From Ranitomeya imitator (Eukaryota): DNA of 64,000 bases. This document shows, piece by piece, positions 1 through 64,000 of this stretch (position 1 is its first letter; each line of letters begins with the position of its first letter). The stretch is taken from contig NC_091286.1 of NCBI RefSeq assembly GCF_032444005.1, forward strand, positions 487,630,001 through 487,694,000, given 5' to 3'. The position numbers and the translations under genes are program-made. The notes under the pieces are model-generated. The model was not told the DNA's origin. It was given only the letters and a program-made list of their open reading frames with translations, and did not search any database.

Positions 1-162
1 TACCTTGCGCAGGCGTGTACTATGGAGGACAGAGATTGAACTTCAATCCAATATTGCAGCCAGCATGCAGCCAGCGGGTAAGGAACGGGTGAATTAAACA
101 CCCAAAAACCCCGCCTCCATGGCTGAAGATTGTTCCCTCCAAATTCAAGTGACAGTGTCCCT
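1..162. mobile_element. End of a TTAA-flanked MITE (T2/Kolobok-like), truncated by the window start
   Basis: Ends ...GACAGTGTCCCT followed by TTAA (163-166). It is the near reverse complement of 58214-58370, which begins TTAA|AGGGACTCTGTCAC. Confidence 0.6.
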
Positions 163-539
163 TTAAATTGAAGCATGAAAGTTGTTTCAAGCCCTCTTTA
201 TTGTTTGCCCGTCAGCAGTCATGCAATAATAAGCAGAACTTTATCCAGAGACAGTCGAGTACCTGAATCAATATAAACAATGTCATTCAGAAGTTGATTT
301 AAAAATAACTCCAAAGCTAAATGATGTTATACAGCTTTAACCCCTCCCTGACATGCGCCATACTAGTACTGCTCTGCGAGAAGATCGGCGATCTTGTGCG
401 GGTGTCAGCTGTATGTGACAGCTTACACCCTGCAGCAATGCCTGTCAGTAGTGACAGAGGCATGGAGAAGCATCGCACACAGGGAGGGGACTCCCTGAGT
501 GCTTCCCTCAGAACAACATAATACAATCGTGTTGTTCTG

Positions 540-1543
540 AGGTTCTTCTTGCAGACCCCCGGCTCCAAGATGGCCGCAGGGTCCTTCCAGGTCCTGCAGG
601 GAGGTGGCTGCTCAGCACCTGCTGAGAACAGGAGCTTCACTGGTTGTCAGATTGCTGATCTGATACACTGGGACATTGTAAAAAAATATATTAGCAAATG
701 TAAAAATATTTTTTTCCTAACTTCTAAATAAATAAATATTTTCCCAATAAATGTATTTATTAATGTAAATTAAAAAACAGTAACAGTGCACATATTTGAT
801 ATCGTCGCGTCCGGAACAACCCGCTCTATAAAACTGTCCCACTAGATGAACCAATCAGTGAACACCGTAAAAACATAAATAAAAAACTAAGCAAAAAACA
901 ATGCTTTATCATCATACTGACAAACAAAAAGTGCAATAAAACGTGATCAGAAAGACGGATGTAAATAAAAATGGTACAGCTGAAAACATACTCTTGTCCC
1001 GCAAAAAAACAAGCCACAATACAGCTCCATCAGCAGAAAAATAAAAAAGTTATAGCTCTCAGAATGAAGCAATGCAAAAATAATTATTTTTTCTATAAAA
1101 TAATTTTTGTTGTGTAAAAGCATCAAAACGTAAAAAAAATATAAATGTGGTATCGCTGTAATCGTATTGAAGAATAGAGCTGCCTTACTAATTTTACCAC
1201 ATGTGGAACGGTATATAAATACAAAACAAAAAGTAATTCTTGAGTTCCTGGTTTTTGTTAATTATGTCCCCCAAAAATCGTAATAGAAAGCGATCAAAAA
1301 AATGTCATGTGCCCGAAAATGGTACTAATAAAAACGTCAGCTTGTCCCGCAAAAAACAAGACCTCACCTGACTCTGTTGACCGAAATATGAAAAAATTAT
1401 AGCTCTCAAAATATACAAAAACTAGTTTTTGCTATAAAAATTGTTTTTTAATGTGTGTCAGCTGCCAAACATAAAAACCCAATATAAATCTGGTATCACT
1501 GTAATCGCACCGACCCGAAGAATAAAGTCGCCTAGTCACTTAT
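540..1543. repeat. Non-autonomous DNA-transposon-derived interspersed repeat hosting the LTR insertion; continues at 7519-~7610
   Basis: AT-rich motif blocks recur internally (GTAATCG...AATA, TTATAGCTCTCA, GTCCCGCAAAAAA) and resemble 33900-34660 and 40162-41270. The sequence reads through after removing the LTR element. Confidence 0.5.
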
Positions 1544-2448
1544 TGTTAGGGTTGGCGGAACGCACCAAATATATAATTTATTAAATAGAATTGGTGCGTT
1601 CGCAACCCGGGATCCACCGTGCAGGAAAGCACCTGCTGCTAAATAATGGCGGCTCTATATGGCGGTATATACCAACCCTGTTAGCTTCACAGAGTAACCG
1701 CGAGAGGAAAGCTCTGTGCCCTGTTAGACTTTCACAGAGGCACAGGCCAACTACCCAGATGTGAGCAGTGAGTGGTCATGCATGCATACAAAACTCCTCG
1801 CCGGAAATGCCAGCATTCTAGGGGCTTATTTCAGCCGGGTCCCTGAACACACTTAAACACAATCTCCTCGCCGGAGGTGCCAGCATTCTAGGGGCTTATT
1901 TCAGCCGGGTCCCTGAACACATTCAAACACATGACCACATTGGCGCAAAGCATATAGCATAAGACGATACTAGCGCATGGCCGTGCGGTCATGCGCAGTT
2001 TATATAGTTGCAGCACAGGAAGCTGCTACTGAAGTTTTTGCCCTCTCAGGACCTTCCAGAAGGACCAATGGAAAGTGCTGCAGTACCTGAGCATGTTTTG
2101 CCCTTTCAGGACCTTCCAGAAGGACCAATGGAATGTACTGCAGCACCTGAGCATGTGACCGAACATGTGGCCCTCGACCTCCAATGGGAGACCCTGCCCT
2201 GGGCATGCTCAGTGTGAGTAAACAAGGACTTAGTCCCAGAGAGGCTCGCTCGCCGCAGATCAGTGCAGGGTACCATAGGAAAGCCAGAAAAGGCAGTAGT
2301 GACCCTATGCACCGAATCAGCGCCAGCGAGACGCTGGGAGCGACGTCGCCGCTGAGCAGAGCCCACTGCGGCCGATACCGAATGGGAGACCGCAGCAGAC
2401 ACGGATCGAGATTCCCCCTGTGCAGCAGAGGAAACTCGACTCCTAACA
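1544..2448 (-). repeat. 3' LTR of element 1
   Basis: Direct repeat of 6614-7518 with about 13 substitutions by manual count. TATATAAA on the minus strand at 2006-1999. Confidence 0.95.
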
Positions 2449-2451
2449 TTA

Positions 2452-2463
2452 CCCCCCCCTCCT
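2452..2463 (-). promoter_or_regulatory. Polypurine tract (plus-strand primer)
   Basis: Minus strand AGGAGGGGGGGG lies 3 nt from the TG of the 3' LTR. Confidence 0.85.
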
Positions 2464-5400
2464 AGGGCCCCCCCCCTCCTTGAGCCTCACTACGCTCAAA
2501 AGCTGCGATAAGCAGCGGAGCCCGAATGTGCTCCACAGGCTCCCAGGTTCTATCCTCTGGGCCGTGACCCTTCCAGTCCACCAGATAAAATTTCTTGCCA
2601 CGTACCACCTTGCACCCCACAATAGCATTCACCTCAAACTCATCCGTGGATGAACCCGATGTCTCAGCAGATGACTCAGAAAACCGGGACAAATGAACGG
2701 GCTTTAAGAGGGAAACGTGGAAAGTATCGGTGATACCAAGGCGTGGAGGAATAGCCAAACGGTAGACCACAGGGTTGACCTGTTCCAGAACCTTAAACGG
2801 GCCAATGTAGTGAGGAGCAAACTTAGTGGACTCAACTCGCAGCCTGATGTTACGGGCGGAGAGACACACTAAGTCGCCAGGAGCAAAGACCGGAGCGGGG
2901 CGCCGGTGTGTATCAGCCGAAACCCTCATTCTCTCCTTGGAGGCCCGGATGGCATCCTGTGTGCGGTCCCAGATGTCACGTGCCTCCACCGCCCAGTCTG
3001 CCACCCTAGAATCGGTGGATGACACGGGCATGGGCACAGGGACACGCGGATGCTGGCCGTAATTAAGGAGAAAAGGAGTTTGACCAGTGGAATCGGCTAC
3101 GGCGTTGTTCAGGGCAAATTCCGCCCAAGGTAGCAAAGATGCCCAGTCATCCTGCCTAGCAGAGACGAAATGTCGCAAATATGTCACCAGAGTCTGGTTG
3201 GTTCTCTCCACCAACCCATTCGTCTCGGGATGGTATGTAGAGGAGAGGTTTAACTCTATGCTGAGTAAACGGCAGAGCTCTCTCCAAAACCGAGATGCGA
3301 ACTGGGGACCCCGATTGCTGACAATCTTATCAGGCATACCATGCAAACGGAAAACGTGTTTAATGAACAACACCGCCAAGGCCCGTGCTGAGGGTAACCG
3401 AGGAAGCGGCACCAAATGCACCATCTTGGAGAAATGGTCGGTGACAACCCAAATAATGGAGCAGCCACGCGACTTGGGTAGACCCACCACAAAGTCCATC
3501 CCGACCATCTCCCAGGGCCTGTCTGCCACCGGTAGAGGGTAAAGCAACCCAGCAGGCCGTTGCCGAGGAGACCGATTCTGGGCGCAAGAAACGCACTCCT
3601 GAATATAGTCCTTGACATCTCGGGCCATATGCGGCCACCAGTATGTTCTCGCCAGAAGCTCAGATGTCCTCTTGGTCCCAAAATGCCCACCCACTCTGGA
3701 GGAGTGAGCCCAAGAGAGAACCTCCGGTCGCAAGTTAGCTGGTACGAAAGTCTTGCCCGGGGGCACAGACTCTAGTGAAACCGGAGCTACAGTTCTCAGG
3801 CTCTCAGAAGGGACAATAAGCCGAGGCTCCTCCTCCTCCGATGACACCACGGAGCGGGAGAGAGTGTCGGCACGAACGTTCTTCTCCCCGGAGAGGAAAT
3901 GGAGTGTAAAATGGAACCGGGAGAAGAACAGGGACCATCTAGCCTGGCGAGAATTCAGCCGCTGGGCCGTTTGCAGATACACCAAGTTCTTGTGGTCTGT
4001 GAAGACTTGGAAGGGAAAGCGAGCTCCCTCCAAGAGATGTCTCCACTCCAAAAAGGCCAACTTCATGGCCAGCAACTCCCTGTCCCCGATGGAATAATTC
4101 CTCTCCGCTGGTGTGAAGGTCTTGGAGAAGAAGAAGAAGCAAGGATGCTTCCGACCTTGAGCATCCTTTTGGAAAAGGACTGCTCCAGCATCAACGGATG
4201 AGGCATCCACCTCCAAGATAAATGGCTTATCAACATCGGGGCGATGTAGGATGGGAGCGCTAGCGAAGTGTGACTTGATCGAGAGAAAGACTTTGGAGAC
4301 CTCCTCTGACCACAACTTGGGATTTGCTCCCTTCTTGGTGAGGGCAACCAAGGGAGCTACCAAAGTTGAGAAGTGTGGAATGAACTGGCGATAGTAATTA
4401 ATGAACCCCATAAAGCGCTGCACCGCTTTAAGAGAATGGGGTTCCTGCCAGTCCATTACAGCCTGTAGCTTGGCAGGATCCATAGCCAAACCCTGGGCAG
4501 AGATGATATATCCAAGGAAAGGCAAGGACTCCTGCTCAAACACTCACTTCTCCAACTTGGCGTAGAGGGAGTTTGCCCGTAAGAGGTTGAAGACTTTGCG
4601 AACATCTCTCCGATGGGAGTCAATATCTGGAGAGAAGATGAGAATATCATCCAGATAGACTACGACCGAGGTGGTGAGCATATCCCGGAAGATGTCGTTC
4701 ACAAAGTCTTGGAAAACGGCTGGGGCATTACAGAGCCCGAAGGGCATCACCAGATATTCATAGTGCCCATCCCTGGTGTTAAAAGCCGTCTTCCATTCAT
4801 CCCCCTCACGGATGCGAATCAGGTTGTAAGCACCCCGCAGATCTAACTTTGTAAATACCCTCGCTCCCCGTAGCCTATCAAACAGCTCAGATATCAGGGG
4901 TAGTGGGAACTTGTTCTTAACGGTGATGGCGTTAAGACCCCTGTAGTCTATGCATGGACGTAAGTCTCCAGTCTTCTTCTGTACGAAGAAGAACCCTGCC
5001 CCTGCCGGTGACACTGACTTCCTAATGAATCCTCTTGCCAGATTCTCCTGGATGTACTGGGACATTGCCTCCGTCTCCGGGAGAGATAACGGATAGACTC
5101 GACCCCGGGGAGGCTCAGCACCAGGCAAGAGGTCAATAGGACAGTCATAGGGGCGGTGAGGCGGAAGGGTCTCCGCAGCTCTTTTGGAGAACACGTCTGC
5201 ATAGGGCCAATAGTGCTTGGGGAAAGAGGAAAGATCTGCGGGTACCTGTGTAGTAGCAACCTGAACGCACTCCCTCAGACATCTACCCTCGCAAGATTTA
5301 CTCCAACCCAAAATTCTCCCAGATGACCACTCAATATGAGGAGAATGGTAGCGAAGCCATGGTATCCCCAACAGGACCTCATCAATTCCCTCAGGAATGA

Positions 5401-5782
5401 CTAATAGGGAGATTATCTCCTGATGTGATGGAGACACAGATAGCGTGAAAGGAATGGTTTGGTGGGTAATCTGTGAAGGTAGTGTTGACCCATTTACCAC
5501 TCGAACGGTTACCGGCTTGGCGAGCATCACCAAGGGTATTGCGTGACGCTGGGCAAAAGCGGAAGACATAAAGTTACCCTCTGCCCCAGAATCCACGCAT
5601 AGCTCGACCATAAGAGTGGATGGGCCTATGGTAATTGTCCCCTTGAAGGACAACTTTGAGGCAAACGTCGCCGTGTCTAGTGTACCTCCTCCAACTGCCA
5701 CTAGACGCTGACGTTTCCCCAACCGCTGAGGACCCTTGGAGGTGTCCTGACTGCTGGCAAACATGACGGACCTTAGGTGCAC
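2462..5782 (-). pseudogene. pol: pol (aspartic protease, RT, RNase H, integrase, chromodomain) with a nonsense codon at 4544-4546
   Basis: Motifs: VDSGA (PR), YLDD (RT), EVDAS/TDHKNL (RH), H..H..CxxC and MDF (IN), GPF, and YLVDWKGHGPEDRTWEP (chromodomain). ORFs 4544-5782 and 2462-4543 are in one frame, split by TGA where element 3 has TGT. The integrase reads VSNRG instead of VSDRG. Confidence 0.95.
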
Positions 5783-6584
5783 GGGCAGACTGAGACTTGG
5801 ATCCCGCTCGTGTCACCTCTAAGGCCTCATGTGACTCGGATGCCTGGACTGGAGATTCCAAAGGTTTGGCGAAGGTGGGAGCCAGCCGAAACCTCTGCCT
5901 ACACTGGGCTCGCTCCAACCTCCGCTCGTTAAAACGGAGGTCAATACGAGTAGATACGGCAATGAGCTCCTCCAGTGTGGCGGGAATCTCCCTAGTGGCC
6001 AAAGCGTCCTTCACATGGTCAGCCAGCCCCCTCCAAAATACGGGAATGAGGGTTTTTTCTGGCCATTCCAACTCAGACGCTAATGTCCGGAAGTGAACAG
6101 CAAAATGGCTGACCATGGTTGAACCCTGAGTCAAAGCCAGCAGTTGGAGCGCTGTATCATGGGTGACTTGAGGTCCTAAAAAGACCTGTTTCAGAGTGTC
6201 CAGAAACCTAGGAACACTCTGCACCACATGATCGTTGCGCTCCCACAGCGGTGTAGCCCACTCCAACGCTCTGTCCGACAAGAGGGAGATTATGAATCCC
6301 ACCTTTGCCCGCTCAGTAGGGAAACGTGCAGCCAGGAGCTCGAGGTGTATACCACATTGGCTCACGAAACCACTACAGGACTTACTGTCCCCAGAGTATC
6401 TCTCAGGCAAAGGAAGGTGAGATAGGGTCGGAACAGAGGTGGCAGTGGGTAAAGCTGCTGCAGCCACGCTAGCAGCCTGAACAGCTATTGCGGTAACATC
6501 CACCGCCGAGGTTGCACGCTCAAGAGACGCCAACCGGCCCTCCAGCAGCTGGATGTACCCCTGCAATCGCTGTTCATCCGCCAT
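5574..6584 (-). pseudogene. gag: gag (sushi/PEG10-RTL-like capsid) with broken CCHC knuckle; residues past ~5770 are out of frame
   Basis: LPLPERYSGD..C.GF..QC, LLSDRALEWA and QG..VS.FA..F..LA..L.W are retrotransposon-gag motifs. [12 protein letters not shown] is a degenerate CCHC. Confidence 0.9.
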
Positions 6585-6601
6585 TACTTAGCCAGATCCT
6601 G

Positions 6602-6611
6602 GCGCTAGTAT
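6602..6611 (-). promoter_or_regulatory. Self-priming primer-binding site (ATACTAGCGC)
   Basis: Lies 2 nt inside the 5' LTR and lacks the TGG needed for tRNA-CCA pairing. It is the exact complement of GCGCTAGTAT at 7046-7037. Confidence 0.8.
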
Positions 6612-6613
6612 AC

Positions 6614-7518
6614 TGTTAGGGTTGGCGGAACGCACCAAATATATAATTTATTAAATGGAATTGGTGCGTTCGCAACCCGGGATCCACCGTGCAGGAAAGC
6701 ACCTGCTGCTAAATAATGGCGGCTCTATATGGCGGTATATACCAACCCTGTTAGCTTCACAGAGTAACCGCGAGAGGAAAGCTCTGTGCCCTGTTAGACT
6801 TTCACAGAGGCACAGGCCAACTACCCAGATGTGAGCAGTGAGTGGTCATGCATGCATACAAAACTCCTCGCCGGAGATGCCAGCATTCTAGGGGCTTATT
6901 TCAGCCGGGTCCCTGAATACACTTAAACACAATCTCCTCGCCGGAGGTGCCAGCATTCTAGGGGCTTATTTCAGCCGGTTCCCTGAACACATTCAAACAC
7001 ATGACCACATTGGCGCAAAGCATATAGCATAAGACGATACTAGCGCATGGCTGTGCCGTCATGCGCAGTTTATATAGTTGCAGCACAGGAAGCTGCTACT
7101 GAAGTTTTTGCCCTCTCAGGACCTTCCAGAAGGACCAATGGAAAGTGCTGCAGTACCTGAGCATGTTTTGCCCTTTCAGGACCTTCCAGAAGGACCAATG
7201 GAATGTACTGCAGCACCTGAGCATGTGACCGAACATGTGGCCCTCGACCTCCAATGGGAGACCCTGCCCTGGGCATGCTCAGTGTGAGTAAACAAGGACT
7301 TAGTCCCAGAGAGGCTCGCTCGACGCAGATCAGTGCAGGGTACCATAGGAAAGCCAGAAAAGGCAGTAGTGACCCTATGCACCGAATCAGCCCCAGTGAG
7401 ACGCTGGGAGCGACGTCTCCACTGAGCAGAGCCCACTGCGGCCGATACCGAATGGGAGGCTGCAGCAGACACGGATCGAGATTCCCCCTGTGCAGCAGAG
7501 GAAACTCGACTCCTAACA
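6614..7518 (-). repeat. 5' LTR of element 1
   Basis: TG..CA ends. TATATAAA at 7076-7069; predicted TSS at 7046. Confidence 0.95.
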
Positions 7519-8020
7519 CTTATACCACCCAAGGAACGGTGTAAAAAATAAATAAAACAAATTATTCACATGCTGTTGATTTTTTCATTCTGCCTCCCAA
7601 AGATCGCAGTAAGGCTTGGTGCACATTTATCGTGCGCTCTACGCTGGACGCTTGTACCGGGGTTTCCATGTAAATCTCTGAAATATGTGATTCAAACAGA
7701 ACTCCCAGTGGAAAATTCCCTAAAATGAGGCAGATGGAGTCACTGTGGACGCCATATGACCCGTGATCCAAGGTGTCGGTCTTTTTAGGATTGCACAGTT
7801 TTGTGCACCGCTGAACAGTGTCCAGATGGAGTCAATGGTAAATCTGCTGCCTCATTATAGTGAATAGGAAAATTCCAATATGCATTATTGGTGGTACATG
7901 TAATCAACCCAATAAAGAAACCATATGGCAACATATATCAATATATCCATATACCACCCATGCATGGACATAAGGATAACTGCAAAACATAAATTAAATA
8001 AGAAGGAGGAAATACCACGC

Positions 8021-8981
8021 TGTTAGGGACTGGCGGAACGCACCAAGTACAAGATGAAATGGAACTAGGTGCGTTCGCAGTCCGAGGTCCACCGTGCAGG
8101 AAAAACCCTGCTGCTAGTAAGACGGACTATATGGCGGTACTACAAGTATACACGCACGGGTTAACTACACCCTGCGTGAAGGAAGCGATCCTGTTGCGTC
8201 ACAGGACCGCGGTACCGCACATAGAGCGCGAGCAAGGAGTCAGCGAACTCAAGCCCAACTAGGATTGAAGTTCGATTAGACACTTGCTGGCACAACACCG
8301 CAACTGGGTGTGTAAGGAAACTAAAAAATAATATTAAGGCACAAGAGTGCATGTGGTGCCGCACAGACGAACGCCACTAACCACCCAGGCTTGGGTCAGG
8401 AAAGCGCCGTACAGGCGGACACAGCAACTGGTAGCTGTAATGTGTGTTACGTGCTGTTGGATAAGTCGGGCGCTAGATAGCAAACATACACCTTCCGCGA
8501 ACAGACATTCAATAGGGAGGGTTATTTAAAGAGCGACTTTCACTTACAACACACACACATATTTACAAGACAATACTAGCGCATGGCCGTGCGGTCATGC
8601 GCAGCTTATATAGCTGCAGCACAGGAAACAGCTACAGAAGTTTTGCCCTTTCAGGACCTGCCAAAAGGACCAATGGGATGTGCTGCAGAACCTCAGCATG
8701 TGACCCTCGATCTCCAACAGGAGATCTTGCCCTGGGCATGCTCAGTGTGTGCAAATAAGGACTTAGATCCAGAAACGTCCACTCGCCGCTGCCCAGCACT
8801 GGCTTTAATGGCAGAAGCAGGAAAAGCAGCAGTAACTCTTCGCACAGAGTCAGACTCAGCGAGACGCTGGGATCGACATCCCTGCTGAGCAGACTCCACT
8901 GCGGCTGGAGGAGAATGGGAAACCGCAGCGGAGACGGATCGAGATTCCCCCTGTGCAGCAGAGGAAACTCGACTCCTAACA
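8021..8981 (-). mobile_element. Solo LTR, same family
   Basis: TGTTAGG..CCTAACA termini with TSD CACGC (8016-8020, 8982-8986). TATA and GCGCTAGTATT motif conserved. Confidence 0.93.
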
Positions 8982-8986
8982 CACGC

Positions 8987-10140
8987 AGTCGTAGAATCCA
9001 AAATGAGTAATACTTTATTCCTAATAGACACAATCAAAAACACAATGAAAACCAGACAAACATTGTTCAACAGGGCTAAAAGATGACAATGAATGCCACT
9101 AGCAACATGTAAGAGCCCAAGGTATGGCAATCCCTAATTACAATTAATATTAAACTCATAGGTGATTTGTAAAGTGCAGCGTGCAAAAGCTAGCAGCAGT
9201 TCAAGCCACCGGTCGCAAACAATGCAACCAATGTCACTATCTTTGTCATAAGAGAATGGATGCCTGCCTGCGCGCATTATCCACCTCGCCTCTCTTTGCA
9301 ACAGGAGGCGATGCAGAGCTCCCCCTTGTCTCGGTAGGGAGACTTTTTCTAATCCAGCAAAACATAGACCTTGGATATTACTGTCATGTTGTTCTCTTAC
9401 TTGGTTTATTAGCCTGGGGACCCCCTTACCAGTATGGATGGAGGTAATCTGCTCCCTCACTCTTGTGAACAGGGGCCGGATCGTCTTACCTTGCTGGATT
9501 AGAAAAAGTCTCCCTACCGAGACAAGGGGGAGATCTGCATTGCCTCCTGTTGCAAAGAGAGGCGAGGTGGATAATGCGCGCAGGCGCATTGGGACCTCTT
9601 GGTCTCAATGAAAAGATGGACATGTCGGTATTTCTTTGAGAAAAAATATTAGTATTTTGGAGTTCCTGTTTATTGCGGTGCTTATTTGTAATGTTTTTAA
9701 TTGTATGTGTTATTGATTTTCACTTTTATTCTGAAAAAGTGGTGTTGCATCCACTGTGACGTTTTGGAATTGGGAGGAGTTACAGGAATTGCACAGGTAA
9801 AAGAACCCTCCTTGTTTCCTGTTAACGTCAGGACCCGTTGAAGTGCCGTCTGCACAAAACGGCCATCATCCGTTTGTTTCCACTTTCCTCCCTACTGAGT
9901 TTTTGTATGTCCGAATAAAGGAATGATGATTTTACTCCAGTGAGTGCGCTCCACTTTCTTACTATTGCTTGCTATATGTACTTGTTTTTTGGGAGCAGCA
10001 CCTAAGGTGTTTATGGGGCTATAGTATTACAGCTAAAAACAGCTTAGAGGGATTAGAGATAATTGAGTCTAACTAATTGCAGCAGTGCGGAAGTGTTTTT
10101 CTTTCTTTTTCGGTTCTTACGAGTATATACTTCATCACTT
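8987..10140. mobile_element. Penelope-like element (PLE) fragment: GIY-YIG endonuclease C-terminus with inverted duplication and 3' tails
   Basis: Minus strand reads GKTIRPLFTRVREQI..H..GLEKV...GG..LLQREARWI. Plus strand from 9491 reads AGLEKV...QREARWIMRAGALGPLGLNEKMDMSVFL*, a typical PLE C-terminus. AATAAA tails are present. Confidence 0.8.
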
Positions 10141-10165
10141 CTAGAATGAAAATCCAAAATACATC

Positions 10166-11122
10166 TGTTAGGTGTCGAGTTCCCACCTCTGCACAGGGAG
10201 AATCTCGAACCATCTCTGCTGCGGTCTCCCATTCTTCTCCAGCCGCAGTGGAGTCTGCTCAGCGGAGACGTTGTTCCCAGCGTCTTGCTCAGTCTCACTC
10301 TGTGCATAGGATTACCGCTGCCTTTCCTGCTTCTGCCATTGAAGCCATTGCTGGGCAGCGGCGAGCAGATGCTTTTGGGACCTAAGTCCTGCTTTTTCCC
10401 TTCTGAGCATGTCCAGGGTGAGATCTCCCATTGGAGATTGAAGGTCACATGCTCAGATGCTGCAGCAATTCCCATTGGTCTTTATTGGAAGGTCCTGAAC
10501 GTGCTGCAGCTATATAAGCTGCGCATGACCGCAAGGCCATGCGCTAATGTACATTTGTAAATGTGTGTGTGCTGTGAGTGAAAGCCGTTCATTAAAATCC
10601 CCTCCCTATTGGATGACTGTTCGCGGAAGGTGGGTGATTGCTATCTAGCGCCCGACTTAGCTACCAGCACGTTACACACCATACAGCGTCTAATCGCTGT
10701 CACCGCCAGTGCGGCGCCATGTGCTTTCACAGCGCTTTCCTGACCCAAGCCTGGGTGGTTAGTGGCGTCCGCCAGTGCGACACCGCATGCACTCTCATGC
10801 ATCTGTTATTATTACCTTGGCTACGCTGACACCCCCTTAGCGGTGTCGAGCGCAAGTAGTCTAGTCGGACTCGGATCCCAAGTCTTGGGACTGAGCTTGG
10901 TGACTCCTTGCTTGCGCTCTTGTGTGTGGTACCACGGCCCTGTGACTTAACAGGGTTCGCTTCCTTCTCACAGGGTGAAGTTAACCCATGTGTGCATTCA
11001 CATTGTACCGCCATATAGTCCATCATTACTTGGCAGCAGGTTCCATCTCTGCACGGTGGACCCCGGGCTACGAATGCACCTTAATCTATCTTATTATTTG
11101 GTGCGTTCCGCTAGCCCTAACA
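10166..11122 (+). mobile_element. Solo LTR inserted in a PLE ORF
   Basis: TG..CA termini with TSD ACATC (10161-10165, 11123-11127). Removing it restores the in-frame PLE peptide DSKVRC|ILDFHSRSDEV. Confidence 0.93.
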
Positions 11123-13700
11123 ACATCTTACCTTGGAATCAGTGTTTATTCTGTTGATCTTTTTCTTTAACAATTCAGTCCGATTGCTTGTCTGTGCCCA
11201 TCTATAGGCCTGACAAATACATTGTAATCCATATCCACAATCCAGGAATCGTTGTTGAAGGTCAAGGGCTTGTTTAGTAAAATTGGATTCACTAGAGCTT
11301 ATCCTTCTAGCTCTAAAGAACTGTCCTGTTGGAATTTTCTGGATTAGATGTCTTGGGTGTTGTGATGAAGCATGAAATAGAGTGTTTTTGGAGGTAGGTT
11401 TTTGGAAAAGATCCGTTTGTAAATATCCGTCCTCAACCTGAACAAGGATGTCCAAAAATCAATATGGGTTTTACTTGATTTATGTGTCAATCTGACATTA
11501 TTATCATTTTGGTTCAGATCCATGAGGAATTTCTCCAGTTCCAATTGGGATCCATGCCATATCATTAGCACATCATCGATGTATCTACCCAAAAAATAGC
11601 CTTTTCACATAGGGCCACCGAGTCTGTTTGGAAGATAGCCCTCTCCCACAGCCCCAGGAAAAGATTAGCATACGGGGGCGCACAAGACACCCCAATGCTG
11701 TCCCCAGGAGCTGCAGGTAGAGGGCATCACCAAACATAAAAAAATTGTGGGTAAGTATGAATTTCAAGGCAACCAAAACAAATTCACACAGATCACTGTT
11801 AAGGCTACTAGTACTCAAATAAAATTTAACTGCATTCAACCCGTCCTCGTGGCGAATAGAGGTATACAGTGACTCATCATCACACGTCACTAGATACATG
11901 TCTGATTCCAGCTGGATACCATCTAATCTCTTCAAAACATCAGATGTGTTCTGGAGATATGACGGCAGGGTGTCTACCAGTGGCCTAAGGTAGTGATCGA
12001 CTAATTTACTTAAGGGGTCACAAATATTTTTCATCCCCGAGACTATAGGCCTTCCTGGAGGTGTCACTGAATCCTTATGGATCTTGGGAAGGAGGTAGAT
12101 GGTTGTAATCATTGGTTCATCGATCCAAAGTCCATTTATTTGCTCATTTGTTAATATGCCCTTGTCAAGAGCCTCTGAGAGCATAATCTGCAATTCAGTT
12201 CTAAACTTGGACAAGGGATTAAATGTAAGTTTACGATAGCAGTCTGTCTTTAATTGTCTGTTCATCTCCTCATACATACTCGTCGGCCAGATAACAATGC
12301 TCCCACCCTTATCCGATGGTTTCACGACCACTTCTTTCATTTGTTCAAGTTCCTTCAGTGCACATCTCTCCCTATAATTTAAGTTATCCCACTTAATAGT
12401 TTCTGGGATTGTCTGAATCTCCCGAGTTACCAATTTAACAAAAAGATCTACCTCTGGAAAGGCAGTGATCTGTGGACATTTTCTCGATTTAGTTAGCAAG
12501 TTTGATGGGAACTTACTTATCATGCCGGTATCAGATTCTGCCGCTAGTTCCTCCAAGTTTCAATGCTTCCTTTTCTGCTTCTGATGGAAAAATATCATCA
12601 GTTGCATGATCAAAATAAATCTTCTTATAAATCAACTTTCTTGCAAATAGCTGCAAATCTTTTACAGCAGAAAAACAATTAAATCTAGATGATGGTGAAA
12701 ATGACAGACCCCGATTAAGAACAGAAAGCTGATCTTTTGTAAGAATGATATTAGAGAGATTGATTACCTTAAGAGTGGTATCTGTCTGACTTTCCATGGT
12801 ATGGTATCCTCTCAGGACGTTTCTTGTTATCGCATCGACGATAAGGTTCAAATCTTCTTTTGCCATATCTCAATGGATATCTCTCATTCTCAGTATAGGA
12901 GCTGTGGGATGTACTAGCTGTAGATGTAGCAGTGTGCTCTGATGCTGTTCTTTCCACATTCACATTCTTCTTATGTTGCCACCTAAACATCCTGTTTTCT
13001 TTATCACTCAAATCCCTTTTTGGTTTTAGTTTCCAAGATTTGAGCTTCCCACTCCACAAAGCATTTGTCCATTTCGATTTTGTAATCATTAATTTCTTCA
13101 GTGGAACATTGTTGTTGTAACTTATTCTGTATCTCATCAATTTCAACATTCAGATTTTCAAGGCTCTTACTGTTCATTTCAACAAGCAGTTGCATAAAAG
13201 TGATGGAACATAAATTACATAACGATTCCCATCTAAGCCTAAGGCTATTATCTTCCACTGGAAAAGTCGGGAAAATCTGAATATGGAGGCCACGGGGTAC
13301 TAGACCTTTGGTGATGTAATTCTCTAGAAAGGTCATATTCCACCATAAGCGAGTTCGACGATTAAGGAAATTTTTTAAAACCTTTTTAAAAGCAGTCTTC
13401 TGAGCCGATTCCTGTACTTGCGGAGCCCCATTAGAGAAGATATTTTGGACACGTACAGTCCAGGAGGCATCTCTACTCCGGAAATCCATCACGATCACTG
13501 CATAAATTTGCAGGATAATAATTATCAACAACTCCAATAAATCATCTCAATAATATGTACCAGAGAAAAGTGATATCTAACATTCTAGCATTCCACATTA
13601 TTACTATTATACTAATGCACCTTACATATATTCTCTTTATATTTTGGTATTTTGTGCTTGACCACTACTGTCTGCAGTTCGGATTAAACTAATTAATGAG

Positions 13701-13702
<2 letters not shown>

Positions 13703-13741
<39 letters not shown>
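13703..13741. repeat. (AT)n microsatellite
   Basis: About 19 uninterrupted AT units. Confidence 0.95.
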
Positions 13742-13742
<1 letters not shown>

Positions 13743-14118
13743 CTATTCAATGTGTTTAGAGTTTGTTTATTGATACATTCTGTTTGTGATAGTGATTAAC
13801 ACTACCCTGGGTTGTATCATATGTTAATCTAGCCACCTTTTCAGCCATACCTGCCGTTCCTTTCCTGTAATTGATCCTTTTCCCCTATTTATAGATGTAG
13901 TATTTTATGTGTTTTTATTGATGTTGTTATTGGTATAAATAAAGATTACATTGTTTTAACCAGTTTTCTAAGCGTGAACTTTGGTGAGAATAATTTGGAA
14001 TAAGTGGGTTATGTAGCCAAAGAACAAAGTATCTCTGATGCTGAATCAAATTATATTTTATTGGCTATGTGCAGCAAGTAAAATTCTTTATAAAACACAA
14101 TAAAACTTATTAAAATAA

Positions 14119-14157
14119 ACACAATGCCTTTCGGCCTTGAAGGCCTTCATCAGGTAT
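14119..14157 (-). ncRNA. Minimal type-I hammerhead ribozyme motif in the PLE 5' pseudo-LTR
   Basis: Minus strand: ATAC-CTGATGA-A-GGCC-TTCAA-GGCC-GAAA-GGCA-TT-GTGT. Core and stem II are perfect, stem I is 4 bp, stem III is weak. Confidence 0.65.
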
Positions 14158-14954
14158 ATAATAAAATGATTTTGTTAGAAACTACTTATACCCCACTTTC
14201 ATTGCTAATAGGTGTGGTTGTACTAACTGAGGATCCAATCTCTATCTATCAAACTTTTTATCCATTAGAATACATTTATTAAAACTTACTTCTCATGAAA
14301 ATAATACTGTACACACGTATTATATAACATCACTCCTCTTTCACCTAGCTCAGGGTTAAAGCAATATGTCTATAAAATCTAGGAAATCACACAAGTCAGT
14401 ATACAAGTTCACAAAAAATTTGTCTGATTAAACACCTCTCTCCTCTTGTGGAGTGGTAAAATAAAAGAATTGCAGACACTAATAACAAAAAAATATATAT
14501 ATATATATTTTATTTATTTCCCCTTTTTCTTCCTTTCTCTCTCCTTCCTGTTCCATTTATTCTTATATATAGGCATATCAAATGAGAGATATACATCAAT
14601 TATGATTTAAAAGTGAGAATCATCTGTCTAATCAGGTACCAAATTCAAAATATTAGCCAATAACACTTATATCCAGGGGTGATCATTCTTTTGCGTGCAC
14701 TTTTACTGCAAGTAGCCATCAAACGAAGCCCACATAGAATGACCTGCAACCCAGAGCCCCCAGAGGAGGTCCACTACACCTGTCATCCTGCAGGCAACCC
14801 CCTCCAGCATGCAACCATTCTCAAATCTTATTACAGCATGACTATCAGGGGAGGTAGTAGACTTATGAGTACTGGACACGGATTGCAGGCTATCCAAATG
14901 AGAACAGCGGCAGAGTCCCTGGTGAAGAACTGTTTCTCATCATCCACATTGTGT

Positions 14955-15045
14955 ACGTACGAAACAATGTAAAGCGCCATGGAATAAATGGCATAATAAT
15001 CATAAATAATAATTTATTAATAAAAAATAACAATAACAATAACAA
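14955..15045 (+). repeat. L2/SINE-type 3' tail
   Basis: TGTAAAGCGCCATGGAATAAATGGC followed by (AAT)n-like repeats. Confidence 0.45.
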
Positions 15046-15049
15046 GGGT

Positions 15050-17100
15050 TCAATTGATTGATCTATGCAAGATCAGAGATCTCATTCAGTCCATCAGGGT
15101 GCTGACTGCGAAGTCAGTAAATCAAATAGGACTCTTTGGCATTAAGAACTGTTTTTCTGTTTCTTGTGGATTCAGGAATTTGATTGAGTGGTTTGACTTT
15201 TATACATTCAAAGTTTTTGTTATGTGCAAGAGTTATGTGCTTTGTTGCAGAAACCCTATTTTCACATTAAGTCTATGACCATTCATTCGACTAAGTAGTG
15301 ACTGTGGTGCAGCCTACATGTATACGTCCACACTCACAGGTCACTACATACAAAACAAAATCAGAACCACAGGTTAATTCTTGGGTAAAATTGTATGTAG
15401 TATTGCTGTTATTTTATATTTAATTTTTTCTTATGATAATCTATAATTTTACAACAGTCACAACGTTTTATTTGACTTTTACAAATTCCTTTTTTCTAAT
15501 TTTTTTGACAGATGGCACATTTGTTGGTGTTGTTTTTTTTGAGGGGGTGTGAATAACTACATGCTATAAAATTTTTAATTGTTCTACCTCTACTGAACAC
15601 AATATTAGGTATTTTTGGGATCAAAGTGTTGGGTCTTTACTCACTTCGCTGTTCTCTCATTAACACTATGTTTTAGAGATTTTTTTCAGGTAATCATCAT
15701 GTTTGAGAATGGTGTTCTGCATGTACTAATGATTTTGGATACATGTTTCTTTTAACCTGGAAAGTAAAACCTGTGATTGTTGCACATAGTCTGTATTGGA
15801 TGTACAATTACGTCTAATGCGATGGAATTGACTAGATGGAATATTTGTCTTTCATTTGGAGTATAGTGAGTTAAAAAAATCCAAATAGCCATTAGTGTCA
15901 ACTAATTTAAAATGAGTTTGGCTTTTGATGTTATAATCCTCGTGGTATAGTTCTAAATCTAGGTATATAGCACTTTCCTTGGAAATATTTGCAGTGAATG
16001 AGAGCACCCAATTGTTGTTGCTGAGCTCTTCAACAAAGAGGGACGTCTCCTACTCCTACCACACCAGATCAGAGAGAGATAATTTTTTTATAACATTGAT
16101 AATATTTGATGTTATGTCTTTAGTTTTGGGACCTGATCGGCGATAGGGACTCGAACTCACCATGAACAAGTTTATGAAACTTGAGGCTCAAGAGTCCGCA
16201 TCGCTGTCTCGATTTGCTGTAAATGCAATGTTTTCTTCAACTTCAATAGATTATGTTCCAAAATTAATTTTAAACCATTTAATAAAACATTATTTCTTGT
16301 TTAAAGGGAATGGAGGTGTCCCTGTAAAAATAAAAAATCAAGGGTTAAAAAGAGATAGTCATTATCCCAGGTAAAAGCTCTGGTTTCTAGGATCAACTGT
16401 GATGAATCTCTCAAATACGAAAGTTATACGATAACATGACATTGTAAGTACAGATCTATAAAGTGAAACAATTTACTTGTAAGCAACCCTATCCTTGAGA
16501 TGACAGGAAGTCCTGGGGATTTTTTTGGGGGGATTTTAGGAAGATGATAGAATGGCTTGACTTGGACAAGTTTTAGTAAGAAAATGCATCTCTTTTTCAT
16601 TTATTATTTTGGCTCGATGTGCTTCATTGATGAGAAAGAGTACTATTTTTAGGACTCATTGGGGATCACGTTTTAATATTTCATATCTGCTAAGATATTT
16701 TTGGCTTCTTGAATTTAATCATCCACATTTTCCAGTAGTACTCGCCCTACATTGTCTTATAACAATTTTGTTATTAGTTTGCAGACATTTGAGTGCCTCT
16801 CTCTCTTTTTCCACCAAATTACTAATACCACCAGAATTTCTATTGATATCCTCAAACTCTTTCATCACAACTGAATAAAAAGTTGCAAGGTGGTGACTTT
16901 TATGATAAAATTTCTAAACTTGTGATGCTACTTCTTGACGTTTGTATGGGTCAATTTCAGCAATATTAAAATCTTCTTTTCTATTATTTGTTTTCTGATC
17001 TAAATTTGAAAATGTCTGTTTATAGTTAATTTTTGAATTAATTTATTAAGATCCGAGAAGAGATGGAATCCATTTGCTTTTTGGGAAGGACAGAAATGTA
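15050..17100 (-). pseudogene. Older, heavily decayed Penelope-like element (RT, thumb, GIY-YIG)
   Basis: Manual translation gives NL.EKEREALKCLQTNNKIVIR, SYLRDSSQLI, YLDLEL..THFK.VD.NGYL, IPSSQFHRIRRNCT, VTCECGRIHVGCTT and KESYLIY*L..HPDGLNE, with many stops. Confidence 0.8.
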
Positions 17101-18099
17101 ACTCCTTAAAGAGTATGGATGTTTCATCTTTGTCGAGGACATGACCATTGCACGCAAAGCCAACATCTTTCCCCAATTGATGGCTGTTTTAATAAACCAT
17201 CAAGAGCGTTTAACAGCCACGGGTAGAGTGGTGCGCTGCCCACAGCTGTGAACGTGTTAAATCCAACTGTCAATCAGTGACAATGGGTTTTAACATGCAT
17301 TGGTCAGGACTAGGGTTGAGCGATCTTGACTTTTTTAAAGTCGAGTCGGGTTTCGCAAAACCCGACTATCTCAATAGTCGGGTCGAGTGAAATCGGCCGA
17401 TTATGACGTAAAGTCGGGATCGACCGAAACACGAAACCCAATGCAAGTCAATGGGGCAGCATAGTCGGCAGTGATTGGGGGCCAGGAAAACACCTAGAGT
17501 GCCCATTTTAATGCCAAAACCATGCATTCTTCTTAATGAAGCTTGTCAATCTTAATTTCCCTTATAATAATAGTTAAGGTAAGGTAAGTATTTAAACTTT
17601 GCAAGTGCTGTGATCCTGAGCAAGCAGGGGGGGGCACTCGTTGGCATTGGCACTAGCACAGGGCCCCTCAAAGTACGGCGGTGTGTTTGCACGGCGGGGG
17701 CGCCTCCCACCGGCAGTGACACTTTTGCGTACTATGAGGGGCCCTGTGCCAGTGACGTCGCCAACGAGTATTCCTCCCCCCACCTGATGAAGGAACCTGC
17801 ACTTTCATCTGCACCTTCCTCTTTGTCCCCGTGTAAGATGGTATGGTATGCGGGAAGAGGAACCTGACTTTCAACAGGGTCACAATCTTGCTGTGTGGCG
17901 TGCACGGGGAATGTTGCGTTATCGGTCAATGTACTAGCAGACTCATCTATCACTGGCTGAGCAATGGGCAGGATGAGGAGGAAACACAGATATAGGCCCA
18001 AAGAATAAAGTGGTTTAAATGCAGTTCAAAATTGGTAAGAGGACTAACCAGGGGGCATTGCTTTGTTCAGTGGAGGACAACTGTAATGAGAGGCTGACA

Positions 18100-19480
18100 C
18101 AGAGAGTAGGCCCAAATCAGTAATTAGTCTAAATGCCGTTCGAAATTGGCAACAGTAGTAAACAGGCGGCACAGCTTTGTTCAGTGGAGGAGAACAGCAA
18201 GGAGCGGCAGACACCAATAGTAGGCCCCAACCCAACTAGTAGGCCAAATGCAGTCTAACATTAACAACTACTTAACGAGAGCCTGAAAATGGAATTTCAG
18301 GACAGGAAACCAGGAGAACAGCAAGGAGCGGCAGACACTGTTAGTAGGCCCCAACCCAACTAGTAGGCCAAATGCAGTTGTTCCATTTAACAACTATTTA
18401 TCAAGAGCCTGAAGATAGAAGCTCAGGAAAGGCAACCTGGAGAACACCTTGGAGCGGAAGACACCGTCTCTACAACCCAGACCCAACTTGTAGGCCGAAT
18501 GCAGTGTTGTTTTCAACAACTACTTAAGAAGAGCCTCAAGATTGAAGCAATGGAGAGGCAACCTGGAGAACACCTTGGAGCGGAAGACACCGTCTCTACA
18601 CCCCTGACCCAACTTGTAGGCCGCATGCAGTGTTGTTTTCAACAACTACTAAACGAGAGCCAGAAGATTGAAGCAATGGAGAGGCAACCTGGAGAGCACC
18701 TTGGAGCGGCAGACACTGGTAGTAGGCCCCAACCCAAGTACTAGCCCCACTGCAGTTAGATTTACAAAAAAATACTAAACGAGAGCCTGAAGATCAAAGC
18801 TCAGAAAAGGCAACCCGGAGAACACCTTGGAGCGGCAGACACTGGTAGTAGGCCCCAACCCAAGTACTAGCCCCACTGCAGTTAGATTTAAAAAAACTAC
18901 TAAACGAGAGCCTGAAGATCAAAGCTCAGAAAAGGCAACCCGGAGAACACCTGGGGGCGGCAGACACTGGTAGTAGGCCCCAAACCCAAGTACTAGCCCC
19001 ACTGCAGTTAGATTTAAAAAAAACTACTAACTGAGAGCCTGAAGATCAAAGCTCAGAAAAGGCAACCCGGAGAACACCTTGGAGCGGCAGACACTGGTAG
19101 TAGGCCCCAACCCAAGTACTAGCCCCACTGCAGTTAGATTTAAAAAAACTACTAAACGAGAGCCTGAAGATCAAAGCTCAGAAAAGGCAACCCGGAGAAC
19201 ACCTTGGAGCGGCAGACACTGGTAGTAGGCCCCAACCCAAGTACTAGCCCCACTGCAGTTAGATTTAAAAAAACTACTAAACGAGAGCCTGAAGATCAAA
19301 GCTCAGAAAAGGCAACCCGGAGAACACCTTGGAGCGGCAGACACTGGTAGTAGGCCCCAACCCAAGTACTAGCCCCACTGCAGTTAGATTTAAAAAAAAC
19401 TACTAAACGAGAGCCTGAAGATCAAAGCTCAGAAAAGGCAACCCGGAGAACACCTTGGAGCGGCAGACACTGGTAGTAGG
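18100..19480. repeat. Tandem array, ~123-bp unit (6-7 near-identical copies plus diverged copies)
   Basis: Unit CACCTTGGAGCGGCAGACACTGGTAGTAGGCCCCAACCCAAGTACTAGCC... is repeated. Confidence 0.9.
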
Positions 19481-19859
19481 CTTTAAACCCAAAATTTTGG
19501 TCAATGGAGTTTATAAAATGTTCCAGGGGTACACAGGCAGCATTGGTGTGGTAAGCGGAGGACAATTTCTATTTGGGACTGCAGACAGACTTAGTAGGCT
19601 GTCCCCTGTGGACCATGCATCCACAACATTAACCCAGTGCGCCGTAATGGACATGTAACCTTTCGTGGACATGCCTACTGGTCCATGCATCTGTTGTCAG
19701 GTGCACCTTTCTACTATTAGATAGCCTGAGAGCATGGACCATGCAGATTTTTACATCATGGTGGAGGGCTGGGATGGCTTTTCTCGCAAAAGAAGTGACG
19801 ACTGGGTAGCTCTTACCGTGGTACAGCGTAGTCCATCTGGGCTTTATAATTATAAATTA

Positions 19860-21130
19860 AAGAAAAAAAGTAGGCTGTATGCACTTTGAAATAGGTTCCA
19901 GGGGTACACGGGTGGCAGTGGACTGGTCACTGGAGGACTAGTGGAAGGAGGGACCGCAGACAGGCGTAGTAGGCCTAACATTATAAAATTGGGCTGTAGG
20001 CACTTTATAATTGGTTCCAGGGGTACACGGGCAGCATTGGTCTGGTCAGTGGAGGAGTAGTAGAAAGAAGGTACCGCAGACAGGCTTTGAAGGCCTAACA
20101 AAAAAATTGGGCTGTAGGCACTTTTAAATAGGTTCCATGGGTACACGGGCAGCATTGGTCTGGTCAGTGGAGGAGTAGTAGAAAGAACGGACCGCAGACA
20201 GACTTCGAAGGCCTAACATAATAAAATTGGGCTGTAGGCACTTTATAATTGGTTCCAGGGGTACACGGGCAGCAGTAGACAGGTCAGTGGAGGCCTAGTG
20301 GAAGGAGGGACCGCAGACAGGCTTCGAAGGCATAACATAAAAAAAATTGGGCTGCAGGCACTTTAAAATAGGTTCCAGGGGTACACGGGCAGCATTGGTC
20401 TGGTCAGTGGAGGAGTAGTAGAAAGAAGGTACCGCAGACAGGCTTCGAAGGCCTAACATAAAAAAATTGGGCTGTAGGCACTTTTAAATAGGTTCCAGGG
20501 GTACATGGGCAGCATTGGTCTGGTCAGTGGAAATGTAGTAGAAAGAACGGACCGCAGACAGGCTTCGAAGGCCTAACATAATAAAATTGGGCTGTAGGCA
20601 CTTTATAATTGGTTCCAGGGGTACACGGGCAGCAGTAGACAGGTCAGTGGAGGCCTAGTGGAAGGAGGGACCGCAGACAGGCTTCGAAGGCCTAACATAA
20701 AACAAATTGGGCTGCAGGCACTTTAAAATAGGTTCCAGGGGTACACGGGCAGCATTGGTCTGGTCAGTGGAGGAGTAGTAGAAAGAAGGTACCGCAGACA
20801 GGCTTCGAAGGCCTAACATAAAAAAATTGGGCTGTAGGCACTTTTAAATAGGTTCCAGGGGTACACGGGCAGCAGTGGTCTGGTCAGTGGAGGAGTAGTA
20901 AAAAGAAGGGACCGCAGACAGGCTTCGAAGGCCTAACATAAAAAAATTGGGCTGTAGGCACTTTTAAATAGGTTCCAGGGGTACACGGGCAGCATTGGTC
21001 TGGTCAGTGGAGGAGTAGTAGAAAGAAGGGACCGCAGACAGGCTTCGAAGGCCTAACATAAAAAAAATTGGGCTGTAGGCACTTTATAATTGGTTCCAGG
21101 GGTACACGGGCAGCATTGGTGTTGTCAGCG
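19860..21130. repeat. Tandem array, 120-bp unit, with a 360-bp higher-order period
   Basis: Unit AAAATTGGGCTGTAGGCACTTT..GGTTCCAGGGGTACACGGGCAGC. Lines 20221/20581, 20281/20641 and 20341/20701 are near identical. Confidence 0.9.
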
Positions 21131-21692
21131 GAGGCCGATTGTAATGAGTGTCTGCCAGTTAGTAGTCCCAAACAATAAATAGATGTTAATCTCTCGCATG
21201 ACAACAAAACGAAACCACCAAAGGGTGCAATCATTCAGTACTGGGGTGGGCTCCTCTGCGGAGTTTCAGACCTAGTAATTTGGCGCAAAGTATTTACTTG
21301 GGTAAATATAGGACACTGCCCCGGACTATGTTATGTGCCATCATACATGTCAATACAATGGTATTGTCAGTGGCTGGAATTTAAGGATGTCAGCGAATAG
21401 ACTAAACATTGGTGGAACTGTGAGCTGGGGGTGGGGGAACTCTCTTGTGGCCGGCGGTACAGGCCCAGGGCCCCTCATGTTACAACAGTGTATCTGACGT
21501 TGGGTGCGCACCACCACCGCCAGAGACACTTTATTGTACTATGAGGGACCCAGTGGCAGTGCCTTCGACCAAAAGCGGGCACACCCACCTCTTCAGACAA
21601 ACAGCACTCTCACGGGTGCTGGCGCCAAGTGGCGATACCACGGCCCCGTGTGGGGAGTTTGGCCATTTAGGGAGGTGTAAACATGTCGTATG

Positions 21693-24600
21693 CAGGACAC
21701 TAGCTGCCGGGCAAGCAAGCTCCTGCAATGCATATTCTGCCAATTCTGGCCAGGTGTCTAATTTGGATGCCCAGTAATCAAATGGGAATGACGGTTGAGG
21801 GAGAACGTCGATAAGGGATGAAAAATAGTTAGTAACCATACTGGACAAATGTTGTCTCCTGTCACTTTGAATTGATGCTGCAGTACCTGTCCTGTCTGCG
21901 GTCATAGCAAAATCACTCCACAACCTAGTCAGAAAACCCCTCTGTCCAACGCCACTTCTGATTTCTGCCCCTCTAACACCTCTGGTCTGCTGGCCCCTGC
22001 AGCTCGTGTGAGAACGATCACGGGCGCTGTGTGCTGGGAATGCCTGAAGCAAACGGTCAACAAGTGTTGATTGTTTGGTTGCTAATATTAGTTCCAAGTT
22101 CTCATGTGGCATTATATTTTGCAATTTGCCTTTATAGCGAGGATCAAGGAGGCAGGCCAACCAGTAATCGTCATCGTTCATCATTTTAGTAATGCGTGTG
22201 TCCCTTTTGAGGATAGGTAAGGCATAATCCGCCATGTGGGCCAAAGTTCCAGTTGTCAAATCTGCGGTTGTGCTTGGTTGAGGGGCAGTTTCAGGCAAAT
22301 CTACGTCACTTGTGTCCCTCAAAAACCAGAACCCGGCCTTGCCACGCCACCAATTTCCAGTGGCCCCGGAAAAGCTTCCTTATTAAAAATATAATCATCC
22401 CCATCATCCTCCTCGTCCTCCTCCTCCTCTTCGCCCGCTACCTCGTCCTGTACACTGCCCTGGCCAGACAATGGCTGACTGTCATCAAGGCTTTCCTCTT
22501 CCTCTGCTGCAGACGCCAGATCCTTTATGTGCGTCAAACTTTGCATCAGCAGACGCATTGGGGGGATGCTCATGCTTATTATGGCGTTGTCTGCACTAAC
22601 CAGCCGTGTGCATTCCTCAAAACACTGAAGGACTTGACACATGTCTTGTATCTTCGACCACTGCACACCTGACAACTCCATGTCTGCCATCCTACTGCCT
22701 GCCCGTGTATGTGTATCCTCCCACAAAAACATAACAGCCCGCCTCTGTTCGCACAGTCTCTGAAGCATGTGCAGTGTTGAGTTCCACCTTGTTGCAACGT
22801 CTATGATTAGGCGATGCTGGGGAAGGTTCAAAGACCGCTGATAGGTCTGCATACGGCTGGAGTGTACGGGCGAACGGCGGATATGCGAGCAAAGTCCACG
22901 CACTTTGAGGAGCAAGTCGGATAACCCCGGATAACTTTTCAGGAAGCACTGCACCACCAGGTTTAAGGTGTGAGCCAGGCAAGGAATGTGTTTCAGTTGG
23001 GAAAGGGAGATGGCAGCCATGAAATTCCTTCCGTTATCACTCACTACCTTGCCTGCCTCAAGATCTACAGTGCCCAGCCACGACTGTGTTTCTTTCTGCA
23101 AGAACTCGGACAGAACTTCCGCGGTGTGTCTGTTGTCGCCCAAACACTTCATAGCCAATACAGCCTGCTGACGCTTGCCAGTAGCTGCCCCATAATGGGA
23201 GACCTGGTGTGCAACAGTGGCAGATGCGGATGGAGTGGTTGTGCGACTGCGGTCTGCGGATGAGCTCTCGCTTCTGCAGGAGGACGAGGAGGAGGAGGAG
23301 GGGGTGCGAACGGCTACAGCCAACTGTCTCCTAGACCGTGGGCTAGGCAGAACTGTTCCAAAATTGCTGTCCCCTGTGGACCCTGCATCCACAACTTTCA
23401 CCCAGTGTGCCGTGATGGACACGTAACGTCCGTGGCCATGCCTACTGGTCCATGCATCTGTTGTCAGGTGCACCTTTGTGCTCACAGATTGCCTGAGTGC
23501 ATGGACAATGCGCTCTTTAACATGCTGGTGGAGGGCTGGGATGGCTTTTCTGGAAAAGAAGTGTAGACTGGGTAGCTCGTAGCGTGGTACAGCGTAGTCC
23601 ATCAGGGCTTTGAAAGCTTCGCTTTCAACTAACCGGTAGGGCATCATCTCTAACGAGATTAGTCTAGCTATGTGGGCGTTCAAACCCTGTGTACGCGGAT
23701 GCGAGGCTAAGTACTTCCTTTTTCTAACCATAGTCTCATGTAGGGTGAGCTGGACTGGAGAGCTGGAGATTGTGGAACTAGCGGGGGTGCCGGTGGACAT
23801 GGCAGACTGAGAGACGGTGGGAGATGGTATTGTTGCCACCGGTGCCATAGATGCAGTGTTTTCTACTACGAAACTGGTGATTCCCTGACCCTGACTGCTT
23901 TGGCCTGGCAAAGAAACCTGCACAGACACTGCAGATGGTGCGGAAAATGGTGGCCCTACACTGCCGGAAGGGATGTTGCGTTGCTGACTAGCTTCATTGG
24001 CCGAGGGTGCTACAACCTTAAGGGACGTTTGGTAGTTAGTCCAGGCTTGCAAATGCATGGTGGTTAAATGTCTATGCATGCAACTTGTATTGAGACTTTT
24101 CAGATTCTGACCTCTGCTTAAGGTAGTTGAACATTTTTGACAGATGACTTTGCGCTGATCAATTGGATGTTGTTTAAAAAAATGCCAGACTGCACTCTTT
24201 CTAGCATCGGATACCTTTTCAGGCATTGCAGACTGAGCTTTAACTGGATGGCCACGCTGTCCTCCAACTGGTTTTGACTTTGCCACGCGTTTTGGGCCAG
24301 ATACGGGCCCGGCAGATGGAACCTGTTGCGATGTTGATGCCTGCTGCGGCCCCATCTCCTCCGCTTCAGAACTACTGCCGCCTGCACCCTGTTCCCCCAA
24401 TGGCTGCCAATCGGGGTCAACAACTGGGTCATCTATAACCTCCTCTTCTAGCTCATGCACAACTTCGTCTGTGTCACCATGTAAGTCGGTGGTAGAGCGT
24501 TCGTGACGGGGCAACATAGTCTCATCAGGGTCTGATTCTGGATCAGTACCCTGCGAGGGCAATGTTGTGGTCTGAGTCAAAGGACCAGCATAGTAGTCTG

Positions 24601-25075
24601 GCTGTGGCTGTGCATCAGTGCACTCCATGTCAGATTCAACTTGTAATGGGCATGGCCTGTTAACTGCTTCACTTTCTAAGCCAGGGACGGTATGTGTAAA
24701 GGGCTACATGGAGTAACCCGTTGTGTCGCCTGCTGCATGCTTCTCTGTTGTTGTTATTGCTGAAGAGGACAAGGAAGCGACTTGTCCCTGACCGTGAACA
24801 TCCACTAACGACGCGCTGCTTTTACATTTACCAGTTTCAAAAGAGGAGGCAAAAGAGCTAGAGGCTGAGTCAGCAAGGTAAGCCAAAACTTGCTCTTGCT
24901 GCTCTGGCTTTAAAAGCAGTTTTCCTACTCCCAGAAAAGGGAGCGTTCGAGGCCTTGTGTAGCCAGACGACGAACCTGGCTCCACAGCTCCAGACTTAGG
25001 TGCAATATTTTTTTTCCCACGACCACCTGATGCTCCACCACTACCACTACCCTCATTACCAGCAGACTTCCTCAT
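21693..25075 (-). pseudogene. hAT (Ac/ZBED-like) transposase pseudogene
   Basis: BED finger (VWHFF..C.KC..HRHL..H), LTTDAWTS, VVSDNG, CLAHTLNL, TRWNS, LDPRYK and hATC (DYW..WPELA.YAL..L.CPAASV). Frame breaks at ~24630-24700 and ~22320. The catalytic SER motif is absent. Confidence 0.92.
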
Positions 25076-25249
25076 TGTTTTAAAAAACGTAACCAAACTA
25101 ACGGTATTTGTTGCTGTCAAACAACTTACACGGTGAGCTATAACTTCAGTATGATTTAGATACCCCTTTACAGGTGGGTGAGACCGCAAGGAAAAGCAGA
25201 CACAATGTTACACACTCTGTTTTTGGTGGCACCAAATGAGAGAGATGCC

Positions 25250-26920
25250 ACACACGCAGGACTGTCACTCAAGCACAAATGTCAATATTAATCTCCCACT
25301 GTTTGTTTTTATTTTTTCAGGGAGAATTTAGAAACCCCCCCAAAAAAATAATTTTTTTAAGGAAGAATTTAGAAAACAAATTAAAAAAAGTGATTTTTTC
25401 AGAGAGAATTTAGAAACGAAAAAAAAAAAAAAAAAAAAATAGGCTGTTAGGAGTCAAGTTTCCTCTGCTGCACAGGGAGAATCTCGATCCGTCTCCGCTG
25501 CGGTCTCCCATTCTCCTCCAGCCGCAGTGGAGTCTGCTCAGCAGGGACGTCGATCCCAGCGTCTCGCTCAGTCTGACTCTGTGCGAAGAGTTGCTGCTGC
25601 TTCTCCAGTCTCTGCCAATAAAGTCAGTGCTGGTCAGCAGCGAGCAGACTTCTCTGGGACTAAGTCCTTGTCTGCACGTACTGAGCATGCCCAGGGTAAG
25701 ATCTCCCGTTGGAGATCGAGGGTCATGTGCTCAGGCTCTGCAGCACATTCCATAGGTCCTCTTGGCAGGTCTTGGAAGGGCAAAAGTGCTGTAGCCACTT
25801 CCTGTGCTGCAACTATATAAACTGCGCATGACCGCACGGCCATGCGCTAGTATTGTCTCATAATGTTATATGTGTGTGTGTGTAGATGAATGTATGTCGA
25901 TGGATGAAAGCTCCTAAATATCCCTCCCTAGAGTTGTTGTCTGCTCGCGGATGTTGGTAGCTATCTAGCGCCCGACTAATCATCTGCACGATACACACAT
26001 TACAGCGTCCTCTTGCTGTGTCCGCCTGTACGGCGCCGTGCGCTTGCCTTGCGCTTTCCATACCCAAGCCAGTGTGGTTGGTGGCGTCCGTCAGTGCGGC
26101 ATTGCTCGCACTCCTGTGCATTTATATTTAGTTTCCTTACACACCCAGTTGTGGTGTAGTGCCAGCGAGGGTCTAATTGGACTTCAATCCCAGTTGGGGT
26201 TAAGTACGCTGACTACTCGCTCGCGCTTTAGGTGCGGTACTGCGATCCTGTGACGCAACAGGATTGCTCCCTTCACGCTGGGTGAGGTTGAACCCACGTG
26301 TATATACTTTTGTGTACCGCCATATAGTCTGTATTTACTAGCAGCAGGTTTTCACCTGCACGGTGGACCCCGGACTGCGAACGCATCTATATCACCTTTC
26401 TTGGTGCGTTCCACCAGTCCTAACATAGGCTTTCTATGGCCCACTATCTGAGAGAGAGAGATGGCACACCCAGGAGTCAGGACTGGCACACAAGCAGAAT
26501 GGCCAATATTAATCTCCCACTGTTTTTATTTATTTTTTCAAGGAGAATTTAGAAACCCCCCCCAAAAAAATTATTTTTTAAGGAAGAATTTAGAAAACAA
26601 ATTTAAAAAAGTGATTTTTTCCAGAGAGAATTTAGAAACCAAATAAAAAACAAAAAACAAATAGGCTTTCTATGGCCCACTATCTGAGAGAGAGAGATGG
26701 CACACCCAGGAGTCAGGACTGGCACACAAGCAGAAAGGCCAATATTAATCTCCCACTGTTTTTTTTTAATTTTTTCAGGGAGAATTTAGAAACCCAATAA
26801 AAAAAAAAATAGGCTTTCTATGGCCCACTATTTGACAGAGAGATGGCACGCTCAGGACTGGCACACAAGCCCAAAGGGCAATATTAATCTCCCACTGTTT
26901 TTTTTTCAGGGAGAATTTAT
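25250..26920. repeat. hAT-internal tandem repeat (~120-165 bp), interrupted by a solo LTR
   Basis: Unit AATAGGCTTTCTATGGCCCACTAT..ATATTAATCTCCCACTG. Confidence 0.85.
25445..26425 (+). mobile_element. Solo LTR nested in the hAT
   Basis: TG..CA termini with TSD TAGGC (25440-25444, 26426-26430). TATATAAA at 25814 and GCGCTAGTATT at 25844. Confidence 0.93.
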
Positions 26921-27278
26921 ACTTACCGAGCCTCCCGGGGTCTGTCCGTCTTCTTTCCTGGGTGCCGCCATCTTCCAAAATGGCGGGCGCATGTGCAGTG
27001 CGCCCGCCGAATCTGCCGGCCGGCAGATTCGTTCCAGAGTGAATTTTGATCACTGAGATATAACCTATCTCAGTGATCAAAATAAAAAAAATAGTAAATG
27101 ACCCCCCCCCACTTTGTCACCCCCATAGGTAGGGACAATAAAAAAAATAAAGATTTTTTTTTTTTCCACAATGGTTGGGTAAGGACTAGGGTTAGGGGTA
27201 GGGGTAGGGGTAGGGTTAGGGGTAGGGGTAGGGTTAGGGTTAGGGGTAGGATTAGGGGTAGGGGTAGGGTTAGGGTTT

Positions 27279-27610
27279 GGGATGTGCACACGTATTCTGG
27301 TCCTCTGAGGATTTTTCCGCAGAGGATTTGATAAATCTGCAGTGCTAAACCGCTGTGGATTTACCGCGGTTTTTCTGCGCATTTCACTGCGGATTTACAA
27401 CTGCGATTTTCTATTGGAGCAGTTGTAAAACCGCTGCGGAATCCGCAGAACGAAGTGACATGCTGCGGAATGTAAACCGCTGCGTTTCCGTGCAGTTTTT
27501 CTGCAGCATGTGTACAGCGATTTTTGTTTCCCATAGGTCTACATTGAACTGTAAACTCATGGGAAACTGCTGCCGATCCGCAGCGTTTTCCGCAGCGTGT
27601 GCACATACCT
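27279..27610. mobile_element. PIF/Harbinger-like MITE
   Basis: Imperfect TIRs GGGATGTGCACACG and CGTGTGCACATACCT, with internal CCGC/GCGG repeats. Confidence 0.55.
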
Positions 27611-27619
27611 TTAGAATTA

Positions 27620-27962
27620 GGCTATGTGCACACGGTGTGGATTTAGCTGCGATCCGCAGCAGTGTTCCATCAGGTTTACAGTACCATGTAAACATATGGA
27701 AAACCAAATCCGCTGTGCCCATGGTGCGGAAAATACCACACGGAAACGCTGCGTTGTATTTTCCGCAGCATGTCAATTCTTTGTGCGGATTCCGCAGCGT
27801 TTTACACCTGTTCCTCAATAGGAATCCACAGGTGAAATCCGCACAAAAAACACTGGCAATCCGCGGTAAATCCGCAGGTAGAACGCAGTGCCTTTTACCC
27901 GCGGATTTTTCAAAAATGGTGCGGAAATATCTCACACGAATCCGCAATGTTGGCACATAGCC
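27620..27962. mobile_element. PIF/Harbinger-like MITE
   Basis: TIRs GGCTATGTGC..GCACATAGCC with a 3-bp TTA on both sides. Confidence 0.75.
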
Positions 27963-28089
27963 TTAGTGTTAGGGTTGGGTTGGAATTAGGGTTGTGGTTA
28001 GGGTTAGGGGTGTGTTGGGGTTAGGGTTGTGATTAGGGTTACGGCTACAGTTGGGATAAGGGTTAGGGGTGTGTTGGGGTTAGTGTTGG

Positions 28090-31000
28090 CGTCAGAATTG
28101 AGGGGTTTCCACTGTTTAGGCACATCAGGGGGTCTCCAAACGCAACATGGCGCCACCATTGATTCCAGCCAATCTTGTATTCAAAAAGTCAAATGGTGCT
28201 CCCTCACTTCCGAGCCCCGACGTGCGCCCAAACAGTGGTTTACCCCCACATATGGGGTACCAGCATAATCAGGACAAACTGCGCAACAATTACTGGGGTC
28301 CAATTTCTCCTGTTACCCTTGAGAAAATAAAAAATTGCTTGCTAAAACATCATTTTTGAGGAAAGAAAACGCATTTATTATTTTCACGGCTCTGCTTTAT
28401 AAACTTCTGTAAAGCACTTGGGGGTTGAAAGTGCTCAACACACATCTAGATAAGTTCCTTGGGGGGTCTAGTTTCCAAAATGGGGTCACTTGTGGGGGGT
28501 TTCTACTGTTTAGGCACACCAGGGGCTCTGCAAACGCAACGTGACGCCCGCAGAGCATTCCATCAAAGTCTGCATTTCAAAAGTCACTACTTCACTTCCG
28601 AGCCCCGACGTGTGCCCAAACAGTGGTTTACCTCCACATATGGGGTATCACCGTACTCTGGAGAATCTGGACAACAACTTTTGTGGTCCAATTTCTCCTG
28701 TAACCCTTGGGAAAATAAAAAATTCTGGGCTAAAAAATTATTTTTGAGGAAAGAAAACGTATTTATTATTTTCACGGCTCTGCGTTATAAACTTCTGTGA
28801 AGCACTTGGGGGTTGAAAGTGCTCACTACATATCTAGATAATTTCATTTCGGGGTCTAGTTTCCAAAATGGGGTCACTTGTGGGGGGTTTCTACTGTTTA
28901 GTCACATCAGGGGCTCTGCAAACGCAACGTGACGCCCGTAGAGCATTCCATCAAAGTCTGTATTTCAAAACGTCACTACTTAACTTCCGAGCCCCGGCAA
29001 GTGCCCAAATAGTAGTTTACCCCCACATATGGGGTATCACCATACTCAGGAGAAACTGGACAACAAATATTGGGGTCAAATTTCTCCTGTTACCCTTGGG
29101 AAAATTAAAAAATTCTGGGCTAAAAAATTATTTTTGAGGAAAGAAAACGTATTTATTATTTTCACTGCTCTGTGTTATGAACTTCTGTGAAGCACTTGGG
29201 GGTTCAAAGTGCTCACCTCACATCTAGCTAAGTTCCTTTCGGGGTCTAGTTTCCAAAATGGGGTCACTTGTGGGGGGTTTCTACTGTTTAGCCACATCAG
29301 GGGCTCTGCAAACACAACGTGACGCCCGCAGAGCATTCCATCAAAGTCTGCATTTCAAAACGTCACTACTTCACTTCCGAGCCCCAGCATGTGCCTAAAC
29401 AGTGGTTTACCCCCACATATGGGGTATCTGCGTACTCAGGAGAAACTGGACAACAACTTTTGGGGTCAAATTTCTCCTGTTACCCTTGGGAAAATAAAAA
29501 TTTGCGGGCTAAAAAATCATTTTTGAGAAAAGAAATTTTATTTTTTTATTTTCATGGCTCTGCGTTATAAACTTCTGTGAAGTACTTGAGGGTTCAAAGT
29601 GCTCACCACACATCTAGATTAGTTCCTTTGGGGGTCTAGTTTCCAAAATGGGGTCATTTGTCGGGGATCTCCAATGTTTAGGCACACAGGGGCTCTCCAA
29701 ACGCGACATGGTGTCCGCTAATGATTGGAGCTAATTTTCCATTTAAAAAGCCAAATGGCATGCCTTCCCTTCTGAGCCCTGCCGTGCACCCAAACAGTGG
29801 TTTACCCCCACATATGGGGTATCTGTGTACTCAGAACAAACTGGACAATAACATTTGTGGTCCAATTTCTCCTATTACCATTGGCAAAATAGGAAATTCC
29901 AGGCTAAAAAATCATTTTTGAGAAAAGAAAAATTATTTTTTATTTTCATGGCTCTGCATTATAAACTTCTGTGAAGCACCTGGGGGTTTAAAGTGCTCAG
30001 TATGCATCTAGATAAGTTCCTTGGGGGGTCTAGTTTCCAAAATGGGGTCACTTGTGGGGGAGCTCCAATGCATAGGCACACAGGGGCTCTCCAAACGCGA
30101 CATGGTGTCCGCTAACAATTGGAGCTAATTTTCCATTCAAAAAGTCAAAAGGCGCGCCTTCCCTTCCGAGCCCTGCCGTGTGCCCAAACAGTGGTTTACC
30201 CCCACATATGAGGTATCAGCGTACTCGGGAGAAATTGCTCAACAAATTTTAGGATCCATTTTATCCTATTGCCCATGAGAAAATGTAAAAATAGAGGCGA
30301 AAAGAAATTTTTTGTGAAAAAAAAGTACTTTTTCATTTTTACGGATCAATTTGTGAAACACCTGAGGGTTTAAAGTGCTCACTAGGCATCTAGATAAGTT
30401 TCTTGGGGGATCTAGTTTCCAAAGTGGGGTCACTTGTGGGGGAGCTCCAATGTTTAGGCACACAGGGTCTCTCCAAACGCGACATGGTGTCCGCTAACGA
30501 TGGAGATAATTTTCCATTCAAAAAGTCAAATGGCGCTCCTTCCCTTCCGAGCCTTACCATGTGCCCAAACAGTGGTTTACCCCCACATGTGAGGTATCGG
30601 TGTACTCAGGAGAAATTGCCCAACAAATTTTAGGATCCATTTTATCCTGTTGTCCATGTGAAAATGAAAAAATTGAGGCTAAAAGAATTTTTTGTGAAAA
30701 AAAAGTACTTTTTCATTTTTACGGATCAATTTGTGAAGCTCCTGGGGGTTTAAAGGGCTCACTATGCATCTAGATAAGTTCCTTGGGGCGTCTAGTTTCC
30801 AAAATGGGGTCACTTGTGGGGGAGCTCCAATTTTTAGGCACACGGGGGCTCTCCAAACGTGACATGGTGTCCGCTAAAGAGTGCAGCCAATTTTTCATTC
30901 AAAAAGTCAAATGGCGCTCCTTCCCTTCCAAGCCCTGCCGTGCGCCCAGACAGTGGTTTACCCCTACATATGAGGTATCAGCATACTCAGGACAAATTGG

Positions 31001-31150
31001 ACAACAACTGTCGTGGTTCAGTTTCTCCTTTTACCATTGGGAAAATAAAAAAATTGTTGCTCAAATATCATTTTTGTGACTAAAAAGTTAAATGTTCATT
31101 TTTTCCTTCCATGTTGCTTCTGCTGCTGTGAAGCACCTGAAGGGTTAATA
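28090..31150. repeat. Tandem array, ~390-bp unit, about 8 copies
   Basis: Marker TCTAGTTTCCAAA at ~28467, 28855, 29245, 29635, 30029, 30411 and 30791. Confidence 0.9.
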
Positions 31151-31707
31151 AACTTCTGAAATGTGGTTTTGAGTACCTTGAGGGGTGCAGTTTTTAGAAT
31201 GGTGTCACTTTTGGGTATTTTCAGCCATATAGACCCCTCAAACTGACTTCAAATGTGAGGTGGTCCCTAAAAAAAATGGTTTTGTAAATTTCGTTGTAAA
31301 AATGAGAAATCGCTGTTCAAATTTTAACCCTTATAACTTCCTAGCAAAAAAAAATTTTGTTTCCAAAATTGTTCTGATGTAAAGTAGACGTGTGGGAAAT
31401 GTTATTTATTAACTATTTTGTGTCACATAACTCTCTGGTTTAACAGAATAAAAATTCAAAATGTGAAAATTGCGAAATTTTCAAAATTTTCGCCAAATTT
31501 CCATTTTTATCACAAGTAAACGCAGAATTTATTGACCTAAATTTACCACGAACATGAAGCCCAATATGTCACGAAAAAACAATCTCAGAACTGCTAGGAT
31601 CCATTGAAGTGTTCCTGAGTTATTACCTCATAAAGGGACACTGGTCAGAATTGCAAAAAACGGCAAGGTCTTTAAGATCAAAATAGGCTGGGTCATGAAG
31701 GGGTTAA

Positions 31708-32900
31708 TCTCCCACTGTTTTTTTTTCAGGGAGAATTTATAAAACCAATGAAAAAATAATAAATAGGCTTTCTATGGCCCACTATTTGAGAGAGAGATGG
31801 CACGCTCAGGACTGGCACACAAGCCCAATGGGCAATATTAATCTCCCACTGTTTTTTTTTTTTTCAGGGAGAATTTATAAAACCAATAAAAAAAAAGAAA
31901 TAGGCTTTCTATGGCCCACTATTTGACAGAGAGATGGCACGCTCAGGACTGGCACACAAGCCCAAAGGGCAATATTAATCTCCCACTGTTTTTTTTTTTT
32001 CAGGGAGAATTTATAAAACCAATGAAAAAATAATAGACTTTCTATGGCCCTCTATTTGAGAGAGAGATGGCACGCTCAGGACTGGCACACAAGCCCAAAG
32101 GGCAATATTAATCTCCCACTGTTTTTTTTTTTCAGGGAGAATTTATAAAACCAATAAAAAAAAAAGAAATAGGCTTTCTATGGCCCACTATTTGAGAGAG
32201 AGATGGCACGCTCAGGACTGGCACACAAGCCCAAAGTGCAATATTAATCTCCCACTGTTTTTTTTTTTTTCAGGGAGAATTTATAAAACCAATGAAAAAA
32301 TAATAAATAGGCTTTCTATGGCCCACTATTTGAGAGAGAGATGGCACGCTCAGGACTGGCACACAAGCCCAAAGGGCAATATTAATCTCCCACTGTTTTT
32401 TTTCAGGGAGAATTTATAAAACCAATAAAAAAAAGAAATAGGCTTTCTATGGCCCACCATTTGACAGACAGATGGCACGCTCAGGACTGGCACACAAGCC
32501 CAAAGGGCAATATTAATCTCCCACTGTTTTTTTTTTTTTTCAGGTAGAATTTATAAAACCAATGAAAAAATAATAAATAGGCTTTCTATGGCCCACTATT
32601 TGAGAGAGAGATGGCACGCTCAGGACTGGCACACAAGCCCAAAGGGCAATATTAATCTCCCACTGTTTTTTTTTTTCAGGGAGAATTTATAAAACCAATA
32701 AAAAAAAAAAATAGGGTTTCTATGGCCCACTATTTCACAGAGAGATGGCACGCTCAGGACTGGCACACAAGCCCAAAGGGCAATATTAATCTCCCACTGT
32801 TTTTTTTTTTAGAAACCGCACAAAAAAAAAACAGAAAAAAAAATTAGGCTTTCTATGGCCCACTATGTGAGATGGCACACACAGGGATGGCACTCGAGCA
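31708..32900. repeat. hAT-internal tandem array, ~120-125-bp unit, about 9 copies
   Basis: Unit GGCTTTCTATGGCCCACTATTTGAGAGAGAGATGGCACGCTCAGGACTGGCACACAAGCCC is repeated. Confidence 0.92.
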
Positions 32901-33415
32901 GAAATGCCAATCTTAATCTCCCACAGCTTTTTTTTTTAGGGAGAATTAAAAAAAAAAAAAAAAAAAAAAAAACACACAGGGACTGTCCTACAATTACTAT
33001 CTCCCTGCAGTAATCTCAGCCAGGTATGGCAGGCAGCAATAAGGAGTGGACTGCTGCACAAATTAAATAAAAAGTGTGGACAAACAAACAAGATAGCTGT
33101 GCAGAAAGGAAGGAACAGCAGGATTTGTGCTTTGAAAAAAGCAGTTGGTTTGCACAGCGGCGTACACACAGCAATGCAGCTATCAGGGAGCCCTCTAGGG
33201 CAGCCCAATGAGCTACAGCGCTGAGGACAAAAAAATGTAGCTTCCACTGTCCCTGCAAACAAAGGTGGTGTTGGACAGTGGAAATCGCTACAGCACAAGC
33301 GGTTTGGTGGTTAATGGACCCTGCCTAACACTATCCCTGCTTCTGAAGAAGCGGCAGCAACCTCTCCCTATGCTCAGATCAGCAGCAGTAAGATGGCGGT
33401 CGGCGGGAACGCCCC

Positions 33416-33540
33416 TTTATAGCCCCTGTGATGCCGCAGACAGCAAGCCAATCACTGCAATGCCCTTCTCTAAGATGGTGGGGACCAGGACCTATGTCAT
33501 CACGCTGCCCACACTCTGCGTCCACCTTCATTGGCTGAGA
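33416..33540 (-). promoter_or_regulatory. Putative hAT promoter facing the transposase
   Basis: Minus-strand CTATAAA at 33422-33416, with CCAAT motifs at ~33449 and ~33531, inside the right subterminal region. Confidence 0.4.
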
Positions 33541-33899
33541 AATGGCGCTTTTCGCGTCATTGAAATGCGACTTTGGCGCGAAAGTCGCGTACCGCATGGC
33601 CGACCCCGCACAGGGGTCGGGTCGGGTTTCATGAAACCCGACTTTGCCAAAAGTCGGCGACTTTTGATAATGAACGATCCGTTTCGCTCAACCCTAGTCA
33701 GGACTGCATCATTTATCCTGCGCCATGGGACCCATTGGGTTGTTATGACAGCTGGGGATCTGATGATGATCCCCGTGCATATCATTGTGAATCTCCTTTG
33801 TTCATACGAGGTCATTACTTCTGATATACACAGGAGGGCTGAAGCATTTGCATGCTATGCTATGCATAGCACAAGCAATCAGACAATTTAATCTTCAAG

Positions 33900-34660
33900 T
33901 TTCCTAAGGGGATTATCAAAGTCAGAAAAAGTGTGATGAAAAGTTTGAAAAAATATGAAAAAACACAAAAGTTAAAATCACTCACTTTTGCCCCGTGGAA
34001 GGTAAAAAACCCACACATATTTGGTATTGTTGCATTCAGAAATGTCCGATCTGTCAGAACATAAAAATAATTAATTCAATCAGCAAACAAGAAAAAAAGT
34101 GAAAATGGTAGAATTATGATTTTGGGTGGTTAGATATGATATTTTGATTGCCTCTTATTGCATTTTATTGCAGTGAAATACAATAAGGGGCTATCAAAAC
34201 ATTATATCCACCCCAAAAATGATATTCATAAAAATGTCAGCTCAGGGCACACAAAAAATAAGCCCTTGCCAAGCCCAGATCCCAAAAAATTTAAATCTTA
34301 CGGGTCTCTGAATATGGCAACATAAGCAAAAAAAATGTTCTTACCAATTTCTGAATTTTTTTTCACCACTTAAATAAAGAAATATATGCATGTTTTGTAT
34401 CTGCATAACCATATTAACCTGGAGAATAAGATTACTAGGTTAGTATTACCATATAGTGAAAATGGTAAATAAAAAAACATGGATTTGTTTCCTGCTTTCC
34501 AGTACAATGGTGTCACTCAAAATTACAACTCGACCCGCAAAAAAAACCTCTCAGATGGCTATACTGACAGAAAAATAAAAAAGCCATGACTATTAAAAGA
34601 AAGGGGTGAAAAAACAAAAGCATAAAAATGGAAATGTAAAATTGCAAGGCAATGAAGAGG
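33900..34660. repeat. piggyBac-like non-autonomous repeat fragment
   Basis: Ends AATGAAGAGG|TTAA and shares motifs with 540-1543. Confidence 0.5.
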
Positions 34661-34733
34661 TTAAAAGTCATTTGCCATTTTATACAACTTTTTATCCATT
34701 GCAAGATTTTTATTTTTACTCAAAAGAAATGGG

Positions 34734-35271
34734 TGTTAGGGTTGGCGGATTGCACTAAATAAAAATAAATAATTAAGTACAATCGTAACCTGGGGTCCAC
34801 CATGCAGAGATGATAAACTGCTGCTAGTGAGCAATGACGGAACAGACAGCGAACGATTGTCTGGACACGCTGTGTTAATGTCACACATTGTGACCGGAAC
34901 TCCTTTACCCCACAGAAAGGTACTGAACCAATATGTACAAGATGCTACGCCCTGTTAAATGTCACAGGGAAAAGAAGAGGAAAAAGAGTTGGAGACGTCT
35001 GACCACCAATAAGAAGATCCCACATCATGGACATGCTCAGTAAGGCGATTTCTGGACTTAGACTCCAGAGTGTCAGGTCGCTGCTGGCTATCGCTGGTTA
35101 CCATAGATTTGGCTGGAAAACCAGCAGTAACCAAACGAACACCACGAGCCTGAGCAAGACGCTGGGACCGACGTCTAAGCTCAGCAGCAACCACAGCAGC
35201 CAAACCTGAATGGGAGACTGCAGAAGCAGTTAAGGCTATCCCATGCAGCAGGAGAATCCCAATGCCTAACA
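34734..35271 (-). mobile_element. Older, shorter solo LTR of a related subfamily
   Basis: TGTTAGGGTTGGCGG..CCTAACA termini. Flanks ATGGG/AAGGG form a TSD with 1 mismatch. Homology to the family U3 and U5 ends. Confidence 0.75.
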
Positions 35272-37106
35272 AAGGGTTTTCAGAATTTTCATGTTTTTTT
35301 TTGTATTTATATGTTATGTAACTTTTATAAAATAGCATACAAGATGCAACCAAATCATTGAAAATGAAACATTAAAAGCCACAACTCTCATTTGTGATGG
35401 TTTCATTTTTATCTTCAAAATTCTCATTCAAATTTGAATTTTAAAAAAATCAACAATCAGACTTTGTTTTTACTTTTTAAAGGTTTAATTATCATTTTTA
35501 TAAAACATTTGTTCACAATATTATCAGAGTAATCTTTAAAAATAGAATGAAAAATGTTACTAGATTATTGAGACACATCGTTTTCCTATAGTGCTTCATT
35601 TTTAATTGGAAAATAGAGTGCAATTTATAAATCTAAGTGAATTAGACCTATTCAGTCAAGACAGATATGACTCTCACAAGTCATTTTCAAGTGTTAAAGA
35701 GAACACCAGATAAAAACACTATTACCCTGTAGATATGTGGTTAATCTGTAGGTTATAGCTTTATTAACTTAAATAGCTCCTGAAAATGTGCCCCTGGCCC
35801 TGACTAACAGCCAGCTCCAACGCAGAGCGAGTGTCAGGGTTGAGGGGTGCAGTCACTGACTCACTGCCACTGCTTTGCATACTTCAAGGAGTGACTGAAC
35901 CTGTGTCTGTGCCGTCCACATGACTGAATGCTGCTGAAGGAATGAAGTTCACTTTCTCCCCACACTGTTTGGCTAATGGCTGTCACAGGGCAAGTTAATA
36001 ACGCTATTAACCTGCAGTTTAACGTTATATTTGCAAGTTAATAGCATTTTTCTGGCTTTAAGTTTCATTTTATTAGTGTTCTATATCAAATAATTCTGTG
36101 TGAGAGCAAACATAAATTTTATTGCCCTTGAAGTGTACACAGACCTTTGGCTAAACTAAATAGCCAACTCCAATTTACAATGTCATCTGCCGTACATTTG
36201 AATTCATACCAAGGCAATCCCTCAGCAGGACAGGCCCTGATAACACTTCAGCAATCCTCTAAACATAGCTTAAAGGATCCATGTCCTCATTTCAAAATTG
36301 TATTCAGTGTTACATTATATAAGAACTACTAATGTATTATTATTGTATTACATTCCAAGAATTCCTTTAGCTAGGAAATTGACTGTTAAGGCCACTTGGA
36401 CAACATTCTGGCTTAAACTGCATGAAATAAAAAATTTTTGGTGCAACTCAAAGCTGAATAAAAACTCTGCGACTTTTGGCATTTTTAGCCAGTTCCTACA
36501 ACTTTTTGAAAAGTGGACAGAGTTCAGGTTGGGTGAAGTGTAGCCAGAGCCATCATAATTTCTTCCATGTAAATTATGTTTGAATTTTTTGCCAATTCCT
36601 GCCTGGCATACATTTCTGACAGCGGAAAGATGCAACTAACTTATGAAAGAGACACATGCCTCTTTATACATTTTCTGTATCTTACTCCAGTCCTTCCTTC
36701 ATTAACTCTTGAGACTTAATTAATCGGGGCCTTAACATCTCTAATGGATGATGCCTCATTGAAAGTTTTGAACAATAACCTGTCTATGTCACTCAACTAT
36801 ATGAATGAGCATGCAGGCCTCCAGATTGGAAACCATAGGGTCAACTCATCACATGGCATAGATGAACCAACCTGCTATACTTTGTTTTAGTCCATGTTCA
36901 TATGTTCAGTATTTGGTTAGTATTTATATCAGAGGTTCTAAGCCAAAGCCAGGAGTTGGTGAAAAATGTAGAAGTGGTGACATGTTTCTATTATACTTTT
37001 CCTTTTATTGTTCCACTCCTGATTTTGGCTTACAAACACTAATATAAAATACTGACTAAATACCTATAGTGTGACCGTGACCTTACTGATATTTCTGCAC
37101 AATTAA

Positions 37107-38293
37107 CACCTTCACGACCTTGCAATTTTTTTATTTTATCATTTTAGTTTGTTGCTCCCCTTCTTCCCAAAGCCATAATTTTTTTTCTGTCAATATGGCG
37201 ATGTGAAGGCTTTTTTTTTGGGATGAGCTGTATTTTTGAATGATATCACTGGTTTTACCATATGGTGTACTGGAAAACGGGAAAAAATTCCAAGCGCAGT
37301 GAAATTGCAAAAAAGTGCAATTCCACAATTGTGGAAAAGTTCATTAAATGTTAAAACTGACATGCCATTATGATTCTCCAGGTCAATTTGAGTTCACAAA
37401 TACCAAACATGTATAGGCTCTGAAGAAAAATCTAAAGCTTGTAAAACAAACAAAAAAAGGCTCCATTTTCCAAGACCAGTATACCATTTTTCAAGATCTG
37501 TGGCTGGGTAAGGGCTTATTCTTTGTATGCCGAGCTGATGTTTTACTGATACCTTTGAAATGTTTTGATAGCCTATTCCGGCATTTTATTGGAATGTTGC
37601 AGCTACCAAAAAAATGTAATCCTGGTGCTTTGATTGTGTTTCTCATTACACCGTTTACCAATCAGATTAATATACGGTACTTTAGATTTTAATAGATCTG
37701 ACAATTCTGAACAAAGTGATACCAAAAGTGTAATTTTTTTTCTTGTTTTATTTTAAATGATCCAGGATCTGGGTGATTTGAACTTTTAAATTTGTAAAAA
37801 AAAATTTAAACAATTTTTAACTTTTTACTTGCTTCAATAGTCCTCTTAGGAGACTTGAAGCTGCGATCTTTTGATCATTTCTGCTACTCCGCTACACAAA
37901 GCAGGGCTTCAACCTTGCTGCGTGTTGCAGAAATCATCTCCTATGAACACCTACCACTGGCCAGCATTCTTTGGAGATCTGCAATGACAAGCACAGGGGC
38001 CTTCTGCAGACTTCTGCTTTCATGCCATCCCAACTGCACCCCATGATTATCTGATAGGTGCATCGATAGGCGGGTCTTATGATGCTCTTTTGGTATGTTT
38101 GAGTTAAATTTAAATTTAACAAGTTAAAAGCCATGGGTGAATCACAATTCCACCAGTAGCTGCTAGAGGCACATAACAGCTGATCAAATCAGTCATGCGC
38201 TAGGAAAGATGCTGGCTCAGTGCCGGAGCCCACATCAAAAGGAGGGACATGAACTTTGACATATCCACAGTATATGTTAAAGCTCGTAAAGGG
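37107..38293. repeat. piggyBac-like non-autonomous element, degenerate
   Basis: Starts TTAA|CACCTTCACGACC; degenerate right end GCTCGTAAAGGG. Confidence 0.5.
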
Positions 38294-40161
38294 TTTTAGA
38301 ATTTCTTATGCATAGCTGTATTATAAGAAGGCATAGTAGAGCTGTACTAGACTGCCTTTTGTTTCTGATTTTATTTGAGAACACATGAATGACTACTTGT
38401 AAGAAATATTAGAAAAAAATAGTATGGTATGCTCCACTGATTTCTGTTTGCATGGATTCTTCCCTGGATGCATTGTATTGAGGGCAAAATTTCTCTATAA
38501 TTTTAGCACCAGATCAAACTTAAACAGTATATAGAGACCATATCTATACACAATTGTTGCACTTGCTCTATACACAGGTTAGTTATATACTTGAGGCATG
38601 AAGAGCTTAAAAGCTTGCAGTTAAAATATATCAAACTTGTGCAACTGGTTCAATCTAGAGGTTTTGCACCGCCAGCAAAAAACATGAACCGTGCTGTCGA
38701 ACAGTAGTGGCACTTAACCATGACCTGAGGCATGTGTGAGAAACATAGTACACATCAGACTGCCTCCTAGTAACCCCTATAAATTCTCGCACTCTCTCTC
38801 TGAAATTTCATATCTTTCTGAAAAATAACAAGCTATTCATATCTTAGTATTTCAAATTATAAAAAGAAAATGTAATTAACTTACAGACAAAATGAACACT
38901 TAAATTGTTGTTCTTCTTAGGGCATACTTAACTAATAAAATCGAGATGCACCGAGAAAATACCTCGTGTCACATTAGGAAACCAAAGCTTCAATTACTTA
39001 CACATTGATTATAAAATATACACAGCAATTACAACAGCCACCTGTTTTACAAGATGGTAGGTAAAATCTAGGGAGACACCACTTATGGTAACACTTTTCA
39101 AATGTGAGCCTGGAGGAGCACCTGGGGAGAAAACATTAGCTTAAGGAGTTGATTTATGTAGATTGTTCAAAGGTGCCGCTTGATGCTGCTTTACTTGTGT
39201 CTATAGTTTGTGTCAATCGCTTTTATAGACAAGAATGGTAATGATCTAGCAATAGAAGGACAAACTGTCAATTACCCAAGAACGTTTACAATTAAAATAG
39301 TCAAAGTTTCCTCTAGTAGCTGTGATGTTTTACCATGCTAAACTGCCAAATGGCATGTAAAGAACTGTCAACTGTCAACTTTTTTGTCCTGTTTTCTTTT
39401 CTTAAAAGATGTATCAGTCAGGGTCAATAATAACATAGGGAAAGCTTTTTGTAAGGTCTATGGATTTGGAGGGAAACTTTGCTCTCGTTTTTATAGCATA
39501 CACACAAATACAAATGCACGATGAGTCTGCCAAGTTACATGTGAACCTTGATTACATGAATTTTGAACTGCATGACTGCTATATTGAGTTTACCTACAAA
39601 ACTAAGATACTTAGCACACATCTTGGTCATATTGTATGGGACAATAAGCCAACAAACAGATGACCTCTATATAGTGTTGGACTTGAGTACCTTGGAACCA
39701 CCAGACAAAATCATTCTTGGGGCCCACTAGCTACATAGAAATCAACACTATAATGGCTCACTTTTATAAAGAAATTCCATAACTTGAGTCAAATCTTTAG
39801 AGTACTTACTTCACCATCACCACTATAAATTTATCAATTGTAGCTCAACCTTATCAATTTGGTGCAAATTACAATAGTGCAATTTTTTAAGAATAATACA
39901 TTTCCTAATGTTAAAGGAAGAAATGGCGTCCACTAAACTAATGGTTTATAACATCTGATCCATATGCTGAGAAAATCTGCAGAGTAAATTGCCCGGCTCT
40001 GAGGATTTAACATGAACAATATGTCAATTTATGCTGCAGATATTCACCACTGATTCATCCTTTGCCGTGATTAAGATGAAGTCTGTGATAAAGGTGCATC
40101 ATTTGCTTAGTAGTAAATGCAGCAATATCTGAACAATTTGCATGAACATTATAACTCTTAA

Positions 40162-41271
40162 CCCCTTACTGACATATGATGTACTAGTACGTCATATGTT
40201 GTCTCCCTGACCTTGATGTCGGCTTGCATGTCTAGCCCACATATTTGCAGGCAGATGACAGCTGTGTTACTCAGCCAGGTTCTGTCTCTAACAACCGTGG
40301 ATGGAACAAAGCTCCTTCCTTGGCTATTAATCAGTTAAATGCCGCTGTCAAACTTTGCTAGTGGCATTAACAACACACAGTCAGGAGGCGCGTCATTCCA
40401 TGCGCCCATCAGCATGCCGATAATATGATTGTGGGGTGCTGCAGATCACTATGACAGCCAGGAGTCTGCTGAATGCCCCTAAGCCTAACATGACGGTACT
40501 CCTGTGAAACCAAGTGTTCAGCTGGTGTTCATAGGAGACCATCATTTTTGCTATATTGTTGCTATATGTAGCAATGCTCTGGCATTCGTGTTTATAGCAC
40601 ATGCAATTAGATGATCAAAGCTTCAAATTCTTCAAGGGGACTAACAAATACAATAAAGAAAAGTTTTAAAAAATGGGAAAAAAATTGACGTTTACATTGC
40701 ACTCCTTTTCCCCTCCATTAACACTGCATTTATAAAAATCCAATCTATAAAATATTAAAACAATTAAACAGTAAGCACAGTAAATGGAAAAATTGAAGAA
40801 CATCAAATTTACATTCTTTTGGAGGTGGCAGAAACGCAAAAATGTTGTAAAAGCAATCAAAATTCCATATCCATCACAAACTGGTATTAAAAAATGTCTT
40901 ACATTACAAAAAAAAAACCCTCTCACAAGTCCATCTACCCAAAAAATGAAATTGTTACAGGCCTTGGAAAATGATGACACAACCCACAATTATTTAAAAA
41001 AAATTCTGATTTTTTTCACCAGTAGAATAATTTAAAAAAATGACATTTTTGTTATCACCATAATCGTACTAATAAGGACAATCATATTTAAAGGTCATCT
41101 TTACCATACAATGTACGCCACAAAAACAATTCTCAAAAAACATTGTCAGAATTCCTTTCTTTTCACAAATAATCTGCACTTTGAATTTTTTTCACATTCT
41201 CTAGTACATTATGTAGTAAAATTAAGTGTCATGCAAAATACAGCTTGTCTAGCAAAAAACAAGCCCTCATA
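40162..41271. repeat. piggyBac-like non-autonomous element hosting the Tc1 insertion
   Basis: Starts TTAA|CCCCTTACTGAC and carries the family motifs. Confidence 0.55.
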
Positions 41272-41273
41272 TA

Positions 41274-42879
41274 CAGTGGGGCAAAAAAGTATTTAGTCAG
41301 TCAGCAATAGTGCAAGTTCCACCACTTAAAAAGATGAGAGGCGTCTGTAATTTACATCATAGGTAGACCTCAACTATGGGAGACAAACTGAGAAAAAAAA
41401 ATCCAGAAAATCACATTGTCTGTTTTTTTATCATTTTATTTGCATATTATGGTGGAAAATAAGTATTTGGTCAGAAACAAACAATCAAGATTTCTGGCTC
41501 TCACAGACCTGTAACTTCTTCTTTAAGAGTCTCCTCTTTCCTCCACTCATTACCTGTAGTAATGGCACCTGTTTAAACTTGTTATCAGTATAAAAAGACA
41601 CCTGTGCACACCCTCAAACAGTCTGACTCCAAACTCCACTATGGTGAAGACCAAAGAGCTGTCAAAGGACACCAGAAACAAAATTGTAGCCCTGCACCAG
41701 GCTGGGAAGACTGAATCTGCAATAGCCAACCAGCTTGGAGTGAAGAAATCAACAGTGGGAGCAATAATTAGAAAATGGAAGACATACAAGACCACTGATA
41801 ATCTCCCTCGATCTGGGGCTCCACGCAAAATCCCACCCCGTGGGGTCAGAATGATCACAAGAACGGTGAGCAAAAATCCCAGAACCACGTGGGGGGACCT
41901 AGTGAATGAACTGCAGAGAGCTGGGACCAATGTAACAAGGCCTACCATAAGTAACACACTACGCCACCATGGACTCAGATCCTGCAGTGCCAGACGTGTC
42001 CCACTGCTTAAGCCAGTACATGTCCGGGCCCGTCTCAAGTTTGCTAGAGAGCATTTGGATGATCCAGAGGAGTTTTGGGAGAATGTCTTATGGTCTCATG
42101 AAACCAAACTGGAGCTGTTTGGTAGAAACACAACTTGTCGTGTTTGGAGGAAAAAGAATACTGAGTTGCATCCATCAAACACCATACCTACTGTAAAGCA
42201 TGGTGGTGGAAACATCATGCTTTGGGGCTGTTTCTCTGCAAAGGGGCCAGGACGACTGATCCGGGTACATGAAAGAATGAATGGGGCCATGTATCGTGAG
42301 ATTTTGAGTGCAAACCTCCTTCCATCAGCAAAGGCATTGAAGATGAAACGTGGCTGGGTCTTTCAACATGACAATGATCCAAAGCACACCGCCAGGGCAA
42401 CAAAGAAGTGGCTTCGTAAGAAACATTTCAAGGTCCTGGAGTGGCCTAGCCAGTCTCCAGATCTCAACCCTATAGAAAACCTTTGGAGGGAGTTGAAAGT
42501 CCGTGTTGCCAAGCGAAAAGCCAAAAACATCACTGCTCTAGAGGAGATCTGCATGGAGGAATGGGCCAACATACCAACAACAGTGTGTGGCAACCTTGTG
42601 AAGACTTACAGAAAACGTTTGACCTCTGTCATTGCCAGCAAACGATATATTACAAAGTATTGAGATGAAATTTTGTTTCTGACCAAATACTTATTTTCCA
42701 CCATAATATGCAAATAAAATGTTAAAAAAACAGACAATGTGATTTTCTGGATTTTTTTTTCTCAGTTTGTGTCCCATAGTTGAGGTCTACCTATGATGTA
42801 AATTACAGACGCCTCTCATCTTTTTAAGTGGTGGAACTTGCACTATTGCTGACTGACTAAATACTTTTTTGCCCCACTG
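41274..42879 (+). mobile_element. Tc1-family (DD34E) transposon, young
   Basis: 208-bp TIRs (41274-41481, 42672-42879) that differ at about 2-3 positions, flanked by TA on both sides. Confidence 0.97.
41641..42663 (+). CDS. Tc1 transposase, 340 aa, uninterrupted; first catalytic Asp changed to His
   Basis: Paired-like HTH N-terminus, GRPR-like SGAPRK, WSHETK (normally WSDETK), QHDNDPKH and [11 protein letters not shown] with D-x34-E spacing. Confidence 0.95.
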
Positions 42880-43297
42880 TATATAGTCTTTATATATAAT
42901 GCCATAACTTTTTATGAAGGGCCTCATTTTGTTTGTCGTGGGGGAAGAAAACCTTTAGTTTCTAAGGAGTGATACAAGAAGAAGGGCTCAGTCAGTCGGG
43001 GGGTTAAGGTGAGAAAATACACAGTCAGTCAAAGGTGACATAGGGAATGGAATCAATCTGAAATGATACCATGAGAGGGGACTCAATCGATACATGGGGA
43101 AGAGATGCATTCAGTGAGGGGTCATAAATGGGAGGGGGTTCAGTCAGGGGCGATATATGGTGATGGTGCACAGTCAGTCAGTGTTGATACTGATGGAGGG
43201 GGAGCAGTCAGGAGTGAAACAAGGAGAAGGGGCTTAGTCAGTTAAGGGTGAAATGATAAATGAAGGAATGGAGTCACACATTCAGTGTTTGGCTTGG

Positions 43298-43470
43298 CAG
43301 TGAGGAAATAAGCATTTGATACACTGCCAATTTTGCAAGTTTTCCAATCTACAAATAATGGAGAGGTCTGTAATTTTTATCTTATGTATGCTTCACCTGT
43401 GACATAAAGAATTTAAAAAAATCCACAAAAATCACATTGTATGATTTGTGCATAATACTTTTTCATGGAC
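43298..43470. repeat. Tc1 TIR remnant
   Basis: CAGTGAGGAAATAAGCATTTGA..GAGGTCTGTAATTTT resembles the 41274 TIR architecture. Confidence 0.5.
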
Positions 43471-43479
43471 TGCGATCTT

Positions 43480-44470
43480 GCGGCATTTAACATCATCAAT
43501 AGTTTAATAGAAGCTCTGAGCATAAGTAATAATTCAGAGAAATGGAAGCTCTTCATTAATTTGTCCAAAAGAATCCTGAAAGTAGCTTACAGCTTAATGG
43601 CAATGAGCTACTTTCAATTACAGTTGGGTATGCAGTCCACATGAAAGAAACATATGACAACAAGAACCAGTTGTTGATGTACCAACACAATGGCCAATAT
43701 TTGTAGCACTCTGTGGAGATTAAAAGGTGGTTTCTAAGATGGATACACAAAGTACAGCTACTTTCTTTTAGAGTGGAATAGTCGTGCAAGAGAATATCAC
43801 TATAATAAAAGAGACTGGCCTCTCTGATATTCACTTCAGCCAGGGAGTAAAAATGTCCTGCGTCCAGCACTGGTTGAACAACATAAGATTTTGCTATCAC
43901 CTCCACATAATAAAGTGCCTAATGAAAAACCTTGTAAAAGCAATGGATAAAAATGCAAAAGCATTAAGTTATCTCACTGATAAATTTCCAAGGTTGAGTG
44001 AAGCAAAGATAAAGGAAAGAGTCTTTATTTGACCTCAGATTAATAAGATTCATAAAGATGAGGAGTTTCTACATTTGTTGCAGGGCAAGGAAAAGACTGC
44101 ATGAGTTACATTTGCATTAGTGCTAACTACATTTTTTGGAAACCAAGAGAAGGTAGCTATGAAGAGTTGGTTTTGGTAGAAAATCCCCAAAAATATAAGG
44201 ATCTTTACTGTAACATATTCTGAAAGATAAATTTCTAACATTCACATCTAGTCTTACTTCCACAAAACTGTGGAGCAGTGAGCAATGAGCACAGTGAGAG
44301 ATTTCACCAAGAAATTGCAGCTATGGAGATAATATATCAAGGAAAATGGAATCCATCAATGCTTGCAGATTACGATTTGGACAATTGTAAGAGATGGACC
44401 TATGCAAAAGTACAAGAGACAAGCAAAAAAGAGTTGTCACTGAATGAGGACCAAATTAAGTAGTGCAATT
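43480..44470 (+). pseudogene. Decayed DNA-transposase-like relic (superfamily not assigned)
   Basis: Fragments WKLFINLSKRILK, VGYAVHMKETYDN, HLHI..LMKNLVKAMDK..YL..KFPRLSEAKIKE and SNEHSERFHQEI..ME..YQGKW..SMLADY. Confidence 0.65.
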
Positions 44471-46923
44471 TCGATAACTTTAAATAATTAGCAATAATAT
44501 TGACGCATGTTTTAGGTTTTTGAATTATTGCTACGTTTCCTTTAAGTAAACTTCAGAAAATTGTCATAACAAAATATTCTGCATCTTTATATTTGCAAAA
44601 ATAATATTTCAATGTACAGAAAATGTTATGCATGAATTACATGTAGCAGTAAAAGTGAAACCCTTTGTTATCATAAAAACAAAGGTCAACAAAAAATGTA
44701 ATTGCCAAATTTGAATTCAGGAGGTCAAAATCTATAGGAAATGGTTCATTTCATCACTGAACCAGACAACTTTTTAAATATGTAGAACAGTGTAATCAAA
44801 AATACAAATTGCCTAATAATTGTGCACATGCTTATTAAATATTAATACCTAATCAAGTACTTAATAAAACTTCTAAAATTAATTTTAATTTTAGATTGAA
44901 TCTAAGAATGCATCCAATAGTAAGTCTACCTTTGTAGATTATAGCAAGATGCATCTGTCAAATTGAAGTGCTCCATCAGGAGTAGTGATCAAGCTAATTG
45001 AGTTTGTATTTCATTTAAATTGTTCCAAATTGTTTTAATTAGCAACATTTTGTTCTAAGATATACTTTTCTTTAGACATTTTTTTTTACTTTTAGAAAGT
45101 TGTCTTTAGAATTCCATGTTACATTTTTCTTTTGCCAGCAATTATGTTTTGGGGATTGGGAACTGTCAGTATAAAGCTCTTATTACGTCATTTTTTTTCT
45201 ATGGTTTCCATTCCAGTCTGAAATATTCAGACTTGGCTGACCTTCTGGCAGGGAGAAACAAATGATAACCAAACTTTTACAATTCTAAAGCACAGGTGAA
45301 TTTTTAAGTCCATTTCTCGTGTTGTCTGTTTACATGATTGGCTTGTCTATTTGAGTGCTCACGTAACCTAATCAAAAGCCAACAACTCGTTTTGGATACA
45401 TAATCAGAAATGCAAATTATGCACATTCAGTTCTGATTGTTCAGATAAGAGAATTAAAAATTTCTTCTGAATTCATGCTCTGGGAACAAAATTTATGGCA
45501 GCAGGAGATCTGGTGAGTCAATTATTTCATGATTGGCAGTGCAAAATGTTTTTAAACCCTTATGTTTCTATGAGCAACAATACACATAACTATCCTTTCA
45601 AAATTGGGTGCTACTTTATTTATTTATTTGGATGCACTGTTAATTCTGATAATTGTGAAAAAAGAATTCCTGTCTAATCATGCCAGCAATTAATCAGTGA
45701 GCTTGCAAAATGCTTGTTGATGGTGTAATATTATTTTTTAAGCAGGCTTAAAAATCAGCATTTGAGATAGCACATCTCTCTATGCACACATAATGATCAT
45801 TTTAATGATCATTCTGTCTGCATGAAAGTTTGATCGTTATGTCTAAATGAAGACACACAGCCAATAGATGGTCAATTAATGGCCACAGTCGGCCTGTCTA
45901 AATACAGCATCACTTTTACTGAAACCAAGTTCATACTTTCGTTTTTCAAATGAACAGCATGCGGATGCAACATATGGAATGTGCTTTAAATTTGAAATGC
46001 CATCCCGATAATCAGTATAGGCAAAATTGGTCTGAAAACTGGAACAAATTAAAACATTCCTCCCATTTTTGTTTTCCTGCAGACAATTGGTTATGAAATG
46101 ATATAAGCTGTAAAGTTTTCTTCTATGTTATATAAAAAAATGTGTAAATGTGGACTTATTGATATTTTTTCAAGAATACCTCAGTGAATTCATTTATATT
46201 TCATTTTGTACTATTTTCTTAGCTAGTAAATACTGAACACATGAAAAATGGATATGTTACACCTCAAGCTATAACTAAAATCTCTATTGTCAACTGTTGA
46301 AAGGCAACAAATAGCAAAGGCCATTATGCTGTTCCTTCCATTTTCAGGAAAAAAATCAAACCACCTTAAGTGGTTTTCTCATGAAGACAACCTCTGTTCA
46401 TATATCTGTGTTGACCTCTAATTGGCTGGTACAATCAGCTGTTCTATCTGAAACAGGTAGTAGCTGATAGAACAATCTTCAACTGAGTACTTATGTTTTT
46501 GCTCATATTGTACCCATATAACATCCATATTAATTTTTTTAATCCACTATTTAATTCACAAATATGAGCTAATATATTTAGATGAGCCAATATGCTGTTT
46601 TTTATACTCTTTACCAAAAGGGCATTGCCCAATGGTTTCTTAGAGAGCATGTTTTTTGGTTGCTCTACATTATTATGCTGTGCACATGTGCACACGTTCT
46701 GGGTTCATAGTGCATTATCTTTCCAAGTCTAATATCGTCAAAGTGTATGCACGGTAAAATATAGCATGAAGCTAATACTTGTCTCTCTTCTCTTCATACA
46801 GGAAACTCACTGATTATGCTGTCTAACCCCTCTCAAGAGTGAACAACTCCCTTGTTATTGCAATATTTCATTTTTGGTATACACTCATTGATTCTCCCAT
46901 CTAATCCCTGTAAAGTGTAATTA

Positions 46924-48569
46924 CAGTTAGGTCCATATATATTTGGACAGAGACAACATTTTTCTAATTTTGATTATAGACATTACCACAATGAATTTTA
47001 AACAAAACAATTCAGATGCAGTTGAAGTTCAGACTTTCAGCTTTCATTTGAGGGTATCCACATTAAAATTGGATGAAGGGTTTAGGAGTTTCAGCTCCTT
47101 AACATGTGCCACCCTGTTTCTAAATGGACCAAAAGTAATTGGACAATTGACTCCAAGGCTATTTCATGGAGAGGTGTGGGCAATCCCTTCGTTATGTCAT
47201 TCTCAATTAAGCAGATAAAAAGCCTGGAGTTGATTTGAGGTGTGGTGCTTGCATTTGGAAGGATTTGCTGTGAAGTAAAAATGTGGTCAAAGGCGCTCTC
47301 CATGCAAGTGAAACAAGCCATCCTTAAGCTGCGAAAACAGAAAAAAACATCCGAGAAATTGCTACAATATTAGGAGTAGCAAAATCTACCATTTGGTACA
47401 TCCTGAGAAAGAAAGAAAGCACTGGTGAACTCATCAATGCAAAAAGACCTGGGCGCCCATGGAAGACAACAGTGATGGATGATCGCAGAATAATCTCCAT
47501 GGTGAAGAGAAACCCCTTCACAACAGCCAACCACGTTATCAACACTCTCCAGGAGGTAGGTGTATCAATATCCAAATATACCATAAAGAGAAGACTGCAT
47601 GAAAATAAATACAGAGGGTTCACTGCACGGTGCAAGCCACTCATAAGCATCAAGAATAAGAAGGCTAGACTGGACTTTGCTAAAAAAAATCTAAAAAAGC
47701 CAGCAAAGTTCTGGAAGAACATTTTTTGAACAGATGAAACGAAGATCAACCTCTACCAGAATGATGGAAAAAGAAAAGTATGGCGAAGGTGTGGTACAGC
47801 TCATGATCCAAAGCATACGACATCATCTGTAAAACACGGCGGAGGCAGTGTGATGGCTTGGGCATGCATGGCTGCCAATGGCACTGGGTCACTAGTGTTT
47901 ATTGATGATGTGACACAGGACAGAAGCAGCCGAATGAATTCTGAGGTATTCAGAGCCATACTGTGTGCTCAGATCCAGCCAAATGCAGCCAAACTGATTG
48001 GTCGTCGTTTCATACTACAGATTGACAATGACCCAAAACATAAAGCCAAAACAACCCAGGAGTTTGTTGAAGCAAAGAAGTGGAATATTCTTGAATGGCC
48101 AAGTCAGTCACCTGATGTCAGCCCAATTGAGCAGCATTTCACTTGTTAAAGACTAAACTTCAGACAGAGAGACCCACAAACAAACATAAACTGAAAACCA
48201 CCGCAGTGAAGGCCTGGCAGAGCATCAAAAAGGAGGAAACACAGTGTCTGGTGATGTCCATGAGTTCAAGACTTCAGGCAGTCATTGCCAACAAAGGGTT
48301 TTCAACCAAGTACTAAAAATGAACATTTTATTTAAAATTATTGAATCTGTCCAATTACTTTTGGTCCCTTTAAAAACAGGGTGGCACATGTTAAGGAGCT
48401 GAAACTCCTAAACCCTTCATCCAATTTTAATGTGGATACCCTCAAATGAAAGCTGAAAGTCTGAACTTCAACTGCATCTGAATTGTTTTGTTTAAAATTC
48501 ATTGTGGTAATGTCTACAACCAAAATTAGAAAAATGTTGTCTCTGTCCAAATATATATGGACCTAACTG
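46924..48569 (+). mobile_element. Second Tc1-family transposon with a disrupted transposase
   Basis: TA|CAGTTAGGTCCATATATATTTGGACAG with a matching inverted end, then TA; TIRs about 220 bp. Remnants *TDETKINL, KHGGGSVMAW, IDNDPKH and SPDVSPIE carry stops and frameshifts. Confidence 0.92.
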
Positions 48570-50652
48570 TATCTCCCTTTGTGATTGCAAGATCTTATTT
48601 TTAGTATGTAGTCAGTGTTTTTAGTCTGTTTCTAAAGTTATCTCAATCACTAAATCATTTATGGTCATTTCTGTCCAGCATTGGTTTATGGTTTTCTTTG
48701 CATGGTATTTCCTGCCCTTGTCTCTAGTTATTTATTTATTTGTTCAGCGAGTTGGGCCCAGATCTTATCAGATACTTCCCTATTTATTCAGATCTGGCTT
48801 TGTGAAAGCAATTCTTAGGGCTAGCGGAACACACCATGCAATAGAGAGATTGGTACGAGGTGTGTTCGCAGCCTGGGGTCCACCGTGCAGAGATACCTGC
48901 TGTAAAGTAATGGCAGATGGACACTGAGTTCACACGTGGGTTAAAGTTCACCCAGTGTGAAATGTAAGTGACCTCTGTTGCCTCACAGAGTCACGCTGTA
49001 CACAGAAACTAATATCCTAACTAGGGTTGTGCCTCCTCTGGAACTCTTCTGTGCTAACCGCACACATGAATGAACCAGATGCTAAGCCTAGGCTAATTGC
49101 CCCCACTGACATTAGCTGCCTGCCTGAGTGTACAGCCCCAAAGCTAAACAGACTCACACCACATATATACGGAGTGGTAGAGTATCCACTGGCAACAGCC
49201 AAACACAAATGATACTAGCGCATGGCCATGTGGCCATGCAAACCTTTTTTAGTTGTAGCTCTCCAGGACTTTCTAGAGGACCAATAGGAGCTGCTACAAG
49301 ATCTGAGAGTGTGACCCCCGACCTCCAATGAGAGGTCTTCCCTTGGGCATGCTCAGAAGGAGAAAAGCAGGAATTAGTCTCAGGAGCGCCTGCTTGCCGC
49401 CGGACAGTGCTGGTTATAATTGCTGAACCTGGAAGGGCGACAGTAACCAAACATGCAGTATCTGTCCATAGCAGGCACCAGGCACTGGGACCGACATCTC
49501 TGCCAAGCAGGCTCCACTGCGGCTGGAGAAGAGTGGGAGACTGCAGTGGACATGTTTCGAAATTCTCCCTGTGCAGCGGCAGGAACTCAAAACCTAACAT
49601 GGGCCCCCCTCCTTGGGCCTTGCTACATTCAAAGGCTGCAATGAACAGCAGAGCCCGAATGTGCTCCACAGGTTTCCAGGTTCTGTCCTCTGGGCCGTGA
49701 CCCTTCCTGTCCACCAGATAGTATTTTTTGCTATGTACCACCTTGCACCCCAAGATAGAGCTCACCGCGTACTCATCCGTGGACGAACCCGATGTCCCAG
49801 CAGATGACTCGGAAAAGCGGGACATATAGACGGGCTTTAAGAAAAAGTGTCGGTGATACCTAGGCGCGGAGGAATGGCGAAACGGTAGACCACAGGGTTA
49901 ACCTGTTCCAGAACCTTGAAAGGGCCTATGTAGAAGGCACAAACTTAGTGGACTCAACTCGCAGCTTGATGTTATGGGCGGAGAGCCACACCAAGTCACC
50001 AGGAGCAAAAGTCAGAGCGGGGCGCCGGTGAGCATCGGCAGAAACTCTTATTCTCTCCTTGAAGGCCCAGATGGCATCCTGTGTGCGGTCCTAAATGTCA
50101 CGTGCCTCCACCGCCCAGTCTGCCACCCTAAAAGGTGGGTGACACGGGCATGGGCACAGGAACACGTGGATGCTGGCTGTAATTAAGGAGAAAAGGAGTC
50201 TGCTCAGTGGAGTTCGCTATGGCGTTGTTCAAAGCAAATTCTGCCAAGGTGCAGATGCCCAGTCATCCTGCCTAGCAGAGACAATATGTCGCAGGTACAG
50301 TATGTGATCAGAGTCCGGTTGGCCCTCTACAAAACCCATTCATCTTGGGATGGTACGCAGAAGAGAGATTTAGCTCAATGCTGAGTAAACGACAGAACTC
50401 CCTCCAAAACCAAGACGCAAACTGGGGACCCCGGTCACTGACAATTTTGTCAGGCATGCCATGTATATGGAAAACATGTTTAATGAACAACGCCGCCAAG
50501 GCCCGTGCAGAAGGTAACCGTGGAAGCGGCACCAAGTGCACCATTTTAGAAAAATGGTCGGTGACTACACAGATAACGGTGCAGCTACAAGATTTGGGTA
50601 AGCCCATCACGAAGTCCATCCCCACCATCTTCCAGGGCTAGGGGGTAAAGTA

Positions 50653-50995
50653 TAAAGTAAATAAATAGATATGAAGCGAAGCCTCAGCCAGCTCACCGAT
50701 TCGCTTCACAGGTGCACGGAACCCGTCCTGACCCAATGTGTCTTCAATCCAATATGTGAACAAAGTTAGTAGTTCCAGCTCCTTTTAAAATTTCCAATTC
50801 TTTATTTTTCCATTAAAACTGCAAAGTCCTTGCAGTTTCACAGCTGTGAAAAAGATCATATTAGATCAAAACTGTTGCTTGTTTTTCTGTATCCACTGTA
50901 ACTACATCCACTTTGCACAAGGACTTTGCAGTTTTAATGGAAAAATAAAGAATTGGAAATTTTAAAAGGAGCTGGAACTACTAACTTTGTTCACC
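50653..50995. mobile_element. 343-bp hairpin-containing insertion, probably PLE-tail derived
   Basis: 13-bp direct repeat AGGGGGTAAAGTA (50640-50652, 50996-51008). 77-bp inverted repeat at 50756-50832 / 50918-50994. Confidence 0.7.
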
Positions 50996-52874
50996 AGGGG
51001 GTAAAGTAGCCCAGCAAGCCGTTGCCAAGGATACCGATTCTTGGCACAGGAGACGCATGCCTGAATAAAGTCTCTAACGTCACGTGCCATATGCGGCCAC
51101 CAGTACGTCCTCGCCGGAAGCTCAAATGTCCTTTTGATTCCAAAATATCCACCCACCCTGGATGAGTGAGCCCAAGAGAGAACCTCCGGTCGCAAATTGG
51201 ATGGACAGACTCTAGCGACAACGGAGCCACAGTTCTCAGGATCTCAGAGGGAACAATTAGCCGAGGCTCCTCTGATGATGATGATGATACCACGGAGCGG
51301 GAGAGAGCATCGGCGTGAATGTTCTTCTCCCCAGATAGGAAATGAAGGGTGAAGTGGAACCAGGAGAAGAACAGGGACCATCTGGGCTGGCGAGAATTCA
51401 GCCGCTGAGCTGTCTGCAAACATACAAAATTCTTGTTGTCAGTGTAGACTTGGAAGGGAAAGCGAGCCCCTTCCAGAAGGTGTCTCCATTCTGAAAAAGC
51501 CAACTTCATAGCTAGCAACTCCCTTTCTCCAATGGAGTAATTCCTCTCCACGGGTGTAAAGGTCTTGGAGAAAAAGAAGCAAGCATGCTTCCGACCTTCA
51601 GCATCCTTTTGGAAGAGGACTGCTCCTGCACCGACAGATGAGGCATCCACCTAAATCTTAAATGGCTTATCAACATCGGGGTGATGTAGAATGGGAGCGC
51701 TAGCAAAATGGTACTTAATAGAGAGAAAGGCCTTGGAGACCTCCTCTGACCACAATTTGGGATCTGCTCCCTTCTTGGTGAGGGCAACCAGGGGAGCTAC
51801 CAAAGTTGAGAATTGAGGAATGAACTGGCGATAATAGTTGATGAACCCAATAAAGCGCTGCACTGCCCTTGAGAGAATGGGGTTCCTGCCAGTCCATCAC
51901 AGCCTGTAGCTTGGCAGGATCCATAGCCAATCCCTGGGTGGAGATGATATAGCCAAGGAAAGGCAAGGACTCCTGCTCAAACACACACTTCTCCAACTTG
52001 GCATAGAGGGAGTTTGCTCGTAGGAGGCCCAAAACTTTGCAAACATCTCTTCAGTGGGAGTCTATATCTGGACAGTAGATGAGAATATCATCCAGATAGA
52101 CTGCAACCGAGGTGGAGAGCATATCCCGGTAGATATCGTTCACAAAGTCTTGGAAAACGGCTGGGGCATTACAGAGCCCGAAGGGCATCACCAGGTATTC
52201 ATAGTGCACATCTCTGGTGTTAAAAGCCGTCTTCCATTCATCCCCCTCACGGATGTGAATCAGGTTGTAAGCACCCCACAGATCTAGTTTAGTAAATACC
52301 CTTGCTCCCCGAAGCCTATCAAAGAGCTCAGATATCAGTTGCAGAGGGTACTTGTTCTTAACGGTGATGGCATTAAGACCCCTGTAATCTATGCATGGAC
52401 ATAATTCTCCATTCTTCTTCTGCACAAAGGAGAACCTAGCCCCTGCAGATGACACTGACTTCCTAATGAATGCTCTTGACAGATTCTCCTGGATGTACTG
52501 AGACATTGCCTCCATCTCCGGGAGAGATAACAGGTAGACTCGACACCGGCAAGGCTCACCACCAGGCAAGAGGTCAATAGACAGTCATAGGGGTGGTGAG
52601 GCGGAAGGGTCTCCACAGGCCTTTTGGAGAACACCTCCGCATACGGACAATATTGCTTGGGGAGAATGGAAAGATCTGCGGGTACCTCAGTAATAGCAAC
52701 CTGAAAGCACTCCCTCTGACATCTACCCTAACAAGATTCACTCCATCCCAATATTCTGCCTGTGGACCACTCTATATGAGGGGAGTGGTACCGTAGCCAA
52801 GGTATCCCTAACAGGACCTCATCAATTCCCTTAGGAATGACGAGAAAAGAAATAATCTCCTAATGAGATGGTGA

Positions 52875-53202
52875 CAGGGCCGGACTGGCCATTTGGCAAT
52901 TCTAGCAAATGCCAGAGGGGCCGGTCTGGTTGTGAGCTGCCTTGTGTGCTACTTTGTTAACAGAATCAATGTTCTCAAGACACCCATACTGTTAAGAGTT
53001 GTGACGGAGCACAAAGCCGGTCACTCCGTCACTTACCTCAGCATGCCGTGGGTATAGAAAGATTGGTCTTGTAGTAATTCTTCCTTTCTTCCATCAAGGA
53101 CAATATTAGTAATATATCTCATCTAGTTATTGGGGATGGGGACACCATGGGCCTGTGTGATTTCAAATGCCAGGGCTGAATTTCATCCCCAGTCCGTACC
53201 TG
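52875..53202. mobile_element. hAT-type MITE inserted in the protease region of element 2
   Basis: TIRs CAGGGCCGGACTGG / CCAGTCCGTACCTG (12/14 match). 8-bp TSD GATGGTGA/GATTGTGA (7/8 match). Confidence 0.8.
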
Positions 53203-54759
53203 GATTGTGACATAGATAGAGTAAATGGGATGGTCTGGTGTGTTATCTGTGAGGGCAGTGTCGACCCATTCACCACTCGTACGGTCACTGGTTTGGCGAG
53301 CATCATCAGGGGTATTGTGTGTTATTGAGCGAAGGCAGATTACATAAAATTGCCCTCCGACCCAGAATCCATGCAAAGCTCTACTGAATGAGCCGATGAA
53401 CCTATGGTAATTGTCCCCTTAAATGACAGTTTGGAGGAAAATGTTGTCATGTCTAGTGTACTTCCTTCTACAACCACTTGACGCTGACGTTTTCCCGACC
53501 GCTGGGAACATCTGGAGACAAGATGTTCTGACTGCCAGCAGACATGACAGACCTTGAGTGCACGAGCAGTCTTGGACTTAGATCCCGCTTGTGACACCTC
53601 CATGGCCTCATGTGACTCGGGCGCCTGGACCGGAGTTCCCAAAGGTTGTGAGAAGGTGGGAGCCAGCCGAAACCTCTGCCTACACTTCGTTAAAACGAAG
53701 ATCTATGCGAGTAGATATAGCTATTAGCTCCTCCAGTATGGCGGGAATCTCCCTAGCGGCCAAAGCGTCCTTCACATGGTTAGCCAGCCCCCTCCAAAAA
53801 CAGGGATGAGGGCTTTATCCAACCACTCCAGCTCAGATGCTAAAGTCTGGAAGTGAACGACAAAATGGCTGACCATGCACGAGCCCTGAGTCAATGCCAA
53901 CAGTTGGAGTGCGGTATCACAGGTGACTCGAGGTCCTAAAAAGACCTGTTTCAGAGTGCTCAAAAACAACAGAGCATTCTGCACCACATGATCGCAACAC
54001 TCAAACAGCGGTTTAGCCCACTCCAACACCCTGTCCGACAGGAGAGATATAATGAATCCCACCTTTGCTCGCTCTGTGGGAAAACGTGCAGCCAGGAGCT
54101 CGAGGTGTATTGCGCACTGGCTCACGAAACCCCTACAAGATGTATCTTGCAGCGGGAGGCGAGATAAGGTCAGAACAGGGGTGGCAGTGGATAATCTTGC
54201 TGCAGCCACGCTGGCAGCCTGAACAGCTATGGCGGATACATCCACAGCTGAGGTTGTGCGCTCGAGAGCCGCCAATCTGCCCTCGAGCTGCTGGATGTAC
54301 AGCAGCAGTTGCTGTTTGTCCGCCATTACTAACCAGACCCTGGTGCTAGTATACTGTTAGGGCTGGCGGAACGCACCAAGTAATAGAGAGATTGATACGA
54401 GGTGCGTTCTCAGCCCGGGGTCCACCGTGCAGAGATACCTACTGCAAAGTAATGGCGGATGGACACTGAGCTCACAGGTGGGTTAAGCTTCACCCCGTGT
54501 GAAATATAAGTGACCTCTGTTGCCTCACAGAGTCACGCTGAACACAGAAACTGATACCCTAACTATGGTTGTACTTGCTCTGGAACTCTTCTGCGCTAAC
54601 CGCACACATGAAGGAACCAGATGCTAAGCCAAGGCTAATTGCCCCCACTGACGCCAGCTGCCTGCCTGAGTGTACAGCCCCAAAGCTAAACAGACTCACA
54701 CCACATATATTCAGAGTGAGAACCAGAAACACATGGGCTACTTGCACATTGAACAAGTC

Positions 54760-55930
54760 TGTAGGAACATGCTCACAGCTTAGTATACATTATTTTGCAA
54801 AAAAAGTATCAACTTAATCCACTTACAGTTTGCATCCCTTCCCTCACGCACCACAAATTCACTTTCCAGCTTTGCACCTGTCACAGAAGAAGGGGTTACC
54901 GAGCTCATTGCATCGTCTCTCTCAACAACCTGCAACAATTACCTCATTCTCTCACATCTCCATCAGTTCCCCTCCTTAGCTATCACTACCCACCTAACTA
55001 AAATTTTGAACCTCTTTCTTTCTTTTGGAATCTTTCATTCCTCATTGTAGCATGCCATCACCACCCTTGTACTTCCAAAAAAATACCTTTGACCAGCACT
55101 GCTCTGCTAAGTACTGACCTGTCCCTTATCTTCCTTTCATCTCTAAACTCCTTGATCACTTGGTCCACTCTTGTTTAATCCGCTCTCTCAGATAACATTT
55201 TTCTTGAACCTTTAAAATCCAGTTTCCATTATTTAAACTTTACTGAATATGCCATTACCAAAAGTATCAAATTATCTAATAACACTTAATTGTACTGTCA
55301 CTGCTCCATGTGAATTCTCCAGCTCTTCCTCAATATAACTCCACTCTCTTGTCCTCAAACAAACTGCACTCTCTTGATTCTTCTCCTACCTCTCTGACCA
55401 TTCATTTGCCTCTCTTTTTCCTCTCCTTTTCTTCTTACTCTTGGAGCTTCGCAAGGTTCGATCCATGCCCCCTCCATTTCTCTCTGTACACGGCCCTGTT
55501 AGACAAGCTATTATCATCAGATTGGTTTTCCTGTACCATCTACAAGCTGATGATGACACCCAATTATAGGAGAAGGAATACCTTGCCTTCACTCATCTTG
55601 ATTTTCTGTGGTGATTTTTTTTGTACATGTAATAAATATAGACGCTTTTTGCAACTATAAATGTTTATTGAGTGCGTCTGATTCCTTCTTCGACACAAAA
55701 TTATACACATCTTCCCCAGACATCACCCACACAAAGTACAAAATACCAGGGAAAGTCTACTTGCTGTCTTAAACATCATGTCATATCGCTATCTGAAACT
55801 GAATTTCTCCAAAACTGCACTTCTCGTGTTTCCTCCCTATGCTAATCTGCCTATTCCAGAAATTGCAATTTTCCATGGGTGGTTCAACCATAACTCCAAA
55901 CCGCACAATTACTGTATTGGGGTCATATTT
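54760..55930 (+). pseudogene. L2/CR1-type LINE RT relic
   Basis: Degenerate G..QGS..PL.FSLYT, YH..ADDDTQL and LKLNFSKT.LLVFPP motifs. Confidence 0.65.
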
Positions 55931-56039
55931 GACAGGGGGAGCAGCAGGAATAAAATAAAAGCAAAAACTGGCACTTTTGACCTAAAGACAGATTCTTTAA
56001 AAACGGTGCTACTTATATATAGAACATAGAACAAATATA

Positions 56040-57233
56040 CACTGAGTAAAATTATAAATGCAATTTTTGTTTTTGCTCCCATTTTTCAAGATCTGAGACT
56101 TTTTCTATATACACAAAAGCCCCATTTTTTAATTAAATATTGATTACAAATTTGTCTTAATCTGTGTCAGTGAGGACTTCTCCTTTGCTGCGAAAATCCA
56201 TCCATTTCACAGGTGTGGCATATCAAGATGCTGATTAGACAGCATGAATATTGCACAGTAGTGCCTTAGGCAGGCCACAGTAAAAGGAACACCCTGTTGT
56301 ATATGCCGAGCCAGATACTTAATAGGTGACATGTCCTGTGAGTATGCTGCCCGTACATGAAATGGAATGTTTTCCAGTTTGCAGGAATTTTGTACAGATC
56401 CTAGAAACACGGGGCTGTTCATTACCATGCCTCACCTTGAGGTGATAATCATGGTTCAATAACACAACAATGGGCCTTAGGATCTCATCACAGTGTCTCC
56501 GTGCATTCAAAATGGCATCAATAAAATACACCTGAGTTTGTTGTCCATACCATAACCCCAGTGCTAACATGGGAAACTCGATGTCAGTAAACCGCTCACT
56601 CACACAATGCATACACTCAGTCTGCCATCTGTCCAGCAGAGAATAAAAGTGTATTCGTCTGTGAAGAGAACATCTCTCCAAAGAGACAGACACTACCACA
56701 TGTGAACATTTGCCCACTTAAGTCAGTTACGATGGCGAACTGCAGTCATATAGAAACCCCGATGAGGACAATGCAGATGAGCTTCCCTAAGATGAATTCT
56801 GACAGTTTGTGAGGAAAGTCTTTGGTTATGCAAACTAATTGTTGCAGCAGCTGTCCACATGGCTGGTGTCTGGTCTTAGAGGTGAAAATGCTGGAAGTTG
56901 AGGTCCTGGGCTAGTATGGTTACACACAGTCTGTGGTTGTGAAGAAGCCGTTGGATATACTGCCAAATTCTCTGAAATGCCTTCGTAGATAGTTTATGGT
57001 ACAGAAATGAACAGCAACAGCTCAGGTGGACATACCTGCAGTCAGAATGCCAATTGCACTCTCCCTCACAATTTGCAACATTTGTGGGGCATTGTATTGT
57101 GTGATAAAATTGCACATTTATGAGTGCCCTTTTATTTTGACCAGCTCAATATTTGAGAGAATAAGACCTTTTGTTCAGCCCACAAAGAATGGAAGCAAAA
57201 ACAAAAGTGTTGTATTTATATTTTTGTTCAGTG
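56040..57233 (-). mobile_element. Old Tc1/mariner element with transposase remnant
   Basis: TA|CACTGAGTAAAAT..TTTTTGTTCAGTG|TA. Remnants LNARR.CDEILRPIVV, RVSRICTKFL and AYSQDMSPI. Confidence 0.75.
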
Positions 57234-58213
57234 TATGTTGCTATCCAGAGGAGACAGTTTGCATTTAGCTTTCAATTGTTAGAATTTCATTATCACTAGA
57301 AAAATAAAAGGAAATACGACATAAACAATTTTTAGTAATAAAATTGTTACATTTGTCTTCAAATAATACTAGGTGGTTGATAAAAAGGACATAGTCTAAA
57401 TGGAAATATAGTACAGAGCTTGGGAGAGTAATATACTACATGTTCCTCAGAGACTTAACATTCTTGTAACAAGAAGCTCAAGATCAGGAAAAGTGCAGTA
57501 TAAAACAGGTAGTAGTCCTAGCAAACAGATCCACCAGGTGAGATAAGATAAAAGGTTCAGAAGGTTGAGAATTTTTATCAGGATTGTTGTATGAAAATAC
57601 TCATCGCTGTCTCCCAGATTTAGAGTGCTGCCTCTCTCATCTATTAGGTTACATGACTTATGCTGGGGACATATGGCCAATGATTCTCTCATGAGAGAGA
57701 TCGGGCCAATTATGCTAATTTACCTTGCATGAAACTGCCAATTTCGAGATCTAAGAGTCATCTTAGTGTGATCTGATTCTCTTGCATGAGATAATTGCAG
57801 CACAGGTGTGGGGAAGACAGAGAACTTAATGTCTTCATCTTCTTCATTCTCTGTGTCCACGTTAATCAGACTGCACTCAGGTGATATCCGAGGGCAGTAC
57901 GATATTTTACACGTACTCATAGAGTTAAGTCGGTGAGCATGATCCGATTATTTGAAAACCCCACAGCATGTCACAATTGGTTTCTCATATCGAATTGGCT
58001 TGAGAATCAAATTTCCAGATCTGCACTGTGCCATAGTATAATATTGGGCAGAATGCAATCCGATAAACCATCAGATTGCAATCGGCCGTTTTATAGGCTC
58101 AAATGAGCGAGCCCCGAGAATCAGTATATCTAGATCACACAGGGTTCTTTTTCTGAAGTCACTTTCACAAAAAATATATATGGAGCCTCTGAAGCTTTAT
58201 AGGCTTACATTAA

Positions 58214-58370
58214 AGGGACTCTGTCACCTGAATTTGGAGGGAACAATTTTCAGCCATAGAGGCGGGGTTTTCGGGTGTTTGATTCACCCTTTCCTTACCC
58301 GCTGGCTACATGCTGGCTGCAATATTGGATTGAAGTTCATTCTCTGTCCTCCATAGTAGACGCCTGCGTC
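58214..58370. mobile_element. Truncated T2/Kolobok-like MITE
   Basis: TTAA|AGGGACTCTGTCACC; near reverse complement of 1-162. Confidence 0.6.
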
Positions 58371-58454
58371 CTTTAATGGACGAGTGGTTTCAAAAGAATG
58401 GCAGGGTCCAATGGGCCAAAGGAAGACAGGAGTAACAATGGAAACCAAGGAAGA

Positions 58455-59696
58455 TGGTGGGGGGCGTGGTTTGCGAGGGACAGGAGCAGACGTGTTTTTA
58501 CGTAGCTCCTAATATTCGCCTATTTCAGCTACCTAAAGCATATTAAATTGTGGAATACCTGGTTACAAAACCTACTAAAACATGCCTGGACTGGGTTATA
58601 AGAAGAAAAAAGAATATTCAACCAAGAAAATCCCGTTATTAAAATGGAGGGTCACCTGGAAAAGATCTAATGAAAGCCTGCTCTCATCTGAGGTAAAGGA
58701 GTCACAGCTTCATAACAGTCATATGGCCTGTAAGACATCTGTTATAAAACCTCCTGCACTCACTGAGACATCAGCTGATGCTCTCCTGCAAAGAAACCAG
58801 AGGAGCGTCGGAGATTCTGAGGCAATGAAGAAGCAGCGGAGAGGAGAAAATGGCCATGTGGCAACAACTCCCGCCCTTTCCGGAGCTCCAGCTGACAGAT
58901 ATCCAAGGATGCACCAAGGGATCGCAATGGCTGCCGGAGCTGTGACACAGCGGAAGGAGGAAGCAGGAGAAAACGTGGAGACGACGGAGATCCTCGATCC
59001 TATCGAGACTACAATGCAAGCTGCCAGACATAAGAAGAGGAGTGGGGGAGCCACAGAGTTCTCACAAAGTATGAAGCAGCAAACAAAAAAAAGATGGTGA
59101 TTCACCATTTTCAGCGCTGCACAGACACAGAGAATCACCGGGATTAACACCACACGGTGGGGGGATCTCTTCAGCTCCCATAGATCAAAGAAGTAATTTG
59201 AGACATGATGCACAGGTGTTTGTGCCAGGACCGATAAGCGCTGAGGGAGGCAGATCACTTAATGCGACAAAGGAAAAGGAAGTAAGTGTTATACAACTGC
59301 GAGGCTTGTCAGAAACACCCCATGTTGGCTGGTCAGAGAAAAAACCCTTTGAAAATCGCACAGTGTACAGGGACACAGAGGGAAAAACCCTCTTCCATAA
59401 TTCAGATATAAAAGAAGAAAGAAAAAATCAAAGACGTGGCATTGTCAGATATTCATATGGAGCAGTTAGCAAAAATACCGATATTAAAAAATAAAAATCA
59501 TCAACCATCACTTAATGTTAAGAATGGTGCCACTTCTACTTCATTACATAATAGCCATAAAAACACAGAGTATTTAAAGGGGAACCCTACACATACAAAA
59601 CAATTGTATAACCAGGTAATCACAGGAGATGGATCTTTCAAAGAATCATCTAATCTAAAGACAGATGAGGCCAAAATTTTATCTGATGATGGGGTG
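58455..59696 (+). mobile_element. Possible L1-like 5' UTR and ORF1 remnant
   Basis: Starts GGGGGGCGTGG..GGAGCAGACGTGTTTTT..AGCTCC, followed by a basic, low-complexity 172-aa ORF (58582-59100). No RT or endonuclease is seen in the window. Confidence 0.35.
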
Positions 59697-60666
59697 TGTT
59701 AGGGGTCGAGTTCCCGCTTCTGCACAGGGGGAATCTCGAGCCATCTCCGCTGCGGTCTCCCATTCTTGTCCAGCCGCAGTGGAGTCTGCTCAGCAAAGAC
59801 GTCGGTCCCAGCGTCTTGCTCATTCTCACTCTGTTCTGAGAGTTACTGCTGTTTCTCCAGTCTCTGCCATTAAAGCCAGTACTGGTCAGCAGCGAGCGGA
59901 CTTCTCTGGGACTAAGTCCTTGTCTGCGCATACTGAGCATGCCCAGGGTAAGATCTCCCATTGGAGATCGAGGGTCATGTGCTCAGGCTCTGCGGCACAT
60001 TCCATTGGTCCTCTTGACAGGTCTTGGAAGGGCAAAAGTCCTGTTGCCACTTCCTGTGCTGCAACTATATAAACTGCGCATGACCGCACGGCCATGCGCT
60101 AGTATTGTCTTGTTAATATGTGTGTGTGTGTTGTGAGTGAAAGTCGCTCTTTAAAATACCCTCCCTATTGAATGTCTGTTCGCGGAAGGTGTATGTTTGC
60201 TATCTAGCGCCCGACTTGTCCAACAGCACGAAACACACATTGCAGCGTCCTCTTGCGGTGTCCGCCTGTACGGCGCCGTGCGCTTGCCTTGCGCTTTCCA
60301 TACCCAAGCCAGTGTGGTTGGTGGCGTCCGTCAGTGCGGCATTGCTCGCACTCCTGTGCATTTATATATTTATTCTTAGTTTCCTTACACACCCAGTTGT
60401 GGTGTAGTGCCAGCGAGGGTCTAATCGGACTTCAATCCCAGTTGGGGTTAAGTACGCTGACTGCTCGCTCGCGCTTTAGGTGCGGTGCCGCGATCCTGTG
60501 ACGCAGCAGGATTGCTCCCTTCACGCTGGGTGAGGTTGAACCCACGTGTATATACTATAGTGTACCGCCATATAGTCTGCTATTTACTAGCAGCAGGGTT
60601 TCTCCTGCACGGTGGACCCCGGACTGCGAACGCATCTTTCTTGGTGCGTTCCGCCAGTCCTAACAG

Positions 60667-60677
60667 AATACTAGCGC
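60667..60677 (+). promoter_or_regulatory. Self-priming PBS (AATACTAGCGC)
   Basis: Perfect 11-nt complement of GCGCTAGTATT (60096-60106), which begins 30 nt after TATATAAA (60066). Confidence 0.85.
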
Positions 60678-60694
60678 CAGGGTCTGGCTAGTAA

Positions 60695-63600
60695 ATGGCG
60701 GACGACCAGCGTTTACAGAGGTACATCCAGCAGCTGGAGGGAAGGTTGGCAGCTCTTGAGCGTACAACCTCAGCTGTGGATGTCACTGCTGTAGCTGTTC
60801 AGGCTGCTAGTGTAGCCGCAGCCAGTTTGTCCGCTGCCACCCCTGCTCCGACTTTATCCCGTCTCCCGCTTCCTGACAAGTTTGCTGGCGACAGTAAACA
60901 ATGTCGCGGATTCGTGAGCCAGTGCTCCATACATCTTGAGCTCCTGGCGTCACGCTTCCCTACGGAACGGGCGAGAGTGGGATTTATTCTATCTCTCTTG
61001 TCGGGCAGGGCGTTGGAGTGGGCAACGCCACTTTGGGAGCGAGATGATCGTGTGGTACAGAGTGCTCCTCTCTTCTTGGACACTCTGAAGCAGGTCTTTT
61101 TAGGACCTCGTGTTACCCACGATACCGCGCTCCAGTTGTTGACTATTATTCAGGGCACGTCCGTGGTCAGCCAGTTTGCCATCCAGTTCCGGACTCTAGC
61201 TTCTGAGTTAGAGTGGCCAGACAAAGTTCTTATTCCGGTGTTCTGGAGGGGACTGGCAGACCATGTGAAGGACGCCTTGGCCACTAGGGAGATACCCGCC
61301 ACACTGGAGGAACTTATCTCAGTATCTACCCGCATCGACCTCCGTTTTCACGAGCGGAGGTTGGAGCGGACCCAGTGTAGGCAGAGGTTTCGGCTGGCTC
61401 CTACCTTCGCCAGACCTCTTGAATCTCCTGTCTTGGCGTCAGACATCTGTCATCAACTTGGACATTACGCCAATAAATGTCCGCGGCGGTCGGGAAGACG
61501 ATCGCGTCTAGTAACCATTGGGGGAGGTTCACTAGACACAGCAGCATTTTCCTCCAAACTGTCCTTTAAAGGGACAATCCTGTTAGGCTCCTCCACTCTA
61601 ACAGTCGAGCTTTGTGTGGATTCAGGAGCAGAGGGAAACTTCATGTCCTCTGCTTTTGCTCTACGCCATGCTATACCACTAGTCACGCTCGCCAAACCAG
61701 TTACAGTTAGAGTTGTGAATGGGGCGACACTTCCACTGCAGATCACACACCAGACAGTTCCGTTCACGCTGTCCATGTCCCCTTCCCACCAGGAGATTAT
61801 TTCCCTTCTTGTTCTTCCCGAGGGAATGGATGAGATTTTGCTGGGAATACCCTGGCTCCGTTTCCACTCTCCACATATTGAGTGGTCCTCAGGGAGAATA
61901 TTGGGTTGGAGTAAGTCTTGTATGGGCAGGTGTGTGAGTGAGTGTCTACAGGTTTCTACTACTGAGGTACCCGCAGACCTTTCATCTCTTCCTAGGTGCT
62001 ATTGGTGCTATGCAGATGTATTCTCTAAGAAGGCTGCTGAGACCCTACCGCCTCATCGCCCCTACGACTGTCCTATAGACCTCTTGCCTGGAGCCGAACC
62101 TCCTCGGGGAAGAGTATATCCCCTCTCCCTCCCAGAGACGGAGGCTATGTCTCAATACATTCAGGAGAATTTGGCAAGAGGGTTTATAAGGAAGTCGGTG
62201 TCTCCGGCAGGGGCGGGATTCTTCTTCGTACAGAAGAAGAACGGGGAGTTACGTCCTTGCATCGATTACAGGGGTCTCAATGCTATCACCATTAAAAATA
62301 AATACCCGTTGCCCCTGATATCGGAGCTCTTTGACAGGCTAAGGGGAGCTAAGATATTCACCAAATTAGATCTGCGGGGTGCCTATAATCTGATTCGTAT
62401 CCGTGAGGGGGACGAATGGAAAACGGCTTTCAATACCAGGGATGGGCACTATGAGTACCTGGTGATGCCCTTCGGGCTCTGTAATGCCCCAGCCGTTTTT
62501 CAGGACTTTGTCAACGATATCTTCCGGGATATGCTTTCCACCTCGGTTGTAGTCTATCTGGATGATATTCTCATCTTCTCTCCAGATATTGACTCCCACC
62601 GGAGAGATGTTGGCAGAGTCTTCGAACTCCTACGGGCGAATTCCTTATATGCAAAGTTGGAGAAGTGTGTGTTTGAGCAGGAGTCCTTACCTTTCCTGGG
62701 CTATATCATCTCGGCCCAGGGATTGGCTATGGATCCTGCCAAACTACAGGCAGTGATGGACTGGCAGGAACCCCATTCTCTTAAAGCGGTGCAGCGCTTT
62801 ATGGGGTTCATAAATTACTATCGCCAGTTCATCCCCCACTTCTCAACTTTGGTAGCTCCCTTGGTATCCCTCACCAAGAAGGGAGCAAATCCCAAATTGT
62901 GGTCCGAAGGGGTCTCCAAGGCCTTCGCTTCTATAAAGTCCCATTTTGCTAGCGCTCCCATCTTACATCGTCCCGATGTAGATAAGCCATTCCTTATGGA
63001 GGTGGATGCCTCATCCGTTGGTGCTGGAGCAGTCCTCTATCAAAAGGATGCTCAAGGTCGGAAGCACCCATGCTTCTTCTTCTCAAAGACCTTCACACCA
63101 GCGGAGAGAAATTACTCCATCGGGGATAGGGAGTTGCTGGCAATGAAGTTGGCCTTTTCGGAGTGGAGACACCTCTTGGAGGGTGCTCGGTTCCCATTCC
63201 AAGTCTTCACGGACCACAAGAATTTGGTCTATTTGCAGACAGCCCAGCGGCTGAATTCTCGTCAGGCCAGATGGTCCTTGTTTTTCTCCCGGTTCCACTT
63301 TACTCTACATTATCTCGCCGGAGAGAAGAACATTCGTGCTGACGCTCTCTCTCGCTCCCTTGTGTCAACTGAGGAGGAGGAGGACGAGCCTCGGCTCATT
63401 GTCCCTTCGGAGAGTCTGAGAACCGTAGCTCCGGTTTCGCTTGAGTCTGTGCCTCCGGGCAAGACTTTTGTTCCCATCAATTTGCGACCGGAGGTTCTCT
63501 CCTGGGCTCATTCGTCCAGAGTGGGTGGACACTTTGGGGCAAAGAGGACATCAGAGTTGCTGGCGAGAATGTACTGGTGGCCACATATGGTTCGTGACGT

Positions 63601-64000
63601 CGGAGACTACGTTCGGGCATGTGTCTCTTGTGCCAAGAATAAGTCTCTCCGTCAACGGCCAGCTGGGTTGTTATACCCTCTGCCGGTGGCAGACAGGCCC
63701 TGGGAGATGGTCGGGATGGACTTTGTGGTGGGTCTGCCCAAGTCTCGTGGCTGTACCATTATTTGGGTAATCACCGACCATTTTTCTAAAATGGTGCATT
63801 TGGTGCCGCTTCCTCGGCTACCTTCTGCACGGGCCTTGGCAGCGTTGTTTATTAAACACATCTTCCGTCTTCACGGTATGCCAGACAAAATTGTCAGTGA
63901 TCGGGGTCCCCAGTTTGCGTCTCGGTTCTGGAGAGAGCTTTGTCATCTTCTCACTATTGAGTTAAATCTCTCTTCGGCATATCATCCCGAGACGAATGGG
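60695..64000 (+). CDS. gag-pol: Single gag-pol polyprotein, 3'-partial (1102 codons in the window)
   Basis: ATG 60695, protease D codon 61619, YLDD D codon 62561 and the last codon 63998 are all in one frame. The ORF track lists no stop-terminated ORF in this frame. Intact VDSGA, YLDD, EVDAS, TDHKNL, MDF and VSDRG. Confidence 0.88.
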   Translation, partial: MADDQRLQRYIQQLEGRLAALERTTSAVDVTAVAVQAASVAAASLSAATPAPTLSRLPLPDKFAGDSKQCRGFVSQCSIHLELLASRFPTERARVGFILSLLSGRALEWATPLWERDDRVVQSAPLFLDTLKQVFLGPRVTHDTALQLLTIIQGTSVVSQFAIQFRTLASELEWPDKVLIPVFWRGLADHVKDALATREIPATLEELISVSTRIDLRFHERRLERTQCRQRFRLAPTFARPLESPVLASDICHQLGHYANKCPRRSGRRSRLVTIGGGSLDTAAFSSKLSFKGTILLGSSTLTVELCVDSGAEGNFMSSAFALRHAIPLVTLAKPVTVRVVNGATLPLQITHQTVPFTLSMSPSHQEIISLLVLPEGMDEILLGIPWLRFHSPHIEWSSGRILGWSKSCMGRCVSECLQVSTTEVPADLSSLPRCYWCYADVFSKKAAETLPPHRPYDCPIDLLPGAEPPRGRVYPLSLPETEAMSQYIQENLARGFIRKSVSPAGAGFFFVQKKNGELRPCIDYRGLNAITIKNKYPLPLISELFDRLRGAKIFTKLDLRGAYNLIRIREGDEWKTAFNTRDGHYEYLVMPFGLCNAPAVFQDFVNDIFRDMLSTSVVVYLDDILIFSPDIDSHRRDVGRVFELLRANSLYAKLEKCVFEQESLPFLGYIISAQGLAMDPAKLQAVMDWQEPHSLKAVQRFMGFINYYRQFIPHFSTLVAPLVSLTKKGANPKLWSEGVSKAFASIKSHFASAPILHRPDVDKPFLMEVDASSVGAGAVLYQKDAQGRKHPCFFFSKTFTPAERNYSIGDRELLAMKLAFSEWRHLLEGARFPFQVFTDHKNLVYLQTAQRLNSRQARWSLFFSRFHFTLHYLAGEKNIRADALSRSLVSTEEEEDEPRLIVPSESLRTVAPVSLESVPPGKTFVPINLRPEVLSWAHSSRVGGHFGAKRTSELLARMYWWPHMVRDVGDYVRACVSCAKNKSLRQRPAGLLYPLPVADRPWEMVGMDFVVGLPKSRGCTIIWVITDHFSKMVHLVPLPRLPSARALAALFIKHIFRLHGMPDKIVSDRGPQFASRFWRELCHLLTIELNLSSAYHPETNG

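What the first reader, a model, noticed from the sequence alone, without database searches (positions are those of the whole stretch)
6602..7076. tRNA-independent, self-primed reverse transcription signature across the whole LTR family
No internal copy has a TGG-type tRNA PBS. In the LTRs checked, GCGCTAGTAT(T) begins exactly 30 nt after TATA (7076/7046, 2006/1976, 8612/8582, 25814/25844, 60066/60096; 10511/10541 has 2 changes), i.e. at the expected TSS. The sequence just inside the 5' LTR is its reverse complement: 10 nt in element 1, 11 nt in element 3, and 9/10 in element 2 via a CpG change. This is the Tf1 mechanism, in which the RNA 5' end folds onto the PBS and RNase H cleavage yields the primer. 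It has been proposed for vertebrate Tf1/sushi elements, so the mechanism itself is not new. Here the motif is held constant while the rest of R/U5 diverges strongly between subfamilies.
Basis: partly seen in the sequence, partly recalled or inferred. Interest (0 to 1): 0.75.

Follow-up and report, generated by a model that had tools for sequence, protein, structure and literature searches.

The report
Self-priming frog Gypsy retrotransposon family
A family of poison-frog jumping genes very probably starts copying itself with the first 10-11 letters of its own RNA instead of a borrowed tRNA; its yeast (Tf1) and fish (sushi) relatives are already known to do this, so the reading is right but ordinary.

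Summary
In all seven LTRs that keep this region, GCGCTAGTAT starts exactly 30 nt after the first T of the TATA box. Its reverse complement lies 1-2 nt after the 5' LTR in all three elements that have an internal part: 10 bp, 11 bp, and 9 of 10 with one CpG change. No TGG-type tRNA site is present.

The elements are chromodomain Ty3/Gypsy retrotransposons. Their proteins are 96-97% identical to Ranitomeya imitator proteins.

Fold z-scores are -7.1 and -6.1, eight pairs changed on both sides, and RNAalifold predicts the same structure independently. Together with the primer-PBS duplex, this matches the three-duplex "pretzel" described for Tf1/sushi self-priming.

Caveats. The transcription start was not measured, because only assembled contigs were available. 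The whole TATA-to-+10 block is conserved, not only the 10-mer. The primer-PBS duplex itself does not vary. One element has lost the U3 and R start of its 5' LTR.

The literature calls self-priming a common feature of the Tf1/sushi group, vertebrates included. This scan also noted the same signature elsewhere in this genome. It is a new member of a known kind, of low interest.

The parts
1544..7518 (-). Element E1: full-length chromovirus, from 3' LTR to 5' LTR, flanked by the 5-bp target duplication ATAAG
   Evidence: The LTR pair is 98.4% identical over 912 nt. LTR ends TGTTAGG..CCCTAACA and the duplication were read. Pfam finds gag, protease, RT, RNase H, integrase, SH3_Tf2-1 and Chromo. There is one in-frame stop in pol at 4544-4546.
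6614..7518 (-). E1 5' LTR (U3-R-U5)
7069..7076 (-). TATA box of the E1 5' LTR (TATATAAA); first T at 7076
7037..7046 (-). Predicted self-primer, the first 10 nt of the E1 RNA (GCGCTAGTAT). G1 at 7046 is 30 nt after the TATA T1 and is preceded by a pyrimidine.
   Evidence: The start site is inferred, not measured.
6602..6611 (-). E1 primer-binding site (ATACTAGCGC), 2 nt after the LTR's terminal CA. It lies in the open 19-nt loop of the U5/leader domain.
6619..6678 (-). U5 stem-loop of E1, ending 5 nt before the LTR end (counterpart of U5-IR). The outer stem covaries between subfamilies.
6708..6722 (-). U5 segment a of E1. It pairs with leader segment a' at 6578-6592.
   Evidence: 15 bp, three pairs changed on both sides
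6578..6592 (-). Leader segment a' of E1. It contains the gag AUG (6584-6582) and pairs with U5 segment a.
6680..6685 (-). Helix b of E1 (GGAUCC), upstream arm. It pairs with 6594-6599 just after the PBS.
   Evidence: U:A in E1 against C:G in E3 and E4
6594..6599 (-). Helix b' of E1 (GGAUCU), directly downstream of the PBS
1967..1976 (-). R-start motif in the E1 3' LTR
59697..64000 (+). Element E4: 5' LTR at 59697-60665, then the internal part running off the end of the window. Coding capacity is degraded.
60096..60106 (+). E4 predicted self-primer, 11 nt (GCGCTAGTATT), 30 nt after the TATA box at 60066
   Evidence: The MFE fold pairs nt 1-11 with the PBS at P of about 0.99.
60667..60677 (+). 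E4 primer-binding site, 11 nt, 1 nt after the LTR end
48813..54718 (-). Element E3: 3' LTR at 48813-49599, internal part, and a 5' LTR remnant at 54355-54718 that lacks U3, TATA and the R start
54343..54352 (-). E3 primer-binding site with one CpG-type change (ATACTAGCAC)
49212..49221 (-). R-start motif in the E3 3' LTR. It is unchanged, although the TATA box and spacer beside it carry 11 changes in 30 nt relative to E1.
8021..8981 (-). Solo LTR with target duplication GCGTG; R-start motif at 8573-8582
10166..11122 (+). Solo LTR with target duplication ACATC; R-start motif at 10541-10550 with 2 changes
25445..26425 (+). Solo LTR with target duplication TAGGC; R-start motif at 25844-25853

Best explanation
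This is a family of Tf1/sushi-type chromoviruses (Ty3/Gypsy) in a Ranitomeya-like poison frog, and it primes minus-strand DNA synthesis with its own RNA.

Proposed steps:
1. Transcription starts at the G that lies 30 nt after the TATA box (inferred).
2. The end of U5 and the gag leader fold into a four-helix domain: a:a', a small hairpin, b:b' and a long U5 stem-loop. This domain holds the PBS single-stranded in a 19-nt loop (shown as a conserved, covarying, unusually stable predicted structure).
3. The first 10-11 nt of the RNA pair with that loop and form a pseudoknot, the 'pretzel' (complementarity shown, pairing inferred).
4. By analogy with Tf1, the element's RNase H cuts after about nt 11, and the freed 3'-OH primes cDNA synthesis into U5 (inferred from the family, not tested here).
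For: - The motif lies at TATA+30 in 7 of 7 LTRs.
- Its complement lies 1-2 nt after the LTR in 3 of 3 elements. The chance of such a match is 0.1-0.6% per element, even before the position is required to fit.
- Complementarity stops exactly at G1 in each element.
- Primer-PBS duplex energies are -16.0 and -17.6 kcal/mol. In the E4 RNA the minimum-energy fold pairs nt 1-11 with the PBS at P of about 0.99.
- The 10-mer is the least diverged segment: 0.07 differences per site, against 0.13-0.20 upstream and 0.5-0.6 downstream. It shows 0 changes in 10 nt in the oldest copy, whose adjoining TATA box and spacer carry 11 in 30.
- For the U5/leader domain, 94.4% of cells are paired. Eight pairs changed on both sides, against 0-2 in slid controls. 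The covariation score is 0.116 against 0.02-0.05.
- RNAalifold predicts the same helices with no guidance from me. Fold z-scores are -7.1 and -6.1.
- Pfam finds Chromo, SH3_Tf2-1, Integrase_H2C2, RT_RNaseH and a DUF4939/Ty3_capsid gag.
- Relatives carry names such as 'Transposon Tf2-9 polyprotein' and 'Gypsy retrotransposon integrase-like protein 1'.
- Literature: self-priming and the three-duplex pretzel are common to the Tf1/sushi group (PMC10085805, PMC6317226, PMC4600332).
Against: - No start site was measured. All runs were assembled contigs, and contigs break at 7065 in DNA runs and in guessed RNA runs alike.
- The primer-PBS duplex is invariant across the three elements, so it has no covariation of its own. 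The only difference is nt 11 (C against T), which changes duplex length rather than compensating.
- The conserved block runs on into the core promoter, so conservation of the 10-mer is partly confounded with it.
- In the E1 RNA, a nested minimum-energy fold puts the 5' end in a local hairpin, and P of PBS pairing is 0.003. Nested folding cannot represent the pseudoknot, so this result is weak either way.
- Helices a:a' and b:b' rest on three sequences only.
- One both-sides change in the inner stem occurs in a dead 3' LTR at CpG sites and is probably decay after insertion.
- The host tRNA set could not be compared.
Confidence: 0.8

Rival explanations
1. A host RNA, not the element's own 5' end, is the primer. 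This could be a tRNA half, an internal tRNA segment or another abundant small RNA that happens to carry the same 10-11 nt.
For: Some LTR elements use half-tRNA primers (PMC6317226). The host tRNA set could not be examined: the window holds no tRNA gene.
Against: There is no TGG at or near the LTR border. The complement sits at exactly TATA+30 of the element's own LTR in every copy, which a host primer would not require. The clade is known for self-priming (PMC10085805).
Confidence: 0.07
2. The pairing between the 5' end and the leader is real but has another purpose, such as packaging, dimerisation or control of gag translation. Priming would then happen some other way.
For: Helix a:a' covers the gag AUG. 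In E1 the 5' end also has an alternative local hairpin, as a regulatory switch would.
Against: No other candidate PBS exists next to the LTR. The layout is the one shown experimentally to prime Tf1 (PMC10085805, citing Lin and Levin 1997 and 1998). A regulatory role could coexist with priming rather than replace it.
Confidence: 0.08
3. The match is a coincidence. The 10-mer is conserved only as part of the core promoter and initiator, and the sequence after the LTR matches it by chance.
For: The whole TATA-to-+10 block is conserved. The three elements are related, so they are not three independent trials.
Against: Such a match arose in 0.1-0.6% of shuffles before its position is considered. 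The match is kept in subfamilies whose R/U5 differ at more than half of sites. The PBS is displayed in a conserved, covarying loop.
Confidence: 0.03

Closest known systems
Tf1 and Tf2 of Schizosaccharomyces pombe (founders of the Tf1/sushi group)
   Same: Chromodomain integrase. No tRNA PBS. The first ~11 nt of the mRNA are complementary to a PBS just after the 5' LTR. Two further duplexes join PBS-adjacent sequence to LTR sequence downstream of the primer (the 'pretzel'; PMC10085805).
   Different: The host is a frog. The LTR is about 905 nt, with 426-559 nt between primer and PBS, so the fold-back spans a much longer R/U5. The gag has a DUF4939/Ty3_capsid signature. The downstream duplex is split into two helices (a:a' and b:b') around a small hairpin and covers the gag AUG. 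There is no experimental evidence here.
sushi-ichi and the vertebrate 'V-clade' chromoviruses (Butler et al. 2001, J Mol Evol 52:260; cited in PMC10085805, PMC6317226, PMC4600332)
   Same: Vertebrate Tf1/sushi-group elements for which self-priming and a pretzel structure were proposed from sequence. Protein relatives of this family are mostly fish and frog chromoviruses at 43-57% identity.
   Different: This is a distinct family with its own primer/PBS sequence. I could not read Butler et al. (not held), so I could not compare helix by helix or check whether frog elements were already included.
Tj1 of Schizosaccharomyces japonicus
   Same: Self-priming was proposed from complementarity between LTR and PBS, and the element is active in a transposition assay (PMC4600332).
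   Different: [quoted passage not shown]
U5-IR stem-loop of retroviruses
   Same: A stem-loop formed by the end of U5 immediately upstream of the PBS. Lin and Levin 1998 (title cited in PMC4600332) liken the Tf1 structure to it.
   Different: Retroviruses pair the PBS with a tRNA, not with their own 5' end.

Membership tests
Tf1/sushi group of chromoviruses (Ty3/Gypsy) | [quoted passage not shown] | tested here: met
   Pfam hits in that order, ending with SH3_Tf2-1 and Chromo (E 1.9e-10) at residues 636-684 of the last pol piece
Tf1/sushi group of chromoviruses (Ty3/Gypsy) | No PBS complementary to a tRNA 3' end (no TGG next to the 5' LTR) | tested here: met
   The sequences after the three 5' LTRs begin GTATAC.., GTATAC.. 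and GAATAC..; the first TGG is 20 nt in, just before the gag ATG
Tf1/sushi group of chromoviruses (Ty3/Gypsy) | PBS complementary to a sequence in the element's own 5' LTR at the expected mRNA start | tested here: met
   10, 11 and 9 of 10 bp, always against the motif at TATA+30
Tf1/sushi group of chromoviruses (Ty3/Gypsy) | The mRNA 5' end really lies at the first base of the self-primer | not testable with these tools
   Only Logan contigs were served, no raw RNA reads. Contig ends are the same in DNA runs and in guessed RNA runs.
Tf1/sushi group of chromoviruses (Ty3/Gypsy) | Three-duplex 'pretzel': the primer-PBS duplex plus two duplexes between PBS-adjacent sequence and LTR sequence downstream of the primer | tested here: met
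   The U5 stem-loop abuts the PBS upstream, and b:b' plus a:a' abut it downstream. 94.4% of cells are paired and 8 pairs changed on both sides. RNAalifold agrees. z-scores are -7.1 and -6.1.
Tf1/sushi group of chromoviruses (Ty3/Gypsy) | RNase H cleavage of the RNA after about nt 11 to release the primer | not testable with these tools
   This is a biochemical step, known only for Tf1 (titles cited in PMC4600332)
Tf1/sushi group of chromoviruses (Ty3/Gypsy) | RT/integrase falls inside the Tf1/sushi clade in a phylogeny | tested here: inconclusive
   No reference sequences (Tf1, sushi-ichi, Ty3, plant chromoviruses) could be brought in, so no tree was built. The only support is the names and domain sets of relatives, e.g. 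'Transposon Tf2-9 polyprotein'.

The most novel reading that the evidence does not exclude
The outermost helix of the PBS-presenting domain (a:a') contains the gag start codon and is kept by three consecutive compensatory changes. In one subfamily the self-primer can also fold into a local 5' hairpin. The RNA may therefore switch between two forms. In the translated form a:a' is open, or the primer is sequestered. In the priming or packaging form the pretzel is closed and the AUG is buried. One structure would then couple Gag synthesis to the start of reverse transcription. As far as I found, no such coupling has been described for Tf1/sushi elements.
Probability: 0.2. Interest if true: 0.45.

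Novelty: new member of a known kind. Interest (0 to 1): 0.25.

Why it matters
Poison-frog genomes are swollen by Gypsy elements: about 1 Gb in Oophaga pumilio, with high expression in ova (PMC6278860). In a DNA run of the host, 18,676 contigs lay on this family's 1.3-kb stretch.

Knowing that the family primes itself has three uses:
- It gives annotators a rule for these genomes: look for the complement of the TATA+30 sequence just after the LTR, not for a tRNA match.
- It gives a predicted U3/R boundary for each LTR.
- It suggests, as my own inference, that host defences aimed at tRNA-type PBS sequences would not touch these elements.

It does not change what is known about the mechanism.

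Tried and rejected
Relatives from Dendrobates, Ranitomeya and Logan contigs could therefore not be fetched to test primer/PBS covariation across families.
- Two metagenome scans, one with the U5-end pattern and one with the R-start pattern, found nothing. A viral-contig scan with the pol piece found nothing.
- Sequencing runs: all 24 were Logan contigs and RNA status was only a guess. Read laying gave no molecule starts. Contigs covering the putative start end at 7065 in DNA and 'RNA?' runs alike, so this is a k-mer branch point, not a start site.
- ARAGORN and Rfam found no tRNA or any other RNA family in the window, so the PBS could not be compared with host tRNAs.
- Global nested folding of the E1 RNA did not pair the 5' end with the PBS. 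I do not count this against the model, because the pretzel is a pseudoknot that nested folding cannot draw.
- Rejected as evidence of selection: the G:C to A:U change in the inner U5 stem of the E3 3' LTR. The sister 5' LTR keeps the original pair and both changes are CpG transitions, so it is probably decay after insertion.
- Rejected as a motif copy: the hit at 56908.
- Lin and Levin 1997/1998 were not held. Butler et al. 2001 I could cite only at second hand. The pretzel description is taken from PMC10085805.
The majority line printed by DNA alignment was not used, and comparisons were made between real copies.

Full report
**What is in the window.** A self-comparison with the LTR of the finding, a reading of the LTR ends and a comparison with the internal part give eight LTR copies of one family.
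- E1 is a full element on the minus strand. Its 3' LTR is at 1544-2448 and its 5' LTR at 6614-7518. The two are 98.4% identical, and the target duplication is ATAAG.
- E3 is on the minus strand. Its 3' LTR is at 48813-49599. Only a remnant of its 5' LTR is left, at 54355-54718.
- E4 is on the plus strand. Its 5' LTR is at 59697-60665, and its internal part runs off the end of the window.
- Three solo LTRs lie at 8021-8981, 10166-11122 and 25445-26425, each with its own 5-bp duplication.

All LTRs begin TGTTAGG and end CCTAACA or a near variant.

The three open pieces of E1 carry these Pfam domains:
- gag: DUF4939, Retrotrans_gag, Ty3_capsid;
- first pol piece: aspartyl protease, RVT_1;
- second pol piece: RT_RNaseH, Integrase_H2C2, rve, SH3_Tf2-1, Chromo.

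So this is a chromodomain Ty3/Gypsy element. The pol piece is 96-97% identical to several Ranitomeya imitator proteins and 43-57% identical to many fish and frog chromoviruses, one of them named 'Transposon Tf2-9 polyprotein'. The host is therefore a Ranitomeya-like poison frog.

- GCGCTAGTAT with at most one mismatch occurs ten times, against 1.26 expected. Nine of the ten hits are at the two predicted places. The tenth, at 56908, has no promoter context.
- In all seven LTRs that keep the region, the first T of the TATA box is exactly 30 nt before the first G of the motif.
- The reverse complement of the motif sits after the LTR's terminal CA in all three elements that have an internal part. 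The duplexes are CA-GT-ATACTAGCGC in E1 (10 bp), CA-G-AATACTAGCGC in E4 (11 bp) and CA-GT-ATACTAGCAC in E3 (9 of 10, one CpG transition).
- Pairing cannot extend upstream of G1 in any element. The base before G1 is U and would face a C. The edge of the complementarity thus coincides with the predicted 5' end of the RNA.
- There is no TGG in the first 19 nt after any 5' LTR.
- In 5000 dinucleotide shuffles of each LTR, a reverse-complement match of 10 nt or more to the 14 nt after the LTR arose in about 0.6% of trials, and 11 nt or more in 0.1%. Requiring the match to sit at TATA+30 lowers this by about two further orders of magnitude (my estimate).

- E3 has lost U3, the TATA box and the R start of its 5' LTR. 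Its 9/10 pairing is therefore inferred from its 3' LTR.
- The statement that the motif is constant while R/U5 diverges is true but incomplete. The whole block from about 12 nt before the TATA box to +10 is conserved.

Comparing real copies pairwise, differences per site are 0.20 for the upstream 12 nt, 0.16 for TATA, 0.13 for the 22-nt spacer and 0.07 for the 10-mer. Downstream they are 0.52 for +11 to +20 and 0.60 for +21 to +40. The 10-mer is the best-kept part. In the oldest copy (E3 3' LTR) it has 0 changes in 10 nt, while the TATA box and spacer next to it have 11 in 30, even though the 10-mer holds two CpGs. The sample is small, however.

PMC10085805 summarises Lin and Levin 1997/98 and Butler et al. 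2001. Tf1 self-priming needs three duplexes:
- the primer-PBS duplex;
- two duplexes that each join a PBS-adjacent sequence to an LTR sequence downstream of the primer (together, the 'pretzel').

I looked for these and found a conserved domain from about 110 nt before the LTR end to the gag start. In E1 it runs from 6722 to 6578 on the minus strand and consists of:
- helix a:a', 15 bp between U5 (6722-6708) and the leader (6592-6578), containing the gag AUG;
- a small hairpin, GCAGG..CCUGC;
- helix b:b', 6-7 bp between GGAUCC (6685-6680) and GGAUCU (6599-6594), directly after the PBS;
- a long U5 stem-loop (6678-6619) that ends 5 nt before the LTR end.

The PBS lies unpaired in the 19-nt loop enclosed by b:b' and the stem-loop.

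The evidence for this domain:
- Counted on the eight-copy alignment A2, 94.4% of cells form pairs. Eight pairs changed on both sides, against 0-2 when the partners are slid by 1-3 columns. The covariation score is 0.116 against 0.02-0.05.
- Three consecutive pairs of a:a' differ compensatorily between E1 and E4. One pair of b:b' is U:A in E1 and C:G in E3 and E4.
- The outer stem of the U5 stem-loop reads GGGUUG/CAACCC, GGACUG/CAGUCC, GGGCUA/UAGCCC or GGGCUG/CAGCCC, depending on the subfamily.
- RNAalifold on the three elements alone, with no structure from me, returns the same helices and the same open PBS loop.
- The domain folds far better than shuffles, with z of -7.1 in E1 and -6.1 in E4.

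Limits of this evidence:
- I derived the structure from E1.
- Helices a:a' and b:b' rest on three related sequences.
- One both-sides change, in the inner stem of the E3 3' LTR, is probably CpG decay after insertion, because the sister LTR lacks it.

**How the primer fits in.** The primer-PBS duplex crosses a:a' and b:b', so the whole structure is a pseudoknot that nested folding cannot show in one piece.
- In E4 the nested minimum-energy fold chooses the primer-PBS duplex, with P of about 0.99.
- In E1 it chooses the U5/leader domain plus a local 5' hairpin, and P of primer-PBS pairing is 0.003.
- Forcing the PBS open gives the same domain in both RNAs. The isolated primer-PBS duplex is worth -16.0 kcal/mol in E1 and -17.6 in E4.

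**What could not be tested.**
- The transcription start is a prediction. It rests on the 30-nt TATA spacing and the pyrimidine-purine step at -1/+1, both taken from established knowledge of metazoan promoters.
- The runs that hold this DNA were all assembled contigs, and their RNA status was only guessed. Contigs across the site end at 7065 in DNA and 'RNA?' runs alike, so they say nothing about the start.
- They do show that the family is hugely repeated: 18,676 contigs of one DNA run were laid on the stretch. Among the best-supported variant positions, none falls in 7034-7099 or 6576-6738, while 7010-7033 has many. Only part of that table was shown.
- Host tRNAs could not be compared, because the window has no tRNA gene.

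**Comparison with what is known.**
[quoted passage not shown] The family here meets every sequence-level criterion I could test. The criteria not tested are the mapped start site, RNase H cleavage and a formal phylogeny.

This scan has also noted the same signature in several other Gypsy families of this genome. One follow-up there reached the same verdict. I did not check those notes.

**Verdict.**
It is strengthened by the covarying PBS-presenting domain.
- The mechanism is already known for this clade, so this is a new member of a known kind and of low interest (0.25).
- The one thread that might be new is that the outer helix of the domain buries the gag start codon. This could couple translation to priming, but it is speculative.

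Noticed in passing
window 4544-5782 and 5574-6584 (minus strand): In E1 the pol frame lies +1 relative to gag, with a 209-nt overlap. Tf1/sushi elements outside fission yeast are said to use mostly -1 frameshifting (PMC10085805). E1 also has an in-frame stop at 4544-4546, and the place where a gag CCHC knuckle is expected no longer fits the pattern. This may simply be damage in a dead copy.
   Followed up: partly
window 7106-7226 and 6858-7001: The E1 LTR carries two internal tandem duplications that the other subfamilies lack. One is a ~60-nt unit in U3 containing a CCATTGG (inverted CCAAT-like) motif. The other is a ~70-nt unit in R/U5.
   Followed up: no
window 7013-7046 (minus strand): In the E1 subfamily only, the first 34 nt of the predicted RNA can fold into a local hairpin that sequesters the self-primer. 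It is the minimum-energy state in nested folding.
   Followed up: partly
window 6640-6660 (minus strand): In E1 an AATAAA lies in the loop of the U5 stem-loop, about 40 nt before the LTR end. The other subfamilies have different, shorter loops without it.
   Followed up: no
window 54719-59696: The E3 5' LTR is cut off at 54718. The sequence upstream is unrelated, and the missing U3/R is nowhere else in the window.
   Followed up: partly
window 8021-8981, 10166-11122, 25445-26425: There are three solo LTRs of the family, each with its own 5-bp target duplication, against three elements with internal parts. LTR-LTR recombination has therefore removed about half of the insertions seen here.
   Followed up: no
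window 18224-21119, 28014-31102, 31718-32842: Three satellite arrays with units of about 120-126, 390 and 135 nt. They lie inside the stretch that another note of this scan (s1-295393) reads as a 16.4-kb hAT with cargo.
   Followed up: no
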